Below are positions 1 to 64,000 of a stretch of 64,000 bases of DNA, one piece after another; positions within the stretch are counted from its first letter, which is position 1, and each line of letters begins with the position of its first letter. A program made the translations under genes and the position numbers. This DNA is from Candidatus Omnitrophota bacterium (GTDB lineage: Bacteria > Omnitrophota > Gorgyraeia > Velamenicoccales > JABMQK01), in NCBI GenBank assembly GCA_028711115.1, contig JAQTSV010000001.1, positions 326,032-390,031 on the forward strand. Direction: 5' to 3'. Under the pieces are notes generated by a model. It had not been told where the DNA came from, ran no database searches, and worked only from the letters and a program-made list of their open reading frames with translations.

Positions 1-662
1 AATTAAATAATTGCCCCACGGTGAACGGAAAATCAATTTATGAAATAGCCGATAAAGCAAAAATATTAAACGATGATGTTATCCGCCCATTGAATAATCC
101 ATATCGCAAGGAAGGCGGAATTGCAATTTTATTCGGAAACCTCGCTCCCAAAGGAGCTGTGGTAAAACAGGCGGCGGTGTCGGATGCGATGATGCGTTTC
201 AAAGGCAAAGCAATTTGTTTTAATTCCGAAGAACAGGCTATGCGCGCGATTATGCAAGGCAAAGTTAAGAAAGGCCATGTGGTTGTAATCCGCTACGAAG
301 GCCCCAAAGGCGGCCCGGGAATGCGCGAGATGCTTTCGCCCACGTCCGCGATTGTGGGAATGGGTTTATCCAATAGTGTTGCCCTTATTACCGACGGAAG
401 ATTTTCCGGCGGGACACGCGGGCCCTGTATCGGCCATGTTTCTCCGGAAGCGGCAACTAAAGGTCCGATTGCCATAATTAAAGACGGCGACGGAATTTCT
501 ATTGATATACCAAAAAGAAAATTAGAGCTTTTGATTGATAAAAACACTTTTGCCAAGAGGATGAAATCTTTTAAGCCGATTGCCCCAAAAATAAATAGTG
601 GCTACTTGGCGCGGTATGCTAGAATGGTTACATCCGCTGATAAAGGCGCGGTATTGGAGTAA
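1..662 (+). CDS. ilvD: Dihydroxy-acid dehydratase, C-terminal ~220 aa (gene begins upstream of the window)
   Basis: The frame is open from nt 3, with no stop before the GTG at 21. The translation contains [16 protein letters not shown] and [24 protein letters not shown], which are IlvD/Edd C-terminal signatures. It is followed by ilvB-ilvN-ilvC. Confidence 0.9.
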
Positions 663-739
663 AGTTACCAAAAGTTACTATTAGTTACTAATACATATTA
701 ACAAATGATTATTGTTACCAAAAGTTGCATTTTAGTAAC
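661..739. promoter_or_regulatory. Phased hexamer array. AGTTAC at 663, 673 and 683, TGTTAC at 713 and AGTTGC at 723 all sit on one 10-bp register. An inverted copy GTAACT sits at 734.
   Basis: Read directly from the sequence: AAAGTTACCA/AAAGTTACTA/TTAGTTACTA (661-690) and ATTGTTACCA/AAAGTTGCAT (711-730). The 15-mer GTTACCAAAAGTTAC (664-678) recurs as GTTACCAAAAGTTGC (714-728) exactly 50 bp downstream. The array lies between the ilvD stop (660-662) and the ilvB start (853). A role as operator or other regulatory element is inference only. Confidence 0.45.
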
Positions 740-741
740 TT

Positions 742-840
742 ATAAGTCCGAACTTATCCCCCCTTCTTGCTTTCGCAAGAAAGCAGGGGGGATTAATTCG
801 CCCAGACAACTTACGTTCACTTCGTTCCGTAAGTTGTGGG
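742..840 (+). promoter_or_regulatory. Three consecutive stem-loops in the ilvD-ilvB spacer (possible ilvD terminator and/or structured ilvB leader)
   Basis: Hairpin 1: ATAAGT(742-747)/ACTTAT(752-757). Hairpin 2: CCCCCCTTCTTGC(758-770), loop TTTC, then GCAAGAA(775-781), a bulge AGCA and GGGGGG(786-791). Hairpin 3: CCC-AG-ACAACTTACG(801-815), a 12-nt loop, then CGTAAGTTGT-GGG(828-840). No clean U-tract follows any of them, and no Shine-Dalgarno sequence is evident before ATG 853. Confidence 0.4.
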
Positions 841-852
841 CTCATTAAGACA

Positions 853-2520
853 ATGACTGGCGCACAGATATTTATTGAAGCGTTGAAAAAAGAAAAAGTA
901 GAGGTTATCTTTGGATATCCCGGCGGCCAGGTTCTGCCTATATTCGATAAACTCTATGATTCCGGGCTGCATTTTATTTTGACGCGCCACGAACAAGGCG
1001 CGGCCCACGCGGCCGACGGTTACGCGCGGGCAACCGGAAAAACAGGAGTTTGTATTGCTACTTCAGGCCCGGGCGCAACAAATTTGACAACAGGCATAGC
1101 CAATGCTTATATGGATTCAATCCCTATGGTTGCTTTTACCGGTCAGGTAAAAAGTTTCTTAATCGGTAACGACGCATTTCAGGAAGCGGATATTACCGGT
1201 ATAACGCGTCCGATTACAAAACATAATTATTTAGTAAAAGATGTCAAGGATCTGGCTTGCGTGATTAAAGAGGCATTTCACATCGCCTCGACGGGAAGGC
1301 CGGGCCCTGTGGTTGTGGATATTCCTTCTGATATACAAATGGCGGATACTAATTTCGAATATCCCAATGTTTGCAATATTCGTAGTTATAATCCTACATT
1401 AAAAGGCCATCCCGGCCAGATTAAAAAGGCGGCAAAGGCAATTTCTCAGGCCAAGAAACCCATAATTTATGCCGGCGGAGGCGTAATTATTTCTGAGGCT
1501 TCCGAGGAATTAAACAGATTGGCGGAAAAAATTAAAGCGCCGGTTACCACAACGCTTATGGGCTTGGGCGGATTTAATCAAAGAAGTGAATTGTCTTTGG
1601 GCATGCTGGGTATGCATGGCACAGCTTATGCAAACCACGCGATTATGGGTTCGGATTTGATTATTGCTGTTGGCGCGCGTTTCGATGACAGGGTTACAGG
1701 CAGGCTTGATGCATTTGCGCCGCACGCCCAGATTATCCATATTGATATTGATCCTTCGTCCATCAGTAAAAATATAAAAGTCCATATTCCGATAGTGGGA
1801 GACGCGAAGAATATTTTAAGAGAATTAATCGATGAGATAAAAAAAGTTCCGGATACGTCGCACTGGCTTGGCACGGTAAAAGGATGGAAGGAAAAGTATC
1901 CTTTGCGCTACAGCAATAATACCGACAAGATTAAGCCACAGTATGTTATCGAGAAAATCTGCGAAATCACAAAAGGCCAGGCCATAATCTGCACGGAAGT
2001 CGGCCAGAACCAGATGTGGGCAGCTCAGTATTATACGTATACAAAACCCAGGACGTTTATTTCAAGCGGAGGTTTAGGTACGATGGGTTTTGGCCTTCCG
2101 GCGGCAATGGGCGTCAAGTCTGGTTGCCCCGATAAAATTGTTTTTGATATCGCCGGAGACGGTTCAATTCAGATGAATATTCAGGAACTTATGACTTGCG
2201 TCGCTGAAAAGTTAAATGTAAAAATCGCCATTTTAAACAATGGGTATTTAGGTATGGTCAGGCAGTGGCAGGAGCTTTTTTACAAAAAAAGATATTCCCA
2301 GACTACTTTGGTCAATCCTGATTTTGTGAAATTGGCCGAGGCTTACGGCGCAAAAGGCATACGTGTGTCAAAAAAAGAAGAAGTGGAAAAGGCGATAGTC
2401 CAGGCCATAGAAATCGATAATGTGGTTATGATTGATTTTATCGTCGAGCCGGAGGAAAATGTTTTTCCTATGGTTCCGGCTGGTGAGGCCATTAACAGTA
2501 TGATTGAGGGTTTGGCATAA
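853..2520 (+). CDS. ilvB: Acetolactate synthase (acetohydroxyacid synthase) large catalytic subunit, ThDP-dependent
   Basis: 555 aa. Motifs: [32 protein letters not shown] and the ThDP motif [14 protein letters not shown]...[12 protein letters not shown]. The small subunit gene follows with a TAATG overlap. Confidence 0.95.
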
Positions 2521-2993
2521 TGCGCCACACGATTTCAGTATTGGTTGAAAATAAATTCGGCGTGCTTGCGCGTATAGCGGGATTATTCAGCGCGCGCGGA
2601 TTTAATATTGATTCTTTGGCAGTTGGCGAAACGCAAGATCCGGCTGTTTCCTGTATGACCATAGTCGTCAACGCCGAAGACGAAAGAATATTGGAACAGA
2701 TTAAAAAGCAGCTCCATAAATTGATTGATATTATCACGGTTATTGACCTTACCAAAAAAGAGTTCTTTGAAAGAGAGCTTGTTTTGGTAAAGGTTTCTTT
2801 GGATAAGTCCAATAAGGCGAATTTAGAAAAAATTGCGCATAAGTTTAACGCAGAAATTCTGCATAGCGATAAAGAAAGTGCGATTATCGAGGCAGCCCTG
2901 GAAGAGAAAAATATAGAAGAGTTTCTTTCTGTTTTAAAGGAATTCGGCATAAAACAACTGGTGCGGACCGGCAAGATAGCTATACCTAAATAA
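2520..2993 (+). CDS. ilvN: Acetolactate synthase small (regulatory) subunit, ACT domain
   Basis: 157 aa. HTISVLVENKFGVLARIAGLFSARGFNIDSLAVG is the typical IlvH/IlvN ACT N-terminus. The start overlaps the ilvB stop. Confidence 0.9.
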   Translation: MRHTISVLVENKFGVLARIAGLFSARGFNIDSLAVGETQDPAVSCMTIVVNAEDERILEQIKKQLHKLIDIITVIDLTKKEFFERELVLVKVSLDKSNKANLEKIAHKFNAEILHSDKESAIIEAALEEKNIEEFLSVLKEFGIKQLVRTGKIAIPK

Positions 2994-3031
2994 TATTTTG
3001 GTTAGAGCACAATAACCAGGCGAGGTGTAAT

Positions 3032-3691
3032 ATGAAAAAACAAATTACACTGTTAATAGCAGCGGTTTTTGTTTCTATTTTGCTCAGCGTGTCTTTTTCT
3101 CTTGCTGAGGAAAGAATTACGCTTACTACCTATTATCCTGCGCCTTACGGAATCTACAAAGAACTCCGTGCAGACCAGATGGCAGTAGGAAGTGCTTATA
3201 GAAATTCGGCACTCAATAATGGAACACTCATTGTCTCTGGTAAAGTCGGCATTGGCACGGATAATCCAACCGCAATGTTGCATGTAGCTGGCGCTGGTGG
3301 TTCTTTCCGTTTAGAAAGGACATATCCGCCTGAATGGTTAAGTGGGATGAATTTTTCTTTTCCCAGTGGTTACCCTACTATATATTCAGATACTGGTGAT
3401 CAATTAAGATTTGGAGTTAACGGTAGCGCTACGCCAGTTATAACGATTGCATCTACCGGCAACGTCGGCATTGGTACACCAAGCCCGGCGGCAAAATTAC
3501 ATGTTGCAGGAACCACCCAATTTGACGGTGATGTTTCAGGTTTAGAGCTTGAATTTTACAACTGTACTACATACAGCGTAAGCGGTGGAGGTAGTTGTGG
3601 GGATAACAAAGTAGTAACAAATATATACTCAAATGGTGGCGACTGGGGCGGCGGCGATACTTTCACGTGTTGTAATGTAAGAGTAAAGTAG
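3032..3691 (+). CDS. Secreted hypothetical protein with two G-x-VGIGT-x-x-P-x-A-x-LHVAG repeats and a Cys/Gly-rich C-terminus
   Basis: 219 aa. SD GAGGTG at 3022-3027. Signal peptide KKQITLLIAAVFVSILLSVSFSLA/EE. Repeats GKVGIGTDNPTAMLHVAG (nt 3239-3292) and GNVGIGTPSPAAKLHVAG (nt 3458-3511). C-terminus: CTTYSVSGGGSCGDNKV...GGDTFTCCNVRVK. I do not recognise a characterised family. Confidence 0.7.
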   Translation: MKKQITLLIAAVFVSILLSVSFSLAEERITLTTYYPAPYGIYKELRADQMAVGSAYRNSALNNGTLIVSGKVGIGTDNPTAMLHVAGAGGSFRLERTYPPEWLSGMNFSFPSGYPTIYSDTGDQLRFGVNGSATPVITIASTGNVGIGTPSPAAKLHVAGTTQFDGDVSGLELEFYNCTTYSVSGGGSCGDNKVVTNIYSNGGDWGGGDTFTCCNVRVK

Positions 3692-3700
3692 AGTAAAGTA
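3681..3700 (+). repeat. Perfect 10-bp tandem duplication GAGTAAAGTA x2 spanning the stop codon of the 3032-3691 ORF
   Basis: Read directly: gagtaaagta gagtaaagta at 3681-3700. The stop TAG is at 3689-3691. Confidence 0.9.
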
Positions 3701-3754
3701 GAAATCAAGAGGGATATTTAAAGTTAATTCAATTAATAATTTGAGGAGGAAAAA

Positions 3755-4756
3755 ATGCTGAAAATTTATTATGACAAAGATGCGGATTTGGGGATTTTGA
3801 AAGACAAAACCGTGGCGATTATCGGATACGGAATTCAGGGTAGAGGACAATCTCTGTGTTTGCGCGATTCGGGAATTAACGTAATTGTTTCTGAACTTGA
3901 GGGAACACAGAATTACGAACAGGCAAAGAAAGATGGTTTTACTCCAATGAACGTAGCTGAAGCAGCGCAGAAAGCCGATATCATTCAGATTCTTACTCAG
4001 GATCATGTCCAGGCAAAAGTGTATAACGAAGCCATAAAGCCCAATTTAAAAAAAGGCAAATCTTTATGTTTTTCCCACGGGTTTAACATAAGGTTTAAAC
4101 AGATAAAGCCGCCCAAAAAAGTGGATGTGTTTATGGTGGCGCCAAAAGGCCCGGGCGCATTAGTAAGAAAGATGTACGAAGAAGGAAAAGGCGTTCCGTC
4201 GCTGGTTGCAATATTTCAGGATGCAAGCGGCGATGCCTTAAAAATCGCTTTGGCTTATGCCAAGGCAATTGGCGCGACAAGGGCAGGCGTAATTGAGACT
4301 ACTTTTGAGGAAGAAACCGAAACAGACCTTTTCGGCGAACAGGCAGTCCTTTGCGGCGGAGTTACGGAATTAATCAAGGCCGGTTTTGATACATTGGTGG
4401 AAGCCGGTTATCAGCCCGAGATTGCTTATTTTGAAGTTTTGCACGAATTAAAATTAATTACCGATTTAATTCAGGAAACAGGAATTTCCGGAATGCGCCG
4501 CAGAGTTTCCAATACCGCTTGTTACGGAGATTTAACGCGGGGCCCTATGATTGTCAATCAGAAGACAAGAAAGATAATGAAGAAAATATTAAAAGAAATT
4601 AAATCCGGGAAATTCGCGCGCGAATGGATTAAAGAGAATGAAACCGGCAGAGCCAATTTTGACAGATTATTAAAGCAGGGCGACGAGCATCAGATTGAGG
4701 CAGTTGGTAAAAAACTTCGTGAGATGATGCCTTGGATGCGTAGCGAACGAAAGTGA
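3755..4756 (+). CDS. ilvC: Ketol-acid reductoisomerase (NADP+), class I
   Basis: 333 aa. SD GAGGAGG at 3743-3749. Motifs: [19 protein letters not shown] (Rossmann), [20 protein letters not shown]. Confidence 0.95.
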
Positions 4757-4762
4757 GTGGAG

Positions 4763-4810
4763 TCCTCCTTGTTTAGATTTCGAGGTGTTAACCGAGAAAT
4801 CTAAGGAGGA
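4763..4810 (+). promoter_or_regulatory. Stem-loop pairing TCCTCCTT with AAGGAGGA, downstream of ilvC
   Basis: TCCTCCTT(4763-4770) pairs with AAGGAGGA(4803-4810). AGATTTC(4775-4781) pairs with GAAATCT(4796-4802). There is a 4-nt bulge and a ~14-nt loop. No U-tract follows and no start codon follows the SD-like arm. Confidence 0.4.
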
Positions 4811-4824
4811 AAGAAAACGTAAAA

Positions 4825-4859
4825 AAGTTTTAAGTTTAAAAGTTTAACGTTTGAAGTTT
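4825..4859 (+). repeat. Five tandem 7-8-nt units with core AAGTTT (AAGTTTT AAGTTTAA AAGTTTA ACGTTTG AAGTTT) immediately upstream of the leuA SD
   Basis: Cores start at 4825, 4832, 4840, 4847 (ACGTTT) and 4854. GAGG at 4861-4864 and ATG at 4874 follow. Confidence 0.6.
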
Positions 4860-4873
4860 TGAGGTCAACAGAT

Positions 4874-6382
4874 ATGGAAAAAATTATTATTTTTGACACG
4901 ACTCTAAGAGACGGCGAGCAGGCGCCGGGCGCAAGTTTAAATCAAAAAGAAAAGTTAGAGATTGCACATCAGCTTGTGCATGTAGGCGTAGATATTATTG
5001 AAGCAGGATTTCCCGTTTCTTCCAAGGGCGATTTTGAGTCGGTGAGACTGGTTGCTTCCAAAGTTAAGGGTGCGACCATTTGCGGCCTGGCCCGTTGTCT
5101 GAAAAAAGACATAGACGCAGCCTATCAGGCCATAAAGATAGCAAAGTCTAATTGTCGTATACACATATTTTTGGCCACGTCCAAAATCCACATGAAGTAT
5201 AAACTGAAAAAGACAGAGGACGAGGTGTTGAAATTAGCCATAGAAGCTGTGCGTTACGCAAAAAGCAAAACCAAAGATGTTGAATTTTCAGCAGAAGACG
5301 CCACGCGTTCTGAGAGAGAATTTCTTTACAGGATAATTGAGAGAGCAATCGACGAAGGCGCAACCACCGTGAATATTCCCGATACTGTGGGTTATTCTGA
5401 TCCGGAGGAATTCGGCTCTTTGATTAGCGATATAAAAAATAACGTTTCCAATATCGACAAGGCGGTAATTTCTGTCCATTGCCATAATGATTTGGGTCTG
5501 GCTGTGGCGAATTCGTTGGCAGCGATTAAGAACGGTGCGCGGCAGGTCGAATGCACAATTAACGGAATCGGAGAACGCGCAGGCAATGCCTCGATGGAAG
5601 AATTGGTTATGGCCATTAAGACACGCCATGATATATTTTCCGGTGTAGATTCTTCGATTAATACAAAAGAACTCTATAAGACTTCGCGCCTGGTGAGCAG
5701 GCTCACGGGATTTGTAGTTGCCCCCAATAAGGCCATCGTCGGGTTGAATGCATTCCGCCACGAATCAGGCATACATCAGGACGGTGTCTTGAAGGAAAAA
5801 CAGACTTACGAAATAATAAAACCGCAGGATGTGGGTTTTATGGAGTCAGGAATTGTTTTGGGTAAACACTCCGGCCGTCATGCCTTTTCGGCGAGATTGC
5901 AATCACTGGGTGTGAAATTGCCGCAGAATAAACTGGATAATGCCTTTGAGAAATTCAAGGCACTGGCAGATAAGAAGAAGACAGTTTACGATGAGGATTT
6001 ATTTTCCATCGTGGAAGAAGAAATAAAGGTTACGCCGAAAGTATGGCAGCTGATTGAATTCAAAGTTTCTTCCGGGACGGGAATGGCTCCCCAGGCCGCA
6101 ATAAAATTAAAGTCCAAAGGAAAAATTCATACCGCCATATCCAGCGGCGACGGCCCAGTCGATGCCTGCTATAAGGCGATTGAGAAAATAATAAGAATAA
6201 AAGCAAAGCTTCTTGATTATCATATCGATTCAGTTACTTCAGGAAAAGATGCCTTAGGCGAGGTGAATGTGAAAATCAGTGCTAAAAACAAATCCGTAAT
6301 TGGCAGAACAGCCAGCACCGATATTATCGAGGCATCTGTCAAGGCCTATATAGAGGCAATCAATAAAATAGCCGCCAAATAA
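4874..6382 (+). CDS. leuA: 2-isopropylmalate synthase (long form with C-terminal LeuA dimerisation/regulatory domain)
   Basis: [35 protein letters not shown] and [11 protein letters not shown], plus a ~120-aa C-terminal regulatory domain. I prefer ATG 4874 (SD GAGG at 4861) over the TTG at 4859 given in the ORF track. Confidence 0.92.
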
Positions 6383-6966
6383 TGCAAGATAACATTGGTA
6401 TTTTTGTATTGGGCATTAGCGTGGTAGTAATTTTGACTGTAGCTGTACGGCAGAATTTATTTCGCGACGTCAATGATATGATTACTACGCTTAAAATAGG
6501 AAGACATAATGTGGAATATCAGCTTGCTCCGGACAGGCGTAAACCTATAGTGCTCACAGATAAAGAGATGGGTTTAAAACAATTGCATCCGTCGTTCTTT
6601 GGCAGTTTTAACAGAGAAGACTGGCAGGAGTTCTGGGATATAATTTACGGCGTGCATCCTTTGATAAAATTCAGCAATGAGAAATTAGCAGGTGCGGGGA
6701 GGAATTATTCCATAGCAGAAATACAGGAAGTATTAGTCAGGCGTTACCCCGAAGGATTCTCGGGATTTAACGCAGAACAGTGGAAAATTTTCTGGAAAGA
6801 AATTTTTGGTATCATTGATTACAAAATACAAATTCCCAGCCAGGATGAATGGGTCGAAAAACAAAGAGACAAATCCGACAGGAGATTGGATAAAAAGATT
6901 AAACAGGACGATGAGAAGATTTCCGCTACCATTCAAGGCGCAAAAAAAGAAATAGGGGTAGAGTAG
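6382..6966 (+). CDS. Hypothetical membrane-anchored protein with an internal duplicated F-x-(G/S)-F-N-x-E-x-W-x-x-F-W motif
   Basis: 194 aa. N-terminal TM segment IGIFVLGISVVVILTVAV. Repeats FGSFNREDWQEFWDIIYG (nt ~6598-6651) and FSGFNAEQWKIFWKEIFG (nt ~6757-6810). The C-terminus is charged. The start overlaps the leuA stop (TAATG). Confidence 0.6.
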   Translation: MQDNIGIFVLGISVVVILTVAVRQNLFRDVNDMITTLKIGRHNVEYQLAPDRRKPIVLTDKEMGLKQLHPSFFGSFNREDWQEFWDIIYGVHPLIKFSNEKLAGAGRNYSIAEIQEVLVRRYPEGFSGFNAEQWKIFWKEIFGIIDYKIQIPSQDEWVEKQRDKSDRRLDKKIKQDDEKISATIQGAKKEIGVE

Positions 6967-6976
6967 TTTTTAAATA

Positions 6977-7843
6977 ATGAACGGAGAAAAGAGAATATTC
7001 GGCTTAATCGGTTATCCCGTCAAACACAGCCTCTCACCGGCAATGCACAACGCTGGCTTCCGGTATCTCAAAGCCCGCAAAGAAATAAACTACGACGCAG
7101 AATATAAATTATTCGAAGTCAAACCCGAGGATTTGGATAATTTCCTGAATTCTTTGGAAGAAAAAAATATTTACGGCCTGAATGTGACGATTCCGCATAA
7201 AGAAAAAGCCCTTAGTTTTGTAGAGCTCGGAGAAGATTCATCTTGTTTAGAGCAAATTAAAGCCATAAATACTATAGTAAAAAAAGATAATGTTTGGACG
7301 GGTTATAATACGGATATTCCGGGTTTTTCCAGGCACTTAAAAGAAAATATCGACCCTTTGAATAAAAAAGTAGCCATATTGGGCGCTGGCGGCGCAGGAA
7401 AAGCTGTTAGCTATGCAATTGCCAATTCCAAAGCAAAAGAAATTTCTATTTACGATATTGATAAGAATAAAGTAAAAAATATAATAGAAATGATAAATAA
7501 AATATTTGAGGGTTTTGATATAAAATCAGCCGATTCTATTGAACAGCTAAATATTCCGGATAAAGATATACTTATAAATGCAACGCCGGTAGGGATGGAA
7601 GATGCGGACGTTTGTTTGATTAGCGAAAAGATGCTGCATAAGAATTTATTTGTTTATGACCTTATTTATAATCCATCCGAGACAAAATTATTGAAATTAG
7701 CAAAAAAGGTCGGAGCAAAAACCGCTAACGGTTTAAAAATGCTTTTATACCAGGGTATGCTTTCTTTTGAAATATGGACAGGTAAAAAAGCACCAAAGGA
7801 GGAAATGTGGCAGGCTTTATCTTCTCAAATTTCGATAAAGTAG
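6977..7843 (+). CDS. aroE: Shikimate 5-dehydrogenase
   Basis: 288 aa. Motifs: GLIGYPVKHSLSPAMHNAGF, NVTIPHKE, NTDIPGF, GAGGAGKAV. Confidence 0.9.
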   Translation: MNGEKRIFGLIGYPVKHSLSPAMHNAGFRYLKARKEINYDAEYKLFEVKPEDLDNFLNSLEEKNIYGLNVTIPHKEKALSFVELGEDSSCLEQIKAINTIVKKDNVWTGYNTDIPGFSRHLKENIDPLNKKVAILGAGGAGKAVSYAIANSKAKEISIYDIDKNKVKNIIEMINKIFEGFDIKSADSIEQLNIPDKDILINATPVGMEDADVCLISEKMLHKNLFVYDLIYNPSETKLLKLAKKVGAKTANGLKMLLYQGMLSFEIWTGKKAPKEEMWQALSSQISIK

Positions 7844-8613
7844 GTTACAATTTTTTTATTTTTGTTCTGGGGCTGGTAACAGGCAGCTTCCTGAATGTCT
7901 GTATTTATCGCCTGCCGCGGGAACAATCTGTGGTAAAGCCGCGTTCCCGCTGCCCGCATTGTAAAAAAACAATTGCCTGGTATGATAATATTCCTCTTTT
8001 AAGCTATATAATGCTGCGCGGTAAGTGCCGTAATTGTAGTACAAAGATTCCTTTTCAGTATTTTATCGTCGAGCTGCTTACAGCTTTTATGTTTTTATGG
8101 GTTTACAACCAGTTCGGCTTTACAATTTTAAGCCTTATTTATATTATTTTTATTTGTGGTTTAATTATTGCTACTTTTGTGGATTTTAATTTCCGCATTA
8201 TTCCTGACGAAATAAACATAGGCGGTATTATTCTGGGTTTAGTTATCAGTTTCATTTATCCATATCTGCATAATAGCAGCGTTAATATTTTAGGTCTCTA
8301 CAGATCTTTCTTGGGTATAATAATCGGTGGTGGTATAATTTGGATTACAGGCATAATCGGCGATTTCGTATTTAAAAAAGAGACCATGGGCGGCGGAGAT
8401 GTGAAGTTGTTGGCGATGATCGGCGCTTTCCTGGGCTGGAAGATGGCAATTTTGACATTTTTTATAGCTCCAATATTCGGCGCTATCGTCGGCATAATTA
8501 TAAAATTAAGGACAAAAAACAGCCTCATTGCTTATGGTCCGTATTTATCGCTGGCTTCTGTAGTCGTATTGTTCTGGGGAGAAAATATTTTAATGTGGAT
8601 TTTATTCAGATAA
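7807..8613 (+). CDS. pilD: Prepilin peptidase / N-methyltransferase (peptidase A24, PilD/GspO family)
   Basis: 268 aa. Zn-binding CPHCKKTIAWYDNIPLLSYIMLRGKCRNC, multiple TM segments and the catalytic-region motif GGGDVKLLAMIGAFLGW. The exact start is uncertain (GTG at 7807 overlaps aroE by 37 nt). Confidence 0.88.
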   Translation: MAGFIFSNFDKVGYNFFIFVLGLVTGSFLNVCIYRLPREQSVVKPRSRCPHCKKTIAWYDNIPLLSYIMLRGKCRNCSTKIPFQYFIVELLTAFMFLWVYNQFGFTILSLIYIIFICGLIIATFVDFNFRIIPDEINIGGIILGLVISFIYPYLHNSSVNILGLYRSFLGIIIGGGIIWITGIIGDFVFKKETMGGGDVKLLAMIGAFLGWKMAILTFFIAPIFGAIVGIIIKLRTKNSLIAYGPYLSLASVVVLFWGENILMWILFR

Positions 8614-8640
8614 AAATATTATTTTAGAAGGGGGATTAAA

Positions 8641-9678
8641 ATGTTAAGATTCCTAACGTCAGGAGAATCACACGGTAAGGCTCTTTTGGGTATTTTGGAA
8701 GGCATGCCCGCGGGTTTAAAGATAGATAGAAATTCCATTGATGAGGAATTGTCAAGAAGGCAATCCGGATATGGCCGCGGCGAACGTATGCAGATTGAAA
8801 AAGACAAGGTGGATATCTTAAGCGGCGTAATTAAATCTGTGACTATCGGCAGCCCCATAGGCTTATTGATTAAAAATAAGGATGCGAGTATAGACAAATT
8901 GCCGCCTTTGTATTTTCCCCGCCCGGGTCATGGTGACCTTGCCGGAGGTTTAAAATATGGATTTGGCGATTTGCGCTGCGTGTTGGAGCGCGCCTCTGCC
9001 AGAGAAACCGCTGTACGCGTTGCTGTCGGCGCAATCTGCAAAACGCTGTTGGATAAATTTAAGATTAAGATTTCCAGCGAAATCTGTTCTATCGGAGGCA
9101 AGACGCAGGAAAATAAAATCAAACAAGTTATTGACGAAGCCAAGAAAAATAAGGATACGCTGGGTGGTATTTTCAAAATAGTAGCCAAAGGCGTGCCGGT
9201 GGGGTTAGGTAGCTACGTTCATTATGACAGAAGGCTGGATGCAGGCCTGGCCTGCGGCCTTATGTCTGTTCCCGCCATAAAGGCAGTGGAAATAGGCCTG
9301 GGTTTTGGTTATGCCGATAAACACGGTTCAGATGTCCACGATGCAATTTACTATAATAAAAATAAAGGATATTACCGTCTTACCAATAATGCCGGCGGCA
9401 TAGAGGCAGGGGTAAGTAACGGAGAAAATATCGTATTACGTGTCTGCATGAAACCGATTTCTACTTTGGGCAATTCTTTGGATTCCGTGGATATCAGGAA
9501 TAAGAAGCCGCACAAGGCTCAGGTTGAGCGTTATGATACATGCGCTGTTTATGCTGCAAGCGTTGTGGGCGAGGCTGTAGTCGCTTTTGAGATAGCCAAG
9601 GCATTCTTGGAAAAATTCGGCAGCGACAGCATAAAAGAAATATCCCGAAATTTTATCTCCTATCTAAAAAGTATCTAA
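8641..9678 (+). CDS. aroC: Chorismate synthase
   Basis: 345 aa. Motifs: RFLTSGESHGKAL, SRRQSGYGRGERM, ERASARETA. Confidence 0.93.
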   Translation: MLRFLTSGESHGKALLGILEGMPAGLKIDRNSIDEELSRRQSGYGRGERMQIEKDKVDILSGVIKSVTIGSPIGLLIKNKDASIDKLPPLYFPRPGHGDLAGGLKYGFGDLRCVLERASARETAVRVAVGAICKTLLDKFKIKISSEICSIGGKTQENKIKQVIDEAKKNKDTLGGIFKIVAKGVPVGLGSYVHYDRRLDAGLACGLMSVPAIKAVEIGLGFGYADKHGSDVHDAIYYNKNKGYYRLTNNAGGIEAGVSNGENIVLRVCMKPISTLGNSLDSVDIRNKKPHKAQVERYDTCAVYAASVVGEAVVAFEIAKAFLEKFGSDSIKEISRNFISYLKSI

Positions 9679-9709
9679 AATTCCCTAACCTTTTGTTTTT
9701 CTGATAGTT

Positions 9710-9733
9710 GCATATCTAAGGCAAAAGATATGC
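9710..9733 (+). terminator. 8-bp stem-loop after aroC (weak terminator candidate)
   Basis: GCATATCT(9710-9717), loop AAGGCAAA, then AGATATGC(9726-9733). It is followed by TTACCTAAAT, so the U-tract is poor. Confidence 0.25.
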
Positions 9734-9754
9734 TTACCTAAATATGTCTTTTAT

Positions 9755-9783
9755 TTGACAGTTTTATATTGTTATGTTAAAAT
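9755..9783 (+). promoter_or_regulatory. Near-consensus sigma70-type promoter directly abutting the aroK start codon
   Basis: TTGACA(9755-9760), a 17-bp spacer, then TAAAAT(9778-9783). The aroK ATG at 9791 is 7 nt after the -10 element. No SD is present in 9784-9790. Confidence 0.5.
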
Positions 9784-9790
9784 CTCCCCA

Positions 9791-10306
9791 ATGAAAAATA
9801 TATATCTAGTCGGATTTATGGCTACAGGAAAAACCTCCGTAGGTAAAGAATTGGCCAGAAGGTTACGTAGGGAATTTTTTGACCTTGATGATTTAATCGA
9901 ACAGAGAGAAAATAAGCGCATAGTGGATATATTCAGGGAAAAAGGAGAACCTTATTTCCGTAAGCTCGAAAAAGAAATCATTCAGGAGACCTCGCTCAAG
10001 AAAAATTTGGTAGTTGGTTGTGGTGGCGGAGCGGTAGCCAGCGAAGAAAATCTGACCATTTTTAAAAAGAGCGGATTAGTAATCTGTCTTGCAGCAGAAA
10101 TAGATACTATATTAGAACGCACCAAGAACAATACGCAGAGGCCGCTTCTTAATGTTAAACATCCCAAAGAGCAAATTAAAGAGCTGCTTACCAAAAGAGA
10201 ACCATTTTATAAGCAAGCAGATTATAGGATAGACACCACCGGTTTAAGCGTAAAAGAAGTCGCAGATAAAGTTACGGCTATTATTAATAAAGATAAGACA
10301 AAGTAA
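9791..10306 (+). CDS. aroK: Shikimate kinase
   Basis: MKNIYLVGFMATGKTSVGKELA (P-loop right at the N-terminus, as is usual for AroK) and GCGGGAV. The ORF-track start at TTG 9755 coincides with the -35 box, so I prefer ATG 9791. Confidence 0.88.
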   Translation: MKNIYLVGFMATGKTSVGKELARRLRREFFDLDDLIEQRENKRIVDIFREKGEPYFRKLEKEIIQETSLKKNLVVGCGGGAVASEENLTIFKKSGLVICLAAEIDTILERTKNNTQRPLLNVKHPKEQIKELLTKREPFYKQADYRIDTTGLSVKEVADKVTAIINKDKTK

Positions 10307-11424
10307 TGAATGACTTTGAAGCATTAGTCCTGCTTAATATGGTTCCTTCTCTGGGCAGCATCTCTATATCACGCCTTTTGAATGCTTTTGACAAACCTCA
10401 GGAAGTTTTTGATGCCTCCCCAGAAAAATTGTCCGGCGTCGAAGGTATCACTGCCCGTAAAATCAGCGAGATAAAGAAAGCAAGGAAATCTGTTAATTTG
10501 GAGCGGGAATTAAAATTAGCCAAAGATAGCGGTATAAATATTATTACTATTTTAGACGATAATTATCCGGAGAACCTGAAAAATATCTACGACCCGCCGG
10601 CAGTATTGTATGTAAAAGGTGAATTTCTGGATTGTGATTATAACAGCGTTGGCGTTGTAGGTTCTCGCCGGGCATCGTTTTACGGATTATCCACTGCCTC
10701 GCGTTTGAGTGCGGAGTTATCCGGTTTAGGTTTAACTATAGTTTCGGGTTTGGCCAGAGGAATAGATACTGCAAGCCACAAAGGAGCCTTAAGCGCCAAT
10801 GGCCGCACCATCGCAGTATTGGGCAGCGGCCTTTTGAAAATGTATCCGCCGGAAAATGAAAAACTGGCGGAGGAGATTTCTAAAAATGGCGCAGTGATTT
10901 CCGAATTCAGCCTGGAAACTCCTCCTTTGGCGAGAAACTTTCCGCGCAGGAATCGTATTATAAGCGGCCTTTGTCTTGGCATTGTAATAGTAGAGGCGGC
11001 GCGTAATAGCGGAGCATTGATTACTGCGGACTCAGCCTTGCAACAAGGGAGAGAAGTGTTTGCCGTCCCGGGCAAAATGGATTCTTTTACTTCGGTGGGA
11101 ACGCATAATTTGATTAAGCAGGGCGCAAAACTTATTTCTAACAGTCAGGATATAATGGAAGAACTGGTTATAAAACTAAAACAATTTTCTGAAACCAAGG
11201 AAGATAAATCCGTAGCGGCAAAAGACAATACTAAAAAACAAAATGCAATATTAGACAAAGAGGCGGACAGCGTATATAAAATATTGTCTCAGGAGCCGCA
11301 GCATATAGATGAGATTATAAATTTAACCAATATGAATGTATCGCAGATTAGCTCCATACTTATGAAATTACAATTAACCAACATGGCAAAGGAACTGCCG
11401 GGTAAAAACTTCGTGAGGGTTTAA
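10306..11424 (+). CDS. dprA: DNA processing/protecting protein DprA (Smf)
   Basis: 372 aa. Motifs: VGSRRASFYG, IVSGLARGIDTASHKGAL, ARNFPRRNRIISGL, and a C-terminal winged-helix-like tail. Confidence 0.9.
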   Translation: MNDFEALVLLNMVPSLGSISISRLLNAFDKPQEVFDASPEKLSGVEGITARKISEIKKARKSVNLERELKLAKDSGINIITILDDNYPENLKNIYDPPAVLYVKGEFLDCDYNSVGVVGSRRASFYGLSTASRLSAELSGLGLTIVSGLARGIDTASHKGALSANGRTIAVLGSGLLKMYPPENEKLAEEISKNGAVISEFSLETPPLARNFPRRNRIISGLCLGIVIVEAARNSGALITADSALQQGREVFAVPGKMDSFTSVGTHNLIKQGAKLISNSQDIMEELVIKLKQFSETKEDKSVAAKDNTKKQNAILDKEADSVYKILSQEPQHIDEIINLTNMNVSQISSILMKLQLTNMAKELPGKNFVRV

Positions 11425-11427
11425 ATT

Positions 11428-13404
11428 ATGAAAAAGAATCTTGTTATCGTGGAATCACCAGCAAAGGCAAAGACAATCTCTAAATTTTTGGATCCCAAAT
11501 TTGTCGTCGTATCGTGTATGGGCCACATTATAGACCTGCCCCAAAAAGAACTGGGTATTCAGATAGAGGATAATTTTAAGGCGGATTATGTAGTCATACC
11601 AAAAAAACAAAAACTCCTTACGCAATTGAAGAAAGATGCCAAGGATAAAGAGAAAATATATTTTGCTACAGACCCAGACAGGGAAGGAGAAGCTATCGGT
11701 TGGAATTTAAAAGAAAAGTTAAAGACTAAAGACAAACAGTCTTTGCGGGTTGTGTTTCATGAAATTACCAAGGGGGCAATTGAAGAGGCATTTAAAACGC
11801 CGCGGGATTTTGACGTCAATAAAATTCAGGCGCAACAGGCCCGCCGTATTCTGGATAGAATCGTAGGTTATTTTTTGAGCCCTTTATTATGGCGAAAGGT
11901 CAGCCGGGGATTGAGCGCAGGCAGAGTGCAATCTGTAGCCCTTCGGCTTATTGTGGAAAGGGAGAGAGAAATCCAGAAATTTGTTGCGGATGAATTCTGG
12001 AAGATAACAGCAGAACTGAATAAAAAAGAAGCCAAGACAAAACAGGATAAGCTGAATTTCTTTGCCCGTCTGGACAAACAGAATGACAAAAAGATTGAGA
12101 TAAAAAATAAAAAGGATGCAGATGATATTACCGAAAAAATAAAGAATAATTCCTTTACGGTGAAGGATATTCAGATTCAGAAAAAGAAGAAAAATCCTCC
12201 CGCGCCTTTTATCACCAGTTCTTTGCAGCAGGAATCATTTAATAAATTGGGATTTTCTACCACCAAGACAATGGTTTTGGCGCAGGGGCTCTATGAAGGG
12301 ATTGAACTCGGCGAGGAAGGCTCAGTGGGCCTTATCACATACATGAGGACAGATTCAACCCATATCGCGCAAGTTGCCATAGAAGAATTGAGAAAGTTCA
12401 TCTCTGGCAAATACGGGAAGGAATATCTTCCTGAAAAACCCAATGTGTATAAATCCAGGGCGCTGGCACAAGAAGCACACGAGGCCATTCGCCCCACCAG
12501 TTGTTTCAGAGAGCCGCAAAGCATAAAGCAATACCTGTCTCCAGAGCAATATAAATTATATGAACTGATTTGGAAAAGGGCGGTGGCATCCCAGATGAAT
12601 CCCGCGCTGTATGAGTTTACTTTAGTCGATATACAGGCAGGAGAATTTTTGTTCAAGGCAAGCGGTTTTGATGTGTTATTCAAAGGTTACGGCACATTAT
12701 ATGCTTTAGAAATCGATGAAGAGGAAGAAGAAAAAACATCGCTGCCTGAATTAACCATAGGGGAGAATCTGAATTTGGTAAACCTTACGCCTTCGCAGCA
12801 TTTTACCAAACCGCCCGCGCGTTTTTCCGAAGGTTCTTTGGTAAAGGCGCTGGAAGAAGACGGCGTAGGCAGGCCGAGTACTTACGCGCCGGTCATTCAG
12901 ACAATAATTTCCCGTGATTATGTGCGCAGGCTAAAGGGTTATTTATTTCCTACGGAATTAGGATTTAAGGTAAGCGATTTATTGGTCGAGTATTTCCCCA
13001 AGATTATGAATATAGAGTTTACTGCACGCATGGAAGAGGAATTAGACAGGGTGGAAGACGGCAGTTATAACTGGATAAACGTGCTGAATGAATTCTATCA
13101 TCCGTTTAAAGAGAGTATTGATTTTGCAAAGAAGACCATTAAGAAAGAAGTGGTATTTTCAGACCAGAAATGTGAAAAATGCGGCAAACAGATGGTCGTA
13201 AAATGGGGCAGGAGGGGAAAATTCCTCAGCTGTTCGGATTATCCACGCTGCAAATTTTCCAAGTCGATAACTACGGGAAAAATTTGCCCCGAACCGAACT
13301 GCGGCGGTGAATTGATAGAGAGAAGATCTTCCAAGGGCAAGATTTTTTACGGCTGTTCCAATTTTCCCAAGTGCAGATTTACTTCCAGCAAGTTGCCGGA
13401 ATAA
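11428..13404 (+). CDS. topA: DNA topoisomerase I (type IA) with two C-terminal C4 zinc ribbons
   Basis: 658 aa. Motifs: LVIVESPAKAKTISKFL, TDPDREGEAI, ITYMRTDS (active-site Tyr region). Zinc ribbons: CEKCGKQ...CSDYPRC and CPEPNCGG...CSNFPKC. Confidence 0.95.
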   Translation: MKKNLVIVESPAKAKTISKFLDPKFVVVSCMGHIIDLPQKELGIQIEDNFKADYVVIPKKQKLLTQLKKDAKDKEKIYFATDPDREGEAIGWNLKEKLKTKDKQSLRVVFHEITKGAIEEAFKTPRDFDVNKIQAQQARRILDRIVGYFLSPLLWRKVSRGLSAGRVQSVALRLIVEREREIQKFVADEFWKITAELNKKEAKTKQDKLNFFARLDKQNDKKIEIKNKKDADDITEKIKNNSFTVKDIQIQKKKKNPPAPFITSSLQQESFNKLGFSTTKTMVLAQGLYEGIELGEEGSVGLITYMRTDSTHIAQVAIEELRKFISGKYGKEYLPEKPNVYKSRALAQEAHEAIRPTSCFREPQSIKQYLSPEQYKLYELIWKRAVASQMNPALYEFTLVDIQAGEFLFKASGFDVLFKGYGTLYALEIDEEEEEKTSLPELTIGENLNLVNLTPSQHFTKPPARFSEGSLVKALEEDGVGRPSTYAPVIQTIISRDYVRRLKGYLFPTELGFKVSDLLVEYFPKIMNIEFTARMEEELDRVEDGSYNWINVLNEFYHPFKESIDFAKKTIKKEVVFSDQKCEKCGKQMVVKWGRRGKFLSCSDYPRCKFSKSITTGKICPEPNCGGELIERRSSKGKIFYGCSNFPKCRFTSSKLPE

Positions 13405-13418
13405 AATTCTGATTGAAT

Positions 13419-14297
13419 ATGGATAGATTTATCGAGAAATTTTTAAGGTATTTGGAGATAGAAAAGAATTCTTCTGGGCATACTCTTTTAAATTACAAGC
13501 TAGACCTTTGCGATTTTAAAAAGTTCTTACAGGACAAACCTATCGAAGGTGTAGATTATCTGACATTGCGCAAATTCCTGGCCTATCTAAAAGAAAATAA
13601 TCTTAATAATCGTACAGTAGCCAGAAAATTATCGTGCCTGCGCAGTTTCTACAGATTTCTGTTCAGAGAAGGACTTATCAAAAGCAGTCCGGCTGTAATG
13701 TTATCTACTCCTAAGCAGGATAAGATGCTGCCTAATTTTATGACAGAGGAGGAGGTTGTCAAATTAATCGAGGCGCCCAGCCGGGACAATCTGCTTGGTT
13801 TACGCGACCGCGCTATGTTTGAGACGTTATATTCCACAGGCATGCGCGTATCCGAATTGGTTTCTTTGAATTTAGACAGTATCGATTTTATCGGTTCGGT
13901 AGTCAAAGTTTTAGGCAAAGGTAAAAAAGAAAGATTGCTGCCTATCGGAGAGACAGCCCTGGAGGCAATAAATAAATATTTATCATCGAGGAATTCCAGC
14001 AAGAAGATAAAAATCCAAACCAAAACTCTCTTTTTAAATAAAAATAATACACGCATTACAGATAGAGGGGTGAGAAAGGTTATCAATAAATATATCCGTA
14101 CTGCGAGCTTAAAATCAGGAATTTCTCCGCATACCTTAAGGCATTCTTTTGCCACGCATTTATTAAACAGGGGAGCTGATTTGAGGTCTGTCCAGGAATT
14201 GTTGGGCCATGCCAATCTTTCCACGACCCAGATTTATACGCACTTAACCACCGACAAACTGAAAGCCGTATACGACAAAGCTCATCCGCGGGCATAA
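13419..14297 (+). CDS. xerC: Tyrosine recombinase XerC/XerD family (chromosome dimer resolution)
   Basis: RHSFATHLLNRGADLRSVQELLGHANLSTTQIYTH (R-H-R-Y catalytic region) and an N-terminal SAM-like domain. The dprA-topA-xer synteny is housekeeping. I prefer ATG 13419 over TTG 13413. Confidence 0.85.
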   Translation: MDRFIEKFLRYLEIEKNSSGHTLLNYKLDLCDFKKFLQDKPIEGVDYLTLRKFLAYLKENNLNNRTVARKLSCLRSFYRFLFREGLIKSSPAVMLSTPKQDKMLPNFMTEEEVVKLIEAPSRDNLLGLRDRAMFETLYSTGMRVSELVSLNLDSIDFIGSVVKVLGKGKKERLLPIGETALEAINKYLSSRNSSKKIKIQTKTLFLNKNNTRITDRGVRKVINKYIRTASLKSGISPHTLRHSFATHLLNRGADLRSVQELLGHANLSTTQIYTHLTTDKLKAVYDKAHPRA

Positions 14298-14298
14298 T

Positions 14299-15582
14299 AT
14301 GAGAATTATTTTGATTCTATACGATTTTATCTTGATTTTGTTGATACCGTTTTATATTTGTTCCTTGATATTAAAGGGCAAATTTAGCCGGGAGGTTTTT
14401 AAGCGTTTCCGGATAATAGACAAGGATATTTTAAAGACCATCGATAATAAAAATGTTATCTGGCTGCACGCTGTAAGTTTAGGCGAAATTTCCACTTGCA
14501 AGAGCCTGATCAGACAATTAAGCCTTAGATTCCCTCAGAAGATTATTTTTATCACCACTATTACTTCTACGGGCAGGGCCTTGGCACAAAGTTTTTCCAA
14601 GGATAATGTGGTAAGCGCATACATACCTTTTGATTTGAGTTTTCTTATAAATCCGCTTATTAAGATAATAAAGCCGAGCTTACTTATTTTAATTGAAACA
14701 GAACTTTGGCCGAATCTATTGTATCACACAGAAAAAAGAAAGATTCCCGTCTTGGTATTGAATGCAAGACTGTCGGATCAGTCTTTTGGTAAATATCGTT
14801 TCTTTGGCTGGTTTGTGAAAAGATTGACCAGGGGAATAAAGATGTTTTGCGTCCAATCTGATATAGACAGAGATAGATTCTTGGAATTAGGTGTTGCAAG
14901 AGAGCGCGTGAATGTAACCGGCAATATGAAATTTGATGCGATTGAAGAATTGGGTCCAGAACAGCTGGGGAAGCTGGATAGTTTCAAGAATAAAATCGCT
15001 CTATCAGAAGAAACTTTTTTTATCGTGGCTGGCAGCACACACAATCAAGAAGAAGAATATATCTTAGATGCCTTTATTGAATTGCATAGGCGGTTTAATA
15101 ATTTGCGGCTGTTAATTGCGCCTCGCCATCTGGAAAGGTTGGGTTCTATTGAAGATTTGATTGAGAAAAAAAATATAAAATCAGAGAGGTTTTCCCAATT
15201 GAAATCAGCATCTTCAGATTCAATTTTACTTCTGGATACTATCGGTGAACTGCGGCTTGTTTATGCCTTGGCCAGTCTTGTATTTGTGGGCGGAAGCCTC
15301 GTTCCCATAGGCGGGCACAATATATTAGAACCGGCCTTTTTTGAAAAACCGATAGTGGTTGGCCCTTATATGCATAATTCCAAAGCCATAACAGAACTTT
15401 TCTTGTCTGGCAATGCTTTGGTCCAGCTAAAAGATACCAGCGAGTTAAAGTCAAAAATCGCAGAACTTATTTCCAACAGGGACAAGCTTATAGCTTTGGG
15501 TAAGGCCGCAAAGTCAGTATTGGCATCTAAGCAAGGCGCCACAATTTTAAATTTAGGCATAATCGAGAAGAATATTTTATGA
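14299..15582 (+). CDS. waaA: 3-deoxy-D-manno-octulosonic acid (Kdo) transferase
   Basis: 427 aa. IWLHAVSLGEISTCKSLIRQL and ITTITSTGRA are typical KdtA/WaaA N-terminal motifs. It sits next to lpxK. Confidence 0.9.
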   Translation: MRIILILYDFILILLIPFYICSLILKGKFSREVFKRFRIIDKDILKTIDNKNVIWLHAVSLGEISTCKSLIRQLSLRFPQKIIFITTITSTGRALAQSFSKDNVVSAYIPFDLSFLINPLIKIIKPSLLILIETELWPNLLYHTEKRKIPVLVLNARLSDQSFGKYRFFGWFVKRLTRGIKMFCVQSDIDRDRFLELGVARERVNVTGNMKFDAIEELGPEQLGKLDSFKNKIALSEETFFIVAGSTHNQEEEYILDAFIELHRRFNNLRLLIAPRHLERLGSIEDLIEKKNIKSERFSQLKSASSDSILLLDTIGELRLVYALASLVFVGGSLVPIGGHNILEPAFFEKPIVVGPYMHNSKAITELFLSGNALVQLKDTSELKSKIAELISNRDKLIALGKAAKSVLASKQGATILNLGIIEKNIL

Positions 15583-16670
15583 AATTAGATAATTCCTATC
15601 TTTTGTTCAAGAAAAGAGATCCATTGTTTTGGATGTGCCTGCCATTATTATATCTTTTATCGCTTATCTATTATCTGGTAGTTTTGATTCTTGAATTTGC
15701 ATACAGGATGAAAATCTTACCAACCTACAGAGCGAAATTTAAAGTAGTCAGCGTAGGCAATATTACTTTGGGAGGGACAGGCAAGACTCCGCTTGTAGAA
15801 TGGATAGTGGCTTATTTGAGCAAAAATGGCAAAAGCCCGGGCATTATCATACGCGGTTACAAGAAAGTCAATCCTCACCAGGACGGAATAGTTAAGGATA
15901 AAGCCAGTTACTTTGATATCGGCGATGAAGCCAGTATGTTCAAAGAAGAATTCAAGGGCGTCAGTATTTGCGTAGGCAGAGACAAGATAAAGAGTGCACA
16001 GCAATTGGAGAAAGAAAACTGTGGAGTAGCTATTCTCGACGATGGTTTCCAGCATTGGCGCCTTAAAAGAGATTTGGATATTGTTACCATTGATGCTTCA
16101 TTTTCTCTCTTCGGCCAAATGCTTTTACCTTTAGGCAGATTGCGCGAGCCTTTGAATAGTCTTAAAAGAGCCGATATTTTTGTTCTGACCAAAACTGATT
16201 GGTCGCAGGATAATACTCAGGGTATTAAGAAAGAATTAAAAGAAATTAATCCCAGCGCCCCGGTTGTCAGTTCAATATACCAACCGGTGTGTTTTTCTGA
16301 AATTAAGACAGGGAAGTCTTTCCCCATTGATTCTGAGAAATTGGCGGATAAGCCGGTTTTTATTCTGTCCGGCATTGCCAATCCTTTATATTTCGACAGG
16401 ATGCTTTCTAAATTAAGGCTAAAGATCAGACGAGAATTTATTTATCCTGACCACTACGCCTATAAAAGCAATGACTTAGAACTCATAAATAAATTAGCCC
16501 GGGACAACGATACAGGTATCATAATTACTACCCATAAAGATGCGGTGAAATTAAAACAGTATGTTAATTTTATGAAAAACACAGATATATATTATTTAAA
16601 AATTAAATTAAAAATCACGGAAAATGAAAAAGAATTCTCTGATAGATTACTGTCTTTATTTAATAGCTAA
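15579..16670 (+). CDS. lpxK: Tetraacyldisaccharide 4'-kinase
   Basis: 363 aa. VVSVGNITLGGTGKTPLVEWI (LpxK P-loop) and ILDDGFQH. ATGA overlap with waaA. Confidence 0.9.
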   Translation: MKLDNSYLLFKKRDPLFWMCLPLLYLLSLIYYLVVLILEFAYRMKILPTYRAKFKVVSVGNITLGGTGKTPLVEWIVAYLSKNGKSPGIIIRGYKKVNPHQDGIVKDKASYFDIGDEASMFKEEFKGVSICVGRDKIKSAQQLEKENCGVAILDDGFQHWRLKRDLDIVTIDASFSLFGQMLLPLGRLREPLNSLKRADIFVLTKTDWSQDNTQGIKKELKEINPSAPVVSSIYQPVCFSEIKTGKSFPIDSEKLADKPVFILSGIANPLYFDRMLSKLRLKIRREFIYPDHYAYKSNDLELINKLARDNDTGIIITTHKDAVKLKQYVNFMKNTDIYYLKIKLKITENEKEFSDRLLSLFNS

Positions 16671-18573
16671 AGTCATAACTGCAATTGTCAGGTTTGTCCC
16701 GATAGGCTTTAGCATTTTTATTATAAGGACGCAAGGTGCTTTGGCGTTTTATTTACTGAGAAGAAAAAGAAGCATCGCCTATAAAAATTTAAAGATCGCC
16801 TTTCCGCACTATACCTGCGACAAAATCAACAGAATAATAAAGCTGGCATTCATGAATTATGCCCAGCATTTTATAGAGATATTTTATTTACCCTGGATGG
16901 ACCAAAGCTATATTGATAGATTTATAGAATTCGACGGGCTGGAAGAGGTTTTAAATGTTATGCAGAATAAAAAAGGCAGTATTTTTTTATGCCTGCACGA
17001 AGGCAGCTGGGAAGTGGGTAATGTAATTTTTTCCCAGGCTTTAAAGGAACACGATTATACGATATTGGCAAGGACGCAGCCCAAGATTCCCTATCTGAAT
17101 CAGCTGCTTAACGAGTATAGGGCAAAGAGAAATTGTAAAATTCTCACCATAGATGACAATCTGCGCCCTATCGTTGAATGTTTGAAAAAGGGTTTATCTG
17201 TGGGCATGGTCGCAGACCACGGCGCGCAAGGAGGGATATTCGTTGATTTCTTCGGCAGGCCGGCACTTACTCCTACCGGTGCAATGAAGCTGGCCTTAAA
17301 ATTAGATACCAATCTGTTTTATGGCTTTATAAAAAGGCAAAAAGGCGGCCGCCATAAAATTACCATTCGTCCTTATAATTTGGTTAGGACTGAAGATGCG
17401 GATAAAGATTTAAAACTAAATCTTGAAAACATAAATCGTAAATATGAGGAATTTATCAGCGAGTCGCCGCAGGAATATTTATGGTTTTTTAAAAGATGGA
17501 AATACTCTCCCCAGAGAAATATTCTGGTACTCAGCGATGGTAAACCAGGCCACCTGAAACAATCTTTAGCTGTTTTGGATCTGATAAAAACCCTGCCTTT
17601 TCAGGTAAAATCCAATTTGGTAGAGATAAAGTTTAAAAATAACTTGCAGAAATTAGCTTTCAATATTTGTGCGTTCTTTTTCAGCAGCAGCTGCCAGGGC
17701 TGTATGCAATGTTTACGCCGCTTATTAGATCCTGATGATTCCCGAAAGCTTTTATCTAGTTATTATGATGTAGTTATATCCTGCGGTTCCGGTTTATCTA
17801 TGTTAAACAGGCTGGTCGCTTTCGAAAATATGGCCAAGAGCATTATAGTGATGAAGCCGGGGATGTTCAGTTTAAAAAGATTTGATCTGGTAATTGTTCC
17901 GGAGCACGACGATGTCATAAAACTCAGCAATTTAGTCTTGATAAAAGGAGCTTTGGCAGGAAGAATAGACAGCCATAAAGAGCGCATAGACACAATAATC
18001 AATGATAATAAATTGAATAATCCGCCGCTGTCTCGTCCAGTGATAGGGCTGTTACTGGGCGGAAGCAACAAATATTTGTTTTTAGATAAGGACACGGTGG
18101 CAAAAACGATGGATTCGCTGGATGATTTTGTAGATGAGATCGGCGGCTCTGTTTTGGTATCTACTTCCAGAAGAACAGGCAGAAATATAGAGCAGTTTTT
18201 GAAGGAGAGATTGGTCACAAGGCCAAAATATAGAATGCTGATTATTGCCAGCGAGCACAATCCCCCTGGTTCGCTGGAGGCAATTTTACATTTAAGCGAC
18301 ATCCTGGTTGTTTCCGGAGACAGCATCTCGATGGTGTCTGAAGCCGTCAATTCAGGAAAACATGTAGTGGTCTTTAGATTAAATAGAAAAATACCAGTCT
18401 ACTTATCCAAACACGAAAGATTTATTGATAATCTTGGTAAAGATGAATATGTTTATGTGGCCTCGGCAGAGAATTTATCAAATATCCTTGCGCATCTGTG
18501 GAAGCATAAACCTTTGATAAGAAAGATTAATGACGAAGAAATTATTTTGGATAGATTAAAACAGATTATCTGA
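16624..18573 (+). CDS. Fusion protein: lipid A late acyltransferase (LpxL/HtrB-like, aa 1-~295) plus an ELM1/DUF1022-type GT-B-like domain (aa ~300-649)
   Basis: N-terminal half: RRKRSIAYKNLKIAFP, LCLHEGSWEV (the HX4E-type acyltransferase motif position), MVADHGAQ, PEQYLWFFKRWK-like end. C-terminal half (from ~nt 17515): NILVLSDGKPGHLKQSLAVLDLI and VIGLLLGGSNKYLFLD are typical of bacterial ELM1-family proteins. It is one uninterrupted ORF. Confidence 0.75.
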   Translation: MKKNSLIDYCLYLIAKVITAIVRFVPIGFSIFIIRTQGALAFYLLRRKRSIAYKNLKIAFPHYTCDKINRIIKLAFMNYAQHFIEIFYLPWMDQSYIDRFIEFDGLEEVLNVMQNKKGSIFLCLHEGSWEVGNVIFSQALKEHDYTILARTQPKIPYLNQLLNEYRAKRNCKILTIDDNLRPIVECLKKGLSVGMVADHGAQGGIFVDFFGRPALTPTGAMKLALKLDTNLFYGFIKRQKGGRHKITIRPYNLVRTEDADKDLKLNLENINRKYEEFISESPQEYLWFFKRWKYSPQRNILVLSDGKPGHLKQSLAVLDLIKTLPFQVKSNLVEIKFKNNLQKLAFNICAFFFSSSCQGCMQCLRRLLDPDDSRKLLSSYYDVVISCGSGLSMLNRLVAFENMAKSIIVMKPGMFSLKRFDLVIVPEHDDVIKLSNLVLIKGALAGRIDSHKERIDTIINDNKLNNPPLSRPVIGLLLGGSNKYLFLDKDTVAKTMDSLDDFVDEIGGSVLVSTSRRTGRNIEQFLKERLVTRPKYRMLIIASEHNPPGSLEAILHLSDILVVSGDSISMVSEAVNSGKHVVVFRLNRKIPVYLSKHERFIDNLGKDEYVYVASAENLSNILAHLWKHKPLIRKINDEEIILDRLKQII

Positions 18574-18574
18574 T

Positions 18575-20653
18575 ATGAACGTATTACACATACTTTCGAA
18601 ATTCGATTCATACGATGCCATAGCCACAACGCGTGACATGGCTACGTATCTTGTCCGTAATGGCTGCAACTGTATGATTGCATCTTCTTTTGACAGCCAG
18701 ATTCTGGATTTAGATAAATCCAATGCCAAATATTGCCAATTGTCTTCATTTGAAACCAATATCAAGGATTTCTTTATTGCCTATAAAAGATTGAAGGAAA
18801 TTATTATGGCCAACAACGTGGATATTGTGCACACGCACTCAATTTTAGGCAACTGGCTTGCATTTTGGGTATGCCGCCATACGGATAGATATTTAATCAA
18901 TAGTTGTTATGATTTTTATTCCAAGAATATTTTTAATTACGGATTGATTTTAGCCAATCAAGTTGTCGTGCATAATGAAGCCGCAGGCAAGCATATCATA
19001 AACAATTTTAATTTACCCATAGAGCGGGTGTGTTTTGTAAAGGGCGGGCTGGATTTGGAAAAATTTAATTTTCAGGGCATTGACCAGCGCTCCAAGACAG
19101 ATTTTAATATCGGCATAATTCCTTCTTTGTTTTCCGACAAGGGGTATGAATACTTCTTTAAAGCCATGGTTAAGGTAGTGCGCAACACCCCCTATTTAAA
19201 AATTTGCGTAATATCCTCGCCTTACTTTAAGAAAAATATCAAGGAGGATTTGGGATTTTGGGCGAGAAGGTTAGGTTTGATTAACTACGTAAATTTCCTG
19301 GATAATCCGGATTCAGATTTTAAGGTTCTATCCAGATTAAATCTTTTGATATTTACTCCCATTAAAGAGAGTGCTTCGACAAGATTAATTATTGAGGCTC
19401 AAGCGTATGGCGTGCCGGTCATTTCTACGCGGGTAGGAGGAGTGGCAGAGGCAATATCAGAGGATAAAACCGGTATTTTAGTGCCTCCCAAGGATAATAA
19501 TGCTTTAGGCAATGCCATAATAAGAATATTGAAGAATTTTCAATTATGCCGGGAAATAACCATTGCGGCACGCAAAAGGATAGAAGAAGAATTTAATTTA
19601 GCGCAGAACTCCGTCGGTTTAATCGACGTCTATAAACAAGTGAAGAACAAAAGAAAAATATTGGTGATTAATATAGGAAAAACCCAGGATGTTGTGTCGG
19701 GCATTCCGGCGTTGCGTATTCTGAGGAAAGAATCCCTCAATACGCAAATAAGCGTTTTGATGCCTTCACATCTAAGATGTTTATTGCAGCGTTGCCCTTA
19801 TATTGATGAATTGATGGTATACGATTATACATCTAAACAAAAAGGTTTATTAGGTTTCAGGGATATTTTGAAATTGCTGATAAGAAAGAGGCCGGATATA
19901 GCCTTTGATTTAAATAATAGCATTATGACACATTTACTGGCATATTCTAGCCTGGCCAATAAAAGGTACGGCTATAGCGACAGGTTTTTAAAGTTTCTCA
20001 TTAATCATAATATGCCACGATTCCATGAATCTTTGGGATTGATAGAAGACAAGTTGGCCATATTGGGTTTATTGGGCATAAATGGCAAAGATGATAAACT
20101 GGAATTATGGCCGTCCCAGGAAGATATGGATTTCGCGGATAATTTTTTGAGAGATAACTGGATAGGCAACGAAAAGATCGTCGGCATAAATATTTCTTTT
20201 AAGAAATTATTCTTTAAAGATTTTAAAACTTTGGATTATTTGGCGTATTTGTGTAACAAATTGGCAGGCAGGCATATGCGGGTTATCCTTATCAGTTCAA
20301 AAGATGATCCTGATATAAAAGATGAATTGTTAAAGAGGACGAGTTCTAAGCCGATTTTCTTAACAAGAACCATCTCGGCTATACAATTAGCCTGTCTCAT
20401 AAAAAAATGCGGTATCTATATAACTTCGGATATCGAGTCTTTATATCTTGCTATTGCGATGAAAGTTTCTTCCATAATGTTGTTAGCGACAAGAAACATA
20501 TTCGACAGCAGGTTATATAAAAATGTTGAGTTGTTGTCCATAAAAGATTTCCGCCTCACTCGGCGCAGAAGACATAAAAGAATGCGATTAGCCCAAGAGG
20601 AGGACACTGATTTGGTGATACAAACAATAAACAGATTAACCCAGACACAATGA
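18575..20653 (+). CDS. Fusion protein: GT4 (GT-B, RfaG-like) glycosyltransferase (aa 1-~355) plus a GT9 heptosyltransferase-like domain (aa ~360-692)
   Basis: N-terminal half: MNVLHIL..., ESASTRLIIEAQAYGVPVISTRVGGVAEAISEDKTGILV (the GT4 E-x7-E region). C-terminal half from ~nt 19650: KILVINIGKTQDVVSGIPALRILRKE (GT9 N-terminal signature). Confidence 0.7.
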   Translation: MNVLHILSKFDSYDAIATTRDMATYLVRNGCNCMIASSFDSQILDLDKSNAKYCQLSSFETNIKDFFIAYKRLKEIIMANNVDIVHTHSILGNWLAFWVCRHTDRYLINSCYDFYSKNIFNYGLILANQVVVHNEAAGKHIINNFNLPIERVCFVKGGLDLEKFNFQGIDQRSKTDFNIGIIPSLFSDKGYEYFFKAMVKVVRNTPYLKICVISSPYFKKNIKEDLGFWARRLGLINYVNFLDNPDSDFKVLSRLNLLIFTPIKESASTRLIIEAQAYGVPVISTRVGGVAEAISEDKTGILVPPKDNNALGNAIIRILKNFQLCREITIAARKRIEEEFNLAQNSVGLIDVYKQVKNKRKILVINIGKTQDVVSGIPALRILRKESLNTQISVLMPSHLRCLLQRCPYIDELMVYDYTSKQKGLLGFRDILKLLIRKRPDIAFDLNNSIMTHLLAYSSLANKRYGYSDRFLKFLINHNMPRFHESLGLIEDKLAILGLLGINGKDDKLELWPSQEDMDFADNFLRDNWIGNEKIVGINISFKKLFFKDFKTLDYLAYLCNKLAGRHMRVILISSKDDPDIKDELLKRTSSKPIFLTRTISAIQLACLIKKCGIYITSDIESLYLAIAMKVSSIMLLATRNIFDSRLYKNVELLSIKDFRLTRRRRHKRMRLAQEEDTDLVIQTINRLTQTQ

Positions 20654-21756
20654 AGATCTTGCATATCACAACCCATTTGAACAGAGGAGGCATAACCAGT
20701 TATTTGGCTTCCTTGGCAATAGGATTAAAAAAGAGAGGCCACAGCGTGACAGTTGCTTCCAGCGGAGGAGACTCACAGGAGTTATTTCTAAAAAATAATA
20801 TCGGGCATTTAAGTATTCCCATACGCACTAAAAAAGAAATCAGCCCTTCGGTATTATTTTCTTATTTTATTTTAAGCAAATTCCTTAAGGATAATCCGGT
20901 AGACATTATTCACGCCCATACCAGGGTAACGCAGGTACTGGCTTGGTCTTTGGCCGGGAGATTCAAAATCCCGCTGGTAACCACCTGTCACGGATTTTTT
21001 AAACCACGCTGGCACAGGAAAAAGTTTGCCTGTTGGGGCAATAAAGTAATCGCCATAAGCCGCCCCGTAAAGGAACACCTTATCCGTGATCTTAAAGTCT
21101 CAGAGGAGAATATTTCTTTAATCCATAATGGCGTAGATTTGGCAAAGTTTAGAGAACATACGCTTGAGGAGATTAATTATTTTAAAAAAGAAATAGGAAT
21201 ACCGGATGGTTCTTTTGTGGTAGGCACTGCTGCCAGGTTTTCTACTGTTAAGGGATTAGAATATTTTATCAAAGCTCTGCCGGCTGTATTAAAGGAAAAC
21301 AAACAGGTTATTTTTTTGCTTCTCGGTTATGGAGAAGAGGAATACAGATTGAGACAAATAGCCAAAGATTTACAGGTGGACAATAGGGTGATTTTCTTCA
21401 GGCCGACAAAAGATACATATGAGTATCTTTGTGTCTTGGATGTTTTTGTCATGCCGTCAATACAGGAAGGGCTGGGGCTTTCTATACTGGAGGCACAGGC
21501 GCAGAGAATACCGGTCATTGCATCGGATGTCGGCGGCATACCGGATATAATAGACAATAGCTTAACCGGAATATTGGTTGAGCCAAAAGATGAATCAGCG
21601 TTAAGCAATGCCATAATAGAATTGATTAAAGATAATAATCTTTATTCAAACATTAAAAATAATGCCTACGACAGGATAGTAAAGGATTTTACCGTTGAAC
21701 AAATGGTCGCAAAGACCGAAGCCGTATACAAGGAGTTATTATGCCGTTTAGAATAG
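20650..21756 (+). CDS. Glycosyltransferase family 4 (GT-B)
   Basis: 368 aa. Motifs: MKILHITTHLNRGGI and PSIQEGLGLSILEAQAQRIPVIASDVGGIPDIIDNSLTGILVEP. Confidence 0.85.
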   Translation: MKILHITTHLNRGGITSYLASLAIGLKKRGHSVTVASSGGDSQELFLKNNIGHLSIPIRTKKEISPSVLFSYFILSKFLKDNPVDIIHAHTRVTQVLAWSLAGRFKIPLVTTCHGFFKPRWHRKKFACWGNKVIAISRPVKEHLIRDLKVSEENISLIHNGVDLAKFREHTLEEINYFKKEIGIPDGSFVVGTAARFSTVKGLEYFIKALPAVLKENKQVIFLLLGYGEEEYRLRQIAKDLQVDNRVIFFRPTKDTYEYLCVLDVFVMPSIQEGLGLSILEAQAQRIPVIASDVGGIPDIIDNSLTGILVEPKDESALSNAIIELIKDNNLYSNIKNNAYDRIVKDFTVEQMVAKTEAVYKELLCRLE

Positions 21757-22574
21757 TCAAAGCAATTTCGGTAACATTGATTATATTGTTATCGCTGGCG
21801 TTAATATTCGGTTTATTCTTAAGGACTAAATATATTGCTCCTGTGCTTATGTATCATTATGTGGTGGATACCCCCGAGGTAAAGAGCGACAAACGTATTG
21901 TCACGCCAAATACTTTTGATAAGCAGATGCATTTTCTAAAGGTGAATAATTATAATGTTATTTCCTTGGAAGAATTTGCCGGCCTCATCAAACAAAATAA
22001 AGAAATGCCCAAAAATACAGTAGTTATTACTTTTGACGACGGACATTTGGATAATTACAAAAACGCTTATCCTATATTGAAGAAATACGGTTTGAAAGCC
22101 ACTATGTTTGTTATTAGCGATTATCTTTCCAAACCGAATTTTCTTACCGAGGGACAGATAAAAGAGATGAGTGATTCCGGATTAATTACCATAGGCAGCC
22201 ATACCCTTACCGAACAATATCTGCCGCATATCGGCGATGAAGTTATGTTAAAGAAAGAAATCTACGATTCCAAGAGGAAATTAGAGGAGATTTTGAATAA
22301 ACCCGTAAATTGTTTTAGCTATCCCATAGGAGGATTTAATAAGAAGATTAGGCAGATGGTTGTCGATGCCGGCTATACGCTTGCAGTTGCAACAAGCCCG
22401 GGGCTCAATTATCCTAATAACGATACCTTTGTTATAAAAAGAGTGAGGATTTCCGAGAATTCAAAGAATTTATTTATTTTCTGGTTTGAGACATCCGGTT
22501 TTTATAAATATCTCCTGGAATTACGCAAGAATTACGAAAACCCGAGAAACAAAAATGACGGATCCGAATCATAG
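21741..22574 (+). CDS. Polysaccharide deacetylase (NodB homology domain, CE4), membrane anchored
   Basis: 277 aa. N-terminal TM segment. VVITFDDGHLDNYKNAYPILKKYGLKATMFV (NodB motifs 1-2), SHTLTE, YPIGG. Confidence 0.85.
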   Translation: MPFRIVKAISVTLIILLSLALIFGLFLRTKYIAPVLMYHYVVDTPEVKSDKRIVTPNTFDKQMHFLKVNNYNVISLEEFAGLIKQNKEMPKNTVVITFDDGHLDNYKNAYPILKKYGLKATMFVISDYLSKPNFLTEGQIKEMSDSGLITIGSHTLTEQYLPHIGDEVMLKKEIYDSKRKLEEILNKPVNCFSYPIGGFNKKIRQMVVDAGYTLAVATSPGLNYPNNDTFVIKRVRISENSKNLFIFWFETSGFYKYLLELRKNYENPRNKNDGSES

Positions 22575-23607
22575 AAGAATCTTGATCGTCGAGGTAAATT
22601 GGATAGGCGACGTTTTGTTTTCTACGGCAGCCATACGTGCTTTAAAGAACAAATACCCGCAGTCTTACATCGGAGTCCTGCTGCATAAGCGCTGCAGTGA
22701 AATCCTGGCAGGCAATCCGTATATAAATGAAATTATTATTTTGGATGAGAAAAACGAACACAGAGGTTTATTCGGTAAATTAAGATTAATACGCCAGTTA
22801 AAATCAAGGCAGTTTGATGCGGTGTATTTATTTCATCGTTCCTTTACACGGGCCTTGATTTGTTTTCTGAGCGGGATAAAGAACCGTATAGGTTACTATA
22901 CTACCAAGAGAAGATTTTTACTGACTGAAAATGTGCATGCCCCGAAAGAAGTAATCCATCGGGCAGTTTATTATTATTATCTCGTGGCCAGGAGTATTCC
23001 GTCTGACCCCAGGTTTCTCCGCTGCGATTTTTCTGTTGCTGATCAGGATATAACTTATGTAAGCAGCCTGTTGCAGAAAGAAAACACTAAGGACAAGACG
23101 CGGCTGGTGGTAATTCATCCCGTGGGCAATTGGTTGCCTAAGCGTTGGCCAAAAGAAAATTTTGCTAAATTAGCAGATGTATTGGTGGATAAATTTGGAG
23201 TCGGCATTATATTTTCCGGAGCTTCACAGGAACAAAATATTATAAATGATATTTTGAGATTGATGAAGAATAAAGCAATAAATCTGTGCGGCAAAACTAC
23301 AATTAAACAATTGGGTGCGCTGTTTATAAAAGCAGACCTGGTTGTTTCTGCTGATTCAGGTCCGCTGCATCTGGCTGTGGCTTTGAATAGGCCTGTTGTC
23401 GCCTTGTTCGGCCCTACCTCAAAAGATATTACCGGCCCCCTGACTCAACAAAACATTGTTTTATTACAGAAAGAAATAAATTGTATTATTCCGTGTTATA
23501 AAGAGAATTGTTCGGATAATCGTTGTATGAAACAGATAAGCGTTAAAGATGTAATAAATGCCATAGAAGAGAAAAAATGGTTAGCGAACGTAAAAGGCAA
23601 GAAGTAA
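22555..23607 (+). CDS. Glycosyltransferase family 9 (LPS heptosyltransferase-like)
   Basis: MTDPNHRRILIVEVNWIGDVLFSTAAIRALK, DSGPLHLAVAL, and a C-terminal Cys cluster CIIPCYKENCSDNRCM. I prefer ATG 22555 over the ORF-track start at 22486. Confidence 0.85.
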   Translation: MTDPNHRRILIVEVNWIGDVLFSTAAIRALKNKYPQSYIGVLLHKRCSEILAGNPYINEIIILDEKNEHRGLFGKLRLIRQLKSRQFDAVYLFHRSFTRALICFLSGIKNRIGYYTTKRRFLLTENVHAPKEVIHRAVYYYYLVARSIPSDPRFLRCDFSVADQDITYVSSLLQKENTKDKTRLVVIHPVGNWLPKRWPKENFAKLADVLVDKFGVGIIFSGASQEQNIINDILRLMKNKAINLCGKTTIKQLGALFIKADLVVSADSGPLHLAVALNRPVVALFGPTSKDITGPLTQQNIVLLQKEINCIIPCYKENCSDNRCMKQISVKDVINAIEEKKWLANVKGKK

Positions 23608-25601
23608 AGAAAATCCTTTTTATCACACTGTCTAATATCGGCGATGTTATTTTAACTTTGCCCAGCTTAGACTATTTGAAGCATAGGTTTAAAGACGCTT
23701 CCTTTACTATTTTGAGCGGTCCTTATGCCTCAAGATTATTCTCCGGCGACCCACGCATTAAAGAAAATATTTCCTATGATAAACACATGCTTTTCAGAAA
23801 GAAACTTACTTTTTTTAACCGCTTAAGAAAGGAAAATTTCGACGTAATTATAGATTTGCGCGATACAGCTTTTCGCTGGTTTGCACAGGCAAAATTTAAA
23901 AATCCCTGCATTATTAATGTGCCAAAGGATATACGCCATTTGAGATTAAGTCATTTATATAAGACTAAGAAAGCATTCAATGATACGACGAGAGTTGAGG
24001 ATATTCGCATTCCTCCAGCGAGCATATATATAGACAGAAAAGCAGAAGATTCGGCAAATAATTTACTTAAGCAATATAGTCTCTCGCTTAATGCAGAATA
24101 TATTGTTGTTTCTCCGGGAGCGCGCAGCCGCACAAAACGCTGGCAGAAGGAAGGATTTATCCAGGTCTGTCGAGAGCTTCTAAAAAACTGCTGTGTAATA
24201 CTTATCGGCGATAAAGACGATGGTGCCATAACGCAGGAAATTAACAGAGAGCTGGATAATCGCTGTATTGATTTGGCGGGGAAGACAGATTTATCAGAAG
24301 TCATGGCGATTTTAAAAAGCGCAAAGTTAGTCATCTGTAATGATAGCGGAATATTGCATATAGCAAGCTACTTCAATAAACCAACTCTGGCAATTTTTGG
24401 GCCGACCGATGAAAATAAATTTGGCCCTTGGTCAGAAATTAGCGCGGTCGTAAGGAAAAATACGATTTGTTCTCCTTGTCAGAAAGACAACTGTACGAAT
24501 GGATACCGTTGCCTGAGAAATATTTCGCCGCAATTAGCAGTGGATTATGCGCATGCGCTTATAGAAGGAAAAATCCCCGCGCCGCCCGTTAATTACAGAA
24601 GAATTTTAATTACCCGCACAGACAGGCTGGGAGATGTATTGCTATCTACGCCTGTAATAAAAAATCTAAGGGATAATCTTCCCGGCGCTTATATCGCTAT
24701 GATGATAAAGTCATCCTTGGAAGATTTATTGAAAGGCAATCCTTATCTGGATGAAGTGATACTTTTTGACAAAAGAGGAAGGCATGCAGGGATTGTTAAC
24801 TCATTTCGTTTTGCCGGAGAGCTGAATAAGAAGAATTTTGACCTGGCTTTAATTTTACATCCCCGGATTAGAGTGCACATTATTTTATTTCTTGCTAGAA
24901 TTAAAGAGCGCATAGGATATGACATAAAGTTTGGGTTCTTGAATACCCGTATTTTAAAACACACAAAGCACCTCGGTGAAAAGCATGAATCAGAATATAC
25001 CCTGGATTTTTTAAGGGAACTGGGCATTGATAAGTTTGATAAGACGATGTTTATGCCTGTTTATAAAGAAGCTGAAGAGTGGGCAGTGAGCTTCTTAAAG
25101 GAGCGAAGGTTATCTGACAACAAAGTTGTATTAATCCATGCCCAGGCCAGTTGCCCGTCGAGATTATGGCCCGATGATTATTATAATCGTTTGATAGAAG
25201 ATATTATAGATATCCACAAGGCTAAAATTATTTATGTAGGAGATTTAAGAGACGAAGGCATAAAAGAAAGCGAAAATATAATTAATATGACCAAAAAGAC
25301 CAGCATTGCGCAGCTGGCGAGTTTAATAAAACACAGCGACCTGCTTATTTCTAATGATTCCGGTCCGGTGCATATTGCAGTGGCTTTGGGCACGCCTGTT
25401 ATTTCCATATTCGGACGCAACCAGCCGGGCTTAAGCCCGAGGAGATGGGCTCATTCAAATGCAAAAAGTGTATTCCTGCATAAAAGTGTGGGTTGCGAAG
25501 TTTGTTTTGCCCACGATTGTAATAAAGGTTTTGCCTGCCTGAAGGCGATTCAACCTCAGGAAGTTTTTGCATACGCCGATAAATTTTTATCAGGCAGTTA
25601 A
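23577..25601 (+). CDS. Tandem double GT9 (two complete heptosyltransferase-like domains in one polypeptide)
   Basis: 674 aa. Domain 1: KKILFITLSNIGDVILTLPSLDYLK, DSGILHIASY, CSPCQKDNCTNGYRCL. Domain 2 (from ~nt 24590): RRILITRTDRLGDVLLSTPVIKNLR, DSGPVHIAVAL, CEVCFAHDCNKGFACL. Confidence 0.8.
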   Translation: MVSERKRQEVKKILFITLSNIGDVILTLPSLDYLKHRFKDASFTILSGPYASRLFSGDPRIKENISYDKHMLFRKKLTFFNRLRKENFDVIIDLRDTAFRWFAQAKFKNPCIINVPKDIRHLRLSHLYKTKKAFNDTTRVEDIRIPPASIYIDRKAEDSANNLLKQYSLSLNAEYIVVSPGARSRTKRWQKEGFIQVCRELLKNCCVILIGDKDDGAITQEINRELDNRCIDLAGKTDLSEVMAILKSAKLVICNDSGILHIASYFNKPTLAIFGPTDENKFGPWSEISAVVRKNTICSPCQKDNCTNGYRCLRNISPQLAVDYAHALIEGKIPAPPVNYRRILITRTDRLGDVLLSTPVIKNLRDNLPGAYIAMMIKSSLEDLLKGNPYLDEVILFDKRGRHAGIVNSFRFAGELNKKNFDLALILHPRIRVHIILFLARIKERIGYDIKFGFLNTRILKHTKHLGEKHESEYTLDFLRELGIDKFDKTMFMPVYKEAEEWAVSFLKERRLSDNKVVLIHAQASCPSRLWPDDYYNRLIEDIIDIHKAKIIYVGDLRDEGIKESENIINMTKKTSIAQLASLIKHSDLLISNDSGPVHIAVALGTPVISIFGRNQPGLSPRRWAHSNAKSVFLHKSVGCEVCFAHDCNKGFACLKAIQPQEVFAYADKFLSGS

Positions 25602-25648
25602 AATATCTAACAAAAACTGTTAATAACAAATGAAAGGAGGGTTGAGTT

Positions 25649-25981
25649 ATGTATATGTTTAAATTCTTGGGAATATTCACGGTGATTCCTGCAACAGTGC
25701 TTTTGGCTATCAGCTTCTTTGTATTGCTTACAGTCTACAAGTTAAAGAAAGGTGGACTCAAGGTTTTCGGACAGGTTATAGCTGTTTTGTTATGGCTTGC
25801 AGCAGCATTGGTTTTTTCTGTAGGGATGTACAGCGTATTGGTTGGCAGGTGTCCGATGAGAGGTCAGATGCCTCATAGAATGGGAGACATGATGATGAAT
25901 CAGCAAATGATGGGAAAACCGATGATGGAGAAACCAATGATGGAAAAGCCGATGATGGAAAAGCAAAAGATGATGAAATAA
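25649..25981 (+). CDS. Small two-TM membrane protein with an extremely Met-rich C-terminal tail (KPMME repeats)
   Basis: 110 aa. SD AAAGGAGGG upstream. Two hydrophobic segments. The tail is CPMRGQMPHRMGDMMMNQQMMGKPMMEKPMMEKPMMEKQKMMK. Confidence 0.65.
   Translation: MYMFKFLGIFTVIPATVLLAISFFVLLTVYKLKKGGLKVFGQVIAVLLWLAAALVFSVGMYSVLVGRCPMRGQMPHRMGDMMMNQQMMGKPMMEKPMMEKPMMEKQKMMK
25916..25960 (+). repeat. In-frame 15-bp tandem repeat x3 (aaaccgatgatggag / aaaccaatgatggaa / aagccgatgatggaa) encoding KPMME
   Basis: Read directly. A fourth degenerate unit, aagcaaaagatgatg, follows at 25961-25975. Confidence 0.9.
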
Positions 25982-26026
25982 TAAGGAAGTTTTAAGGTAA
26001 GAACAACTAATCGCCATAGACTTTCG

Positions 26027-27292
26027 GTGTTTACAAAGAAAATAGTTGTAATAGGCGGCGGCCCGGCAGGAATGACGGCAGCTATTCGTGCCAGTCAGCT
26101 TGGGCAGGACGTCACTCTAATAGAAAAGAATTCTGTTTTAGGCAGGAAACTTCTGTTGAGTGGCAAGGGCCGCTGCAATCTTACCAATGCCTGCGATTTG
26201 GATTCATTCCTCGGGCGATTTTCAAAAAATGGCCAGTTCTTAAGAGATGCCTTCAAAGTTTTCTCCAATCTCGATCTGATAGATTTCTTTCAGAAAAGAG
26301 GATTAAAGCTAAAAACAGAAAGAGATCAGCGCGTATTTCCTGTAACCGATAAGGCTGATAGTGTTCTACAGGTGCTTAAAAAAGAACTGCACAAAAATAG
26401 AGTAGAAATTGTTTATAATTCAAGAATAAAAGATATTCTTGTAGATGGCCGCAAAGTAAAAGGAGTGACGTTTGGAGAAAATAAATTTATTGCGGCGGAC
26501 AGAATCATTTTAGCTAGCGGTGGCGTCTCGTATAGTTTTACAGGTTCTGGCGGAGATGGGTTGGAGATAGCAAAGAGATTGGGACATAATATAGTTTCTC
26601 TCCGTCCGGGTTTAATTCCTTTGGAAGTTAAACAACCATATCCGGAATTCCTGGAAGGCCTGGCGCTCGGCGGTATCCGTCTTAAATTCAGCGATGGCCG
26701 CCGCCAGATATTTTCTGATAGAGGAGAATTATTATTCACAAAATCCGGTATTTCCGGGCCTTTGGTTTTATCTTTAAGCGGAAAGGCTGTGGATTGGTTG
26801 GCGGAAAATAAAAATTTATATGTAGAAATAGACCTGCAACCTGATTTATCAAAAGAAGAGTTAAATATCAGATTATTGAGAGAATCAAGATCAAGCCCCA
26901 AAAAGAGTATCAAAAATATGCTCAAAAATTTCTTGCCTCAGAGATTGGCCAATTTGTTTATGGATATTGTAAGAATTCCTACGGATAAGAATGTAAGTCA
27001 GATTACGCAGAAAGAAAGAAAGGAAATAATTTCATTATTGAAGGGTCTGCGTTTGGACATAGCTAGGCCCCGGCCAACAGAGGAGGCAATGATTACGCGC
27101 GGGGGAATTTCCTTGAAAGACATTAATCCGCGTACAATGGAATCGCGCCTTGTAAAAAATTTATATTTTGCCGGCGAGATGATAGATGTGGATGCGGATA
27201 CCGGCGGTTTTAATTTGCAGGCGGCATTTTCTACGGGTTATTTAGCTGGCCAGAGCGCAGCTTCAACTTTTAAACAGATAAACACAAATTAA
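26027..27292 (+). CDS. NAD(P)/FAD-dependent oxidoreductase, HI0933/BaiN-like flavoprotein family
   Basis: 421 aa with a GTG start. VVIGGGPAGMTAAIRASQLGQDVTLIEKN...GRKLLLSGKGRCNLTN and a C-terminal YFAGEMIDVDADTGGFNLQAAFSTG. Confidence 0.8.
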   Translation: MFTKKIVVIGGGPAGMTAAIRASQLGQDVTLIEKNSVLGRKLLLSGKGRCNLTNACDLDSFLGRFSKNGQFLRDAFKVFSNLDLIDFFQKRGLKLKTERDQRVFPVTDKADSVLQVLKKELHKNRVEIVYNSRIKDILVDGRKVKGVTFGENKFIAADRIILASGGVSYSFTGSGGDGLEIAKRLGHNIVSLRPGLIPLEVKQPYPEFLEGLALGGIRLKFSDGRRQIFSDRGELLFTKSGISGPLVLSLSGKAVDWLAENKNLYVEIDLQPDLSKEELNIRLLRESRSSPKKSIKNMLKNFLPQRLANLFMDIVRIPTDKNVSQITQKERKEIISLLKGLRLDIARPRPTEEAMITRGGISLKDINPRTMESRLVKNLYFAGEMIDVDADTGGFNLQAAFSTGYLAGQSAASTFKQINTN

Positions 27293-27307
27293 AACAGGAG
27301 ACTAAAT

Positions 27308-27580
27308 ATGGACTGGAAGATATTTTTGGCTACATTTTCCGCAATTTTCTTAGCCGAGCTCGCAGATAAAACACAACTTGTAGGAATCGGTATGTCTGCT
27401 AAATCAGGCAAGCCCCTGACGGTGTGGTTAGGCTCTGTTTCTGCCTATATAATTGTTACCGCAATCTCTGTGTTGTTGGGAGCAACTTTAGGAAAATACA
27501 TAAAACCAGAATTTATCAGATATTGCGGGGCAACATTGTTTGTATTGATAGGCATGCTTATGTTTTTAGGCAAGATTTGA
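27308..27580 (+). CDS. UPF0016 (GDT1/TMEM165) family membrane protein, single-repeat half-size form
   Basis: 90 aa, three TM segments, and a single E-x-x-D-K-T motif (ELADKTQL). Confidence 0.75.
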   Translation: MDWKIFLATFSAIFLAELADKTQLVGIGMSAKSGKPLTVWLGSVSAYIIVTAISVLLGATLGKYIKPEFIRYCGATLFVLIGMLMFLGKI

Positions 27581-27630
27581 TATAAACGTTTTTAACCTCT
27601 TATTTATACGTTTTTAGCTTGAAATATAAA

Positions 27631-27659
27631 TTGACGCAAGTTAATAAGATTGCTATAAT
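27631..27659 (+). promoter_or_regulatory. Near-consensus sigma70-type promoter upstream of the 27696 gene
   Basis: TTGACG(27631-27636), a 17-bp spacer, then TATAAT(27654-27659). ATG 27696 lies 37 nt downstream of the -10 element. Confidence 0.55.
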
Positions 27660-27695
27660 TTAGAGTCTGTTAAAGGCATAAAAGTCAGGTAAAAT

Positions 27696-28631
27696 ATGAA
27701 TATAAATCTGTCTAAGATTAAGACCTATTCTATAAGCAAAAGGAAGAGCAGAGTGGCAATAAATATTTTTGCCAAGCCTCAGCGAAAAGGCCAGAGGTTT
27801 AAGGATTTTTATAATTCCTTGCCGCAAATCCTCAAGGCAGAGGATTTCAAAATTAGCGTAGATTCAATTATCAAGGCATACAAAAACCATAAGCCCGTTA
27901 TATTCTTACTGGGTGCTCACGTAATAAAGTGCGGATTAAGCCCATTGATAATTCAGTTGATAAAAAAAGGCATAATAAATGCAGTGGCTTTAAGCGGCGC
28001 AGGAATGATTCATGATTTTGAGATTGCTTCTAACGGGAAGACCTCAGAGGACGTATTGAAAGGTTTGATGGACGGCAGTTTTGGCATGGCAAAAGAGACA
28101 GCTGGTTTTTTAAATAACAGTACAAGCGAGGCAGCCAGAAACGATGAAGGTTTGGGTTTTACCGTCGGAAAGAATATCAAAGAGGCAAATCTAAGATACA
28201 AAGATTTAAGTATTCTTTACAATTGTTATCTTAAAAAAATACCTGCGACCGTGCATGTGGCTATTGGAACTGATATCATTCACCAGCATCCTAATTTTAG
28301 AGGAGAAGATGCAGGCAAGGCCAGTCTTAGTGATTTCCATATTTTAATAGGGGCGCTTGCAGAGATCGGTAACGGCGGAGTCGTGGTAAATATCGGCTCG
28401 GCAGTAATACTGCCGGAAGTATTTTTGAAGGCGTTGACTATAACCAGAAACTTAGGATACAAGACATTTAATTTTACGTCGGTAAATTTTGATATGTTGC
28501 ATCAATACAGGCCGCAACAAAATATCGTAAGCAGACCTACTCAGCCGAGAGGAAAAGGTTTTTATATTACTGGACACCACGAGATAATGGTGCCGCTTTT
28601 GACAGCAGCTATTTTGGAAAAATTATCGTAA
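27696..28631 (+). CDS. Deoxyhypusine synthase-like family protein (tentative)
   Basis: 311 aa. PVIFLLGAHVIKCGLSPLIIQLIKKGIINAVALSGAGMIHDFEIA resembles the DHS segment IFLGYTSNLISSG.R..I..LV.....DVLVTTAGG.EED. IPATVHVAIGTD and the C-terminal IMVPLLTAAILE resemble the DHS segments IPVF.PA.TDG and LVFPLLVAETF. The comparison is from memory, not a search. Confidence 0.4.
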   Translation: MNINLSKIKTYSISKRKSRVAINIFAKPQRKGQRFKDFYNSLPQILKAEDFKISVDSIIKAYKNHKPVIFLLGAHVIKCGLSPLIIQLIKKGIINAVALSGAGMIHDFEIASNGKTSEDVLKGLMDGSFGMAKETAGFLNNSTSEAARNDEGLGFTVGKNIKEANLRYKDLSILYNCYLKKIPATVHVAIGTDIIHQHPNFRGEDAGKASLSDFHILIGALAEIGNGGVVVNIGSAVILPEVFLKALTITRNLGYKTFNFTSVNFDMLHQYRPQQNIVSRPTQPRGKGFYITGHHEIMVPLLTAAILEKLS

Positions 28632-28642
28632 TTTCAAATATT

Positions 28643-29680
28643 ATGCAGATAACAAACAGATTAAAATCCATAATCTCAAAGTTCGCAAACGTAAAGATTC
28701 TGGTCATCGGTGATTTAATCCTCGATGAATATATTTACGGAGACGTGGACAGGATTTCTCCCGAAGCACCCGTCCCTGTGGTCTGGGCAAAAGAGAGAAA
28801 ATTCCTTCCCGGCGGTGCAGCCAATGTGGCGGCAAATATAAGCAGCTTTGGCGCAGGCGTAAACCTTGCAGCCATTGTGGGTAAAGACGATCACGCGCAT
28901 ATTTTATTGTCAGAGCTGAAAAAGAGACATATTGACACCGACGGTGTGCTTGAAGTTTTTAACAGATGTACTTCTGTTAAAACCCGTGTGGTTGCCCGCC
29001 AGCAGCAGATTGTGCGCGTTGACTGGGAGAATACAGAAGAGATAAAAGATAGCCTTCAGGACAAGATAGAGGACTTTATTGGGAAGATTGTGAAAAAGTG
29101 CGACGCTGTGATTATCGAGGATTATGGAAAGGGATTAATCACCCCGCGGCTTGTAACCTGTGCTGTTTCACAGGCAAAGGCAAACAATAAGGTGATTACA
29201 GTAGATCCCAAAGAAGAAAATTTCGAGTATTACAGGGGCGTAACGGCCATAACACCGAATCGCAAAGAGGCAGAAAATGCCATCCGCAATATAAAGATTA
29301 AGAATGCATACAGCAACTTAAGAGTGACCAGCGATAAATTATCCAGGGATAAGGATGTTGATTTGGCAGGCAGAGGATTATTGGAGTATTTGAATTTGCA
29401 GGCTGCATTGATTACTTTGGGCGATAAAGGCATGCGTCTGTTTGAGAAAGGAAAGAAGTCCTATCAGATAGACACAGTGGCCCAGGAAGTATTTGATGTA
29501 TCCGGCGCAGGCGACACGGTGATTGCTGCTTTTACTTTGGCCTTGGCTTGCGGCGCGACGATGCAGGAGGCAGCCACTATAGCTAATTTTGCCGCGGGCA
29601 TAGTCGTAGGGAAAAGCGGTGTGGCCACAACTACTCAGAATGAATTAATTCAAACAATGAAGCATTATAAAAATAGTTAA
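28643..29680 (+). CDS. hldA: D-glycero-beta-D-manno-heptose-7-phosphate kinase (RfaE/HldE domain I only, PfkB family)
   Basis: 345 aa. KILVIGDLILDEYIYGDVDRISPEAPVPVV and DVSGAGDTVIAAF (PfkB signature). No adenylyltransferase domain is fused. Confidence 0.85.
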   Translation: MQITNRLKSIISKFANVKILVIGDLILDEYIYGDVDRISPEAPVPVVWAKERKFLPGGAANVAANISSFGAGVNLAAIVGKDDHAHILLSELKKRHIDTDGVLEVFNRCTSVKTRVVARQQQIVRVDWENTEEIKDSLQDKIEDFIGKIVKKCDAVIIEDYGKGLITPRLVTCAVSQAKANNKVITVDPKEENFEYYRGVTAITPNRKEAENAIRNIKIKNAYSNLRVTSDKLSRDKDVDLAGRGLLEYLNLQAALITLGDKGMRLFEKGKKSYQIDTVAQEVFDVSGAGDTVIAAFTLALACGATMQEAATIANFAAGIVVGKSGVATTTQNELIQTMKHYKNS

Positions 29681-29693
29681 CGAGGAAAAATGA

Positions 29694-30152
29694 ATGCTTT
29701 GGAAAAATGGAGGTTTTACTCTACTTGAATTAATAATAGTTATTATTGTAATTGGAATTCTTGCAACCATTGCGCTGCCGAGATATCAAGGTGTTGTTGA
29801 GAAGACAAGAGTAGCAGAGGCAAAAAGTATGTTATCTGTCATACGTTCTGCACAGATTCGATATTTTGCGCAATACGGAGACTATGCAAACGATATAACA
29901 AAACTAGATATCCAGGTAAGCGATGAGATTGAATCAGGATCTTCTGGTTTCGGCGGTCCCGTTACTTTTGCCGTCGGGAAATATTTTAAATATACTACTT
30001 TTAATGATATTGCGTATATTGGAAAACCCCCACCTTTTGTAAGGGCTATAAGAAAAGATTTTGAAAGAGGCAGTTATAGTCAGTATGAGGTAATCATAAG
30101 CGAAGATGGTACGATATATATACCGAATTCAGAATATCAATATTTATTGTAA
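29694..30152 (+). CDS. Type IV pilin / T2SS pseudopilin-like protein (prepilin N-terminal cleavage/methylation motif)
   Basis: 152 aa. MLWKNG/GFTLLELIIVIIVIGILATIALPRY is a class III signal peptide with Glu at +5. Confidence 0.85.
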   Translation: MLWKNGGFTLLELIIVIIVIGILATIALPRYQGVVEKTRVAEAKSMLSVIRSAQIRYFAQYGDYANDITKLDIQVSDEIESGSSGFGGPVTFAVGKYFKYTTFNDIAYIGKPPPFVRAIRKDFERGSYSQYEVIISEDGTIYIPNSEYQYLL

Positions 30153-30158
30153 AAAACT

Positions 30159-30887
30159 ATGGATGTAGTAGGAATAATTCCGGCGAGATTTAACTCTACG
30201 AGATTTGAAGGAAAAGTCTTGGCTGATATAAACGGCAAACCCATGATACAACACGTCTGGGAAAAGGCCAAACAGTCACAGCTATTGGATGAATTGATTG
30301 TTGCCTGTGACGATGAACGGGTTTATAAAACCGTAAAGGATTTTGGCGGTAAGGCTATTTTTACAGCAAAGGAACATCCGTCAGGCACAGACCGTATAAC
30401 CGAGATAGTCAATCCTTTGGATGTGAAGATTGTAGTAAATATCCAGGCGGATGAACCGATGATTCATCCCTCGATGATAAACGGTGTTATCGAAGAGCTC
30501 CTGGCAGACAAGAGTTTAGTCGTCGCCACTGTGATAAAGAAAATCGAGCGTCCCGACGAAATAGGCGACCCCAATGTGGTAAAAGTCGTATTCGACAAGA
30601 ATAATTTTGCCCTGTACTTTTCGCGTTCAACCATACCTTTTTTAAGAGACGCAGAAACGCAGGGAGTTTGTTACTATAAACATATCGGTTTGTACGCGTA
30701 TACCAAGGATTTTCTGTTTACTTATAAAAATCTCAACCAATCCACATTAGAAAAACTGGAAAAGTTGGAACAACTGCGTATTTTAGAGAACGGTTACAGG
30801 ATTAAAGTCGTGGAGACGAAATTTGAAACCTACGGAGTGGATACTCCCGAAGATTTAATCCGCGTAAGGCAGAATATCAATAATTAG
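30159..30887 (+). CDS. kdsB: 3-deoxy-manno-octulosonate cytidylyltransferase (CMP-Kdo synthetase)
   Basis: 242 aa. Motifs: IIPARFNSTRFEGKVLADINGKPMIQHV, NIQADEP, GVDTPEDL. Confidence 0.92.
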   Translation: MDVVGIIPARFNSTRFEGKVLADINGKPMIQHVWEKAKQSQLLDELIVACDDERVYKTVKDFGGKAIFTAKEHPSGTDRITEIVNPLDVKIVVNIQADEPMIHPSMINGVIEELLADKSLVVATVIKKIERPDEIGDPNVVKVVFDKNNFALYFSRSTIPFLRDAETQGVCYYKHIGLYAYTKDFLFTYKNLNQSTLEKLEKLEQLRILENGYRIKVVETKFETYGVDTPEDLIRVRQNINN

Positions 30888-30898
30888 GGAGCATTATT

Positions 30899-31732
30899 AT
30901 GGTAAAAGAGATAAAGATAAGAGATATTAAGATTGGCGCAAGGAATCCTTTTGTGCTTATCGCCGGTCCGTGCGTAATCGAATCGGAAGAGTCCAGTTTA
31001 TATCATGCGCGCAAAATAAAACAGATATGCGACAGCATGGGTATTAAGTTTATTTTTAAATCGAGCTATGATAAGGCAAACCGCACATCTTTAGATTCTT
31101 ATCGGGGCCCCGGCTTAAAGAATGGGCTAAAGATTTTAGCCAAAGTGAAAAAAGACCTGAAGCTGCCGGTATTAAGCGATGTGCATTGCAGGTCAGAGGT
31201 AAAAGAGGCCGCAAAAGTTTTGGATGTAATTCAGGTGCCGGCATTTTTATCGCGCCAGACAGATCTTATCGTAGAGGTAGCCAAGACCAAAAAAGTCATC
31301 AATTTAAAGAAAGGGCAATTCCTGGCCCCTTGGGATATGGGCCCGATAGTAAAAAAGATTGAATCCGCCGGAAATAAAAATATCCTGATTACGGAAAGAG
31401 GCGTTAGTTTTGGTTACAATAATTTGGTCAGCGATTTCAGGGCGCTTTCGTTGATGCGGCAATTTGGTTATCCGGTGATATTTGACGCTACGCATAGCGT
31501 GCAGCTGCCGGGCGGAAGAGGCGATTGCTCCGGAGGTCAGAGAGAATTTGTGGCAAGTCTGGCCCGCGCTGCGATTGCCTTTGGTTGCGACGGATTATTC
31601 CTGGAAGCGCACAGGGCTCCTGACGAGGCGCTTTGCGACGGGCCGAATTCGATTTCTTTGAAAGAATTGGAAAATATCCTAAAAATTACCCAAGAAATAG
31701 ACGGGATAGTTTTAAAAAACAGGTTAAGGTGA
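30899..31732 (+). CDS. kdsA: 3-deoxy-8-phosphooctulonate (Kdo-8-P) synthase
   Basis: 277 aa. Motifs: FVLIAGPCVIESEE, FKSSYDKANRTS, IQVPAFLSRQTDL, FDATHSVQLPGG. Confidence 0.93.
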   Translation: MVKEIKIRDIKIGARNPFVLIAGPCVIESEESSLYHARKIKQICDSMGIKFIFKSSYDKANRTSLDSYRGPGLKNGLKILAKVKKDLKLPVLSDVHCRSEVKEAAKVLDVIQVPAFLSRQTDLIVEVAKTKKVINLKKGQFLAPWDMGPIVKKIESAGNKNILITERGVSFGYNNLVSDFRALSLMRQFGYPVIFDATHSVQLPGGRGDCSGGQREFVASLARAAIAFGCDGLFLEAHRAPDEALCDGPNSISLKELENILKITQEIDGIVLKNRLR

Positions 31733-31734
31733 AT

Positions 31735-32700
31735 ATGTCTACTCATATAAGACAAGCAAGAAAGGTATTGGATATTGAAGCGCTGGCAATTAAGGACTTA
31801 GCTAGAAAGCTGGATAAGAATTTTGACCGGGCAATATATATTCTTGGCCGCTGCAAAGGCAGGGTGGTTCTGACCGGAATGGGCAAGGCCGGTATCATTG
31901 CCCAGAAGATTTCTGCCACGATGTCTTCTACCGGCACGCCGAGTTTATTCCTACATTCGGCCGAGGCAATTCACGGCGATTTGGGAAGAGTAACCGAGGA
32001 TGACGTAGTTATTGCATTATCCAACAGCGGCGAGACAGAAGAGGTAAGAAAATTATTGCCGCTTATAAAAAAAATAGGCGTAAAACTCATATCATTTACA
32101 GGGAATAAAAAATCTACTTTAGCAAGATATAGCGACGTAGTGTTTGATGTAAGCGTAAAAAAAGAAGCCTGCCCCTTGGGATTGGCCCCTACTTCCTCTA
32201 CCACGGTAATGTTAGCAATGGGAGATGCGCTTTGCGTCTGTCTTCTTAAAGAAAAGAAATTCAAGGAAGAGGATTTTGCTTTCTATCATCCGGGCGGTTC
32301 ATTAGGCAGAAGGCTTTTGCTTAAAGTGGAAGATATTATGCGTAAAGGAATTGGCAATCCCATTGTCAGGGAAAACAAACTTGTGAAAGAAGTGCTCTAT
32401 GCGATTACAAAGGCGCGCGCAGGCGCAGCATCCATAGTAAATAAAGAGGGAAGACTGGTGGGTATTTTTACCGACGGAGATTTACGCCGTCATATGGATG
32501 GAAATAAAAATCTGCCTGTCCTTAAAATAAAAGACGTAATGACTAAAAACCCCGTGGCAGTAACTAAAGACCAGTTGGCTGCCGAGGCGCTGCGTATTTT
32601 ACAAGAGAAAAAGATAGACGAAGTCCCCGTAGTGGATAAATCTCATCGTCCTGTGGGTATGCTCGATGTCCAGGACTTACTCAAAGCCGGTTTAGTATAA
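31735..32700 (+). CDS. kdsD: Arabinose-5-phosphate isomerase (SIS domain plus two CBS domains)
   Basis: GRVVLTGMGKAGIIAQKISATMSSTGTPSLFLHSAEAIHGDLG, with a CBS pair at the C-terminus. I prefer ATG 31735 (just after the kdsA stop at 31730-31732) over the ORF-track start at 31633. Confidence 0.9.
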   Translation: MSTHIRQARKVLDIEALAIKDLARKLDKNFDRAIYILGRCKGRVVLTGMGKAGIIAQKISATMSSTGTPSLFLHSAEAIHGDLGRVTEDDVVIALSNSGETEEVRKLLPLIKKIGVKLISFTGNKKSTLARYSDVVFDVSVKKEACPLGLAPTSSTTVMLAMGDALCVCLLKEKKFKEEDFAFYHPGGSLGRRLLLKVEDIMRKGIGNPIVRENKLVKEVLYAITKARAGAASIVNKEGRLVGIFTDGDLRRHMDGNKNLPVLKIKDVMTKNPVAVTKDQLAAEALRILQEKKIDEVPVVDKSHRPVGMLDVQDLLKAGLV

Positions 32701-32705
32701 GGATT

Positions 32706-33227
32706 ATGACTATTCAGGAACGTGCACGAAAAATAAAACTTCTGATTTTAGATGTTGACGGTGTATTGACAGACGGCCGCATTATCTATGACAGCAAAGG
32801 CAGGGATTTAAAACTATTTGATGTGCACGACGGCCTGGGCGTATATCTTCTGTACCGTATGGGCATAAAAACAATTCTTATTACTGCCAAAGGCTCAAAG
32901 GCGATAAAACCTCGGGCAAGGGATATGCATGTAGATAAAGTCTACGAAAATATTTTTCCCAAGACAAAAATATACGAGAATATACTCAGCGATTACGGCG
33001 TAACTGACGCGGAAGTTTGTTTTGTGGGTGACGATCTGGTTGATCTTTGCATTCTAAAAAAAGTAGGTTTTCCCGTGGCTGTTTTTAATGCCTGTCCGGA
33101 AGTAAAGGAGATAAGTTCCTATGTTACCCAGAAAAAAGGCGGCAGAGGGGCAGTGCGCGAAGTGGCTGAATTTATTCTGAAGTCTCAGGATAGATGGCAG
33201 GAGGCGTTAAAAATTTATGAAGGATAA
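32706..33227 (+). CDS. kdsC: Kdo-8-phosphate phosphatase (HAD superfamily)
   Basis: 173 aa. Motifs: IKLLILDVDGVLTDGRIIYDSKG and VCFVGDDLVDL. Confidence 0.9.
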   Translation: MTIQERARKIKLLILDVDGVLTDGRIIYDSKGRDLKLFDVHDGLGVYLLYRMGIKTILITAKGSKAIKPRARDMHVDKVYENIFPKTKIYENILSDYGVTDAEVCFVGDDLVDLCILKKVGFPVAVFNACPEVKEISSYVTQKKGGRGAVREVAEFILKSQDRWQEALKIYEG

Positions 33228-34092
33228 ATCCTTAGGCAGATGTATATCTGTTTTCTTTATTTTAATCTGTTTGGGGATTTTATGTTTGGATGTTGCTGCA
33301 GCGAATAACAAAGAAAGCGACCAGAAGATGCTGGGTTTTAGCCTCAGCAACTTTGGTGAAAAAAATGAGAAGATATGGGATATGCAGGGCGATACTCTGG
33401 AGGTATTCGGTAACATAGCCAATCTGACCAATGTCAAAGCAAATTTATATGGTAAAGAAGACAACATGGTTTTGACCGCAGACACAGGTTCATTTGACCG
33501 CGCAGAAGGCAAGATGCACCTGCAGGACAATGTGGTGATTACTTCTGATTCCGGGGCTAAGGTGATGACCGATACATTGGATTGGTTTCAGAAAAATCAG
33601 GTGGTGTCCACACAGGATAAGGTAAATATTTATAAAGACGGTATGACTGCCGAAGGTATGGGAGCTGTAGGTCATACTGATTTAAAACAGATTAGTCTAA
33701 ATAAAGATGTACAGGTGGATATTAACAGCGATAGCGATTCTCAGGGAAAAATGAAAAAGACTACGATTACCTGCGACGGCCCTTTGGATGTAGATTATCA
33801 GGGCCAGACAGCAGTTTTCAGGGATAATGTAAAGTCCGACGACGGAGAATCGCAGTTATACGCCGATAAGATGACAGCATATTTTGATAAAAATACAAAG
33901 AAGATTGTCAAGGTTATAGCTGAAGGCAATGTAAAGATAGTGCGCGGTCAGGATATTTCCTATAGCCAGCAGGCTACCTACGATGCCGAAAGCCAGAAAA
34001 TATCTTTAGTCGGGAACCCTAAGATAGTTTTCTATTCAAAACAGAGCACAACACAACAGATAACACAAGATATAAAGCCAGAGACGAAATAA
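33217..34092 (+). CDS. LPS transport periplasmic protein with LptC-like and LptA-like (OstA-fold) halves
   Basis: 291 aa with an N-terminal anchor/signal. The first half (LTADTGSFDRAEGKMHLQDNVVITSDSGAKVMTDTLDWFQKNQVV) is LptC-like. The second half (ITCDGPLDVDYQGQTAVFRDNVK...LYADKMTAYFD...AEGNVKIV...ATYDAESQKISLVGNPKIV) is LptA-like. It occupies the position between kdsC and lptB that separate lptC and lptA genes hold in E. coli. Confidence 0.65.
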   Translation: MKDKSLGRCISVFFILICLGILCLDVAAANNKESDQKMLGFSLSNFGEKNEKIWDMQGDTLEVFGNIANLTNVKANLYGKEDNMVLTADTGSFDRAEGKMHLQDNVVITSDSGAKVMTDTLDWFQKNQVVSTQDKVNIYKDGMTAEGMGAVGHTDLKQISLNKDVQVDINSDSDSQGKMKKTTITCDGPLDVDYQGQTAVFRDNVKSDDGESQLYADKMTAYFDKNTKKIVKVIAEGNVKIVRGQDISYSQQATYDAESQKISLVGNPKIVFYSKQSTTQQITQDIKPETK

Positions 34093-34093
34093 T

Positions 34094-34816
34094 ATGCAGT
34101 TATTGGAAGCAAGAAATTTATGCAAGTCTTACAACGGCCGTATGGTGGTAAACGGTGTGGATTTGGAAGTAAAGAGAGGCGAGATCGTCGGTCTCTTAGG
34201 CCCTAACGGTGCAGGAAAGACCACCACTTTTTATATGATTGTGGGAATTATACATGCCGAGAAAGGCAATATTAATTTTGATAATCAGGATATCACGAAT
34301 CTGCCCATACACAGGCGTGCCCGTTTTGGTATAGGTTATCTTGCCCAGGAGAGTTCGGTGTTCAAAAAACTCACCGTAGAAGAAAACATCATGGCGATAT
34401 TGGAAACCCTGCCGCTATCCAGAAGAGAAAGAAAGAAAAGATTGATTAATTTATTAGAGGAATTAAACATTGCCCATCTGGCAAAAAGCAGGGCTTATAC
34501 ATTGTCAGGCGGCGAGAGAAGAAGGCTGGAGATAACCCGCGCATTAGTCACCAACCCGTCGTTTATTTTGTTGGACGAACCATTTTCCGGCATAGACCCG
34601 ATAGTGGTTGCTGACGCGCAGGAGATAATAAAAGGACTAAAGGAGAAAGGGTTGGGAGTTTTGCTGACTGATCATAATGTGCGCGAAACACTATCCATTA
34701 CCGACAGGGCATATTTAATCGCCGACGGAAAAATCCTTATTTCCGGCTCAGCGCACGATTTGGTAAGTAGCCCCAAGGCAAGAGAGATATATTTGGGCGA
34801 AAAATTCAGGATGTGA
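34094..34816 (+). CDS. lptB: LPS export ABC transporter ATP-binding protein
   Basis: 240 aa. Motifs: GLLGPNGAGKTTTFYMIVG, LSGGERRRLEITRAL, ILLDEPFSGIDP. Confidence 0.93.
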   Translation: MQLLEARNLCKSYNGRMVVNGVDLEVKRGEIVGLLGPNGAGKTTTFYMIVGIIHAEKGNINFDNQDITNLPIHRRARFGIGYLAQESSVFKKLTVEENIMAILETLPLSRRERKKRLINLLEELNIAHLAKSRAYTLSGGERRRLEITRALVTNPSFILLDEPFSGIDPIVVADAQEIIKGLKEKGLGVLLTDHNVRETLSITDRAYLIADGKILISGSAHDLVSSPKAREIYLGEKFRM

Positions 34817-34858
34817 TTAACGGCGACTCAATAATTTTTAGATACTACGGGAGAGAAT

Positions 34859-35728
34859 ATGAAGGTAAGCGTAAATAAGCTGGATGCACTGAAGAGAGAA
34901 CTAGATATAGAAGTCAGTCAGGATAGAGTAAAGCAAAAGTTTGATGCCGTATACGAAGAGATAAAGAAGAGTGCCAAAATACCGGGTTTTCGTCCGGGCA
35001 CGGCGCCGCGCAATATCCTGGAAAAACACCACTCAAAACTTGCGCAGGAAGAAGTAATAAGGCAGCTTCTGCCGGAGACATATGAAGATGCTTTAAAGAA
35101 AGAAAATCTGGATGTGATTTCTTTGCCGGAGATAACAGATGTGAATTTAGGCGCTACCCTGCGTTACAAGGCAAAGGTGGAGATACGGCCAGACATCGAC
35201 GTAAAAGATTATAAAAATATCAAAATAAAGAAAAGATCAAATGAGGTAAAAAGTGAAGATTTGGAAAAGGCCCTGGATAACATAAAAAAGTTAAGAAAGG
35301 TAGATGCGATTGGTGATGATTTTGCCCATGGCTTAGGTTACTCAAGCTTAGATGAATTTAAAGAGGCATTAAAGAGACAGCTCGTTATTCAAAAGGAATC
35401 AGAGAATAAGATGCAATTAGAGCGCGAAGTCATAGACCACCTTTTAAAAAATGCAAAATTTACCGTTCCTGAATCTTTGGTAGCGAGGCGATTACATGAA
35501 TTGCATCACGAAGTACACGATTATTTTGCAAAAAACAATATGCCCAAAGAGGAAATCGAGAAAAAAGAAAAGGAATTAGAGCCGAAATTAAAAGATCAGG
35601 CATTAGAAGAAGTAAGGATATTCTTGGTGTTGGATGAAATCGCCAAATTAGAAAAAATTTCCCGGGATGACCACATGCCCAACAGTGTTATGGAGTTTTT
35701 ATTCAAAAATGCAGAGTGGGTGGCATAG
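34859..35728 (+). CDS. tig: Trigger factor, short form lacking the FKBP/PPIase domain
   Basis: 289 aa. The N-terminal ribosome-binding domain carries GFRPGTAP (the GFRxGxxP signature). After ~aa 150 the sequence runs straight into the helical C-terminal arm region. No FKBP-like segment is present. Located upstream of clpP, as is usual. Confidence 0.8.
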   Translation: MKVSVNKLDALKRELDIEVSQDRVKQKFDAVYEEIKKSAKIPGFRPGTAPRNILEKHHSKLAQEEVIRQLLPETYEDALKKENLDVISLPEITDVNLGATLRYKAKVEIRPDIDVKDYKNIKIKKRSNEVKSEDLEKALDNIKKLRKVDAIGDDFAHGLGYSSLDEFKEALKRQLVIQKESENKMQLEREVIDHLLKNAKFTVPESLVARRLHELHHEVHDYFAKNNMPKEEIEKKEKELEPKLKDQALEEVRIFLVLDEIAKLEKISRDDHMPNSVMEFLFKNAEWVA

Positions 35729-35770
35729 ATTAAAAGATTAAAGTCATAGTTTAATAAAAGGAGGTAATAA

Positions 35771-36382
35771 ATGGAGAAGATGCAGACATTGGTTCCTATG
35801 GTAATTGAGCAGACTTCCAGGGGTTATGAAAGGGCTTACGATATTTATTCCCGTCTTCTTAAGGATCGTATCATCTTTGTGGGTACGCCCATCGACGATA
35901 TGATCGCAAATTTAATCATCGCCCAGTTATTATTTTTACAAATGGAAGATGTCAATAAAGACATCAGTATGTATATCAATACGCCGGGCGGATCTGTAAC
36001 CAGCGGTTTGGCAATTTACGATACAATGCAATTTGTGAAATGCGATGTAGCTACATATTGTGTAGGTCAGGCAACCAGTATGGGTGCTTTACTTTTGACT
36101 GCAGGCACAAAAGGAAAGAGATACGGACTGCCGAATTCCCGCATTATGATTCATCAGCCGTGGGGAGGCGTGACCGGCGCAGCGGTCGATATATCCATTC
36201 AGACAAAAGAAATCTTACGCCTGCGTGACAAAATAAACGAAGTACTGGCTTTGCATACAGGGCAGTCTTTAGACAAAATCAAAAAAGATACTGACAGGGA
36301 TTATTTTATGTCGGCTCAGGAAGCAAAAGAATACGGAATTATCGACGAAGTTATCACCGGAAAAGTTAACAAAAAAAAGTAA
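35771..36382 (+). CDS. clpP: ATP-dependent Clp protease proteolytic subunit
   Basis: 203 aa. Motifs: [45 protein letters not shown] (catalytic Ser), IMIHQP. Confidence 0.95.
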
Positions 36383-36425
36383 ATAGATAAATCATCATTC
36401 ATGTTCTTAGGGAGGATAGGATTCA

Positions 36426-37559
36426 ATGAAAAAGAATTATTTGCTTACTCCAGGCCCCACACCATTGCCGCCTTATGTTTGTAAGGCGTTAGCCAAAAAA
36501 ATAATCCATCACCGCACGCCGCAATTCCAGGTCGTATTAAAAGAGGTGGAGGAAAACTTAAAATATGTTTTCCAGACAAAGAACGATGTCTATATCCTTG
36601 CTTCTTCCGGCACAGGCGCAATGGAGGCAGCCGTTGCTAATATAATTTCAGCAAACGACAGAGCCATAGTCATCGACGGCGGAAAATTTGGCGAGAGGTG
36701 GACAGAATTAAACAAAGTGTACGGTGCCAATATAGAATTAGTAAAGGTGGAATGGGGCAAGTCCGTCGATCCCAAAATCATAAAAGATATTTTAGACAAA
36801 GATAAAAATATAAAAGCGGTATTTGCCACGCATTGCGAGACTTCTACGGGAGTTTCCAATGATATCGAAGCATTAGGCAAAATTGTAAAAGATACAAATG
36901 CAATTTTAGTCGTGGATGCGATTAGCAGTTTAGGTGCCATTGATATAAAGACAGATGGCTGGTCGATAGATATGGTGGTCAGCGGTTCGCAGAAAGGACT
37001 GATGCTTCCGCCGGGTCTGGGTTTTATAAGCGTAAGCCCTAAAGCGTATAAGTTGGTTGAGCTCTGCAAGACCCCCAGATATTATTTTGATTTACGACTC
37101 AGCAAAAAGGCCTTAGCGGCTACGGACACTCCTTTTACTCCCGCAATCGGCATAATCATAGCATTAGATGAAGTCCTGAAAGATATGCGCCAGGAGACAC
37201 TGGAGGTAATATTTGCGCGCAATAAAAAACTGGCTCAGTCAACAAGGCAGGCTATGATTAGTCTGGGCTTAGAGTTATACGCCGGAAAAGATTCTTCTGA
37301 TTCGCTTACAGCTGTAAGAGTACCGGAGGGCATCGACGGAGAGAAATTGGTCAAGACCATGCGCGATGAATATGGCGTAGGTATTGCCGGAGGGCAATCA
37401 CAGCTTAAAGGCAAAGTTTTCAGGATAGCACATATGGGTTTTATCAGGGAAAAAGATTTGATAGTCTGTATCGAGACGTTAGAGGAAGTTTTATCCAAGA
37501 TGGGTTATAAGTTCGAAAAAGGAAAAGGCGTCAAAACAATAGAGAAACTTTTAGGCTGA
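36426..37559 (+). CDS. Class V PLP aminotransferase (serine-pyruvate/alanine-glyoxylate type; probably the phosphoserine aminotransferase partner of serA)
   Basis: 377 aa. Motifs: LLTPGPTPLP and VSGSQKGLMLPPGLGF (PLP-lysine motif). Immediately upstream of serA. The exact substrate is inferred from context only. Confidence 0.75.
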   Translation: MKKNYLLTPGPTPLPPYVCKALAKKIIHHRTPQFQVVLKEVEENLKYVFQTKNDVYILASSGTGAMEAAVANIISANDRAIVIDGGKFGERWTELNKVYGANIELVKVEWGKSVDPKIIKDILDKDKNIKAVFATHCETSTGVSNDIEALGKIVKDTNAILVVDAISSLGAIDIKTDGWSIDMVVSGSQKGLMLPPGLGFISVSPKAYKLVELCKTPRYYFDLRLSKKALAATDTPFTPAIGIIIALDEVLKDMRQETLEVIFARNKKLAQSTRQAMISLGLELYAGKDSSDSLTAVRVPEGIDGEKLVKTMRDEYGVGIAGGQSQLKGKVFRIAHMGFIREKDLIVCIETLEEVLSKMGYKFEKGKGVKTIEKLLG

Positions 37560-37578
37560 AATAATCAAGAGGTGCTAC

Positions 37579-39159
37579 ATGTATAAAATTTTAGTCAGTG
37601 ACAAATTATCTGAACAGGGGTTAAAGGTCCTCAAAGAAAATAAAGATTTCAAGGTTGATGTAAAGACCGGTTTAAAACCCGAGGAGCTGAAATCTATAAT
37701 CGGAGATTACGATGCCCTTTTAGTGCGCAGCTCTACGAAGGTCACCAAGGAAATAATCGATGCCAGCAGCCTTAAGATTATTGGCCGCGCCGGCGTAGGC
37801 TTGGATAATGTCGACCTGGAAGCAGCTACGAATAAAGGTATTATTGTAATGAATTCTCCGTCGGGAAATACGATTTCTACGGCAGAGCACACTATGGCTT
37901 TGATGCTTTCATTATCCAGAAATATCGCCGCTGCGGATAAATCCATGAAGGCAAAAGAGTGGAACCGTTCAAAATTTACCGGCGTAGAATTATACAATAA
38001 AACTTTAGGCGTTGTCGGCCTGGGACGCATTGGCCAGGCAGTGTCAAAGAGGGCAATGAGTTTTGGTATGAAGATTATTGCCTATGATCCGTTTCTTTCC
38101 AAGGAAGCCGCGGGAAAATTAGGCATAGAATTGGTGGACTTGAATAAATTATTCTCTGAATCCGACTATATAACTTTCCATGTGCCATTAACTGAAGAGA
38201 CAAAGAACCTGATTTCCTCAAAACAAATTCCCCTGTTAAAGAAAGGCGCGCGCATTATTAATTGTTCACGCGGAGGAATTGTAAACGAGGAAGATTTGGC
38301 CAAGGCCTTGCAGGAAGGAAAAATCGCAGGGGTTTCTCTGGATGTTTATACCAATGAGCCACCCAAGGATTTGCCTTTGGCAAATTTTGACAATGTTGTT
38401 CTCACGCCCCACCTGGGTGCTTCTACTGAAGAGGCCCAGGTCAATGTGGCTGTAGAAATTGCAGAACAGGTAAGGGATGCTCTTTTGGGTTTAGGCATTC
38501 GTAATGCCGCTAATTTTCCGTCGGTGGATACCGAGACCTACAAAGCATTACAACCAATGTTTAACCTGGCAGAGAAGATGGGTTTATTTATGGGCCAGTT
38601 GGCGCAGGGAAGGATAAGTGGTGTAGAAGTAAATTATTCCGGAGAAGTTGCCAAATTCGACACAACTCCCCTGACCATGTCAGTTCTCAAAGGATTGCTT
38701 ACTCCTGTTTTAAAAGATACGGTGAATTTTATTAATGCCCTGTCATTAGCCAAGGAACGCTCCATAAAAGTCACGGAGGAAAAATCAAGCGATGCAGAAG
38801 ATTTTACGAATTTAATTAGCCTGGAGGTTAAAACCGAGGAGAGCAGATTCCGCGTTGCCGGCACGCTTCTTACCAAGAAAGACCCCAGGATAGTCAAGAT
38901 TAACGATTTTTATGTTGAGGCAATCCCCGACGGACATATGCTCATTATTTACGATCTGGACAAACCGGGAATTATCGGCAATCTGGGGACATTATTAGGT
39001 AAGCACGACATAAATATTGCAGGAATGACTTTCGGCAGATTAAAGAAGAGCGGCGAGGCAATAACCGTATTAAATATTGATAGCCAGCCTTCCCCTAAAG
39101 TTTTAGAATCGATTAAAAAATTAAAATACATTAAAGAGGTGAAGGTTATTAAACTATGA
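37579..39159 (+). CDS. serA: D-3-phosphoglycerate dehydrogenase (long form with ASB and ACT domains)
   Basis: 526 aa. Motifs: GRAGVGLDNVDLEAATNKGIIVMNSP, GVVGLGRIGQAV, NCSRGGIV, and a C-terminal ACT domain (HMLIIYDLDKPGIIGNLGTLLG). Confidence 0.93.
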   Translation: MYKILVSDKLSEQGLKVLKENKDFKVDVKTGLKPEELKSIIGDYDALLVRSSTKVTKEIIDASSLKIIGRAGVGLDNVDLEAATNKGIIVMNSPSGNTISTAEHTMALMLSLSRNIAAADKSMKAKEWNRSKFTGVELYNKTLGVVGLGRIGQAVSKRAMSFGMKIIAYDPFLSKEAAGKLGIELVDLNKLFSESDYITFHVPLTEETKNLISSKQIPLLKKGARIINCSRGGIVNEEDLAKALQEGKIAGVSLDVYTNEPPKDLPLANFDNVVLTPHLGASTEEAQVNVAVEIAEQVRDALLGLGIRNAANFPSVDTETYKALQPMFNLAEKMGLFMGQLAQGRISGVEVNYSGEVAKFDTTPLTMSVLKGLLTPVLKDTVNFINALSLAKERSIKVTEEKSSDAEDFTNLISLEVKTEESRFRVAGTLLTKKDPRIVKINDFYVEAIPDGHMLIIYDLDKPGIIGNLGTLLGKHDINIAGMTFGRLKKSGEAITVLNIDSQPSPKVLESIKKLKYIKEVKVIKL

Positions 39160-40967
39160 AAAGAACTCTCATAAACCTATTAGTTGTTATTTTTCTGTTT
39201 AGTTTTATTTCTTTGTCTTTTGCCAAAGAGGAAATTGTCATTGTAGTTTCGGGGCAGTCTCACGCAAGTCTTTATCCTTGCCGATGCCCGCGTGATCCTG
39301 CCGGCGGCGTATCCCGGCGCGCAACTGCGATTAAAAAGATAAGAAACGAAAACAAAAATGTACTGGTTCTGGAAACCGGCGGCAGTTTTGCCGGCGGCAG
39401 TTATGATGGTAGTACACAAACCACAGAAATCGACAAAGAACGCACCAAATTCTACATGGGATCTTTGGCCAAGATGGGTTGCGACGCATTTTTAATTTCC
39501 AGCGAGGAGTTTAATTTCGGGGACGGCTTTTTAAAAGATGCGATGAGCCAATATAAATTTACTTACCTCAGCGCGAATATAAAAGATAATTTTCAGCCAT
39601 ATCTTATAAAAGAAATCGGTGATGTAAAAATCGCAATAATCGGAATAACCAATGCAGAAGTAAAAAGCAAGACGCAGCTTCCCTATGTTTCACCAAAAGA
39701 ATTTTTACCAGCTATCATTAAAGAAGTTAAAGAGGGTAAAAAGGCCGATGTCGTTATGGTATTGAGTTATCTCGGAGAAGAGCAATCCCAGGAAATTCTC
39801 AACGGAATAAAAGGAGTCGATGTTTGGATAGATTCCAATAATCCTTTTAAGTCAGCAAGCAATACAGAAGTAAATGGCGTTGTATTTATCCAGACTGCCT
39901 GGCAGTCGAGAGAACTGACAAAAATAAATCTGACCATAGAACCGGCACAAAGTCTTCAGGGCGATCAGAAGCCGCTTTCTGTCAAAACAGAACACATTGA
40001 TTTGAACAAGGACATAGAAGATGATTCTGAAATCAGCGCAATTATCCCGAGTTGTTTTACTGATAAAGATTGCAGAAAGCCGGGTTTTGTACCTAAGTGC
40101 GAAAACGCAGGAAAATTGGAAGCCAAGTGCATTTTCTCAGAAATAAAGCCCGTCAAATTAACCATAATCAAACCCGTGACGTGCAAGACCTGTAATATCG
40201 AATCCGCGCTTGAAAGAATAAAAAATATGCTGCCTAATTTAGAGGCGGAATATATTACTGAAGATACTAAGGACGCAAAGGCGCTGATAGAAAAACTAAG
40301 AATTAAAATGCTGCCGGCATATTTGATTAATCAGCCGTCGGAAGAAGTTATTTCACAGATAAGCCAGATAGCCAAAAGTGTTGACAGTTATTATGTTCTG
40401 GAGCCGGGTTTCACAGGTGTATCGTATTTAACCGATAGAAAAGAAATACCCAACAGATTAGATGTATTTTTCGATACAGGCACGAAAAATATAACCCAGA
40501 CTTTAGAAGTGCTGCAGTCGCTGAAAAGTAAGAATAAAGATATCGATATGCATATAAATTTCCTGGCCATAGAAGAGCCGGAATCCGGTTTTATTGCTAA
40601 AGGCGGAAGATATGAGATTGAGGAATTTTTACGTGCTGCCTGCATAAATAAATACTATCCGGACAAAATATGGGATTATCTTTCCTGCCGGCTTTCAGAT
40701 ATCGAGAGTTCATGGTGGGACGATTGCACTTTAAAATTCGATATAGATTCGGCTAAGCTAAAAAGCTGCGCTCAGGGCGAGGAAGGCAAAGAGTTGCTGC
40801 GGGGTTTTATAAAACTGACGCAGGAATTGGAAGTTGTTTTCGGCCCCACATTTTTAGTCAACAATAAAGAAATTTTTAGTTCTGAAGGCGTGCCTAGTGT
40901 AGAAGAGCTGGAAAAACTTTTTCCGCCGAAAGCTAAACAGCCACCGGCGGATAATAACGCTAAATAA
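39156..40967 (+). CDS. Exported multidomain hypothetical protein: degenerate 5'-nucleotidase/metallophosphatase-like N-domain, a Cys-rich linker, and CxxC thioredoxin-like and DsbA-like modules
   Basis: 603 aa with a signal peptide (LFSFISLSFA/KEE). The N-domain is colinear with UshA-type nucleotidases, but the metal motifs are replaced: SGQSHAS for DxH, ETGGSF for GD, SSEEFNFG for GNHE. It also carries a PCRCP motif. Middle: CFTDKDCRKPGFVPKCENAGKLEAKC, then TIIKPVTCKTCN (CxxC). C-terminus: FGPTFLVNNKEIF (DsbA-like). Confidence 0.6.
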   Translation: MKRTLINLLVVIFLFSFISLSFAKEEIVIVVSGQSHASLYPCRCPRDPAGGVSRRATAIKKIRNENKNVLVLETGGSFAGGSYDGSTQTTEIDKERTKFYMGSLAKMGCDAFLISSEEFNFGDGFLKDAMSQYKFTYLSANIKDNFQPYLIKEIGDVKIAIIGITNAEVKSKTQLPYVSPKEFLPAIIKEVKEGKKADVVMVLSYLGEEQSQEILNGIKGVDVWIDSNNPFKSASNTEVNGVVFIQTAWQSRELTKINLTIEPAQSLQGDQKPLSVKTEHIDLNKDIEDDSEISAIIPSCFTDKDCRKPGFVPKCENAGKLEAKCIFSEIKPVKLTIIKPVTCKTCNIESALERIKNMLPNLEAEYITEDTKDAKALIEKLRIKMLPAYLINQPSEEVISQISQIAKSVDSYYVLEPGFTGVSYLTDRKEIPNRLDVFFDTGTKNITQTLEVLQSLKSKNKDIDMHINFLAIEEPESGFIAKGGRYEIEEFLRAACINKYYPDKIWDYLSCRLSDIESSWWDDCTLKFDIDSAKLKSCAQGEEGKELLRGFIKLTQELEVVFGPTFLVNNKEIFSSEGVPSVEELEKLFPPKAKQPPADNNAK

Positions 40968-40994
40968 ATTGTAGTCTTATTAAGGAGAACCGTT

Positions 40995-42242
40995 ATGAAT
41001 AAGAAACCCAAAATTCATATTATTGATGTAACCAACAGAGACGGAGTGCAGACGTCGCGGATTTGTCTTTCCAAATTAGAGAAGACAATGATTAATATTT
41101 ACCTTAATGATTTAGGGGTGTTCCAGTCTGAATTTGGTTTTCCCGTAACCCGCCACGAGACGAATTATTTGAATGCAAATTTAGAATTGGTGGAGCTGAA
41201 GGTGCTTAAACCTATACGACTGGAAGGATGGCTGCGTGCAATTCCCAAAGATGTTGATGATGGTTTTAAGTTGGTGCCCAAATTAAAACACGTAAATCTT
41301 TCCATATCGACTTCAGATCAGATGATTGTCCACAAATTTCAGGGTAAGATTAACCATAAATCTGTAATAGAAGAAATGGTTAAGGCCGTGAAATTAGCGA
41401 AATCCAAAGGGGCGGAGAGCGTCGGTGTCAATGCAGAGGATGCCTCCAGAACCCGTATGGAATATTTAATCGAGTTTGCCGGAGCTGCCAAGGAAGCCGG
41501 CGCCTGCCGTATCCGGTATTGTGATACATTGGGATATGATTCCCCTTTCTCTATTTATGAAAGGATAAACAAATTAGCCAAGGAAGTAAAGATAGACATA
41601 GAATTGCACTGTCATAACGATTTGGGTATGGTGGTGGCAAATTCCGTAATGGGGGCAAAGGCAGCCAATGATGCCGGCGTGAATGCCTATATAAATACCT
41701 GCGTAAATGGAATGGGCGAACGTGCCGGCAATGCGGATTTGGTTTCTGTGATACTCGCAATTAAATACGGAAGCGGAATGGAAGGGAAATATTTGCTGGA
41801 TGAACGCATTGATTTAAAGCAGGCGTGGAAATTATGCAAATACGCTTCATACGCATTTGGTGTGCCTATACCTATAAATCAGCCGGGCATAGGAGCCAAT
41901 GCATTCGCACATGAGTCCGGTATCCATGCCGATGGAGCATTAAAGGACAGGCGCAATTACGAGCTTTATGATTTTGAGGAGTTGGGCAGAGGCGAACCGG
42001 AGATTATCGAGACCGGCAGGCAGATTACCGCCGGCGAATATTCCGGGATAAAGGGTTTTAGGAATGTCTTCGATAACTTGGAGATTGAGTTTAAAGACGA
42101 CAAACAGGCAACCAAGATTTTAGAGCTGGTCAGATACGCCAATGTCCATAATCAAAAACCTCTCACAGAAGGCGAACTGCGTTTTATCGCACAGCATCCT
42201 GATATTGCCAATAAGATTTTTACAATGTCGCCGTTAGCTTAA
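40995..42242 (+). CDS. HMGL-like aldolase of the isopropylmalate/homocitrate/citramalate/Re-citrate synthase family (short LeuA paralog without regulatory domain)
   Basis: 415 aa. Motifs: IHIIDVTNRDGVQTS (variant of DTTLRDGEQ), HCHNDLGMVVANSVMG, GERAGNADL, HESGIH. It ends shortly after the catalytic barrel and subdomains. Confidence 0.7.
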   Translation: MNKKPKIHIIDVTNRDGVQTSRICLSKLEKTMINIYLNDLGVFQSEFGFPVTRHETNYLNANLELVELKVLKPIRLEGWLRAIPKDVDDGFKLVPKLKHVNLSISTSDQMIVHKFQGKINHKSVIEEMVKAVKLAKSKGAESVGVNAEDASRTRMEYLIEFAGAAKEAGACRIRYCDTLGYDSPFSIYERINKLAKEVKIDIELHCHNDLGMVVANSVMGAKAANDAGVNAYINTCVNGMGERAGNADLVSVILAIKYGSGMEGKYLLDERIDLKQAWKLCKYASYAFGVPIPINQPGIGANAFAHESGIHADGALKDRRNYELYDFEELGRGEPEIIETGRQITAGEYSGIKGFRNVFDNLEIEFKDDKQATKILELVRYANVHNQKPLTEGELRFIAQHPDIANKIFTMSPLA

Positions 42243-43559
<1,317 letters not shown>

Positions 43560-43592
43560 TAAAGTTATAAATCTTTGCTTTTTAAATAACCC

Positions 43593-43620
43593 TTGACTTA
43601 ATAACTGGATTGTGATAATT
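43593..43620 (+). promoter_or_regulatory. Candidate sigma70-type promoter upstream of the OmpA-family gene
   Basis: TTGACT(43593-43598), followed 15-17 bp later by TGTGATAATT (43611-43620), which is an extended -10-like element. The exact hexamer choice is ambiguous. Confidence 0.4.
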
Positions 43621-43714
43621 TTATATTCACACCATTTTTAGACTCTCAGGATCAAAAATAACATTTTATAAAGTTAACTAATAGGTCTAATCCATAGGCA
43701 AATAGGAGGTTGTA

Positions 43715-44386
43715 ATGAAAGTCAGTACTTTTTTCAAGGTATTTTTAATTTTGGCTTTTTTGGCGAATTTTGCCGGTTGCACGGTTATTTTCCAAAAGGG
43801 AAGAACCTCGGATTTATTAAAGATTCATGAGCTTTCTGATGAAATAGAAAAGCTTAGCAAAGCCAAGGAAACATTGGAGGATAAACTAAAGAAAGAGATC
43901 GACGCTAAAGAAGTAAGTCTTTCCATGCAGGACAAGGGTTTAGTGGTTACTTTTTTATCTGAAGTTTTGTTTGATTCCGGCAAGGCAACCATTAAGAAGA
44001 GCGCCTACGGAAGTTTAGACAAAGTGGCTTCTGTCTTATTGGATGGTGCTGCTGGCATGAATGTAGGAATTGAAGGCCATACTGATAATCAGCCTATCAA
44101 GGTTTCTGGCTGGGAATCCAACTGGGAATTATCTGGTGCCCGCGCAAAGAGCGTATTAAGCTATCTGATTAAAAAGGGCATAGCACCGCAGAGATTATCT
44201 TTCATCGGATACGGTGAATATCGTCCAGTTGCTTCCAACGATAATAGAGAAGGCAGACAGAAGAATCGCAGGGTAGAAATTGTCATACTGCCCAACATAA
44301 CCAAGGCAAAAGCATCCGAAGAAGCGAAGACAGAAGAAACAAAGGCCGACACTCAGCTTAAAGAACCTGTAGAGAATTTAAAATAG
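43715..44386 (+). CDS. OmpA/MotB-family peptidoglycan-binding lipoprotein
   Basis: 223 aa. Lipobox LANFAGC, a coiled-coil linker, and an OmpA C-like domain (FDSGKATIKKSAY, GHTDNQPI, NWELSGARAKSV, GYGEYRPVASNDNREGRQKNRRVEI). Confidence 0.85.
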   Translation: MKVSTFFKVFLILAFLANFAGCTVIFQKGRTSDLLKIHELSDEIEKLSKAKETLEDKLKKEIDAKEVSLSMQDKGLVVTFLSEVLFDSGKATIKKSAYGSLDKVASVLLDGAAGMNVGIEGHTDNQPIKVSGWESNWELSGARAKSVLSYLIKKGIAPQRLSFIGYGEYRPVASNDNREGRQKNRRVEIVILPNITKAKASEEAKTEETKADTQLKEPVENLK

Positions 44387-44451
44387 TAATATTATAGTAT
44401 AGTAAGGTATAATTAAAATCTTGGTTTCCGAATAAAGCAAAAGGAGGCAGC

Positions 44452-44835
44452 ATGGAGTTCAAGAAAGAGGCAGCGTTGGGAGGCAAAGGCAGAATTATAC
44501 TTTTACCTATTTTTATGGTGCTGGCTATAATTGGTTTTATTCTCGCCTTCAACACAGGCGCAGAGGCAGGTAAATATAAAAAACTTTTTGAAAAAGAAAT
44601 GGCCTTCAGATTAGATATGGAAGAGAAGGTCAATAATTTTAGAAATGAAAAAATGTCATTAACTACTGCCTTGCAGGATAAGGATCAGGAGATTGAAAAG
44701 TTAAAGTCAGCCGTCGCGACAAAGGAAAATGACATAACAAAGCTTCAGTCTGATTTAGACCAGATGACTTTGCTCAAGAATAAATTAGAAGAAAATCTAA
44801 AGGAAGAATTGGCTAAAAAGGCCACTGCCCAGTAA
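44452..44835 (+). CDS. Hypothetical single-TM coiled-coil protein
   Basis: 127 aa. SD AAAGGAGG upstream. TM segment IILLPIFMVLAIIGFILAF, followed by heptad-rich, charged sequence. Confidence 0.55.
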   Translation: MEFKKEAALGGKGRIILLPIFMVLAIIGFILAFNTGAEAGKYKKLFEKEMAFRLDMEEKVNNFRNEKMSLTTALQDKDQEIEKLKSAVATKENDITKLQSDLDQMTLLKNKLEENLKEELAKKATAQ

Positions 44836-44890
44836 GCTTTATGAATACAATGGAGTAAGTCTCGCATACATTTAATTTAGCGTAATTCTC

Positions 44891-44916
44891 ACGGGGGAGT
44901 CAAGTCCCCCGTTTTG
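44891..44916 (+). terminator. Rho-independent terminator
   Basis: ACGGGGGA(44891-44898), loop GTCAAG, TCCCCCGT(44905-44912), running into TTTT. It lies 55 nt after the stop at 44835. Confidence 0.75.
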
Positions 44917-44950
44917 GTATGTAGGGTTTTTAGGGGGGGGTGTAATAGAT

Positions 44951-45691
44951 ATGAATCCGGCAAACAAATCAGGAATAATAAAACGTTTCTTGGGAAAAGT
45001 AGCCAATCTGCTTAACAAAGAATTCCAGATTTCTTCTGTCAGATCAAGAAAAACTCATCAAGTCAGTTCTCCTGTCAGATTGGATGAATCTCAGAAGTCG
45101 AAACAGTTTGCAGTCGAGGAATCCAAATATGCTTCTTGGCCGAGAGGTTCGGGTGAACACAGGCCTACAGCCCCGGATTTGCCCGCAGGTTACGGAGACA
45201 ATAAAATCATCCTGCAGATTCGCGATCCCTGGTGGATTCATTCCTATTGGGAAGTGACTCAAAATACAAAAGATAACCTCAGAGAAAGATTAGGCGAGCA
45301 ATATCATAGGGCAAGCTGGGCTTTAAGGGTATACGATGTGAGTTTTATTATTTTTAATGGTAGTAACGCGCATAATTATTTTGATATCTTAATTAATACA
45401 GAGGCCAGTAATTGGTATATTAATGTTTCCAGCGGGCGTTCTTTCTGCGTGGATTTAGGTCTGAAGTTAAAAGACGGAACTTTTATTACGGTTGTGCGTT
45501 CCAACACAGTTACCACTCCTTTAGACGGACCTTCTTGGATTATCGACGAAGAGTGGATGATACCGGATGACGAATTTATGAAATTGTATGGCTTTGGGCC
45601 ATACGGCAGTTCTCCTGTTGGCAAAAGGAGAAGAATCGGTGAATATATTTCTTCTTCCGGATTCTTTCCCAGAAGCGGCAAGAAAAAATAA
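44951..45691 (+). CDS. DUF4912 domain protein (usual partner of GH57 glucan branching enzymes)
   Basis: 246 aa. LPAGYGDNKIILQIRDPWWIHSYWEV matches the DUF4912 core as I remember it. It is followed by a GH57 gene. A G8 run at 44933-44940 acts as the SD region. Confidence 0.7.
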   Translation: MNPANKSGIIKRFLGKVANLLNKEFQISSVRSRKTHQVSSPVRLDESQKSKQFAVEESKYASWPRGSGEHRPTAPDLPAGYGDNKIILQIRDPWWIHSYWEVTQNTKDNLRERLGEQYHRASWALRVYDVSFIIFNGSNAHNYFDILINTEASNWYINVSSGRSFCVDLGLKLKDGTFITVVRSNTVTTPLDGPSWIIDEEWMIPDDEFMKLYGFGPYGSSPVGKRRRIGEYISSSGFFPRSGKKK

Positions 45692-45793
45692 TATTCGTTG
45701 GTAGGGATTCTCACCAATTCTTAGCCGAGGCTAATTCAGTCTCGGGTTAAATTTTTAGGATAAAAGAATATCAGAATCAAAAAGACAGACAAA

Positions 45794-47371
45794 ATGACCA
45801 AAGGATATCTTTGTTTAGTTTTACATAGCCATCTTCCTTTTGTGCGCCATCCTGAATATGAAGATTTTCTGGAAGAGGACTGGCTATATGAGGCCATCAC
45901 AGAAACTTATATTCCTCTTATTTTGGTCTTTGAAAAGCTGTTGAATGATGGCGTGGATTTCCGTATGACTATGTCTTTGTCGCCTACCTTGATAGCCATG
46001 TTAACAGATGATTTATTAAAGATGCGCTATGCCCGGCACCTGGACAAATTAATAGAATTGGCTTATAAAGAAGTAGAGAGAACCCGCACTGAACCGGCAT
46101 TCCAGAAGCTGTCCGCAATGTATCTTAACCGTTTTATAAAGATCCGCGAGATCTACCAAAGATATTCAGGAAATATAGTCTTGGCTTTTAAAAAATTTCA
46201 GGATTTGGGAAAACTTGAAATTATTACCTGCGGCGCAACACACGGTTACTTTCCTTTGATGGATGTCTGCAGGCCTTCTGTAAAAGCGCAGGTCAGAATA
46301 GCCGTTGATTATTATGAGAAAGTATTTGAGAGGAAGCCTCTGGGAATCTGGTTGCCGGAGTGCGGATATGTGCCGGGTCACGACGAGATACTCAAAGAGG
46401 CGGGGTTAAAATATTTCTTTACGGATTCACACGGCATATTCCATGGCTCGCCTCGGCCAAAATACGGAGTATTTGCGCCGGTGTATTGCAGGTCCGGAGT
46501 CGCCTGTTTTGGCAGGGACATGGAATCTTCCAAGCAGGTCTGGTCTTCTATCGAAGGATATCCCGGAGATTATTTTTACAGGGAATTTTACCGTGATATT
46601 GGTTTCGATTTGGATTTTGAATATATTAAACCCTATATCCATCCCGACGGCATACGCAAAAATACAGGCATTAAATATTATCGTATCACCAATAACAGTA
46701 ATCATAAAGAGCCTTACAATCCTGAAATGGCGATGGAAAAAGCCGCCGAGCATGCCGGTAATTTTATGTTTAACCGCCAGAAGCAGGTGGAGCATTTATT
46801 CGGCATAATGGGCAAAAAACCCATAATTATCTCGCCTTATGATGCTGAATTATTCGGTCATTGGTGGTTTGAAGGCCCGCAGTGGTTAGATTTTCTGATG
46901 AGAAAGATTGCCTGTGACCAGGATACGATAAAACTGATTACACCCAGCCAGTACTTATCAGAAAATCCCAGGAATCAGGTAATTACGCCGTCAATGTCTA
47001 GCTGGGGCTGGAAAGGTTATAGCGAAGTCTGGCTGCAGGGCAGCAATGATTGGATTTATCGCTATCTTCATAAGGCCTCAGAGAGAATGGTAGAGCTGGC
47101 AAAATCGCATCCCGACACAAACGGGATATTAAAACGCGCATTAAATCAGGCGCTGAGAGAATTATTGCTTGCCCAGAGTTCGGACTGGGCATTTATCATA
47201 GCCACAGGCACGCACGTAAATTATGCAATCAAACGCACAAAAGACCATCTTTTAAGATTTACTAAATTATACGAAGACATAAAATCAGACAGTGTGGACG
47301 AAAATTGGTTAAGGGATATTGAATATAAAGATAATATTTTTCCCGATATCGATTACAGGGTGCACCAATAG
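45794..47371 (+). CDS. Glycoside hydrolase family 57 1,4-alpha-glucan branching enzyme (GH57 plus DUF1957)
   Basis: 525 aa. Motifs: GYLCLVLHSHLPFVRHPE, GIWLPECGY, SPYDAELFGHWWFEG, LLLAQSSDWAF. Confidence 0.88.
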   Translation: MTKGYLCLVLHSHLPFVRHPEYEDFLEEDWLYEAITETYIPLILVFEKLLNDGVDFRMTMSLSPTLIAMLTDDLLKMRYARHLDKLIELAYKEVERTRTEPAFQKLSAMYLNRFIKIREIYQRYSGNIVLAFKKFQDLGKLEIITCGATHGYFPLMDVCRPSVKAQVRIAVDYYEKVFERKPLGIWLPECGYVPGHDEILKEAGLKYFFTDSHGIFHGSPRPKYGVFAPVYCRSGVACFGRDMESSKQVWSSIEGYPGDYFYREFYRDIGFDLDFEYIKPYIHPDGIRKNTGIKYYRITNNSNHKEPYNPEMAMEKAAEHAGNFMFNRQKQVEHLFGIMGKKPIIISPYDAELFGHWWFEGPQWLDFLMRKIACDQDTIKLITPSQYLSENPRNQVITPSMSSWGWKGYSEVWLQGSNDWIYRYLHKASERMVELAKSHPDTNGILKRALNQALRELLLAQSSDWAFIIATGTHVNYAIKRTKDHLLRFTKLYEDIKSDSVDENWLRDIEYKDNIFPDIDYRVHQ

Positions 47372-47398
47372 GCCGGATACGTAAAAAATTTACAAGAG

Positions 47399-48130
47399 AT
47401 GATCGATAGAAACAATCTACCCAAGCATATAGCAATTATAATGGACGGTAATGGTAGATGGGCAAAGAAACGCAATCTGCCCCGCACAGCCGGCCATAAA
47501 GAAGGAATAAATGTAGTCAGGGAAATTGTTGAGGCCGCATCTAATTTAGGAATAAAAGTTTTAAGCCTCTATGCGTTTTCCACGGAGAATTGGAAGAGGC
47601 CAAAGGCCGAAGTGGATATGCTTATGCGGGCATTAAGTTATTTCTTAAAGAAAGACATAAATAAGCTTATGAAGAATAATATCCAGTTAAGGATAATGGG
47701 AGATACAGACAGATTTCCCGATAGCCTTAAGAAATTACTTACGGATGTTTTGCAGAAAACAAAAAATAATTCGGGCCTCATTCTGAATCTGGCCTTAAAT
47801 TATGGCGCGCGCCCGGAGATGCTTAAGGCCGTAAAAAACATAGTGAATAAAGTTGAGAAAGGCGAGCTGGATATCAATAAGTTAGATGACGATAAATTTT
47901 CACAATTTTTATATACCGACGGTTTGCCTGATCCGGATTTATTGATACGCACAAGCGGTGAGATGCGCATAAGTAATTTTATGCTCTGGCAGTTGTCTTA
48001 TGCAGAATTATATTTTTGTAAAAAACTCTGGCCGGATTTCAAAAAAGATGACCTGGAAAAAGCCATAAGGGAATACCAGAAAAGAGAGAGAAGGTTTGGA
48101 GGGATAAATGCTTACGCACCGGCTAATTAG
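47399..48130 (+). CDS. uppS: Undecaprenyl diphosphate synthase (cis-isoprenyl transferase)
   Basis: 243 aa. Motifs: HIAIIMDGNGRWAKKR, FSTENWKRP, IRTSGEMRISNFMLWQLSYAELYF. Confidence 0.95.
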   Translation: MIDRNNLPKHIAIIMDGNGRWAKKRNLPRTAGHKEGINVVREIVEAASNLGIKVLSLYAFSTENWKRPKAEVDMLMRALSYFLKKDINKLMKNNIQLRIMGDTDRFPDSLKKLLTDVLQKTKNNSGLILNLALNYGARPEMLKAVKNIVNKVEKGELDINKLDDDKFSQFLYTDGLPDPDLLIRTSGEMRISNFMLWQLSYAELYFCKKLWPDFKKDDLEKAIREYQKRERRFGGINAYAPAN

Positions 48131-48917
48131 CACGATAGCATTGGTAACGATTACTATATTGGCACTGTTTTATAATCCGTTTTTTATCCTGCTAATTCTT
48201 TTGCTGACATTCGGCGGCTTGTATGAATTCTTTTCTTTGGTGGAGAAAAAAGGAGTGCCGGTATATAAATACTTCGGCACAATTGTAGGCTTGATTATCC
48301 CGCTTTCTATATTTTATAGATTTGAATTGACCAAGGGTTGGGAATTGCTTTTTATCGTCATAGGATTGATTTCTTTATTTGTTCTGCAGATTGTGAAAAA
48401 AGATAATTCTCAGGCGCTATTCAGTATTTCTGCCACTATTTTCGGTATTCTTTATATTTCCTGGCTTTTTTCTTTTATGGTCAAGATAAGACTGCTGCCG
48501 CACGGAGCTGCGTTGTTGGGCGCTTTGATTTTCATCACTAAAGTCACCGATATAGGAGCCTATCTTATCGGCACGCGTTTCGGTAAGCATATTTTGCTTC
48601 CCAAAATAAGCCCTAAGAAATCCATAGAAGGCAGTATAGGAGGATTGTTTTTTGCAGTTTTAGCCGCCTTGGCGAGCAAATCTTTTTTACCCGACATAGC
48701 GGTGTTTTCCTATATTAATTTAATATTCATTGGTTTTAGTCTGGGCATAGTCACCCATTTGGGAGATTTATCAGAGTCGCTCATCAAAAGGGATTGTCTG
48801 GCCAAAGATTCGAGCTATGTATTTCCCGGCATAGGCGGAGTGATGGATTTAATTGACAGCCTTTTATTTACCGCGCCGGTATTTTATTTTTATATTTACA
48901 GAGTTTTGTCGCAATAA
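48108..48917 (+). CDS. cdsA: Phosphatidate cytidylyltransferase (CDP-diglyceride synthase)
   Basis: 269 aa, polytopic. C-terminal signature region SLIKRDCLAKDSSYVFPGIGGVMDLIDS. It sits in the uppS-cdsA-dxr-rseP synteny. Confidence 0.85.
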   Translation: MLTHRLISTIALVTITILALFYNPFFILLILLLTFGGLYEFFSLVEKKGVPVYKYFGTIVGLIIPLSIFYRFELTKGWELLFIVIGLISLFVLQIVKKDNSQALFSISATIFGILYISWLFSFMVKIRLLPHGAALLGALIFITKVTDIGAYLIGTRFGKHILLPKISPKKSIEGSIGGLFFAVLAALASKSFLPDIAVFSYINLIFIGFSLGIVTHLGDLSESLIKRDCLAKDSSYVFPGIGGVMDLIDSLLFTAPVFYFYIYRVLSQ

Positions 48918-48940
48918 TAATGCGATAAACAAGTTTAAAA

Positions 48941-50110
48941 ATGAGTAGACAAAATATTGTTATTTTAGGTTCCACGGGTTCTATCGGCGCTAATACCCTG
49001 GAGGTGGTGGGAAGGTTCAAAGACAAATTCCGCCTTATCGGTATTAGCGCAGGCAGCAATATAAAGACGTTGAAGAATCAGATAGAAAGATTCAAGCCGG
49101 AATTCGTAGCTGTTTACAATGAAGAGAAAGCAGAACAAATCAAGAAAGGTTTAAAAGGAACAAAAGTTTTTTCCGGCTTGGAGGGAGTCTGCAGGCTTGC
49201 CTCTCTTAGAGACGTAGATACAGTGGTTATTGCTGTTACAGGAAGCATTGCCTTATTGCCGCTTTTGGAAGCCATAAGGTCAAATAAGAAAATAGCCCTG
49301 GCAAATAAAGAGGCGCTGGTTGTGGCCGGGCATATTATTACAGAACAATTGCAAAAAAATCCCAAATCTCAGATTATTCCTGTAGATAGCGAGCAGAATG
49401 CAATATTCCAGTGTTTGAAAGGATATGACCGCAGCATGATAAATCGCATATATTTGACTGCCTCGGGCGGGCCGCTGATAAATTGTAAAAAAAGCAATTT
49501 AAAACATGTTTCGCCTGAACATGCCCTGGCACATCCGCGCTGGAAGATGGGGAAAAAGATTACCATAGATTCAGCTACACTTATGAATAAGGGCCTGGAA
49601 GTCATAGAGGCCAGGTGGCTTTTTAATATACCACTGGAAAAAATTAAAGTAGTAGTGCATAAAGAGGCGATAATCCATTCATTAGTTGAATTTATCGACG
49701 GTTCCATGCTGGGGCAGTTAGCTGTCACAGATATGAAATTGCCTATTCAATATGCATTGAGTTTTCCCGAACGCTGGTATAACAATGGGCAGTTAAAGCT
49801 GGATTTATCAAAGTTAAAATCTTTATCTTTTGCTAAGCCTGATTTTAAGAAATTTCCCTGCCTGGAGCTTGCCTATTATGCGGCATCGCAGGGCAATATG
49901 CTTCCCTGTGTTCTGAACGCAGCCAACGAAGAAGCTGTGGAGGCATTTTTAAATCACCGTATTATATTTACAAAGATTCCATGCGTGATTGAGAAATTAT
50001 TAAAAAAACATAAAGATTTAAAAAATAGCAACAGACTCATAGATTTATTGGAATTAGACCATACAGCAAGAGTCCAGGCGCGGGAGCTTATCGGAGAATT
50101 GGCGAAATGA
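48941..50110 (+). CDS. dxr: 1-deoxy-D-xylulose 5-phosphate reductoisomerase
   Basis: 389 aa. Motifs: IVILGSTGSIGANTLEV, LANKEALV, PVDSEQNAIFQCL, LTASGGP, HPRWKMGKKITIDSATLMNKGLE. Confidence 0.95.
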   Translation: MSRQNIVILGSTGSIGANTLEVVGRFKDKFRLIGISAGSNIKTLKNQIERFKPEFVAVYNEEKAEQIKKGLKGTKVFSGLEGVCRLASLRDVDTVVIAVTGSIALLPLLEAIRSNKKIALANKEALVVAGHIITEQLQKNPKSQIIPVDSEQNAIFQCLKGYDRSMINRIYLTASGGPLINCKKSNLKHVSPEHALAHPRWKMGKKITIDSATLMNKGLEVIEARWLFNIPLEKIKVVVHKEAIIHSLVEFIDGSMLGQLAVTDMKLPIQYALSFPERWYNNGQLKLDLSKLKSLSFAKPDFKKFPCLELAYYAASQGNMLPCVLNAANEEAVEAFLNHRIIFTKIPCVIEKLLKKHKDLKNSNRLIDLLELDHTARVQARELIGELAK

Positions 50111-51201
50111 ATACAATAATTTTCTTAATCATCATAAGCGTTTTAATTTTTGTACATGAGTTCGGACATTTATTTATGGCCAGGAGATTGGGCATAAAGG
50201 TAGAAAAATTTTCCTTGGGTTTCGGGACGCAACTTTTCGGTTTTAAATTTAAAGACATAGATTTTAAAATTTGCCTTATTCCTTTTGGCGGTTATGTCAA
50301 GTTGGCAGGCGACAGCCGCCAGGAATATAAAGGAAACCACTGGGAGTATTTTTCCCGTAAGCCCATAGAAAGGGCAAAGATTGTATTCTTCGGGCCATTA
50401 TTTAATTATATCCTGGCGTTTCTGTTATTGTGGGCAGTTTATTGTATAGGCTATCCTCAGATGAACACAACTATCGGTCAGGTATTGGACAACATGCCGG
50501 CAAAAAGCTCAGGAATTTTGGAAAAAGACAGAATTATCTCCGTAGACGGAAAAAAAGTAAATTACTGGTCTGACGTATTGGTGAATATTAAAGAAAGAGC
50601 CATCAAGGATAAAGTAGAGGTAAAGGTTTTGCGCAATAACCAGGAAATCAGTTTCTCCATTGCCCCGCAAGAAAAAGAAGAAAAGGATTTGTTCGGCAAA
50701 ACCAGAAAGGTTACTTTTATCGGCATAGCTCCTTCCGGTGAAATTGTGGAAGAGCGCTACAATATATTTGCGGCATTTTTTGTGAGTTTGTTCCGCATAT
50801 TGCAGTTAACATACTTTACGTTCAAGGCGATAATCTCTCTGATCTTGGGTCACCTTTCTTTAAAAGAGGCAGTGACAGGCCCCGTGGGAATATTTAATAT
50901 TACCAGTGAAGCTGCTAAATACGGTTTCAATGCCTTATTGCATGTGACTTCCATGTTTAGTCTGGCTTTAGCGATTTTTAATGTCCTGCCCATACCGGTT
51001 CTTGACGGCGGGCATCTGTTATTTCTGGGGATTGAGAATTTACGCAAAAAACCATTAAGCGATAAAGTAGAGCAGAGAATTACTGACGTGGGTTTTGGTT
51101 TTATTCTAATCCTTGCGGTATTTATTCTTTTTAATGACCTCATAAGATACGGCTACTGGGATAAATTAAACGGTTATTTAATAAAATGGCACACGAAATA
51201 A
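50107..51201 (+). CDS. rseP: RIP site-2 metalloprotease (M50, RseP family) with a PDZ domain
   Basis: 364 aa. Motifs: HEFGHLFMARRLG (HExxH), a PDZ segment, and NVLPIPVLDGGHLLF. Confidence 0.9.
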   Translation: MNTIIFLIIISVLIFVHEFGHLFMARRLGIKVEKFSLGFGTQLFGFKFKDIDFKICLIPFGGYVKLAGDSRQEYKGNHWEYFSRKPIERAKIVFFGPLFNYILAFLLLWAVYCIGYPQMNTTIGQVLDNMPAKSSGILEKDRIISVDGKKVNYWSDVLVNIKERAIKDKVEVKVLRNNQEISFSIAPQEKEEKDLFGKTRKVTFIGIAPSGEIVEERYNIFAAFFVSLFRILQLTYFTFKAIISLILGHLSLKEAVTGPVGIFNITSEAAKYGFNALLHVTSMFSLALAIFNVLPIPVLDGGHLLFLGIENLRKKPLSDKVEQRITDVGFGFILILAVFILFNDLIRYGYWDKLNGYLIKWHTK

Positions 51202-52271
51202 AACGCAGAAAAACAAGAGTTATAAAAATCGGCAATACCTATATAGGCGGCAGCCATCCTATTTTGATTCAGTCAATGGTAAAGGTGCCTACTAAAAATG
51301 TAAAGAAAGTCTTAAAGCAGATTAGCGAGTTAGAAAAAGCAGGCTGTGAAATTATAAGAGTCGCCGTGAAAGACGAAGAAGACGCCCAGGCGCTTTACAA
51401 AATAAAAAAACAGATAGGCATTCCTCTGGTAGCGGACATTCATTTTAATTATAAATTTGCTTTAAAGGCCATAGATTCAGACGTAGATAAGATACGTTTA
51501 AATCCGGGAAATATTTTTAAAAATAATGAAGTAAAAGAAATAGCCAAAAAGGCGAAAGAAAGAAATATACCTATAAGAGTAGGCACCAATTCCGGTTCTT
51601 TGCGGGATAGTTACTTAAAATTGAAAGATACGGAATTGGCTCTGGTGAGGCAGACTCAGGATTCTATAAAAATGCTGGAAGACTTCGGCATAAAAAATAT
51701 AGTTATTTCTTTGAAGTCTTCTGATATGCTTGAGACAATAGGCGCGTACCGTAAAATCAGCAGATTATACGATTATCCGCTGCATCTGGGCGTGACTGCC
51801 ACAGGTATGTCAGGGCAAGGCATGGTGAAATCATCATTGGGAATCGGCGTATTGTTATTGGAAGGCATAGGTGATACCATAAGAGTGTCTTTGCTGGAAA
51901 ATCCTTTGCAGGAGATTAAGATTGCAAAAGATATTTTAGTTTCGCTGGGCATAAGGAGATTCGGGGCAGATTATATTTGCTGCCCCACATGCGGCCGCTG
52001 CGAAGTAGATTTAAGGAAGAAAGCACAGGAACTTACGCTTAAATTAAACAAATTAAATCACGGGAATACAGATAATTTAACCATTGCTCTTATGGGCTGT
52101 ATGGTCAATGGTCCCGGAGAAGCAAAGCATGCCGATATAGGTATTGCTTTCGGAAAAACAAAAGGTATTCTTTTTAAAAAAGGGAGAATTATCAATACAA
52201 TAGCCCAGGATAGCTGTATCAATGTTTTAATAAGAGAGATAAAAAACAAGGCTCACATGCAGTCTGTCTGA
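51186..52271 (+). CDS. ispG: 4-hydroxy-3-methylbut-2-en-1-yl diphosphate synthase
   Basis: 361 aa. Motifs: IGGSHPILIQSM, IRVAV, ADIHFNYKFAL, IRLNPGN, CPTCGRC, GCMVNGPGE. Confidence 0.93.
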   Translation: MAHEIKRRKTRVIKIGNTYIGGSHPILIQSMVKVPTKNVKKVLKQISELEKAGCEIIRVAVKDEEDAQALYKIKKQIGIPLVADIHFNYKFALKAIDSDVDKIRLNPGNIFKNNEVKEIAKKAKERNIPIRVGTNSGSLRDSYLKLKDTELALVRQTQDSIKMLEDFGIKNIVISLKSSDMLETIGAYRKISRLYDYPLHLGVTATGMSGQGMVKSSLGIGVLLLEGIGDTIRVSLLENPLQEIKIAKDILVSLGIRRFGADYICCPTCGRCEVDLRKKAQELTLKLNKLNHGNTDNLTIALMGCMVNGPGEAKHADIGIAFGKTKGILFKKGRIINTIAQDSCINVLIREIKNKAHMQSV

Positions 52272-52308
52272 CAAAAATCTTCAGACTCATGGAAGGAGGT
52301 TTGGAAAA

Positions 52309-53568
52309 ATGGAAGACTTAAAGAAGATGATTCAGCATAGATTGGTTAATGATTATGATATTTTATTCCAGGAAAATATTAACGAGGAAAAGATTAGATC
52401 TTATATTGATAAAATCGCAGAGACTTTGCCCAGCAAAGAAAAAGAAGAACTGAAGAACGAAAAGATGCGCAAAGATATCGCCCGGGAGATAATGGACAGT
52501 ATTATCGGCCTGGGGCAGTTAAAGCCGCTCATAGATGACCCCGAGATTACAGAAATTATGGTTAACGGCCACGATAAGATTTATATCGAGCGCAATGGCA
52601 GGATGGAATTGGCGTCAATAAAATTTAACAGCGAAAGAGATTTAATGACTGTTGTCCACAGGATAGTTGCCTTTACCAAAAGGCGCGTAGATGAGTCTAA
52701 CCCGTATGTGGACCTGTCTTTGTCTGACGGCTCCAGAGTCAACATTATACTGCCGCCTTTATCTCTCACAGGCCCGGCTATAACTATAAGAAAATTCTTA
52801 AAAGAGATTAGGACAATCGAAGATTTGGTTTCCCGGGATACTTTAACAAAGGATATGGCGGATTTTCTCATAGCCAGCGTGAAGGCTAAATTAAACATTG
52901 TATTCTCAGGAGCGACAGGAACAGGAAAAACCACAACTTTAAATATGCTTTTAAATTATATTCCCAGCGACGAGCGCATCATTACCATTGAAGATACCGC
53001 AGAGTTAAAGTTGTCTCAGGAAAATCTCGTAAGATTAGAGACGCGCCAGGCAAATGTGGAAGGAAAAGGCATTGTTTCCATTAGGGACTTATTCAGAAAC
53101 TCCTTGAGGATGCGCCCGGACAGAATTATCTTGGGCGAGATTCGTTCAGACGAGGCTTTGGATATGTTGCAGGCTATTTCCAGCGGCCATGGCGGCACCT
53201 TGGCTATTATCCATGCCGGTTCACCGCAGGAAGTCATATCCAGAATTGAGACGATGATAGCAATCTCCAATGCCATGCTGCCGGTGAGCATCATCAGACA
53301 GCAGATAGTCTCTGCCATAGATATTATCGTACATCAGGAGCAGCTAACAGATGGTTCCAGGAAAGTGACCTACATTTCCGAAGTCAGGGAATTCAAAGAT
53401 AACGAAGTGTTGTTGAAAAATATTTTCTCTTTTGAGATAATGGAAGAGAATGCAGATGAAAAAAAGGTTACAGGCAAATGGAAAAAGTCCGGCCCGGCGC
53501 CTTTATTTATAAATAAGTTGAAGAAGTTTGATAAAAAATTTACGGAAGATTTTTTTAAATCCAGTTAG
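52309..53568 (+). CDS. CpaF/TadA-type secretion ATPase (type II/IV secretion system NTPase, VirB11-like)
   Basis: 419 aa. Motifs: ITEIMVNGHDKIYIERNG, Walker A GATGTGKTTTLNML, IITIEDTAEL, MRPDRIILGEIR, GHGGTLAIIHAGS. Confidence 0.85.
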   Translation: MEDLKKMIQHRLVNDYDILFQENINEEKIRSYIDKIAETLPSKEKEELKNEKMRKDIAREIMDSIIGLGQLKPLIDDPEITEIMVNGHDKIYIERNGRMELASIKFNSERDLMTVVHRIVAFTKRRVDESNPYVDLSLSDGSRVNIILPPLSLTGPAITIRKFLKEIRTIEDLVSRDTLTKDMADFLIASVKAKLNIVFSGATGTGKTTTLNMLLNYIPSDERIITIEDTAELKLSQENLVRLETRQANVEGKGIVSIRDLFRNSLRMRPDRIILGEIRSDEALDMLQAISSGHGGTLAIIHAGSPQEVISRIETMIAISNAMLPVSIIRQQIVSAIDIIVHQEQLTDGSRKVTYISEVREFKDNEVLLKNIFSFEIMEENADEKKVTGKWKKSGPAPLFINKLKKFDKKFTEDFFKSS

Positions 53569-53585
53569 AAAGGGTAGATAATTTT

Positions 53586-54827
53586 ATGTATTGGTCAAAA
53601 AGTTTTATCCATACCTTAAAAGAGGCTTCGGAAGAAGCCGAGTCAACAAGCCACAGGCTGATGCTTCGCGCAGGCATGATAAAGATGTTGATTTCCGGAG
53701 TTTATTCTTATCTGCCCCTGGGATTAAAGGTGCTGGATAATATAAATAAGATTATCCGTCAGGAGATGAATGCCTTGGGTTCGCAGGAATTATTGATGCC
53801 TTCAATCCAGCCAATTGAGCTTTGGCAGATGACCAAAAGGGATGAGCTGTTAGGCGAGGTAATGATTAGATTCCAGGACAGGAGAGGCAGGAAACTGTGC
53901 CTCGGGCCCACGCATGAAGAGGTGGTTACGGATTTGGCCTCCCGCTACATTCAGTCTTATCGGGACCTGCCTTTTGTTTTATATCAGATTCAGACAAAAT
54001 TCCGTGATGAATTGAGGCCGCGTTTCGGACTTGTCAGAGCCTGTGAATTTATCATGAAAGATGCTTATAGTTTCGATAAAGATACAGAAGGCTTAGACGA
54101 AATCTATGATAAGATGTATAAGGCATACGAGAATATATTCAAAAGATGCGGGCTTGACTTTGTAAGTATTAAAGCCGATCCCGGCGTAATCGGCGGAGAT
54201 GTATCGCATGAATTCTTGGTGCCTGCGGAAAACGGCGAAGACGTCGTATACAAGTGTAATATATGCGGTAATTATTTAAGCGGCAATGATGCAGAAATAG
54301 ATGTCTGTCCGCATTGTAAAAAAGACTTAACCAAGATAAATGCCTTAGAAGTAGGCCATATTTTTAAACTGGGTACAAAATATAGCGATGTATTCGGTCT
54401 GAGATATCTGGATGAATCCGGCAAGGAAAGGCCGGTCATTATGGGTTGTTATGGTATTGGCATCAGCCGTTTAATCCCGGCGATTATCGAGCAGAATAAT
54501 GATGCCGACGGGATTATCTGGCCGAAAGAAGTAGCGCCCTATGATATTTTAGTACTTCCCGTGAATGTAACCGATAAAGACATATTCTCCGCCGCAAAAA
54601 AAGTATATGAAATTCTGGAAAAGAAGAAAATGAAGGTTATTTTAGATGACCGCGATGAAAGGGCAGGCATAAAATTTAAAGATGCAGATTTATTGGGTAT
54701 ACCTTTACGTATTACCATCGGCGAGAAATTTCTGAAGGAAAAAAAGGTGGAAATCAAATCAAGAAAGAGTAAAGAAGTTAAATTATTTAATTTAGATAAA
54801 ATAGAAGAAGCGGTTAAGGGTTTATAA
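53586..54827 (+). CDS. proS: Prolyl-tRNA synthetase, bacterial-type core with the INS editing domain replaced by a short CxxC...CxxC zinc ribbon
   Basis: 413 aa. Motifs: RLMLRAGMI, motif 2 FRDELRPRFGLVRACEFIMKDAYSF, motif 3 GCYGIGISR, and a C-terminal anticodon-binding domain. Between motifs 2 and 3 there are only ~105 aa, including YKCNICGN...VCPHCKK (nt 54255-54317). Confidence 0.85.
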   Translation: MYWSKSFIHTLKEASEEAESTSHRLMLRAGMIKMLISGVYSYLPLGLKVLDNINKIIRQEMNALGSQELLMPSIQPIELWQMTKRDELLGEVMIRFQDRRGRKLCLGPTHEEVVTDLASRYIQSYRDLPFVLYQIQTKFRDELRPRFGLVRACEFIMKDAYSFDKDTEGLDEIYDKMYKAYENIFKRCGLDFVSIKADPGVIGGDVSHEFLVPAENGEDVVYKCNICGNYLSGNDAEIDVCPHCKKDLTKINALEVGHIFKLGTKYSDVFGLRYLDESGKERPVIMGCYGIGISRLIPAIIEQNNDADGIIWPKEVAPYDILVLPVNVTDKDIFSAAKKVYEILEKKKMKVILDDRDERAGIKFKDADLLGIPLRITIGEKFLKEKKVEIKSRKSKEVKLFNLDKIEEAVKGL

Positions 54828-54836
54828 TTTAAGAAT

Positions 54837-55301
54837 ATGCCAGGCAGAGATACTTTAAATTTAATCGAGGAAAATGTGAAAAATATTTTGAGCCCTTTGG
54901 GATTTGAACTTGTGGAATTAAAAAGCATGAAATCCGACAGGGGCTTAGTATTGAGATTATTGATAGACAGGACAGAAGGAGGAATTACCCTAGGGGAGTG
55001 CTCGCAGCTGAATAGGCAGATTGGCCAGGTTATAGACGAGAAGAATCTACTCAGCGATAGATATATCCTCGAGGTTTCTTCTCCTGGTTTGGACAGGCCT
55101 TTGGTTGAGCCCAGGGATTTCAGGCGCAATTTAGACAAAATAATCCATATATTCTTAAGAGAAGCAAAGAATGGTAAATTAGAATTAGAAGGTAAGCTCA
55201 TTAAATTAGATACAGAAGGGATATCTATAGTTGATGATAAAAATCAGGAGCAATCAGTTTATTTTAAGGAAATAGTCAAAGCAAAAAAGGTGATATTATG
55301 A
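54837..55301 (+). CDS. rimP: Ribosome maturation factor RimP
   Basis: 154 aa. LEVSSPGLDRPL motif. Located immediately upstream of nusA-infB. Confidence 0.9.
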   Translation: MPGRDTLNLIEENVKNILSPLGFELVELKSMKSDRGLVLRLLIDRTEGGITLGECSQLNRQIGQVIDEKNLLSDRYILEVSSPGLDRPLVEPRDFRRNLDKIIHIFLREAKNGKLELEGKLIKLDTEGISIVDDKNQEQSVYFKEIVKAKKVIL

Positions 55302-56449
55302 GTAGTGAATTATTAGCCATATTAGAGCATTTAGAGAGAGAAAAGGGCGTAGATAAAGAGATTCTCTTGGCGGCCGTGGAGAGTGCAATGGTCAGCGCGG
55401 TAAAAAAGGCCATAGGAGCCAAGGACGCGCAGAATATAAAAGTAGAGATAGATCGCGAAACCGGCAAGATCAGTGCTTTTTGCGACGATAAGGAAATCAA
55501 GTCCGTGGATTTTGGCCGCATAGCTGCCCAGACCGCGAGACAGGTGATGATTCAAAAGATCAGAGAAGCCGAAAAAGATGTTATCTATCATGAATTTGTT
55601 GCCAAGGTAGGCACAATTGTCAGCGGCAGCGTCTATCGTTTTGAAAAAGGCAATATCGGCGTGGATTTGTTCGGCCGTACAGAAGGTATAATTCCGCATA
55701 AAGAACAGACGCCGGGCGAGGAATTCCGCCTGGGAGACAGAATCAGGGCCTACATCCTGGAGGTTAAAAAAGAATCCAAGGGTTCCCAGATAATTCTTTC
55801 CCGCAGGCATCCGAATTTCGTAAGGAAACTTTTCGAATTGGAAGTTCCGGAGATTTTCGAGGGGATAGTGGAGATTAAATTTATTTCCCGCGAGCCGGGA
55901 GAACGCACAAAAATTGCCGTTTGGTCAAAAGATGAAAAAGTCGATTGCGTGGGAGCCTGTGTGGGTATACGCGGCTCACGCGTAAAAAATATTGTTTCTG
56001 AATTACAGGGCGAAAAAATCGATATTATCCGCTGGAATGATAATATCCGCGAATATATTACAGCAGCATTGTCTCCGGCGAAGATAAGCGAGATAAAGCT
56101 GAATAAAGAAAGGCAGCAGGCCGAGGTTATTGTCCCGGAAGATCAGTTATCTCTGGCCATAGGAAAACACGGTCAGAATGTAAGGCTGGCTTCTAAATTG
56201 GTAGGCTGGGAACTGGATATCCGCACAAGGCCTGAATTAAAAGAAGAAGTCCAGCCCAAGGAAGAACAGAGTTTGGCCAATATCCACGGAGTAGGAGAAA
56301 AAATCTTAAGCCTATTGGTGGAATCCGGATTTTCTACTTTGGAGTCTGTGGCTAATGCAGATGTCGAAACCTTAAGCCAGATAAAAGGTATTGGTGGTAA
56401 AAAGGCGGAAAAGATTATAAAAGAAGCTAAAAATTTGTTAAAGAGATAG
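55298..56449 (+). CDS. nusA: Transcription termination/antitermination factor NusA
   Basis: 383 aa with N-terminal, S1 and two KH domains (GACVGIRGSRVKNIV, AIGKHGQNVRLASKL) and a C-terminal HhH-like tail. Confidence 0.93.
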   Translation: MSSELLAILEHLEREKGVDKEILLAAVESAMVSAVKKAIGAKDAQNIKVEIDRETGKISAFCDDKEIKSVDFGRIAAQTARQVMIQKIREAEKDVIYHEFVAKVGTIVSGSVYRFEKGNIGVDLFGRTEGIIPHKEQTPGEEFRLGDRIRAYILEVKKESKGSQIILSRRHPNFVRKLFELEVPEIFEGIVEIKFISREPGERTKIAVWSKDEKVDCVGACVGIRGSRVKNIVSELQGEKIDIIRWNDNIREYITAALSPAKISEIKLNKERQQAEVIVPEDQLSLAIGKHGQNVRLASKLVGWELDIRTRPELKEEVQPKEEQSLANIHGVGEKILSLLVESGFSTLESVANADVETLSQIKGIGGKKAEKIIKEAKNLLKR

Positions 56450-56457
56450 GAATATTG

Positions 56458-58668
56458 ATGAAAATTAAAAAGACGCAAACCAAGAAAGATAAAGAGCTGA
56501 AGGCAAAAAAGCCAGAGGTAAAACAACCGCTGCAGGCAAAGGTTCATAAGGTTTCTGCGCCTAAAAAGGCAAAGGTTGTGCCATTAAAGAAAGAAAAACC
56601 TCTTTCTCTTAAGAAAACTGTTTCCAAAAAAGTTGCTCCGGATGTAGTTAAGGAAAAAGAGGTGGTTCGTGCAACTGTGCTGCCGGAAAAAATAATAAAG
56701 AAAGAACAGGTTTTGGCTAAAGAACGCGTTACAAAAAAAGTTACCCCTGTTAAGGTTATTTCTCCGGAAAAGCCGCAGCAAAAGATAGAAACAGAAAAAC
56801 CTCCCAAGAAAACGACAGCTGTTTTATCGGAAGCCGTCAAAGAAAAACCGGTTGTTGCAGAAAAAATCAAAGAGCCTGTAGTGATTCAAGCCCCGAAACC
56901 CAAAAAAAATCTTAAGCCTTTAGAAGTGAATGCCCCTATCACCGTCAAAGATTTGGCCGTGAAGATTCAGGAGAAATCCAGCGTTCTTATAAAATATTTA
57001 ATTGAGAAACAGAAGATGTTTGTTACCATAAACCAGATTTTGAACGAGGAAATTGTTATAAAAACTCTGGAGGATTTTGGTTTTGAATATAAGAAGAGGA
57101 TGACCGATGAAGAGTCGCTTATGGAAGTACACACCTTGGATTCAGGAAAAGAGCTTTTACCGCGTCCGCCGGTGATTACGCTTATGGGCCACGTTGATCA
57201 CGGTAAAACTTCTCTGCTCGACGCCATCAGAAGATCTAATGTCGCAGAAAAAGAACACGGCGGCATCACCCAGCACATAGGTGCTTATGGTGTAGAAACA
57301 AAGAAAGGCAAAATTACTTTTTTAGACACGCCTGGCCACGAAGCCTTTACAGCCATGAGGGCAAGAGGCGCAAACATCACAGATATCGTTATTTTGGTTG
57401 TAGCCGCAGACGACGGCATCATGCCCCAGACAATTGAAGCTATTGATCATGCCCGTGCAGCAGGTGTGCCCATAGTGGTAGCCATTAACAAAATTGATAA
57501 GCAGAGCATAGATTTAGATAAAGTCAAAAGGCAGCTTTCGCAGCATGACCTTATGCCCGAAGATTGGGGCGGCAAGACCATTACCATAGGCGTTTCAGCA
57601 AAGACAGGCCAGGGCATAGACGAATTATTAGATATGATTCTGCTTGAGGCAGAGATGCTGGAGTTAAAAGCCATATACGACAAACCCGCCTCAGGAGTAG
57701 TAATAGAGGCAAAGTTAAGCAAAGGCCAGGGATTGGTTGTCACGGCCTTAGTGCAAAGTGGCAGTTTAAAAACAGGCGACAATATTATCTGCGGTTTAAA
57801 TTACGGGAAGATCCGGGCGATGATTAATAGTCTTGGTCAGCGTATAGATATAGCGACTCCCAGTATGGCTGTTGAGATACTGGGTCTTTCCGGATTGCCG
57901 GAGGCCGGTGAAAAGTTCTACGTGCTCACCGATGAGAAAAGACTGAAAGAGATCGTCGATCAGCGGCAGATGCAGGCGAGACAAGAAAGACTTACTATAG
58001 AGCCGAAACTTATAAGCCTGGAAGACCTCTATTCAAAAATCCAAAAAGGAGAGGTAAAGGAATTAAATTTAATTCTCAAAGCCGACGTCCAGGGTTCGCT
58101 GGAAGCGATAAAGGAATCTTTGGCCAAATTGATAAGCGCAGAGGTTAAATTGAATATTTTACATTCCAGCAGCGGCCCCATAAATTCCTCTGATGTGATT
58201 TTGGCTGAAGCATCCAATGCCATAATTATCGGTTTTCACGTTGAGCCTGATACCAAGGCAAAGGAATTGGCAGCAGAGAAAAAAGTAGAAATCCGCACTT
58301 ACCGGATTATATACGAGCTCATCAGCGAGATTAAGGCTGCCCTGGAAGGTTTGCTTGCGCCGAAGATTAAGAAGATTTTTATCGGCAAGGCCATAGTAAA
58401 GAAAGTATTCAATCTGTCTAAGTCAGGAATAGTTGCCGGTTGTCTTGTGCAGAAAGGCAAGATAACGCGCCAGGCCGCAGCAAGCCTTGTGCGCGACGGG
58501 CAGGTAATATTTGAAGGGAACATCTCAGCCTTAAAACGTTTCAAAGATGACGTAAGAGAAGTAGCCGAAGAGTTTGAATGCGGAATTTCTCTTTCGGGCT
58601 TTTCTGATTACAAAGAAGGCGATATAATAGAGGCATACGGCATTGAGAAAATAGCCAGGACATTGTAA
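56458..58668 (+). CDS. infB: Translation initiation factor IF-2
   Basis: Lys/Pro/Val-rich N-terminus. G-domain motifs: [26 protein letters not shown] prefer ATG 56458 over the TTG at 56455. Confidence 0.95.
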
Positions 58669-58689
58669 TTTATAGAGCGGAAAATTAAA

Positions 58690-59679
58690 ATGAAAAAAAC
58701 AGTTTTAAGCGGAATGCGGCCGACAGGAAAATTGCATCTCGGCCATCTTGTGGGCGCTTTAAACAATTGGCTTAAACTGCAGAAAGAATATCAGTGCTTT
58801 TTTATGGTTGCGGACTGGCATGCGCTGATGAGCGAATATAAGTCTCCTTCGGGAATCAGCAATTTTGCCGTGGATAATGTGATTGATTGGTTGAGCTGTG
58901 GCATTGATCCCGAATCCAGTGTGATTTTTGTCCAGTCGCAGGTAAAAGAACACCTGGAGCTTTATATGGTGCTTTCGTGTTTGGTGCCGCTGGGATGGCT
59001 GGAGCGCTGTCCTACTTATAAAGAACAGAAAAAGGAACTGAAAGCCAAAGATATATCTAATTATGCATTTTTAGGTTATCCTGTTTTGCAGGCAGCGGAT
59101 ATTTTGCTTTATAAGGCAGACTGCGTTCCTGTTGGCGAAGATCAATTGCCGCATTTGGAGATATGCAGGGAAATCGTGCGCAGGTTTAAAAGTTTATATA
59201 AAAAAGATGTATTCGTTGAACCTCAGGCTCTTCTCACAAAAGTCCCCAGGCTTTTGGGGATTGACGGCCGCAAGATGAGCAAGAGTTATGATAATACAAT
59301 TGCCCTGTCTGATTCTCCAGAGATGATTACGAAAAAAGTATCCAGCATGTTTACAGACCCCAAGAGGATAAAGAGGACGGACGTAGGCCATCCCAAACAG
59401 TGCAATGTCTATAATTATTATGAAGTATTTAAGCCCGAATTAAAAGATGAAGTATACAATTGGTGCACCAAGGCAGAACTGGGCTGCACAGAGTGTAAAC
59501 AAAAACTGGCCGGCATATTAATAGAACAACTCAGCCCGATTCAACAGAAGCGCGCACATTTTGAATCGCACAAAGATTTGGTAACGGATATTCTGCGCGA
59601 CGGGCAAAAACAGGCAGCTGAATTTGCCGCAAACACAATGAAGGAAGTAAAAGAGGCGTTAGGCAATGGGCTATTATAA
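58690..59679 (+). CDS. trpS: Tryptophanyl-tRNA synthetase
   Basis: 329 aa. Motifs: SGMRPTGKLHLGHLVG (HIGH region), GEDQLPH, KMSKS. Confidence 0.93.
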   Translation: MKKTVLSGMRPTGKLHLGHLVGALNNWLKLQKEYQCFFMVADWHALMSEYKSPSGISNFAVDNVIDWLSCGIDPESSVIFVQSQVKEHLELYMVLSCLVPLGWLERCPTYKEQKKELKAKDISNYAFLGYPVLQAADILLYKADCVPVGEDQLPHLEICREIVRRFKSLYKKDVFVEPQALLTKVPRLLGIDGRKMSKSYDNTIALSDSPEMITKKVSSMFTDPKRIKRTDVGHPKQCNVYNYYEVFKPELKDEVYNWCTKAELGCTECKQKLAGILIEQLSPIQQKRAHFESHKDLVTDILRDGQKQAAEFAANTMKEVKEALGNGLL

Positions 59680-60463
59680 AGTAAAACTCGATGTATTCGA
59701 AGGGCCTTTGGATTTACTTTTATATTTGATTAAGAAGAATGAAGTCAATATCTATGATATACCAATTTCTAAGATATTGGCCCAATACCTGGAATATTTG
59801 GAACTTATGAAGATGCTCGATTTGAATGTCGCCGGCGAATTTATTGTAGTGGCAGCAACTTTAATGCATATAAAGTCCAAGATGTTGTTGCCGCCCGACG
59901 AGAAACCGCTCGAGGAAGAACTGATAGAAGAGGATCCCCGCGCCGAGTTGGTAAAGAGGTTATTGGAATACAAGCGGTTTAAAGAGGCGGCGATGTTATT
60001 GCGCGAGAAAGAAGAATACCGCAGGGAACATTTTGTGCGCCTGCAAAAAGAAGTGACAGCTGAGGATGGTGTTTATTTTGAGGCAAATCTTTTCGACTTG
60101 ATCAGCGCATTTACCAAGGCATTAAAAGATGTCCCCAAGGAATTGTTCTTCGAGGTTATAAAGGATGAATTCACGGTAGAAAAGAAGGTGCACGATATTT
60201 TGCACTATTTGGTGAGCGAATCAAAGATTTTCCTGTTCGATTTATTCAGCCGTGCAAAAAATAAGATAGAAATAATCGCTATATTCTTGTCCGTGTTAGA
60301 ATTGATACGCCTGAAAGAAATCATTATCGTCCAGAAAGATATTTTTTCCGATATACTGATTATGCGCAATAAAGACAATATAAAAGCCAACGTAAGCGAA
60401 CCGGCCCAGCCTCAAAGTCAGACTCAAGCAGCGGATTCCAAGGTTAGAACACCGACAGAATAA
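59666..60463 (+). CDS. scpA: Segregation and condensation protein A (kleisin of SMC)
   Basis: 265 aa. FEGPLDLLLYLIKKNEVNIYDIPISKI is the canonical ScpA N-terminus. Confidence 0.88.
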   Translation: MGYYKVKLDVFEGPLDLLLYLIKKNEVNIYDIPISKILAQYLEYLELMKMLDLNVAGEFIVVAATLMHIKSKMLLPPDEKPLEEELIEEDPRAELVKRLLEYKRFKEAAMLLREKEEYRREHFVRLQKEVTAEDGVYFEANLFDLISAFTKALKDVPKELFFEVIKDEFTVEKKVHDILHYLVSESKIFLFDLFSRAKNKIEIIAIFLSVLELIRLKEIIIVQKDIFSDILIMRNKDNIKANVSEPAQPQSQTQAADSKVRTPTE

Positions 60464-60464
60464 T

Positions 60465-61499
60465 ATGCAAGACCAAGATAAGACCAAAAACGTTTTTATG
60501 CCTCAGGAGACAGAAGAGGACATAGTCGTTAATCTGTCTTTGCGGCCGGTGAATCTGAATGAATTTATCGGTCAGAATACATTGGTGGATAATTTAAGGG
60601 TTTCCATCAGCGCGGCAAAACAAAGAAACGAACCTTTGGAGCATATACTTTTATCCGGACCTCCGGGATTAGGCAAAACTTGCCTCGCCTCAATAATCGC
60701 CCATGAAATGGGTACGAAGATTACCGCCACCTCTGGCCCGGCAATTGAACGCGCCGGAGATTTAATCGGCATACTCACCAATTTAGAAACAGGTGATGTT
60801 TTATTTATCGACGAGATTCACCGCCTTTCCAAGGTAGTGGAGGAATTCCTCTATCCGGCTATGGAAAATTCCCAGATAGATTTTGTTATCGATAAAGGTC
60901 CTTATGCACGGACTATAAAATTCAACTTGAAACGTTTTACGCTTATCGGCGCTACCACGCGCAGCGGTCTCTTGGGTGCGCCGCTACGTTCGAGATTCGG
61001 TATCTTCCACCATTTTGATTTTTATGAGGCCGAAGATTTAATGTCTATCATAAAACGTTCATCAAAGATACTGAGTATAGATATCGACGAGGCAGGTTGC
61101 CGTGAAATAGCCAATCGCTCAAGAGGCACGCCCAGAATTGCCAACCGGCTTTTACGGCGCGTAAGAGATTACGCCCAGGTTAAAGCCAAAAATAAGATTA
61201 CACACGATATCGCAGACAAGGCCCTAAACAGCATAGGTATTGATAAGGCAGGACTGGATGCCATAGACAGAAAAATACTCGCCACAATTATAGATTCTTA
61301 TGAAGGCGGCCCTGTGGGTATAGATGCCTTGGCCGCCACGCTTAACGAAGAACCGGATACAATCGTGGATACACTTGAGCCGTATCTGCTCAAGGCCGGA
61401 TTCTTAAGACGTACCTCTCGCGGCAGAGAGGTGACAAAATTGGCCCGTGAACATCTCGGCACGCAATCTGCCCCGAAACAGAAAGAATTGTTCCGATAA
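60465..61499 (+). CDS. ruvB: Holliday junction branch migration ATPase RuvB
   Basis: 344 aa. Motifs: LRPVNLNEFIGQ, GPPGLGKTCLA, FIDEIHRL, GATTRSGLL, RGTPRIANRLLRRVRD. Confidence 0.95.
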   Translation: MQDQDKTKNVFMPQETEEDIVVNLSLRPVNLNEFIGQNTLVDNLRVSISAAKQRNEPLEHILLSGPPGLGKTCLASIIAHEMGTKITATSGPAIERAGDLIGILTNLETGDVLFIDEIHRLSKVVEEFLYPAMENSQIDFVIDKGPYARTIKFNLKRFTLIGATTRSGLLGAPLRSRFGIFHHFDFYEAEDLMSIIKRSSKILSIDIDEAGCREIANRSRGTPRIANRLLRRVRDYAQVKAKNKITHDIADKALNSIGIDKAGLDAIDRKILATIIDSYEGGPVGIDALAATLNEEPDTIVDTLEPYLLKAGFLRRTSRGREVTKLAREHLGTQSAPKQKELFR

Positions 61500-62045
61500 A
61501 TGAAGAAGCTGCTTTTGCATATCTGTTGCGCTCCTTGCGCTATCTATCCGTACGATAATTTAACGAAGGCAGGCTTTAGCGTCGAAGGATTTTTTTATAA
61601 TCCCAACATACAACCCCAAGAAGAATATTCAAAAAGAAAAAAAGCAGCCGAAAATTTAGAGAAAATATTCAATATTAAGCTATATTACGGCGATTATGAG
61701 GAGAATCGTTATCTGGATCGCATAAAATTAAGTCCGGATAAGCCATTGAGGTGTAAAAATTGTTTTAGGCTTCGTTTGGAAGAAACGCACAAATTCGCCA
61801 AGGATAAAGGATTTAAATTTTTTACCACGACTTTACTGGTAAGCCCTTATCAGGACCAGGATTTGATCAAAGAAATAGGTGAGGACGTCTCCAAAAAATC
61901 AGATACCAAGTTTTTATTTTCTGATTTTAGGTCAGGTTTTAGAGATGCTCATAATAAAGCAAAAGAATTGAATTTTTACTGCCAGAAATATTGCGGTTGT
62001 TTATCGTCGTTAAAGGAGCGCGACGTATGCCGAACATCGAAATAG
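61500..62045 (+). CDS. queH: Epoxyqueuosine reductase QueH (DUF208)
   Basis: 181 aa. LLLHICCAPCAIYP and the later C-x-x-C (RCKNCF) plus the CGC cluster are typical of QueH. Confidence 0.8.
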   Translation: MKKLLLHICCAPCAIYPYDNLTKAGFSVEGFFYNPNIQPQEEYSKRKKAAENLEKIFNIKLYYGDYEENRYLDRIKLSPDKPLRCKNCFRLRLEETHKFAKDKGFKFFTTTLLVSPYQDQDLIKEIGEDVSKKSDTKFLFSDFRSGFRDAHNKAKELNFYCQKYCGCLSSLKERDVCRTSK

Positions 62046-62248
62046 GAAAACTGCTGATAATATTAGGCGTATTCATTGTTTTTGTAGGTATTTTATTAAT
62101 TACAGTCGGCAAAATCCCGTTTTTGGGAAAATTGCCCGGAGATATACATGTGCAGAAAGAGAATTTCTCTTTTTATTTTCCCATTACTACCAGTATCATT
62201 GTAAGTATTGTGCTTTCTTTAATATTCTGGTTATTTTCCAAAAGATGA
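62027..62248 (+). CDS. DUF2905 small membrane protein
   Basis: KIPFLGKLPGDIHVQKENFSFYFPITTSIIVSIVLSLIFWLF matches the DUF2905 core. SD AAAGGAG at 62012-62018. I prefer ATG 62027 over the ORF-track start at 61991. Confidence 0.7.
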   Translation: MPNIEIGKLLIILGVFIVFVGILLITVGKIPFLGKLPGDIHVQKENFSFYFPITTSIIVSIVLSLIFWLFSKR

Positions 62249-63273
62249 AACTCTGCGAATTTGATTATGATTTACCCAAAGATTTAATCGCGCAGTTCCC
62301 TTTAGAAAAAAGGGACGCGTCGCGCTTGCTTGTTTTGGACAGAACAAATCAAAACATATTTCACAGGAATTTCTATGATGTCGCGGATTATTTTTCCAAA
62401 GGTGACACACTAGTCTTAAATAATACAAAGGTAATATTGGCAAGATTATTCGGCAACCGCAAAGAAACTGGCGGAAAGGTGGAAGTGCTTTTGCAGGAAA
62501 AAGTGGGTAAAAAACAGTTTCGCGCTCTTATAAAGCCTTTGGCGAGGCTAAAGCCCGGCGAAGAAGTCGCCATCAACAATAACGGAATAAATTTCAAGGT
62601 AGTCGATTTCAAAAAGAGGATAATCGAATTTAACAAGCAGGGAATTTTAAACAGGTTAAACGCAATAGGTCACGTGCCTTTGCCGCAATATATAAAAAGA
62701 AGCGATTCTTTGTCGGATAGGAAAACATATCAGACCGTCTATGCAAAAAAACAGGGTTCAATCGCCGCGCCCACAGCAGGGCTGCATTTTACCAGAGATC
62801 TGCTGCGAAAAATCCGCAAAAAAGGCGTAAACATTGCCTTTGTTACTTTGCACGTAGGTTACGGCACATTCGCCTCCATAAAAGAAGATGATATTTCGCG
62901 CCATAAAATGGAAGAAGAGTATTTTCAAATTCCCAAAGAAACAGTAAGTCTTATAAAAGACACAAAACGCAAATCAAAAAAAGTATTTGCGGTAGGCACA
63001 ACCACGACTAGGGCGCTTGAGTCAAGCCAGGATAAAATTTTAAGCCGTGCCGCGCCGAAAGATACCCAGGGGCGCACGGATTTATTCATCCATCCGCCGT
63101 TTAAGTTTAACGTAGTTGATTCGCTTATTACAAATTTTCATCTGCCCAAGAGCACGCTTTATTTATTGGTCTCGGCATTTGCGGGTTTGGATAATATAAA
63201 GAAGGTATACCAGGAGGCAATAGAAAACCGGTATCGTTTTTTTAGTTACGGTGATGCCACGCTCATCCTGTAA
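62245..63273 (+). CDS. queA: S-adenosylmethionine:tRNA ribosyltransferase-isomerase
   Basis: 342 aa. Motifs: FDYDLPKDLIAQFP, RDASRLLV, AAPTAGLHFT, VTLHVGYGTF, VGTTTTRALES. Confidence 0.93.
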   Translation: MKLCEFDYDLPKDLIAQFPLEKRDASRLLVLDRTNQNIFHRNFYDVADYFSKGDTLVLNNTKVILARLFGNRKETGGKVEVLLQEKVGKKQFRALIKPLARLKPGEEVAINNNGINFKVVDFKKRIIEFNKQGILNRLNAIGHVPLPQYIKRSDSLSDRKTYQTVYAKKQGSIAAPTAGLHFTRDLLRKIRKKGVNIAFVTLHVGYGTFASIKEDDISRHKMEEEYFQIPKETVSLIKDTKRKSKKVFAVGTTTTRALESSQDKILSRAAPKDTQGRTDLFIHPPFKFNVVDSLITNFHLPKSTLYLLVSAFAGLDNIKKVYQEAIENRYRFFSYGDATLIL

Positions 63274-63293
63274 AAATTAAGAGGGCTACTTAT

Positions 63294-64000
63294 ATGAAAA
63301 AAGACAAAATAATAGCTTGCGGTTTAATCTTATTGCTTTGCTTTTTTGTTGTATTCTTAAGAATGAGGCTGATATCGCTTTACAGTATGTACAATATAGC
63401 CAAATCCGAGGTGCAGGAAGAGACATTTAATAATATCAAAGACCAGATAAACAAAAAATATCCGGATTTTCCCGAGAACAAAAAGAACGAATTGGCTGCC
63501 AAGTCTTACGAAAATTACCTGAAACAGAATAAATATCTGCTCGAAGAGAAAATATTTATCAAGGCCAAAGATAAAAAATCATTCTATCAGAACGACAATA
63601 ATCATACCTATATATTAGGCATAGATTCGTATTATTGGTTAAGGCTAATCGACAATTTAAGGAAAAAAGGCCATATCGGCGAAAGCATCGTGAAAGGACA
63701 GAACTACGACGATCTGGTGGGCGTGCCCATAGAACAGTCTCTTTCCCGCAGCATGCATATAATTTTAGGAAGTTTTATTTATAAGATTTTCGATTCCTTC
63801 AAATTAGATGTCGATTACGAATCGGGATTATATCTTATACCGTTATTATTTTCTGTATTGCTTGCAATCTTAACCTTCTCTATCACCAAATTACTGAGTA
63901 AGAGCAATGTCGCTGCATTTTTTGCCGGTATAGCGGTGAACCTGTCGCCGTTATTTATGCAGCGCACGATAGGAGAATGGCTGGATACGGATATTTATAA
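63294..64000 (+). CDS. Polytopic membrane protein, N-terminal 235 aa only; STT3/PglB/AglB-like oligosaccharyltransferase candidate (3' end outside the window)
   Basis: ATG 63294 follows GAGGG (63281-63285). The frame is open to the window end. N-terminal TM segment, then GIDSYYWLRLIDNL, further TM segments, then MQRTIGEWLDTDIY. These resemble the first acidic-loop motif and the (N/Q)RT..G..DTD motif of PglB/AglB as I recall them. The diagnostic WWDYG motif would lie beyond the window. Confidence 0.45.
   Translation, partial: MKKDKIIACGLILLLCFFVVFLRMRLISLYSMYNIAKSEVQEETFNNIKDQINKKYPDFPENKKNELAAKSYENYLKQNKYLLEEKIFIKAKDKKSFYQNDNNHTYILGIDSYYWLRLIDNLRKKGHIGESIVKGQNYDDLVGVPIEQSLSRSMHIILGSFIYKIFDSFKLDVDYESGLYLIPLLFSVLLAILTFSITKLLSKSNVAAFFAGIAVNLSPLFMQRTIGEWLDTDIY

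Follow-up and report, generated by a model that had tools for sequence, protein, structure and literature searches.

Gene X and its protein

In the 64-kb stretch of DNA that was analyzed in full (the window), an open reading frame of 219 amino acids plus stop, here called gene X, begins with an ATG and occupies positions 3032..3691 of the plus strand, encoding a putative secreted protein resembling tail fibers and the MAT fibers introduced below. It is bounded upstream by ilvN (2520..2993, +; Pfam ACT_AHAS_ss and ALS_ss_C), from which it is separated by a 38-nt gap, and downstream by ilvC (3755..4756, +; Pfam KARI_N and KARI_C), which follows after 63 nt; ilvB and the 3' end of ilvD lie upstream of ilvN, and leuA lies downstream of ilvC. 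A Shine-Dalgarno-like GAGGTG, read from the sequence (3022..3027, +), is located 4 nt 5' of the ATG. Thus, both the gene and the ribosome-binding site of its own that an earlier note on this DNA had placed between ilvN and ilvC are indeed there. X is a real feature and not a product of chance, since its pair of repeat motifs is unique to it in the six-frame translation of the 64-kb window, an identical NCBI record exists from a metagenome-assembled genome ('hypothetical protein PHS93_01465 [Candidatus Omnitrophica bacterium]'), as do identical proteins in three Logan assemblies (the gene is present unchanged in the assemblies SRR22315506-09), and a protein search retrieved 166 homologues at E<=1e-3. 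The note had also called the function uncharacterised, which agrees with the absence of any characterised family member: Pfam produced zero matches to X at E<=10, and NCBIfam produced a sub-threshold match to PepA and nothing else.

The protein can be divided into a series of segments. The first 25 residues (3032..3106, +) have the features of a Sec-type signal peptide, namely two lysines followed by a hydrophobic stretch at aa 6-20, with a helix at aa 2-23 in the AlphaFold model, and with cleavage predicted at 25/26, between SLA and EE. The mature protein would begin with a conserved N-terminal module, aa 26-69 (EERITLTTYYPAPYGIYKELRADQMAVGSAYRN...GTLIVS; 3107..3238, +), which is the signature of the family described below and putatively its docking end; in it, the core motif TTYYPAPYGIY was read at aa 32-42 (3125..3157, +). 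This is followed by the first capping-loop motif, GKVGIGTDNPTAMLHVAG, at aa 70-87 (3239..3292, +; pLDDT about 92), a predicted β-helical shaft unit at aa 88-142 (3293..3457, +), and the second capping-loop motif, GNVGIGTPSPAAKLHVAG, at aa 143-160 (3458..3511, +), assigned by its sequence and by alignment to PDB entries with phmmer. Both motifs fit GxVGIGTxxPxxxLHVAG. The remaining residues, aa 161-219 (3512..3688, +), constitute a Gly- and Cys-rich variable tip of low model confidence (pLDDT 45-60), for which no close homologue stood out among the 166 matches, which mostly covered the N-terminal 28-77% of the query. The features that had been named in advance were largely borne out, i.e., a probable cleavable signal peptide, the TTYYPAPYGIY segment, and two VGIGT...LHVAG copies, which were placed about 70 residues apart and are in fact 73 apart. 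For the C-terminus, the richness in glycine (9 Gly in the last 45 residues) and the TFTCCNVRVK end were likewise correct, but the count of five cysteines was not; there are four (C178, C189, C213 and C214), all within the last 42 residues.

The shaft resembles those of known fibers

When X was compared with proteins of known structure, the most similar were the mosaic adhesive trimer (MAT) fibers of Bdellovibrio bacteriovorus, such as Bd2133 and Bd3182 (Caulton et al. 2024, PMC10769870), for which the structures 8ond, 8ojn, 8onc, 8ol4 and 8oml represent C-terminal fragments only. In a phmmer search of PDB, X aligned with the Bd2133 fiber (8ond) over the shaft and capping-loop unit at E 1.5e-9, and further matches were found to 8ojn, 8ol4 and 8oml, the four entries ranging from E 1.5e-9 to 1.5e-2. 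In 8ond, 8ojn and 8ol4, the segments that align with the X shaft unit read ...MRI/MTI...GNVGIGT, and the consensus of the aligned segment is GN[VL]G[IL]GT..P...LHV. An AlphaFold model of the X monomer had an overall pLDDT of 74, rising to >90 around both motifs, and a pTM of 0.42; when it was searched by Foldseek, the top matches were to Bdellovibrio MAT β-helix domains only (E 3e-4, prob 1.0), followed by T4 gp34, while 82 matches in BFVD at E<=1e-3 were phage tail fibers or S74 proteins. The tail-fiber PHROGs 9942 (phrog_9942; E 4.4e-15, aa 69-165) and 18345 (E 2.1e-10, aa 120-186) also matched, although partially, covering the shaft alone. A capping-loop consensus of V-G-G/N-pi-x-x-P-x-x-x-L has been described on trimeric β-helices, and the capping-loop/β-helix unit has been described for MAT fibers as well as for phage fibers with S74 (PMC10769870). 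Sequence similarity and the predicted fold together show the X shaft to be of this kind, a β-helix with capping loops. The earlier note's view of X as an exported, β-rich, fiber- or adhesin-like repeat protein is supported by the PDB, Foldseek and PHROG matches, and so is its statement that VGIGT..P...LHV resembles motifs of fiber proteins. X is not structurally novel, however, as its shaft repeat is already described and extremely common: a profile (A1) intended to gauge the family of X matched 109,376 representative proteins among 1.84 billion representatives. This number is to be read as the size of the repeat superfamily and not of the family of X, since the profile was swamped by giant repeat proteins that match its capping-loop half, at positions ~10-64 only, and not the TTYYP part.

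The likeness to MAT fibers extends beyond the shaft. Both the MATs and the family of X have a signal peptide, an N-terminal region conserved across paralogs, a β-helical shaft with a common capping-loop motif, and interchangeable C-terminal tips that fall into S74 and non-S74 subgroups, the tip of X being non-S74. Both also have many paralogs per genome, in host lineages that are proposed predators or parasites. However, at 219 residues and two shaft units, X is ~5 times smaller than the ~1000-residue MATs; the MAT N-terminal domain, likewise placed right behind the signal peptide, is β-rich and ~130 residues long, whereas the X module is ~44 residues long and carries TTYYPAPYG. Moreover, the X family belongs to Omnitrophota, is made up of singleton genes in housekeeping junctions, and its tips are mostly tiny Cys-rich knobs. 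A 62-residue Bd2133 fragment, rebuilt from the PDB alignment and used as query for full-length Bd2133, retrieved no candidates.

The second relevant comparison is with the β-helical tail fibers and tailspikes of phages that carry Peptidase_S74, such as T5 pb1 and K1F endosialidase (PHROG 9942, 18345). The shaft repeat and fold are common to these and X, both combine a conserved attachment end with a variable receptor-binding end, and some family members end in S74 with the SDxxxK motif. In contrast to the phage proteins, X itself is without S74, is predicted to be Sec-exported, and lies in a cellular string of housekeeping genes (ilvD-ilvB-ilvN, ilvC-leuA) instead of a tail module.

A multi-copy family in Omnitrophota

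The conserved N-terminal module of X defines a family. Directly after the signal peptide, the consensus of the module is (E/Q)(E/D)x(I/L)T(I/L)TTYYP(A/S)PYGxY, and family members were defined by a signal peptide, the motif [TS][TS]Y[YF]P[SA]PxGxY 5-8 residues later, and a first VGIGTxxPxxxL loop ~40 residues farther on, all of which are found in X (aa 32-42 and 70-87). In 95 of 120 homologues, the motif is present at about aa 30, and the signal peptide, TTYYP module and first capping loop are common to them, while the number of repeats beyond this varies; their tips past the common N-terminal part are unrelated to each other and often Cys-rich, with a maximum of 19 Cys in a homologue. Across 150 members, six residues of the module (T33, Y34, P36, P38, G40 and Y42) are invariant. 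Among the 85 members inspected, the signal peptide follows one pattern, [FL]A immediately before and [EQ][ED] immediately after the predicted cut, and most of the genes are preceded by GGAGG-type sites, spaced as in X. The candidate proteins span 130-640 amino acids.

The module was located at no fewer than 570 loci in GTDB species-representative genomes, almost all of them Omnitrophota, and even within the best 80 of these at least 570 loci, there were 2-5 per ~1.5 Mb genome. Peptidase_S74, the trimerisation (intramolecular) chaperone of phage fibers, was found at the C-terminus of 12 of the 150 members; one member each contained Gp53-like_C, YadA_head, Peptidase_G2 IMC and ApeC, and most had a tip without a known domain. 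Literature searches with the strings YYPAPYG, YYPSPYG and TTYYP returned no relevant paper, nor did a search return any paper linking Omnitrophota to tail fibers or S74, and such fibers are not mentioned in a survey paper of the phylum (PMC10066038). Judged by sequence, X belongs to a large, undescribed, multi-copy family of Omnitrophota in which the N-terminal end is fixed and the tips can be interchanged.

The ilvN-ilvC junction is a variable slot

The earlier note had found it odd that an exported protein should be encoded among genes of branched-chain amino acid (BCAA) synthesis. X is indeed co-directional with these genes, and signals between them are lacking: no terminator-like site was found in the ilvN-X gap, and neither a terminator-like nor a promoter-like site at 3692-3754 on the plus strand. 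Most of that oddness, nonetheless, comes from the way the genome is built. In the window, all ~60 genes point in one direction and the coding density is 96%, so that operon context says little about function; where every gene runs the same way, not much can be read from an unexpected gene in a textbook operon. The genes for a type IV pilin and a T2SS ATPase are further unrelated singletons that were found tucked in among housekeeping genes of the window. Family genes elsewhere show the same embedding, with co-directional neighbors in 60 of 78 cases upstream and 63 of 65 downstream, these being diverse housekeeping genes; argH-X, X-recA, X-hisG, pheS-X-pheT and tig-X-clpP are recurrent slots.

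The earlier note had proposed a survey of the ilvN-X-ilvC arrangement, and had reasoned that many paralogs elsewhere, together with absence from the ilv operon of close relatives, would indicate a random insertion from a large family. Paralogs were indeed found at many loci elsewhere, often several per genome, but the slot was not generally empty in relatives. A family gene was present between ilvN and ilvC in four of ten related genomes (those of the window, L011, L005 and L090), and absent from the other six, three of which had a hairpin element of ~260 nt at the junction and three an empty junction. The occupant is a single protein of 186 aa in L011, at least three tandem copies of 292 aa in L005, and in L090 a protein of 450 aa with S74 and its SDxxxK motif (SSDLRLKK). 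The tips of these three are unrelated, all four carriers differ in the tip, and the length of the shaft unit between the motifs also varies. On a neighbor-joining tree of IlvB+IlvN (474 aa, without support values), the carriers are scattered and non-monophyletic. At the DNA level, homology between the window and L011 runs from ilvN into the first ~174 nt of X, is then lost, and returns just before ilvC; within X, it is thus confined to the N-terminal part. In one pair of the L005 tandem copies, the shaft is near-identical and the tip has a dN/dS of 1.33, a value based on small counts. X also has the second-lowest third-position GC content (GC3) among the 60 window genes (z = -2.2), although its amino-acid make-up or its level of expression, instead of a foreign origin, could account for this. 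In L086, L087 and L088, whose slots are empty or contain the 260-nt element, neither tblastn nor blastn detected remnants of X, and Rfam had no match for that element. Because paralogs are numerous elsewhere, and because the junction is occupied in four of ten genomes by members with different tips in a non-monophyletic pattern, X is a large-family member in a recurrently used variable slot, and neither a fixed part of the operon nor a one-off random insertion.

Hypervariable surface loci between conserved genes are familiar from the pneumococcal cps locus (dexB/aliA) and the O-antigen clusters (galF/gnd). The X slot is comparable in placing a putative variable surface determinant between conserved genes, with a presence or absence and a replacement of alleles that do not follow the species tree; it differs in that only one small gene makes up the cassette and that the genome has many slots of this kind, in scattered positions.

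Proposed nature of X and alternative explanations

We consider it probable, although by no means certain, that X is a small secreted surface fiber or spike of the phage-tail-fiber or Bdellovibrio-MAT kind, and that it represents one allele among those of a large family in Omnitrophota. The protein would be exported by the Sec route and its signal peptide cleaved after Ala25, leaving a mature chain of ~194 residues, a stub of two shaft units. Three such chains would then intertwine into a short β-helical shaft, each unit being closed by a GxVGIGTxxPxxxLHVAG capping loop; the trimeric state is suggested by analogy and by the family members that bear the S74 chaperone. The N-terminal module (aa 26-69) may dock the fiber to a common partner in the cell envelope or a common export route, a role suggested by its conservation across all paralogs, whereas the 59-residue tip, probably held by two disulfides, would do the binding at the other end, as the variable part that meets the surface of a target, be it host, prey or substrate. 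In these compact, co-directional genomes, family members would come, go and replace one another at many sites between genes, the ilvN-ilvC junction among them; we infer that exchange occurs by homologous recombination, for which the flanking housekeeping genes would supply the homology needed in allele replacement. Since no promoter- or terminator-like signals surround X, its transcription probably continues from that of the ilv genes by read-through, and we propose that it has no role in BCAA synthesis.

Of the other explanations, the one that survives best, though we regard it as unlikely, is that X is a protein of the extracellular matrix, of flocs or of self-aggregation, which links cells of its own species or builds a surface layer. 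In its favor is the weak NCBIfam match of the X repeat region (aa 58-171; E 0.011, 15.6 bits) to PepA (NF033554), a flocculation-associated PEP-CTERM protein, by which the repeat also occurs in a matrix protein. The strong Shine-Dalgarno sites and the embedding in housekeeping strings would suggest constitutive and abundant expression, and the lifestyles of Omnitrophota are themselves unsettled (PMC10066038). The score, however, is far under the 80-bit cut-off, the N-terminus is different, and X ends in ...TFTCCNVRVK without a PEP-CTERM sorting signal, on which grounds the assignment of X as a PEP-CTERM protein was rejected. Furthermore, the diversity of tips within and between genomes, with a tip dN/dS >=1, is more typical of variable foreign targets, and some tips in the family are of the type found in phage receptor-binding proteins (S74, Gp53-like_C, ApeC).

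The S74 and Gp53-like_C tips, which like Peptidase_G2 IMC are typical of phage fibers, together with the match of the shaft to tail-fiber PHROGs and BFVD models, raise the question of a phage origin, in which X would descend from the receptor-binding protein of a prophage or tailocin, left between ilvN and ilvC as a remnant or in domesticated form. The atypical GC3 of X would also fit. We judge this explanation very unlikely, and a prophage remnant was rejected: there are no phage genes within +/-10 kb of X, nor beside the 83 family genes examined; the six pattern matches to the N-terminal module in IMG/VR viral contigs were all unconfirmed; all members carry predicted Sec signal peptides, for which phage tail fibers have no use, since their assembly is cytoplasmic; and the copies are scattered, with at least 2-5 per genome. 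The assignment of X as a trimeric autotransporter of the YadA kind was also rejected, as X has no Pfam match and no C-terminal β-barrel translocator or anchor; anchor domains were found in none of the 150 family members, the one YadA_head repeat notwithstanding.

A role for X as a polymorphic effector that is secreted, e.g., a toxin, a bacteriocin or the precursor of a Cys-rich peptide, is highly improbable in our estimate; in such a protein, the N-terminus would serve as delivery or leader sequence and the C-terminus as the active part. A conserved N-terminus joined to a hypervariable and often Cys-rich C-terminus has that appearance, and one homologue (P0015) adjoins radical-SAM and HxsD genes. 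Many scattered paralogs are also a feature of polymorphic-toxin and prochlorosin-like arrangements. Nonetheless, X is followed by ilvC and not by a small immunity-like gene, no maturase or immunity family recurs among the neighbors, a bona fide fiber shaft intervenes between the N-terminus and the tip, and the tips that can be recognised include fiber chaperones and binding domains but no toxin domains. Lastly, a functional tie to the ilv operon, e.g., as an envelope protein for BCAA transport or regulation that is deliberately co-transcribed, could be argued from the tight embedding of X and the four occupied junctions, but is close to refuted, and a BCAA-related function was rejected, by the six relatives without a family gene, the unrelated tips of the occupants, the paralogs at many unrelated junctions, and the mixed functions of the co-directional string.

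Implications

A predatory or parasitic life has been proposed for the ultra-small bacteria of the Omnitrophota, and the published genomic evidence for that lifestyle consists of Tad and type IV pili and giant ORFs (PMC10066038). They are widespread and uncultured, and the fiber family to which X is assigned is small in size, abundant and recognisable, with a shaft related to Bdellovibrio prey fibers; it therefore offers concrete, clonable candidates for host-range determinants. The TTYYP signature is a way to find its members in any metagenome-assembled genome, and the behavior of the slots gives population genomics a simple marker for the diversification of surfaces where genomes are streamlined. 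A bolder reading, which we hold to be less likely than not, is that the whole phylum carries an arsenal of miniature, MAT-like trimeric fibers in many copies, all of which would fit one envelope socket by the lineage-specific TTYYPAPYG module, and that their small disulfide-knotted tips for recognition of host or prey are swapped between strains at fixed slots between housekeeping genes, by homologous recombination. If this were true, each slot would be a cassette holding one gene for a surface antigen, and the fibers would be the recognition repertoire of the phylum.

Gene and protein features of the ORF between ilvN and ilvC

The 219-aa ORF examined here, designated X, starts with ATG and occupies 3032..3691 on the + strand, between ilvN (2520..2993, +), which ends 38 nt before it, and ilvC (3755..4756, +), which starts 63 nt after it; ilvB and the 3' end of ilvD lie upstream and leuA downstream, these genes having been assigned by Pfam in the NCBI record of the region. 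A Shine-Dalgarno-like GAGGTG lies 4 nt 5' of the ATG. The N-terminus of the protein reads as a signal peptide (KK, a hydrophobic core, SLA|EE), followed by TTYYPAPYGIY (aa 32-42), two capping-loop motifs offset by 73 aa, namely GKVGIGTDNPTAMLHVAG (aa 70-87) and GNVGIGTPSPAAKLHVAG (aa 143-160), and a Gly-rich tail with the last residues TFTCCNVRVK. The description given in the earlier note was borne out by the sequence, the sole error being a count of five cysteines, since there are four (C178, C189, C213 and C214). Six-frame translation of the window revealed no second copy of the motif pair. An identical NCBI record exists ('hypothetical protein PHS93_01465 [Candidatus Omnitrophica bacterium]'), and the sequence is also found in three Logan assemblies. 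It is to be noted that a 10-nt tandem duplication (AGAGTAAAGT x2, 3680-3699) spans the stop codon, leaving the present protein unaffected.

The shaft of X resembles known fibres

No match to X was found in Pfam, and NCBIfam returned PepA alone, below threshold. A sequence search of the PDB retrieved four fibre structures of Bdellovibrio bacteriovorus, of which Bd2133 was the top match (8ond, E 1.5e-9) and 8ojn, 8ol4 and 8oml were the others, all alignments falling on the unit '...M(R/T)I...GN(V/L)G(I/L)GT..P...LHV..G'. These are the mosaic adhesive trimer (MAT) fibres of Caulton et al. 2024 (PMC10769870), whose intertwined trimeric beta-helix carries the motif as 'capping loops'; S74-type phage fibres show the motif too (PMC10769870). 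An AlphaFold2 monomer model of X, built on 120 homologues, had a mean pLDDT of 74, exceeding 90 around both motifs and falling to ~45-60 over the last 50 residues. Foldseek was run on this model, as suggested in the earlier note: the top PDB matches were MAT beta-helix domains only (E 3e-4, prob 1.0), with T4 gp34 next and weak, and in BFVD the hits at E<=1e-3 numbered 82, these being phage tail-fibre or S74 proteins. PHROG tail-fibre families were also matched (4.4e-15 and 2.1e-10). The likeness to fibre-type motifs put forward in the earlier note is therefore correct. A profile containing the motif detected 109,376 representative proteins, with giant proteins of 25-79 repeats at the top. The shaft is of a known and very common structural kind, and X is very probably a secreted, tail-fibre- or MAT-like fibre protein.

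The likeness to MAT fibres rests on the signal peptide, the capping-loop shaft and the variable tip, whereas the N-terminal module of X is ~44 aa as against the ~130-aa MAT N-domain, and X is five-fold smaller and comes from a different phylum. By analogy, X may function in the manner of MAT fibres or of the receptor-binding fibres of phages. It is neither an S74 (Peptidase_S74) protein nor a trimeric autotransporter, as it has no Pfam match, and the sub-threshold PepA score and the TFTCCNVRVK tail set it apart from PEP-CTERM proteins.

A family defined by its N-terminal module

A precise N-terminal architecture was common to 95 of the 120 homologues listed: a Sec signal peptide ending in ...[FL]A, then (E/Q)(E/D)x(I/L)T(I/L)TTYYP(A/S)PYGxY, then xELRAxxMA(V/I)Gxx(Y), with the first VGIGTxxPxxxLxV loop ~40 residues beyond. 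In the 85 family genes inspected, the module motif always started 5-8 residues past the predicted cleavage site, and among 150 aligned members T33, Y34, P36, P38, G40 and Y42 were invariant. Beyond this module the family diverges: its members are 130-640 aa long, have 0-5 extra capping-loop units, and possess C-terminal regions that are unrelated to one another and contain up to 19 cysteines. Twelve of the 150 members end in Peptidase_S74, a domain that serves phage fibres and the S74 subgroup of MAT fibres as an autoproteolytic chaperone for trimerisation; Gp53-like_C, YadA_head, Peptidase_G2 IMC and ApeC occur in one member each, and no Pfam domain was found in the rest.

Paralogs, which the earlier note had proposed to look for by the VGIGT...LHV motif, proved to be many: a scan of species-representative genomes for the N-terminal module yielded at least 598 pattern matches, at least 570 of them confirmed. 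Among the matches listed, nearly all were in Omnitrophota MAGs, some being labelled 'uncultured Planctomycetia', and even among the best 80 loci there were 2-5 per genome. No IMG/VR viral contig scanned encodes the module; on this result and the gene context, X is not a phage-encoded fibre. The module motif strings do not occur in the searchable literature, a search for a link between Omnitrophota and tail fibres found no paper, and the main Omnitrophota survey (PMC10066038) does not mention such fibre proteins.

Of the neighbours of 83 family genes in other genomes, 60/78 upstream and 63/65 downstream are co-directional; these neighbours are diverse housekeeping genes, and some positions recur: argH-X (5 cases), MiaB-like-X (4), X-recA (3), X-hisG (3), pheS-X-pheT (2) and tig-X-clpP (2, one being homologue P0006). 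Overall, this is an undescribed, Omnitrophota-centred family defined by the TTYYPAPYG module and carried as single-gene cassettes in housekeeping slots. The structural novelty claimed for X is weakened by the clear MAT/tail-fibre match of the shaft.

Two other family loci deserve mention. The N-terminal module closest to that of X in the JAQTPJ01 genome (80% identity), a near relative of the window at the ilv locus that lacks X there, belongs to a protein of 517 aa with five repeats, encoded on a different contig (L008:232-1785); the gene after it (L008:1887-2576) has, by reading of its sequence only, a likeness to IS200/RAYT transposases. Homologue P0015 (locus L006) has four prepilin-type (N_methyl) genes upstream and HxsD and radical-SAM genes directly downstream (L006:1-1675, 7129-9219), a proximity that may be due to chance in gene strings that all run in one direction.

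The ilvN–ilvC junction is a variable slot

The junction was compared between the window and the ilv regions of nine related genomes, whose IlvB+IlvN are 75-89% identical to those of the window. Conservation of the ilvN-X-ilvC arrangement, a question raised in the earlier note, is partial. Family genes occupy the slot in the window (X, 219 aa) and in three relatives: L011 (186 aa), L005 (at least three tandem 292-aa copies, reaching the contig end) and L090 (450 aa, TTYYP module plus S74 domain, SSDLRLKK). The six other relatives have no gene there, L086, L088 and L089 carrying a conserved ~260-nt non-coding element and L087, L091 and L092 just 14-68 nt between ilvN and ilvC; no remnant of X was detectable by tblastn or blastn in the unoccupied slots of L086, L087 and L088. 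The four occupants have the N-terminal module in common, and their shafts and tips are unrelated. Carriers do not group together in a neighbour-joining tree built from IlvB+IlvN, and the closest relatives of the window, L086 and L089, are without a slot gene. DNA similarity between the window and L011 (~76%) extends from ilvN across the gap that follows it to about nt 174 of X, is lost thereafter, and resumes ~15 nt before ilvC. The GC3 of X is 0.327 versus a mean of 0.423 (z = -2.2), second-lowest of the window's 60 genes. Between the two complete tandem copies of L005 there are 54 non-synonymous and 13 synonymous codon-position differences. The Nei-Gojobori dN/dS is 1.12 for the whole gene and 1.33 for the tip alone (aa 151-292), and in the shaft (aa 61-150) the copies hardly differ, with a dS of 0.016. 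Small as the counts are, this suggests conversion in the shaft, and selection on the tip that is relaxed or diversifying. Thus, the slot is variable, with repeated gain, loss or allele replacement; X is not a lasting member of the operon, nor is its presence there a singular event.

The ~260-nt element (L086:3975-4240, L088:3975-4234, L089:1428-1687) had no match in Rfam. From these three sequences only, RNAalifold predicts 54 base pairs arranged in three hairpins, and 12 of the pairs show compensatory changes. A structured RNA or leader ahead of ilvC is one possibility for the element, a small mobile element another. Further insertions of single genes occur elsewhere in the ilv string of relatives: a DUF4139 gene lies between ilvD and ilvB in two relatives (L088:357-1829, L092:364-1818) and a 23S_rRNA_IVP-family gene between ilvB and ilvN in one (L090:3077-3448).

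Genome context and expression

Essentially all ~60 genes of the window (1-64000) lie on the + strand over 64 kb, an extreme co-orientation, with 96% coding density, a median intergenic gap of 11 nt and mixed functions (ilv, leuA, aro genes, prepilin peptidase, dprA, topA etc.). Other non-housekeeping singletons are likewise wedged among them. A type IV pilin gene (29694..30152, +; N_methyl 1.3e-6; ComP_DUS-like) stands alone, preceded by a kinase gene of the PfkB family (28643-29680) and followed by a kdsB-like cytidylyltransferase gene (30159-30887). Its GC3 of 0.24 is the lowest of any gene in the window, and it represents a second variable surface gene lodged among housekeeping genes. Another singleton, a T2SS/T4P-type ATPase gene (52309..53568, +; T2SSE, 1.2e-52), has ispG (51186-52271) before it and the gene for a class II aminoacyl-tRNA synthetase (53586-54827) after it. 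For these reasons the operon context of X is uninformative, and its place among the BCAA genes, which had seemed odd, is explained by genome architecture and a recurrently used variable slot. Simple scans found no promoter-like or terminator-like signal flanking X, so that read-through transcription from the ilv genes appears the likeliest mode of expression.

In the same gene string, a prepilin peptidase (Peptidase_A24; 7807-8613, +) is embedded between aroE and aroC among aromatic amino-acid genes, and a 194-aa ORF without a Pfam family (6382-6966, +) lies directly 3' of leuA with a 1-nt overlap. Eight retrieved relatives have a gene of 193-198 aa, also without a Pfam match, at this position, and the gene is apparently coupled to leuA.

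Proposed role of X

The analysis shows X to be a protein of the secreted type whose shaft is of the MAT and tail-fibre kind. Its family pairs a conserved N-terminal module with tips that vary and has both an S74 and a non-S74 subgroup, and X lies in a variable genomic slot. We propose that X would be exported by Sec, with cleavage predicted at A25|E26, and would trimerise into a two-unit beta-helical stub. The common N-terminal module would dock every paralog to one shared envelope component or export route; the same docking argument has been made for the invariant MAT N-terminal domain (PMC10769870). Disulfides could stabilise the 59-aa Gly/Cys tip as a knob for binding to a target surface, and slot alleles may be swapped by recombination via the conserved housekeeping flanks, possibly also via the conserved 5' module. 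The full statement, a family-type surface fibre or adhesin with a docking end, a variable tip and a variable slot, is considered somewhat probable; an adhesin or recognition role for X, taken by itself, is offered tentatively, at a little under even chances. A host or prey cell as its target would fit the predatory or parasitic lifestyle that has been proposed for Omnitrophota (PMC10066038), self, matrix or substrate being the alternatives. The points of interest are the TTYYP family itself and the dynamics of its slot.

Follow-up and report, generated by a model that had tools for sequence, protein, structure and literature searches.

The 64,000-nt window analyzed here, the whole stretch of DNA examined from a Candidatus Omnitrophota genome, carries on its forward strand an open reading frame (16624..18573, ATG start) whose 649-AA product joins an LpxL-like acyltransferase to an ELM1/KdoT-like GT-B glycosyltransferase. 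The LpxL-ELM1 fusion is a genuine, conserved protein, and it is very probably a bifunctional acyltransferase and glycosyltransferase acting on Kdo-lipid A. The explanation we favor, with fair confidence, is a late lipid A/inner-core enzyme in which the ELM1 half is KdoT-like and both halves act on Kdo2-lipid IVA.

The original prediction had read this ORF as an LpxL-type acyltransferase followed by a full ELM1 domain, and the Pfam searches suggested with it support both halves far above the cutoffs. The Lip_A_acyltrans profile (PF03279) matched AA 10–293 (E = 8.9e-53; 179.8 bits vs. a cutoff of 22.3) over profile positions 14–294 of 295, while Mito_fiss_Elm1 (PF06258) matched AA 308–631 (E = 1.4e-43; 149.6 bits vs. 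a cutoff of 27). The peptides NILVLSDGKPGH and VIGLLLGGSNKY, cited with the prediction, were both found in the 649-AA translation. That a sequencing or assembly artefact such as a frameshift merged two genes is a practically negligible possibility, and this explanation was rejected: the identical 649-AA protein is present on six contigs (GCA_028716625.1 among them), at least 26 species-level genomes returned by the genome scan carry LpxL and ELM1 contiguously in one reading frame, and both domains together with a junction of fixed length are retained in more than 100 homologues at identities as low as 31%. The best 120 homologues listed are ~650 AA each and nearly all have both domains, and LpxL-ELM1 makes up 114 of the 150 best representatives at 50% identity. 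The claim of one covalent ORF rather than two genes is thus borne out. All conservation counts given below for the fusion protein refer to an alignment of 102 homologues.

Judged by its sequence, the acyltransferase half (16651..17502, AA 10–293) belongs to PF03279 at the family level and is of the LpxL/LpxM type. A phmmer comparison with A. baumannii LpxM (5KN7) gave E = 1.4e-15, and the best Foldseek matches to the AF2 model were 5KNK and 5KN7 (E = 5e-15; target TM-score 0.66–0.68), of which 5KNK is the catalytic E127A variant of the A. baumannii enzyme. The HX4E catalytic dyad H125/E130 lies within HEGSWE (16996..17013); in the alignment to A. baumannii LpxM this motif faces HFGTWE, and the catalytic H and E of the two proteins coincide. 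H125, G127, W129, E130, and D198 do not vary among the homologues. Of all 19-residue stretches in the fusion protein, AA 16–34 (16669..16725; Kyte–Doolittle 1.99, runner-up 1.44) is the most hydrophobic; it lies in a region where AF2 places helices 4–22 and 27–44, and by analogy with LpxL/LpxM this segment is predicted to be a membrane anchor. No specific LpxL, LpxM, or LpxP equivalog was reached, as 17 of 17 NCBIfam hits scored under the curated cutoffs (best 126.7 bits vs. 248), and for this reason the acyl chain and its position are not assignable. The protein shares with E. coli LpxL and A. baumannii LpxM (5KN7/5KNK) the PF03279 domain, the HX4E dyad, an N-terminal hydrophobic segment, and the position of the gene, which follows lpxK in a lipid A operon. 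Yet the known LpxL/LpxM enzymes are single-domain proteins of ~300–330 AA, whereas the one described here runs straight on into a glycosyltransferase.

The junction between the two domains (AA 294–304, YSPQRNILVLS; 17503..17535) has no flexible linker in the alignment, and the gap from K293 to D305 is exactly 11 residues in 102/102 sequences. Structure prediction, also suggested with the original prediction, was carried out with AF2, which modeled the full 649-AA fusion confidently, with a pLDDT of 92.4 and a pTM of 0.89. Because both values are high and the junction length is fixed, the two halves probably form one rigid body, the support from the model itself being the pTM.

The ELM1 half (17512..18570, AA 297–649) was identified by PF06258, BLASTP, and Foldseek as an ELM1/GtrOC1 (KdoT-like) GT-B glycosyltransferase domain. 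Its eukaryotic namesake, plant ELM1, is a mitochondrial fission factor that serves as an adaptor for DRP3A and has no link to LPS; the two have the Pfam family in common and nothing else. As a label for bacterial proteins, the name misleads. Foldseek matched the ELM1 half to GT-B proteins, namely UDP-GlcNAc 2-epimerases, GT1 enzymes, and the GT4 enzyme MshA (E = 4e-8 to 1e-5), and since these matches are generic to the GT-B fold they are silent on the donor. A sequence search found no solved structure for any ELM1-family member.

BLASTP of the ELM1 half against A. baumannii GtrOC1/KdoT (L001:8998-9885) gave 25% identity over 292 AA (E = 1e-16). The KdoT sequence was taken from an A. baumannii replicon filed as a plasmid in PLSDB, and it matches PF06258 itself with E = 5.5e-60. 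Motifs SDGKxGH, PEHD, GGS, TSRRT, and DSxSMVxEA are common to both proteins. The first, SDGKPGH (17533..17553), aligns with SDGKAGH of KdoT, and its residues D305, G309, and H310 are invariant, D8 and H13 being the KdoT counterparts. The PEHD motif (17899..17910), whose H428 and D429 align with KdoT H109 and D110, is conserved in 101/102 sequences. In the SRRT motif (18166..18177), S515 and R517 never vary, R516 is present in 101/102 and T518 in 98/102 homologues, and R517 is the counterpart of KdoT R180. The DSISMVSEA motif (18319..18345) of the C-terminal, donor-binding lobe aligns with DSVSMVFEA of KdoT and contains the invariant S567, M570, and E573. A helical insertion of ~40 AA (17632..17763) falls in a gap of the alignment to KdoT and carries a Cys cluster. 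C357, C360, and C363 are kept in 63–76% of the homologues, and at that level of conservation the cluster was rejected as an essential metal site.

The original prediction took the bacterial ELM1 proteins to have no characterized function, a view overtaken by recent work: genetic evidence in 2024 (PMC10936431) and experiments with the purified enzyme in December 2025 (PMC12856342) identified A. baumannii A1S_2903/GtrOC1 as KdoT. KdoT is a CMP-Kdo:Kdo2-lipid IVA KdoIII transferase, which adds a third Kdo; it favors the tetra-acylated substrate (PMC12856342), which is the substrate of LpxL as well. The main inference of the prediction, placing the action of the ELM1 domain on Kdo2-lipid A or the inner core, gains support from this homologue. 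The Rosetta-stone argument behind that inference agrees with the published KdoT result but does not open the question, as ELM1-family function at Kdo2-lipid IVA is already known by experiment from KdoT.

The resemblance to KdoT comprises PF06258, the shared motifs, and the GT-B fold, and it extends to the locus, where core glycosyltransferase genes and a Pda1-like deacetylase gene are found nearby and a GT4 enzyme is encoded or acts next. There are also differences. KdoT, with 296 AA (~35 kDa), stands alone and is peripheral, whereas the domain described here is the C-terminal half of a 649-AA fusion with a predicted anchor, follows the LpxL C-terminus without a linker, carries the helical insertion, and sits in a heptose-containing core locus of another phylum. 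The ELM1 half has a slightly better than even chance of performing a specific KdoT-like transfer, with Kdo as the putative donor sugar.

A non-catalytic role, in which the ELM1 half, like plant ELM1 for DRP3A, would be an adaptor or scaffold and would do no more than tether or regulate LpxL, is very improbable. The eukaryotic namesake is indeed an adaptor, and the KdoT variants D8A, H13A, H109A, and D110A retained activity, so that several of the conserved residues are not strictly catalytic (PMC12856342). Against this, purified KdoT of the same family is an enzyme, a positive charge is required at R180 of its SRRT motif (PMC12856342), and both this arginine and the donor-lobe motifs are invariant across the 102 sequences. 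The ELM1 domain, moreover, occurs standalone and fused to two other enzymes.

The placement of the fusion gene after waaA–lpxK and ahead of core glycosyltransferase genes, as originally described, was confirmed by Pfam and NCBIfam annotation of the neighboring genes, all on the forward strand. Upstream lie waaA (14299..15582; GT30; PF04413, E = 1.5e-56), encoding the Kdo transferase that makes the Kdo-lipid IVA acceptor, and lpxK (15579..16670; PF02606, E = 7.8e-81), encoding the tetraacyldisaccharide 4'-kinase. The last 47 nt of lpxK lie within the fusion ORF; a comparable lpxK/lpxL overlap occurs in most related loci. One nucleotide past the stop codon of the fusion begins an ORF for a GT4-GT9 fusion glycosyltransferase (18575..20653; GT4 in the N-terminal and GT9 in the C-terminal half). 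It is followed by genes for a GT4 glycosyltransferase (20650..21756), a polysaccharide deacetylase (21741..22574; PF01522) with homology to Pda1 from the OC locus of A. baumannii (33% identity, E = 7e-30), a GT9 heptosyltransferase (22486..23607; TIGR02195, 201 bits vs. a cutoff of 134.6), and a tandem GT9-GT9 heptosyltransferase fusion with two GT9 stretches (23577..25601). The heptose pathway is present too, with heptose-7-phosphate kinase (RfaE domain I) at 28643..29680 (TIGR02198, 360 bits vs. a cutoff of 345), and the genes for CMP-Kdo supply, kdsB, kdsA, kdsD, and kdsC (30159..33227; PF02348, PF00793, SIS+CBS, and HAD hits), are located 12 kb downstream of the fusion locus. The order xerC-waaA-lpxK-[LpxL-ELM1]-[GT4-GT9]-GT4-(Pda)-GT9-[GT9-GT9] is conserved among Omnitrophota loci at 30–40% identity. 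GC content is uniform across the locus (36–42%), with no compositional sign of a foreign island.

Monofunctional WaaA enzymes are known, for instance from Aquifex and Haemophilus, and the ELM1 half might accordingly add the second Kdo if the Omnitrophota WaaA were one of them. NCBIfam matches this WaaA to lipid IV(A) Kdo transferase (E = 9e-109), its scores fall under every equivalog cutoff, and the window gives no indication of the number of Kdo residues it transfers. We regard this reading as improbable, as A. baumannii KdoT is inactive on lipid IVA and has been characterized on Kdo2-lipid IVA only (PMC12856342).

The survey of architectures across genomes, likewise proposed with the original prediction, showed that LpxL-ELM1 is confined to Omnitrophota-type genomes among the species genomes that the scan returned. 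Outside Omnitrophota, no ELM1 gene was found within ~8 kb of LpxL at 51 LpxL-only loci of other phyla, among the matches listed. The survey also returned two sister architectures, LpxK-ELM1 (at least 34 clusters, with the complete chromosome CP070837.1 among the carriers) and GT9 heptosyltransferase-ELM1 (8 clusters), as well as a few ELM1-only representatives, mostly contig-edge fragments. In all three architectures the ELM1 domain is followed by the same GT4-GT9 gene. The GT9 domain of GT9-ELM1 scores best as heptosyltransferase I. A neighbor-joining tree of ELM1 domains gathered 29 of the 30 LpxK-ELM1 sequences into one group inside the LpxL-ELM1 sequences; this tree is crude (identity-based distances, long-branch outgroups inside the ingroup, no support values) and gives a hint suggesting that LpxK-ELM1 was derived once, through loss of the LpxL module. 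The AF2 pTM was 0.61 for LpxK-ELM1 vs. 0.89 for LpxL-ELM1, a comparison confounded by the LpxK-ELM1 alignment of 28 sequences, and the tether may be looser in LpxK-ELM1. Our literature search found no paper on LpxL-, LpxK-, or GT9-ELM1 fusions or on Omnitrophota LPS enzymes. Current annotations read "ELM1/GtrOC1 family putative glycosyltransferase", "KDO2-lipid IV(A) lauroyltransferase", or "tetraacyldisaccharide 4'-kinase"; as each names one domain or the other, the bifunctionality of the fusions is hidden.

LpxK-ELM1 and GT9-ELM1, as independent fusions, point to the same pathway stage as LpxL-ELM1, and they would fit any reaction near lipid A. This leaves room for a fairly unlikely reading in which the ELM1 half is a glycosyltransferase other than a KdoIII transferase, working with another sugar, at another Kdo or heptose position of the core, or on the lipid A headgroup. 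The Acinetobacter core is without heptose, unlike the heptose-based core of Omnitrophota, and because the present locus is rich in heptosyltransferases the inner core differs here and the position modified by ELM1 may differ as well. Identity to KdoT is just 25%. Further ELM1-family glycosyltransferases (GtrOC14, 19, and 22) are present in A. baumannii outer-core loci (PMC4172580); their specificities presumably differ, and function within the family need not be uniform. On the other hand, all motifs implicated in KdoT, including the charge-essential SRRT arginine, are conserved in the ELM1 half, and an Acinetobacter kdoT deletion is still complemented by a distant Rickettsia homologue (PMC12856342). 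A standalone ELM1 gene on S. meliloti pSymB lies ~1.2 kb from a kdsB paralogue, with a kpsF paralogue near. E. coli LpxL and heptosyltransferase I use Kdo2-lipid IVA/A as acceptor, and two of the three fusion partners, LpxL and the GT9 domain, are of these types.

In the KdoT-like reading that we favor, Kdo2-lipid IVA would receive a secondary acyl chain from the LpxL/LpxM-type half and, most likely, one more Kdo, with CMP-Kdo as donor, from the ELM1 half. The GT4-GT9 protein, whose gene starts one base further downstream, would then probably use its GT4 half to elongate the product, much as the GT4 enzyme GnaT/LpsB caps the KdoT product in Acinetobacter. Fusion would provide an otherwise peripheral KdoT-like domain with a membrane anchor, 1:1 stoichiometry, and closeness to the shared lipid substrate. 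In this scheme we infer which sugar is donated, at which position of the acceptor it is added, which of the two reactions comes first, and whether there is any channelling. As lipid IVA, the product of LpxK, is not a substrate of KdoT, the LpxK-ELM1 architecture argues for co-localization and not for strict consecutive-step channelling. WaaA-LpxK fusions of other phyla (PF04413+PF02606, ~730–830 AA) likewise join two late Raetz-pathway enzymes that act on the same membrane-bound lipid; these catalyze consecutive steps, whereas the LpxL and ELM1 halves would share one acceptor.

It is also conceivable, if rather unlikely, that in Omnitrophota the two halves are a rigid catalytic body coupling inner-core glycosylation to secondary acylation on one and the same lipid, as an inherent checkpoint on assembly order or a substrate channel, with an ELM1 reaction other than KdoIII transfer, e.g., addition of a second Kdo or of a non-Kdo sugar on the heptose core. 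If so, ELM1-type transfer independent of WaaA would go far back in the history of LPS assembly and span several phyla, the ELM1 domain having fused time and again with the lipid A or inner-core enzyme that happened to adjoin it (LpxL, LpxK, or GT9).

What is new here is the fusion architecture, together with the two sister fusions and the finding that LpxL-ELM1 is confined to Omnitrophota among the genomes listed by the scan. To our knowledge, the envelope of Omnitrophota, an uncultivated phylum of very small bacteria, has never been chemically analyzed. Under the KdoT-like reading, a WaaA-independent KdoT-type core step would extend past the tested Acinetobacter and Rickettsia homologues (PMC12856342). 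LpxL-ELM1, LpxK-ELM1, and GT9-ELM1 together provide independent genomic support for ELM1 enzymes working at the stage of Kdo2-lipid IVA. As ready-made constructs with a predicted membrane anchor, the fusions could also serve to study the order of acylation and core glycosylation and the reason for the dependence of KdoT on a GT4 partner in vivo.

The ORF at 16624-18573 (+ strand, 649 codons) had been predicted from sequence to carry an LpxL-type acyltransferase and an ELM1 domain in one frame, and Pfam found both. PF03279 (Lip_A_acyltrans) is matched full-length at aa 10-293 (E 8.9e-53) and PF06258 (Mito_fiss_Elm1, the ELM1 family) full-length at aa 308-631 (E 1.4e-43). NCBIfam matches for the first half were LpxL/LpxM-type models only, with every score under the equivalog cutoff. 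The LpxL-ELM1 fusion is real. Six contigs bear the identical 649-aa protein, GCA_028716625.1 among them, and its record gives a Candidatus Omnitrophica MAG as the source. A protein search with the fusion returned 181 relatives at E <= 1e-10, and nearly all of the 120 best of these were approximately 650 aa long with both Pfam domains, at identities down to 31%. The stretch from K293, where the LpxL domain ends, to D305 in the first ELM1 strand measures exactly 11 residues in 102/102 aligned homologues, and a variable linker between the domains is absent from this alignment. AlphaFold2 modelling from the same alignment gave a mean pLDDT of 92.4 and a pTM of 0.89 over the whole chain, which suggests that the two enzymes are held in a fixed arrangement.

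As judged from conserved residues, both halves look catalytically competent. Within the LpxL half, residues H125, G127, W129 and E130 of the HEGSWE motif, together with D198, are unchanged in all 102 aligned homologues, and the motif is in register with HFGTWE in LpxM from A. baumannii (5KN7; E 1.4e-15), the E127A variant of LpxM being PDB 5KNK. LpxM was also the closest structural match of this half of the AlphaFold2 model. Hydrophobicity over 19 residues peaks for the entire protein at aa 16-34, consistent with an N-terminal anchor as in LpxL/LpxM. Across the same 102 homologues, the ELM1 half is invariant at D305, G309, H310, Q313, S386, G388, P412, G479, G480, S515, R517, S567, M570 and E573, and nearly so at H428, D429, T514, R516 and T518. 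The C-terminal half of the model gave generic matches to GT-B proteins, and we found no solved structure for any ELM1-family member.

The original prediction held that bacterial ELM1 proteins are functionally uncharacterised, a view now outdated by two reports on A. baumannii A1S_2903. This ELM1-like protein is GtrOC1, encoded by gene one of the outer-core locus, and in 2024 it was found to be required, with the GT4 enzyme LpsB, for Kdo2-lipid A to receive KdoIII and GlcNAcA (PMC10936431). Work published in December 2025 with the purified protein, now called KdoT, showed that it moves Kdo from CMP-Kdo onto Kdo2-lipid IVA; it had no activity on lipid IVA, favoured a tetra-acylated over a hexa-acylated acceptor, and was membrane-associated without a transmembrane helix (PMC12856342). 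The same study described the SRRT motif as family-invariant, established that KdoT R180 must be positively charged, and complemented a kdoT deletion with a Rickettsia homologue (PMC12856342). For comparison we used the KdoT sequence at L001:8998-9888, from an A. baumannii replicon filed as a plasmid in PLSDB, which itself matches PF06258 at E 5.5e-60. The ELM1 half shares 25% identity with KdoT over 292 residues (E 1e-16), with SDGKxGH, PEHD, GGS, TSRRT and DSxSMVxEA all in register; the equivalent of R180 is the invariant R517. Relative to KdoT, the fusion carries a helical insertion of approximately 40 aa (17632-17763, aa 337-380) with a hydrophobic LAFNICAFFF stretch and a CxxCxxC cluster, the latter kept in only 63-76% of homologues. 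The insertion could serve as a membrane or inter-domain contact. As to annotation, PLSDB files A. baumannii replicons of 0.56-4.1 Mb as plasmids (NZ_CP077849.1, NZ_CP064203.1, NZ_CP104448.1, CP040041.1); the chromosomal OC locus sits on these, with GtrOC1/KdoT annotated as 'nucleoside-diphosphate sugar epimerase'. Database names for the ELM1 fusion proteins reflect one domain or the other.

The gene order in the window bears out the predicted neighbourhood of waaA-lpxK and core glycosyltransferases. GC content is even across the locus. Downstream of aroK, dprA, topA and xerC lie waaA (14299-15582) and lpxK (15579-16670), the 3′ end of which overlaps the 5′ end of the fusion ORF by 47 nt (16624-16670) in a different frame. 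Such overlaps of approximately 15-47 nt between lpxK and the LpxL domain, again in different frames, recur in most of the related loci L003-L029, which suggests translational coupling. One base past the LpxL-ELM1 stop codon starts a 692-aa GT4-GT9 fusion glycosyltransferase (18575-20653), the GT4 half of which may be a counterpart of Acinetobacter GnaT. After it come genes for a GT4 enzyme, a polysaccharide deacetylase and a GT9 heptosyltransferase, and then one for a 674-aa double heptosyltransferase (GT9-GT9 in tandem, 23577-25601), whose counterpart in L084, an LpxK-ELM1 locus, appears as three separate GT9 genes. The deacetylase shows 33% identity (E 7e-30) with Pda1 from the Acinetobacter KdoT locus, where the order is gtrOC1-gtrOC2-pda1. 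Farther downstream are genes for heptose-7-phosphate kinase, kdsB, kdsA, kdsD, kdsC, an LptC/LptA-like protein and an ABC-type ATPase. The 291-aa LptC/LptA-like protein (33217-34092) has an LptC domain (aa 27-167) and an LptA/LptD-N-like domain (aa 180-288) and looks like an LptC-LptA fusion; the ATPase gene directly after it (34094-34816) is probably lptB. The region also contains a GSU2086-family protein (27696-28631) and a small protein bearing an N-terminal methylation motif of the prepilin type (29694-30152) between the core glycosyltransferase and kds genes, a trigger factor of just 289 aa (34859-35728) with N- and C-terminal domains and no detected PPIase (FKBP) domain, and a 603-aa ORF (39156-40967) with no Pfam match.

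Scanning one genome per GTDB species, we found LpxL and ELM1 contiguous in a single frame in at least 26 loci. All 26 listed are labelled Omnitrophota, or 'uncultured Planctomycetia' on bins of the same synteny; among the matches listed, 51 loci from other phyla had LpxL alone, with no ELM1 within approximately 8 kb. Velamenicoccus archaeovorus is one carrier of the LpxL-ELM1 fusion (P0163). The order xerC-waaA-lpxK-[LpxL-ELM1]-[GT4-GT9]-GT4-(Pda)-GT9-[GT9-GT9] holds at 30-40% protein identity. A search with the ELM1 domain against 1.84 billion 50%-identity representatives (E <= 1e-3) gave 2392 proteins. The best 150 comprised 114 LpxL-ELM1 proteins, 3 LpxK-ELM1 proteins and 33 with ELM1 only; many of the latter are fragments and about a dozen truly standalone, from sources that include Natroniella acetigena, a deltaproteobacterial MAG and an Omnitrophota MAG. 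LpxK-ELM1 fusions form at least 34 clusters of approximately 700-740 aa. Examples of 711-716 aa from other Omnitrophota are L027:7005-9155, L084:10001-12136 and L085:5728-7863, with Pfam confirmation in a single-cell genome (L027) and the complete chromosome CP070837.1 (L084). These loci share the flanking synteny of the window, and no LpxL was found within the locus stretch examined. The lpxK overlap could offer a deletion route toward this architecture. A third form, GT9 heptosyltransferase-ELM1, accounts for 8 clusters of approximately 722-742 aa (L087:9001-11205, encoding P0383; P0356, P0382-P0388); downstream of its gene lie a gene for a GT4-GT9 fusion and several for GT9 proteins. The GT4-GT9 gene comes directly next in all three architectures. 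Other LPS-enzyme fusions are common among metagenomic proteins, such as WaaA-LpxK of approximately 730-830 aa in several phyla and, in Nitrospirota, GT9 heptosyltransferase-HAD phosphatase (GmhB-like) proteins (P0169-P0237 and P0411-P0499 ranges).

S. meliloti pSymB has a standalone ELM1/GtrOC1 gene (L083:8845-9816) inside a glycosyltransferase cluster, with a kdsB paralogue approximately 1.2 kb and a kpsF/gutQ isomerase gene approximately 7 kb away. The cluster fits Kdo-related chemistry, and this proximity to kdsB and kpsF supports CMP-Kdo as a family-level donor. We also noted a 780-aa ELM1/GtrOC1 protein, its N-terminal 440 aa without a Pfam match, on the IncP plasmid pPNP1 of Pseudomonas sp. 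JS425 (L002:4639-6981); the surrounding ~5 kb encode an LpxO-like Asp/Asn beta-hydroxylase, lptG, a CDP-alcohol phosphatidyltransferase and a phosphocholine cytidylyltransferase.

In the most economical reading, the fusion would be a membrane-anchored bifunctional enzyme with both active sites using Kdo2-lipid IVA, the intermediate on which E. coli LpxL acts. Kdo2-lipid IVA is also the preferred acceptor of KdoT (PMC12856342). What the ELM1 domain makes would next be handed to the GT4-GT9 protein encoded downstream, to its GT4 half, as in the KdoT-GnaT pair of Acinetobacter. Fusing would bring a membrane anchor, a set stoichiometry and closeness of the two enzymes. The LpxK-ELM1 form argues that co-localisation outweighs channelling between consecutive steps, since lipid IVA is no substrate for KdoT. 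That the protein is a bifunctional acyltransferase and glycosyltransferase acting on Kdo-lipid A we consider very probable; as for the sugar transferred by the ELM1 domain, we lean slightly towards Kdo. Some points call for caution here: the identity to KdoT is low, Acinetobacter outer-core loci encode further ELM1-family glycosyltransferases (GtrOC14, 19 and 22) besides KdoT, and the core in Omnitrophota is heptose-based, whereas that of Acinetobacter is not.

The original proposal that ELM1 acts on Kdo2-lipid A or the inner core was soundly argued; the function indicated by it was published in 2024-2025, and the finding therefore opens no new question in that respect. Our literature search found no paper on these ELM1 fusions or on LPS enzymes of Omnitrophota. 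The novelty lies in the architecture, in which LpxL and a KdoT-like domain are fused without a linker; this form is widespread among Omnitrophota, and LpxK and GT9 variants of it exist.

What the first reader, a model, noticed from the sequence alone, without database searches (positions are those of the whole stretch)
39156..40967. 603-aa exported protein: catalytically dead nucleotidase fold with PCRCP, a Cys-knot-like linker, a CxxC thioredoxin module and a DsbA-like module
The N-terminal ~270 aa are colinear with UshA/5'-nucleotidase metallophosphatases: a GG(V/L)(S/A)RRAT segment, a LxLxxGxxxxG segment and the FxYLSANI region. Every metal-ligand motif is substituted, however (DxH to SGQSHAS, GD to TGG, GNHE to SSEE), and a C-x-C (YPCRCP) appears at the first motif. 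Next comes a four-Cys segment (CFTDKDCRKPGFVPKCENAGKLEAKC). A thioredoxin-like unit with an intact CKTC follows. The last part is a DsbA-like unit (…FGPTFLVNNKEIF) that lacks CxxC. Its start overlaps the serA stop (ATGA). This combination of a pseudo-phosphatase scaffold with redox modules in the periplasm is not one I recognise. It could be a thiol-redox or metal/sulfur-handling factor.
Basis: partly seen in the sequence, partly recalled or inferred. Interest (0 to 1): 0.6.

Follow-up and report, generated by a model that had tools for sequence, protein, structure and literature searches.

The report
Dead nucleotidase fused to thiol-redox modules
This is a secreted protein found throughout the bacterial phylum Omnitrophota, in which an inactivated nucleotidase-type domain carrying a Cys-x-Cys pair (the second Cys is selenocysteine in related proteins) is fused to a thioredoxin unit and an inactive DsbA/GILT-like unit, so it most likely handles disulfide bonds, not nucleotides.

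Summary

The N-terminal ~290 aa have the 5'-nucleotidase fold but have lost the metal and catalytic residues. This domain is not unrecognised. It matches NCBIfam NF041198, 'UshA-like (seleno)protein, PCGU', an orphan CxU selenoprotein family described in 2008. Window C44 sits where relatives carry an in-frame TGA (Sec).

The C-terminal half is a 4-Cys hairpin, a thioredoxin fold with CxxC, and a GILT/DsbA-like fold without active-site Cys. It is a separate, widespread unit (about 2,700 representative clusters).

In other bacteria the pseudo-nucleotidase domain is fused to a tetrahaem cytochrome c, to these thioredoxin-type modules, or to both. That points to redox chemistry.

The gene sits in an almost invariant lptB-tig-clpP-aminotransferase-serA-X-synthase-purA block in all 83 Omnitrophota loci examined. 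Positional orthologs elsewhere in the phylum carry CxxC, no Cys pair, or no N-domain.

Best reading: a periplasmic thiol-disulfide oxidoreductase built on PDI-like logic. Substrate and electron direction are unknown. It is a new variant of a known but uncharacterised kind, of moderate interest.

The parts
39156..39224 (+). Signal peptide, aa 1-23 (MKRTLINLLVVIFLFSFISLSFA|KEE). Sec-type, with no twin-arginine motif.
   Evidence: Read directly from the sequence. The n/h/c regions are conserved in all aligned homologs, and AF2 models a helix at 2-20. No signal-peptide predictor was available, so export is inferred.
39225..40025 (+). Pseudo-nucleotidase domain, aa 24-290. It has the fold of the 5'-nucleotidase N-terminal metallophosphatase domain, with the dinuclear metal site and catalytic His lost.
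   Evidence: - NF041198 match at E 1.5e-38 and 132.7 bits over aa 6-281.
- PDB 5'-nucleotidases at E 1e-10.
- Foldseek UshA/CD73 at E ~1e-18.
- Ligand positions are variable, with the bridging Asp kept in 5/83 and the catalytic His in 1/83.
39273..39290 (+). YPCRCP motif, aa 40-45. C42 is TGC at 39279-39281 and C44 is TGC at 39285-39287. This CxC pair is homologous to the PCGU (Cys-Gly-Sec) site of UshA-like selenoproteins.
   Evidence: - C42 and C44 are present in 83/83 orthologs.
- There is an in-frame TGA at the C44-equivalent position in L087 (pos 389, VEPCG*QAKQLGGLARRAT) and in L088 (pos 1690, VDPCG*GTPKGGLARRAT).
- P0208 from L087 passes the NF041198 cut-off.
40047..40133 (+). Four-Cys mini-domain, aa 298-326 (C300, C306, C315, C325; C-x5-C-x8-C-x9-C). 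It is a beta-hairpin that leads into the thioredoxin sheet.
   Evidence: - The four Cys are present in 83/83 orthologs.
- The pattern is CCCC in 134 of 135 domain hits among relatives.
- AF2 models strands at 311-316 and 324-329.
- It always travels with the following thioredoxin unit in relatives.
40134..40445 (+). Thioredoxin-fold module, aa 327-430, with CKTC (C343/C346, nt 40182-40193) at the N-cap of helix 1 and a cis-Pro loop (LP387AY).
   Evidence: - Profile against PDB hits PfPDO 1j08/1a8l and thioredoxins at E ~3e-3 on this stretch, with CxxC and the Pro loop aligned.
- AF2 secondary-structure order is beta-[CxxC]-alpha-beta-alpha-[P]beta.
- CxxC is present in 81/83 orthologs and P387 in 83/83.
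- The two Cys are kept or lost together in relatives: CC 135, xx 33, xC 1.
40446..40925 (+). GILT/DsbA-like thioredoxin fold with a helical insertion, aa 431-590. The active-site Cys segment is replaced (FFDTGTKNI). It has four conserved Cys (C496, C511, C524, C538) and a cis-Pro loop (GP564TF).
   Evidence: - Foldseek hits mouse GILT 6nwx at E 6e-8 and many DsbA at ~1e-6.
- BLASTP against P0057 gives 30% identity, E 8e-48, with 'FVMSQCPYG' aligned to 'FFDT----G'.
- Relatives hit Pfam GILT and DSBA.
- Co-loss patterns (CxxC 17, xCCx 13, xxxx 56) imply disulfides C496-C538 and C511-C524.
40926..40967 (+). Low-confidence C-terminal tail (aa 591-603, PPKAKQPPADNNAK) plus the stop codon.
   Evidence: pLDDT is below 50 for 594-603. 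The tail is absent from most homologs.
37579..39159 (+). Upstream gene serA (D-3-phosphoglycerate dehydrogenase). Its stop overlaps the start of the ORF.
   Evidence: TIGR01327 match at E 2.5e-209. The overlap is shown. The serA-X adjacency holds in 78 of the 83 loci; of the other five, four are cut off upstream and one (L082) has upstream sequence without serA.

Best explanation
The protein is a Sec-exported, periplasmic, multi-domain thiol-disulfide oxidoreductase built like a PDI, with active and inactive thioredoxin-type units on a scaffold. It has two candidate redox-active cysteine pairs.

1. C343-x-x-C346 lies at the helix N-cap of a thioredoxin fold.
2. C42-x-C44 lies on a loop just after the former first metal motif of a 5'-nucleotidase-fold domain that no longer binds the two catalytic metals.

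The CxC is the Cys version of the Cys-x-Sec site of the UshA-like selenoproteins, so it is most likely a catalytic redox pair rather than a structural one.

**Proposed working:** a substrate thiol or disulfide (most likely protein; a small sulfur or selenium compound is also possible) reacts at one pair. Electrons are exchanged with the second pair within the same polypeptide, and then with an unidentified partner. In relatives that partner function is supplied by a fused tetrahaem cytochrome c.

The other eight cysteines form four structural disulfides: two in the 4-Cys hairpin, plus C496-C538 and C511-C524. The last GILT/DsbA-like unit is non-catalytic and probably binds substrate or stabilises the protein.

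**Shown:**
- the domain folds;
- the loss of the phosphatase residues;
- the Cys/Sec correspondence;
- the conservation and co-loss patterns;
- the fusion partners in relatives;
- the phylum-wide synteny.

**Inferred:**
- export;
- disulfide pairing;
- redox activity of either pair;
- the intramolecular relay;
- the direction of electron flow;
- the substrate.
For: - **Fold and dead phosphatase site:**
- **Cys pair conservation:** C42 and C44 are present in 83/83 species orthologs at 34-58% identity.
- **Sec correspondence:** the homologous position is an in-frame TGA in PCGU genes. One of these passes the NF041198 cut-off. The family is listed in the literature as a CxU selenoprotein.
- **Motif interchange:** in positional orthologs the motif becomes PCG[RH]CP, i.e. 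CxxC. That is typical of redox pairs.
- **Thioredoxin module:** it has CxxC and a cis-Pro loop. CxxC is present in 81/83 orthologs, and the two Cys are lost only together.
- **Fusion logic:** the same N-domain is fused to a tetrahaem cytochrome c in NF041198-like proteins. It is fused to GILT(CPYG)+4Cys+Trx units in ~790-aa proteins, and to both in P0139.
- **Export route:** the Sec-type signal peptide without RR argues against a cofactor inserted in the cytoplasm, such as an Fe-S cluster.
- **Structural Cys:** paired co-loss of C496/C538 and of C511/C524 fits structural disulfides.
Against: - No biochemical evidence exists for this protein or for any member of the UshA-like selenoprotein family.
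- Positional orthologs in the same syntenic slot lack the N-domain Cys pair (P0055) or the whole N-domain (P0074). The CxC therefore cannot be essential to the function of the orthologous group.
- Two of 83 orthologs lack the CxxC.
- pTM falls from 0.79 for the C-half to 0.62 for the full length, and no model coordinates were available. Nothing shows that the two Cys pairs can approach each other.
- From my own knowledge, not tested here: the same loop carries a purely structural disulfide in eukaryotic ecto-5'-nucleotidase (CD73).
- No redox partner (DsbB, VKOR, DsbD or CcdA) was identified. The synteny is with housekeeping genes and gives no information on function.
Confidence: 0.5

Rival explanations
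1. Only the thioredoxin CxxC is catalytic. The pseudo-nucleotidase domain is a substrate-binding, chaperone or spacer scaffold, comparable to the b/b' domains of PDI or the dimerisation domain of DsbC. Its CxC is a structural or regulatory disulfide.
For: - The C-half alone exists as a stand-alone exported protein and as the positional ortholog next to serA (P0074; P0056).
- Orthologs with an N-domain but no Cys pair keep all ten other Cys (P0055).
- The C-half is far more widespread than the fusion (2,691 representative clusters).
- pLDDT of the CxC loop is only ~75.
Against: - C42 and C44 are present in 83/83 orthologs in this clade while the surrounding former ligand positions drift.
- Selenocysteine at the homologous position in relatives is not expected for a structural disulfide.
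- In ~790-aa relatives the N-domain CxC is kept while the Trx CxxC is lost.
Confidence: 0.2
2. The N-domain acts on a small inorganic or organic sulfur, selenium or metalloid compound (polysulfide, thiosulfonate, selenite, arsenate) or binds a soft metal through CxC. It would be a thiol-based descendant of SoxB-type chemistry, re-reduced by the thioredoxin module.
For: - The N-domain also matches thiosulfohydrolase SoxB (E 5.6e-14; up to 1e-33 for relatives).
- Relatives are fused to multihaem cytochromes typical of anaerobic respiratory chains.
- Some deeper-branching orthologs retain a partial ligand set, E-x-H, D-D-E, H, G-H.
- From general knowledge: CxC motifs bind Cu(I)/Zn in other proteins, and Sec serves as a metal ligand in some enzymes.
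Against: - The partial ligand set is not conserved. There are 64 different combinations in 83 sequences, and the window protein has Q,H,G,S,E,Y,N.
- There are no sulfur, selenium or arsenic metabolism genes in the conserved neighbourhood.
- The gene is a phylum-wide syntenic core gene, which fits a housekeeping role better than a niche respiratory one.
- SoxB scores are far below its cut-off (51 against 550 bits).
Confidence: 0.18
3. It is a non-enzymatic envelope protein in which all twelve cysteines form structural disulfides that stabilise a secreted multi-domain scaffold.
For: - It is an exported protein.
- Cys are lost in pairs.
- No partner or substrate was identified.
- The neighbourhood includes envelope genes (lptB, OmpA-like).
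Against: - A CxxC at the canonical thioredoxin active-site position together with the cis-Pro loop is a catalytic signature.
- There is a Sec/Cys correspondence at C44.
- A CxC disulfide is strained and rarely structural (general knowledge).
Confidence: 0.08
4. It is an ordinary periplasmic 5'-nucleotidase or phosphoesterase whose catalytic residues were mis-aligned.
For: The fold and several family motifs (GGxxRRAT, LSANI) match 5'-nucleotidases.
Against: - HMM and structure-based alignments agree that the DxH, GD and GNHE equivalents are QxH, GG and SSEE.
- The bridging Asp is kept in 5/83 orthologs and the catalytic His in 1/83.
- There are no Pfam Metallophos or 5_nucleotid_C hits.
- The substrate-binding C-terminal domain is absent and is replaced by thioredoxin-type modules.
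Confidence: 0.02

Closest known systems
UshA-like (seleno)protein, PCGU family (NCBIfam NF041198; 'COG0737 UshA-like, CxU' selenoprotein of Zhang & Gladyshev 2008, PMC2398784; reviewed in PMC9312934 and PMC13188914)
   Same: - The N-terminal pseudo-nucleotidase domain is homologous (E 1.5e-38).
- A Cys-x-Cys/Sec pair sits at the same position after the first motif, followed by GGxxRRAT.
- The protein is exported.
- The function is unknown.
   Different: - The window protein scores 132.7 bits against a cut-off of 275.
- It has Cys (TGC) where the family has Sec, and PCRC where the family has PCG[U/C].
- It lacks the C-terminal tetrahaem cytochrome c domain of that family (no CxxCH). It carries a 4-Cys hairpin, a CxxC thioredoxin unit and an inactive GILT/DsbA-like unit in its place.
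5'-nucleotidase / UDP-sugar hydrolase UshA, CD73 (metallophosphatase N-domain + 5_nucleotid_C)
   Same: - The N-terminal domain has the same fold (Foldseek E ~1e-18, ~310-330 aligned columns).
- Framework motifs GGxARxAT and LSAN are shared.
- Both are located outside the cytoplasm.
   Different: - The dinuclear metal ligands and the catalytic His-Asp dyad are substituted.
- The nucleotide-binding C-terminal domain is absent.
- There is no Pfam hit to PF00149 or PF02872.
Thiosulfohydrolase SoxB (TIGR04486)
   Same: It belongs to the same 5'-nucleotidase superfamily, recruited there to periplasmic sulfur chemistry. There is weak sequence similarity (E 5.6e-14).
   Different: SoxB keeps a dimanganese site and acts hydrolytically on SoxY-bound thiosulfonate. 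Here the metal site is lost. The score is 51 bits against a cut-off of 550, and there are no sox genes nearby.
GILT (PF03227) and DsbA (PF01323) thioredoxin folds with a helical insertion
   Same: - The last module has the same fold (mouse GILT 6nwx E 6e-8; DsbA ~1e-6).
- It has a cis-Pro loop and Cys in the helical insertion.
- Close relatives of the module hit Pfam GILT and DSBA.
   Different: The active-site Cys motif is missing (FFDTGTKNI in place of CxxC or SQCPYG), so the module cannot act as an oxidoreductase on its own.
Pyrococcus furiosus protein disulfide oxidoreductase (1A8L/1J08) and eukaryotic PDI
   Same: Thioredoxin-type units occur in tandem in one polypeptide. The first unit aligns with the N-terminal unit of PfPDO, including CxxC and the Pro loop (E ~3e-3). 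The design logic of an active unit plus an inactive unit is PDI-like.
   Different: - Sequence similarity is marginal.
- The second unit is GILT/DsbA-like and inactive.
- There is an extra 4-Cys hairpin and a large pseudo-enzyme domain carrying its own Cys pair.
CxC redox motifs (Mia40 CPC, Erv2 CGC, synthetic CGC PDI mimics). This comparison comes from general knowledge and was not tested here.
   Same: Two Cys separated by one residue, proposed to form a strained, reactive disulfide used for thiol-disulfide exchange.
   Different: The protein folds are unrelated. No evidence here shows that C42-C44 actually forms a disulfide.

Membership tests
NF041198 UshA-like (seleno)protein, PCGU (equivalog) | Whole-protein score at or above the curated cut-off (275 bits) | tested here: not met
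   132.7 bits, with only profile positions 3-289 of 519 matched.
NF041198 UshA-like (seleno)protein, PCGU (equivalog) | Homologous N-terminal UshA-like domain | tested here: met
   E 1.5e-38 over aa 6-281. This is the best NCBIfam hit, ahead of all true nucleotidase models.
NF041198 UshA-like (seleno)protein, PCGU (equivalog) | P-C-G-[U/C] pair at the conserved position before GGxxRRAT | tested here: met
   The window has P41-C42-R43-C44, so the Cys-x-Cys spacing is kept with R for G. TGA is found at the C44-equivalent position in L087 and L088. PCGC is found in P0216 and P0217.
NF041198 UshA-like (seleno)protein, PCGU (equivalog) | C-terminal multihaem (CxxCH) cytochrome c554-like domain | tested here: not met
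   The window protein and its orthologs have zero CxxCH motifs. Profile positions 343-519 of NF041198 match the cytochrome parts of P0200 and P0151.
Selenoprotein | In-frame UGA decoded as Sec | tested here: not met
   Codon 44 is TGC (39285-39287). All 83 orthologs have Cys.
5'-nucleotidase / calcineurin-like metallophosphatase | Metal-ligand and catalytic motifs DxH, GD, GNH[ED], H, GHxH | tested here: not met
   The equivalents are QxH, GG, SSEE, Y, SNN. The bridging Asp is kept in 5/83 orthologs and the catalytic His in 1/83. There is no PF00149 hit.
5'-nucleotidase / calcineurin-like metallophosphatase | Fold of the N-terminal domain | tested here: met
   Foldseek gives E ~1e-18 to 2ush, 1ush, CD73 and 2z1a.
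5'-nucleotidase / calcineurin-like metallophosphatase | C-terminal substrate-binding domain (PF02872) | tested here: not met
   There is no Pfam hit. Residues 293-603 fold as a 4-Cys hairpin, a Trx unit and a GILT/DsbA-like unit.
Thioredoxin-fold thiol-disulfide oxidoreductase (module aa 327-430) | Thioredoxin fold with CxxC at the N-terminus of helix 1 and a cis-Pro loop before strand 3 | tested here: met
   The profile aligns C343xxC346 and LP387A with the CxxC and Pro loop of PfPDO and thioredoxins (E 3e-3 to 2e-2). The AF2 secondary-structure order fits and pLDDT is ~90. The sequence-level E-values are marginal.
Thioredoxin-fold thiol-disulfide oxidoreductase (module aa 327-430) | Demonstrated redox activity | not testable with these tools
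   This needs biochemical assays.
DsbA / GILT (module aa 431-590) | Thioredoxin fold with a helical insertion | tested here: met
   Foldseek hits GILT 6nwx at E 6e-8 and DsbA 1bed/3bci at ~2e-6. Ten of 21 family members hit PF01323 weakly.
DsbA / GILT (module aa 431-590) | Active-site CxxC (or CPYG in the bacterial relatives) | tested here: not met
   'LDVFFDTGTKNI' aligns with 'LDLFVMSQCPYG' of P0057 across a gap at the Cys. Positions 441-444 are never Cys in the 83 orthologs.
Cystine knot | Six Cys forming three disulfides with a threaded topology | tested here: not met
   The segment has only four Cys (C300, C306, C315, C325), modelled as a beta-hairpin. Disulfide connectivity could not be read because no coordinates were returned.

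The most novel reading that the evidence does not exclude
The 5'-nucleotidase-fold domain with Cys-x-Cys/Sec would be a previously unrecognised class of extracytoplasmic redox catalytic domain: a metallophosphatase fold converted to thiol/selenol chemistry. It would be wired either to haems or to thioredoxin-type modules. In Omnitrophota the fused protein would be the core periplasmic disulfide-handling enzyme, taking the place of a classical DsbA/DsbC-type system.
Probability: 0.2. Interest if true: 0.75.

Novelty: new variant of a known kind. Interest (0 to 1): 0.5.

Why it matters
The UshA-like CxU selenoprotein family has been listed in selenoproteome surveys since 2008 without any proposed function.

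This work shows three things about its pseudo-nucleotidase domain:
- It has lost the phosphatase site.
- It keeps a Cys-x-Cys/Sec pair.
- It is fused in different bacteria to a tetrahaem cytochrome, to thioredoxin/GILT-type modules, or to both.

Together these turn an orphan family into a concrete, testable hypothesis: an extracytoplasmic redox catalyst with interchangeable electron-relay modules.

For Omnitrophota, a poorly understood and largely uncultivated phylum, the work identifies a conserved, syntenic, secreted thiol-redox protein. It is a candidate for envelope protein folding or redox maintenance. It is also a clean example of an enzyme fold repurposed as a pseudo-enzyme carrying a new active site.

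Tried and rejected
- **Pfam on the whole protein and on the C-half:** only noise (SF-assemblin, CUE, DUF4518). These hits were rejected.
- **Ordinary nucleotidase:** rejected on ligand loss and the missing C-terminal domain.
- **Cystine knot for the 4-Cys segment:** rejected because it has only four Cys.
- **Fe-S or other cofactor inserted in the cytoplasm and bound by the 12 Cys:** considered unlikely, because the signal peptide is Sec-type without a twin-arginine motif. This is sequence inspection only.
- **Gene neighbourhood as a functional clue:** the serA overlap looked suggestive. However, the whole 11-gene block from lptB to DUF4912 keeps nearly the same order in all 83 Omnitrophota loci examined. 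It reflects lineage-wide gene order and not a specific link, so it was not used for function.
- **Promoter and terminator scan of 34-45 kb:** counts are at shuffle level, and the first convincing + strand terminator comes only at 44891-44912. This adds nothing beyond likely co-transcription.
- **Paralogs in the window:** none found with HMMs of either half.
- **Literature:** searches on Omnitrophota plus disulfide, and on COG0737 plus selenocysteine, gave only catalogue mentions and no functional study.
- **Context of stand-alone and ~790-aa relatives:** the contigs are mostly too short. The only hint is an AhpC/Redoxin gene downstream of P0068.
- **Geometry of the two Cys pairs:** could not be examined, because structure prediction returns no coordinates.

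Full report
**1. The observation**

The ORF at 39156..40967 (+) is real and encodes 603 aa. Its ATG overlaps the TGA of the upstream phosphoglycerate dehydrogenase gene (ATGA), and a purine-rich ribosome-binding sequence lies just upstream. The N-terminus, MKRTLINLLVVIFLFSFISLSFA|KEE, reads as a Sec-type signal peptide without a twin-arginine motif. The same pattern occurs in all aligned homologs. This is inspection only, because no predictor was available.

**2. The N-terminal domain (aa ~24-290)**

- Pfam finds nothing.
- phmmer against PDB sequences finds 5'-nucleotidases at E 7.5e-11 to 2e-8 over aa 45-232.
- The AlphaFold2 model of the whole protein (pLDDT 87.1, pTM 0.62) matches E. coli UshA, human CD73 and T. 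thermophilus 5'-nucleotidase at Foldseek E ~1e-18 over 310-330 columns.

In the HMM alignment to the Thermus enzyme, DxH becomes QxH, GD becomes GG and GNHE becomes SSEE.

I extracted the orthologs from 83 loci (80 species-representative genomes and 3 metagenome contigs; 82 orthologs plus the window protein itself), at 34-58% identity to the window protein. The bridging Asp is retained in 5, the catalytic His in 1, and the seven ligand positions show 64 different combinations. The nucleotide-binding C-terminal domain of true 5'-nucleotidases is absent. The 'dead nucleotidase fold' claim is confirmed.

**3. The domain is a catalogued family**

The best NCBIfam hit is NF041198, 'UshA-like (seleno)protein', model name UshA_like_PCGU (E 1.5e-38, 132.7 bits, profile positions 3-289 of 519, cut-off 275). 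This corresponds to the 'COG0737, UshA-like, CxU' selenoprotein found in the Global Ocean Sampling selenoproteome (PMC2398784). Two later reviews list it without a function (PMC9312934, PMC13188914).

I checked the Cys/Sec correspondence directly. Two relatives had been called as ORFs truncated at the 5' end. In both, the upstream frame continues through an in-frame TGA:
- VEPCG*QAKQLGGLARRAT (L087, TGA at position 389);
- VDPCG*GTPKGGLARRAT (L088, TGA at position 1690).

The L087 protein passes the NF041198 cut-off (281.7 bits). Window P41-C42-R43-C44 therefore aligns with P-C-G-Sec, and C44 is the Sec position. C42 and C44 are present in 83 of 83 orthologs.

**4. What the rest of NF041198 is**

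Cys-form relatives (P0200, P0214, P0216, P0217) have [PST]CGC followed by GGxxR. Three of the four (P0200, P0216, P0217) carry four C-terminal CxxCH motifs, and all four match Pfam Cytochrome_C554. Profile positions ~343-519 of NF041198 align to that cytochrome part. The canonical family is therefore a pseudo-nucleotidase domain plus a tetrahaem cytochrome c. The window protein has no CxxCH. It is not a member of that equivalog, but it shares its N-domain.

**5. The C-terminal half (aa 293-603)**

An AlphaFold2 model built from a 21-sequence alignment is confident (pLDDT 88.7, pTM 0.79). It contains three parts.

- **Four-Cys beta-hairpin.** It holds C300, C306, C315 and C325, present in 83/83 orthologs and in 134/135 related domains. 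It is not a cystine knot.
- **Thioredoxin fold.** C343-K-T-C346 sits at the N-cap of helix 1, and P387 is invariant. A profile search of PDB sequences aligns both features with the N-terminal unit of Pyrococcus protein disulfide oxidoreductase and with thioredoxins, at E 3e-3 to 2e-2. This is marginal by sequence but consistent with the model.
- **Thioredoxin fold with a helical insertion.** Foldseek matches it to mouse GILT (E 6e-8) and many DsbA structures (~1e-6). Its active-site segment is missing: 'LDVFFDT----GTKNI' aligns with 'LDLFVMSQCPYGVQAV' of relative P0057 (30% identity over 290 aa, E 8e-48).

Across related domains the patterns are CCCC 149, xxxx 56, CxxC 17 and xCCx 13. That implies disulfides C496-C538 and C511-C524.

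**6. The C-half is an independent, widespread unit**

An exhaustive profile search of 1.84 billion representatives found 2,691 clusters at E<=1e-3 and 550 at E<=1e-30. The unit occurs:
- alone as a ~340-aa exported protein (P0056, P0074);
- behind GILT/DsbA-like units with an SQCPYG motif;
- behind DUF1573;
- with multihaem cytochromes (P0151, P0171);
- in ~790-aa proteins made of UshA-like CxC domain + GILT(CPYG) + 4-Cys + Trx (here without CxxC) + GILT-like (P0068, P0069, P0104, P0137 and others).

One cluster of that ~790-aa type is annotated as Latescibacterota. P0139 (1,207 aa) combines the CxC domain, the thioredoxin-type modules and a cytochrome.

So the pseudo-nucleotidase domain is found fused to haem electron carriers, to thiol electron carriers, or to both. 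This is the strongest indirect argument that its Cys-x-Cys/Sec is a redox site.

**7. Distribution and context**

The close full-length homologs that carry a source name are Candidatus Omnitrophota (one is filed only as 'bacterium'), and the window matches an Omnitrophica MAG protein at 100% on a 1.57-Mb contig. A scan of one genome per GTDB species found relatives in 160 stretches of genome sequence. Nearly all of the best 80 are Omnitrophota records; about a dozen are TPA assemblies labelled 'uncultured Planctomycetales/Planctomycetia', and one is labelled only 'bacterium'.

In these loci the gene order lptB-tig-clpP-class V aminotransferase-serA-X-HMGL-like synthase-purA-OmpA-like-DUF4912 is almost invariant. 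That makes X a phylum-wide syntenic core gene. It also means the serA overlap says nothing specific about function. No paralog is present in the window. A promoter and terminator scan adds only that co-transcription with the neighbours is likely.

**8. A caveat from positional orthologs**

Other Omnitrophota carry different N-domain states in the same slot after serA:
- P0145 has PCGHCP, a CxxC.
- P0055 has an N-domain with no Cys pair but keeps all ten other Cys.
- P0074 has no N-domain at all (serA-P0074-purA).

Two of the 83 orthologs lack the Trx CxxC. The C-half is therefore the conserved core of the orthologous group. The N-domain Cys pair is strictly conserved only within the window's clade.

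**9. Mechanism**

The best-supported reading (confidence ~0.5) is a Sec-exported periplasmic thiol-disulfide oxidoreductase of PDI-like design. It would have two redox-active pairs, CxC on the pseudo-enzyme domain and CxxC on the thioredoxin unit. It would also have an inactive GILT/DsbA-like unit and four structural disulfides.

Shown here: the folds, the loss of phosphatase residues, the Sec correspondence, the conservation and co-loss patterns, and the fusion partners.

Inferred: export, disulfide pairing, redox activity, the intramolecular relay, the direction of electron flow and the substrate.

Rivals:
- Only the CxxC is catalytic and the N-domain is a scaffold (0.2).
- The N-domain carries out small-molecule sulfur, selenium or metal chemistry inherited from the SoxB side of the superfamily (0.18).
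- The protein is purely structural (0.08).
- It is a real nucleotidase (0.02).

The drop in pTM from 0.79 to 0.62 for the full length, and the lack of model coordinates, mean the geometry between the two Cys pairs is unknown.

**10. Verdict**

The Omnitrophota architecture is a new variant of it. Interest is moderate (0.5). It offers a testable functional hypothesis for an orphan selenoprotein family and a candidate envelope redox factor for an uncultivated phylum, but no new kind of system is demonstrated.

Noticed in passing
window 34859-35728 (+): The trigger factor gene encodes only 289 aa. It matches TIGR00115 in two stretches, and orthologs have Pfam Trigger_N and Trigger_C but no PPIase (FKBP) domain. 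Omnitrophota appear to have a PPIase-less trigger factor.
   Followed up: partly
window 34094-45691 (+); loci L001-L083: An 11-gene block (lptB, tig, clpP, class V aminotransferase, serA, X, HMGL-like synthase, purA, OmpA-like, a small ORF, DUF4912) keeps the same order and strand in nearly all 83 Omnitrophota loci examined, despite ~35-40% protein identity.
   Followed up: yes
window 40995-42242 (+): The HMGL-like synthase downstream of X scores below every NCBIfam cut-off. Its best hit is nifV homocitrate synthase at 277 bits against 462.9, followed by isopropylmalate and citramalate synthases, so its substrate is unassigned. It is missing from some orthologous loci (L086, L089).
   Followed up: no
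P0057, P0067, P0082, P0086 and other relatives (not in the window): GILT/DsbA-like modules of relatives carry a single-Cys 'SQCPYG' motif. P0057 weakly matches NF041057, 'Rcas_1661 family thioredoxin-like (seleno)lipoprotein'. A second module type in this protein network therefore also has selenoprotein relatives.
   Followed up: partly
P0139 (1,207 aa; not in the window): A single protein combines the UshA-like CxC domain, GILT/DsbA-like and 4-Cys+Trx modules, and a C-terminal cytochrome c554-like domain with four CxxCH. It is a 'Rosetta stone' linking all the module types.
   Followed up: partly
L089 4285-4980: In the locus of the no-Cys ortholog P0055, an extra 231-aa ORF without any Pfam hit lies between serA and the X ortholog, and the HMGL-like gene is absent.
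   Followed up: no
loci L006, L008, L019, L027, L033, L034, L040, L049, L054, L055, L057, L062: TPA metagenome assemblies titled 'uncultured Planctomycetales/Planctomycetia bacterium' carry the Omnitrophota-type gene and the same gene order as far as each contig extends (L006 ends inside X). The taxonomic labels are probably imprecise.
   Followed up: no
window 44452-44835 (+) and 44951-45691 (+): Two conserved ORFs downstream (127 aa with no family hit, and 246 aa whose orthologs carry DUF4912) have no NCBIfam match. The only convincing + strand terminator-like hairpin in the 34-45 kb stretch lies between them, at 44891-44912.
   Followed up: no
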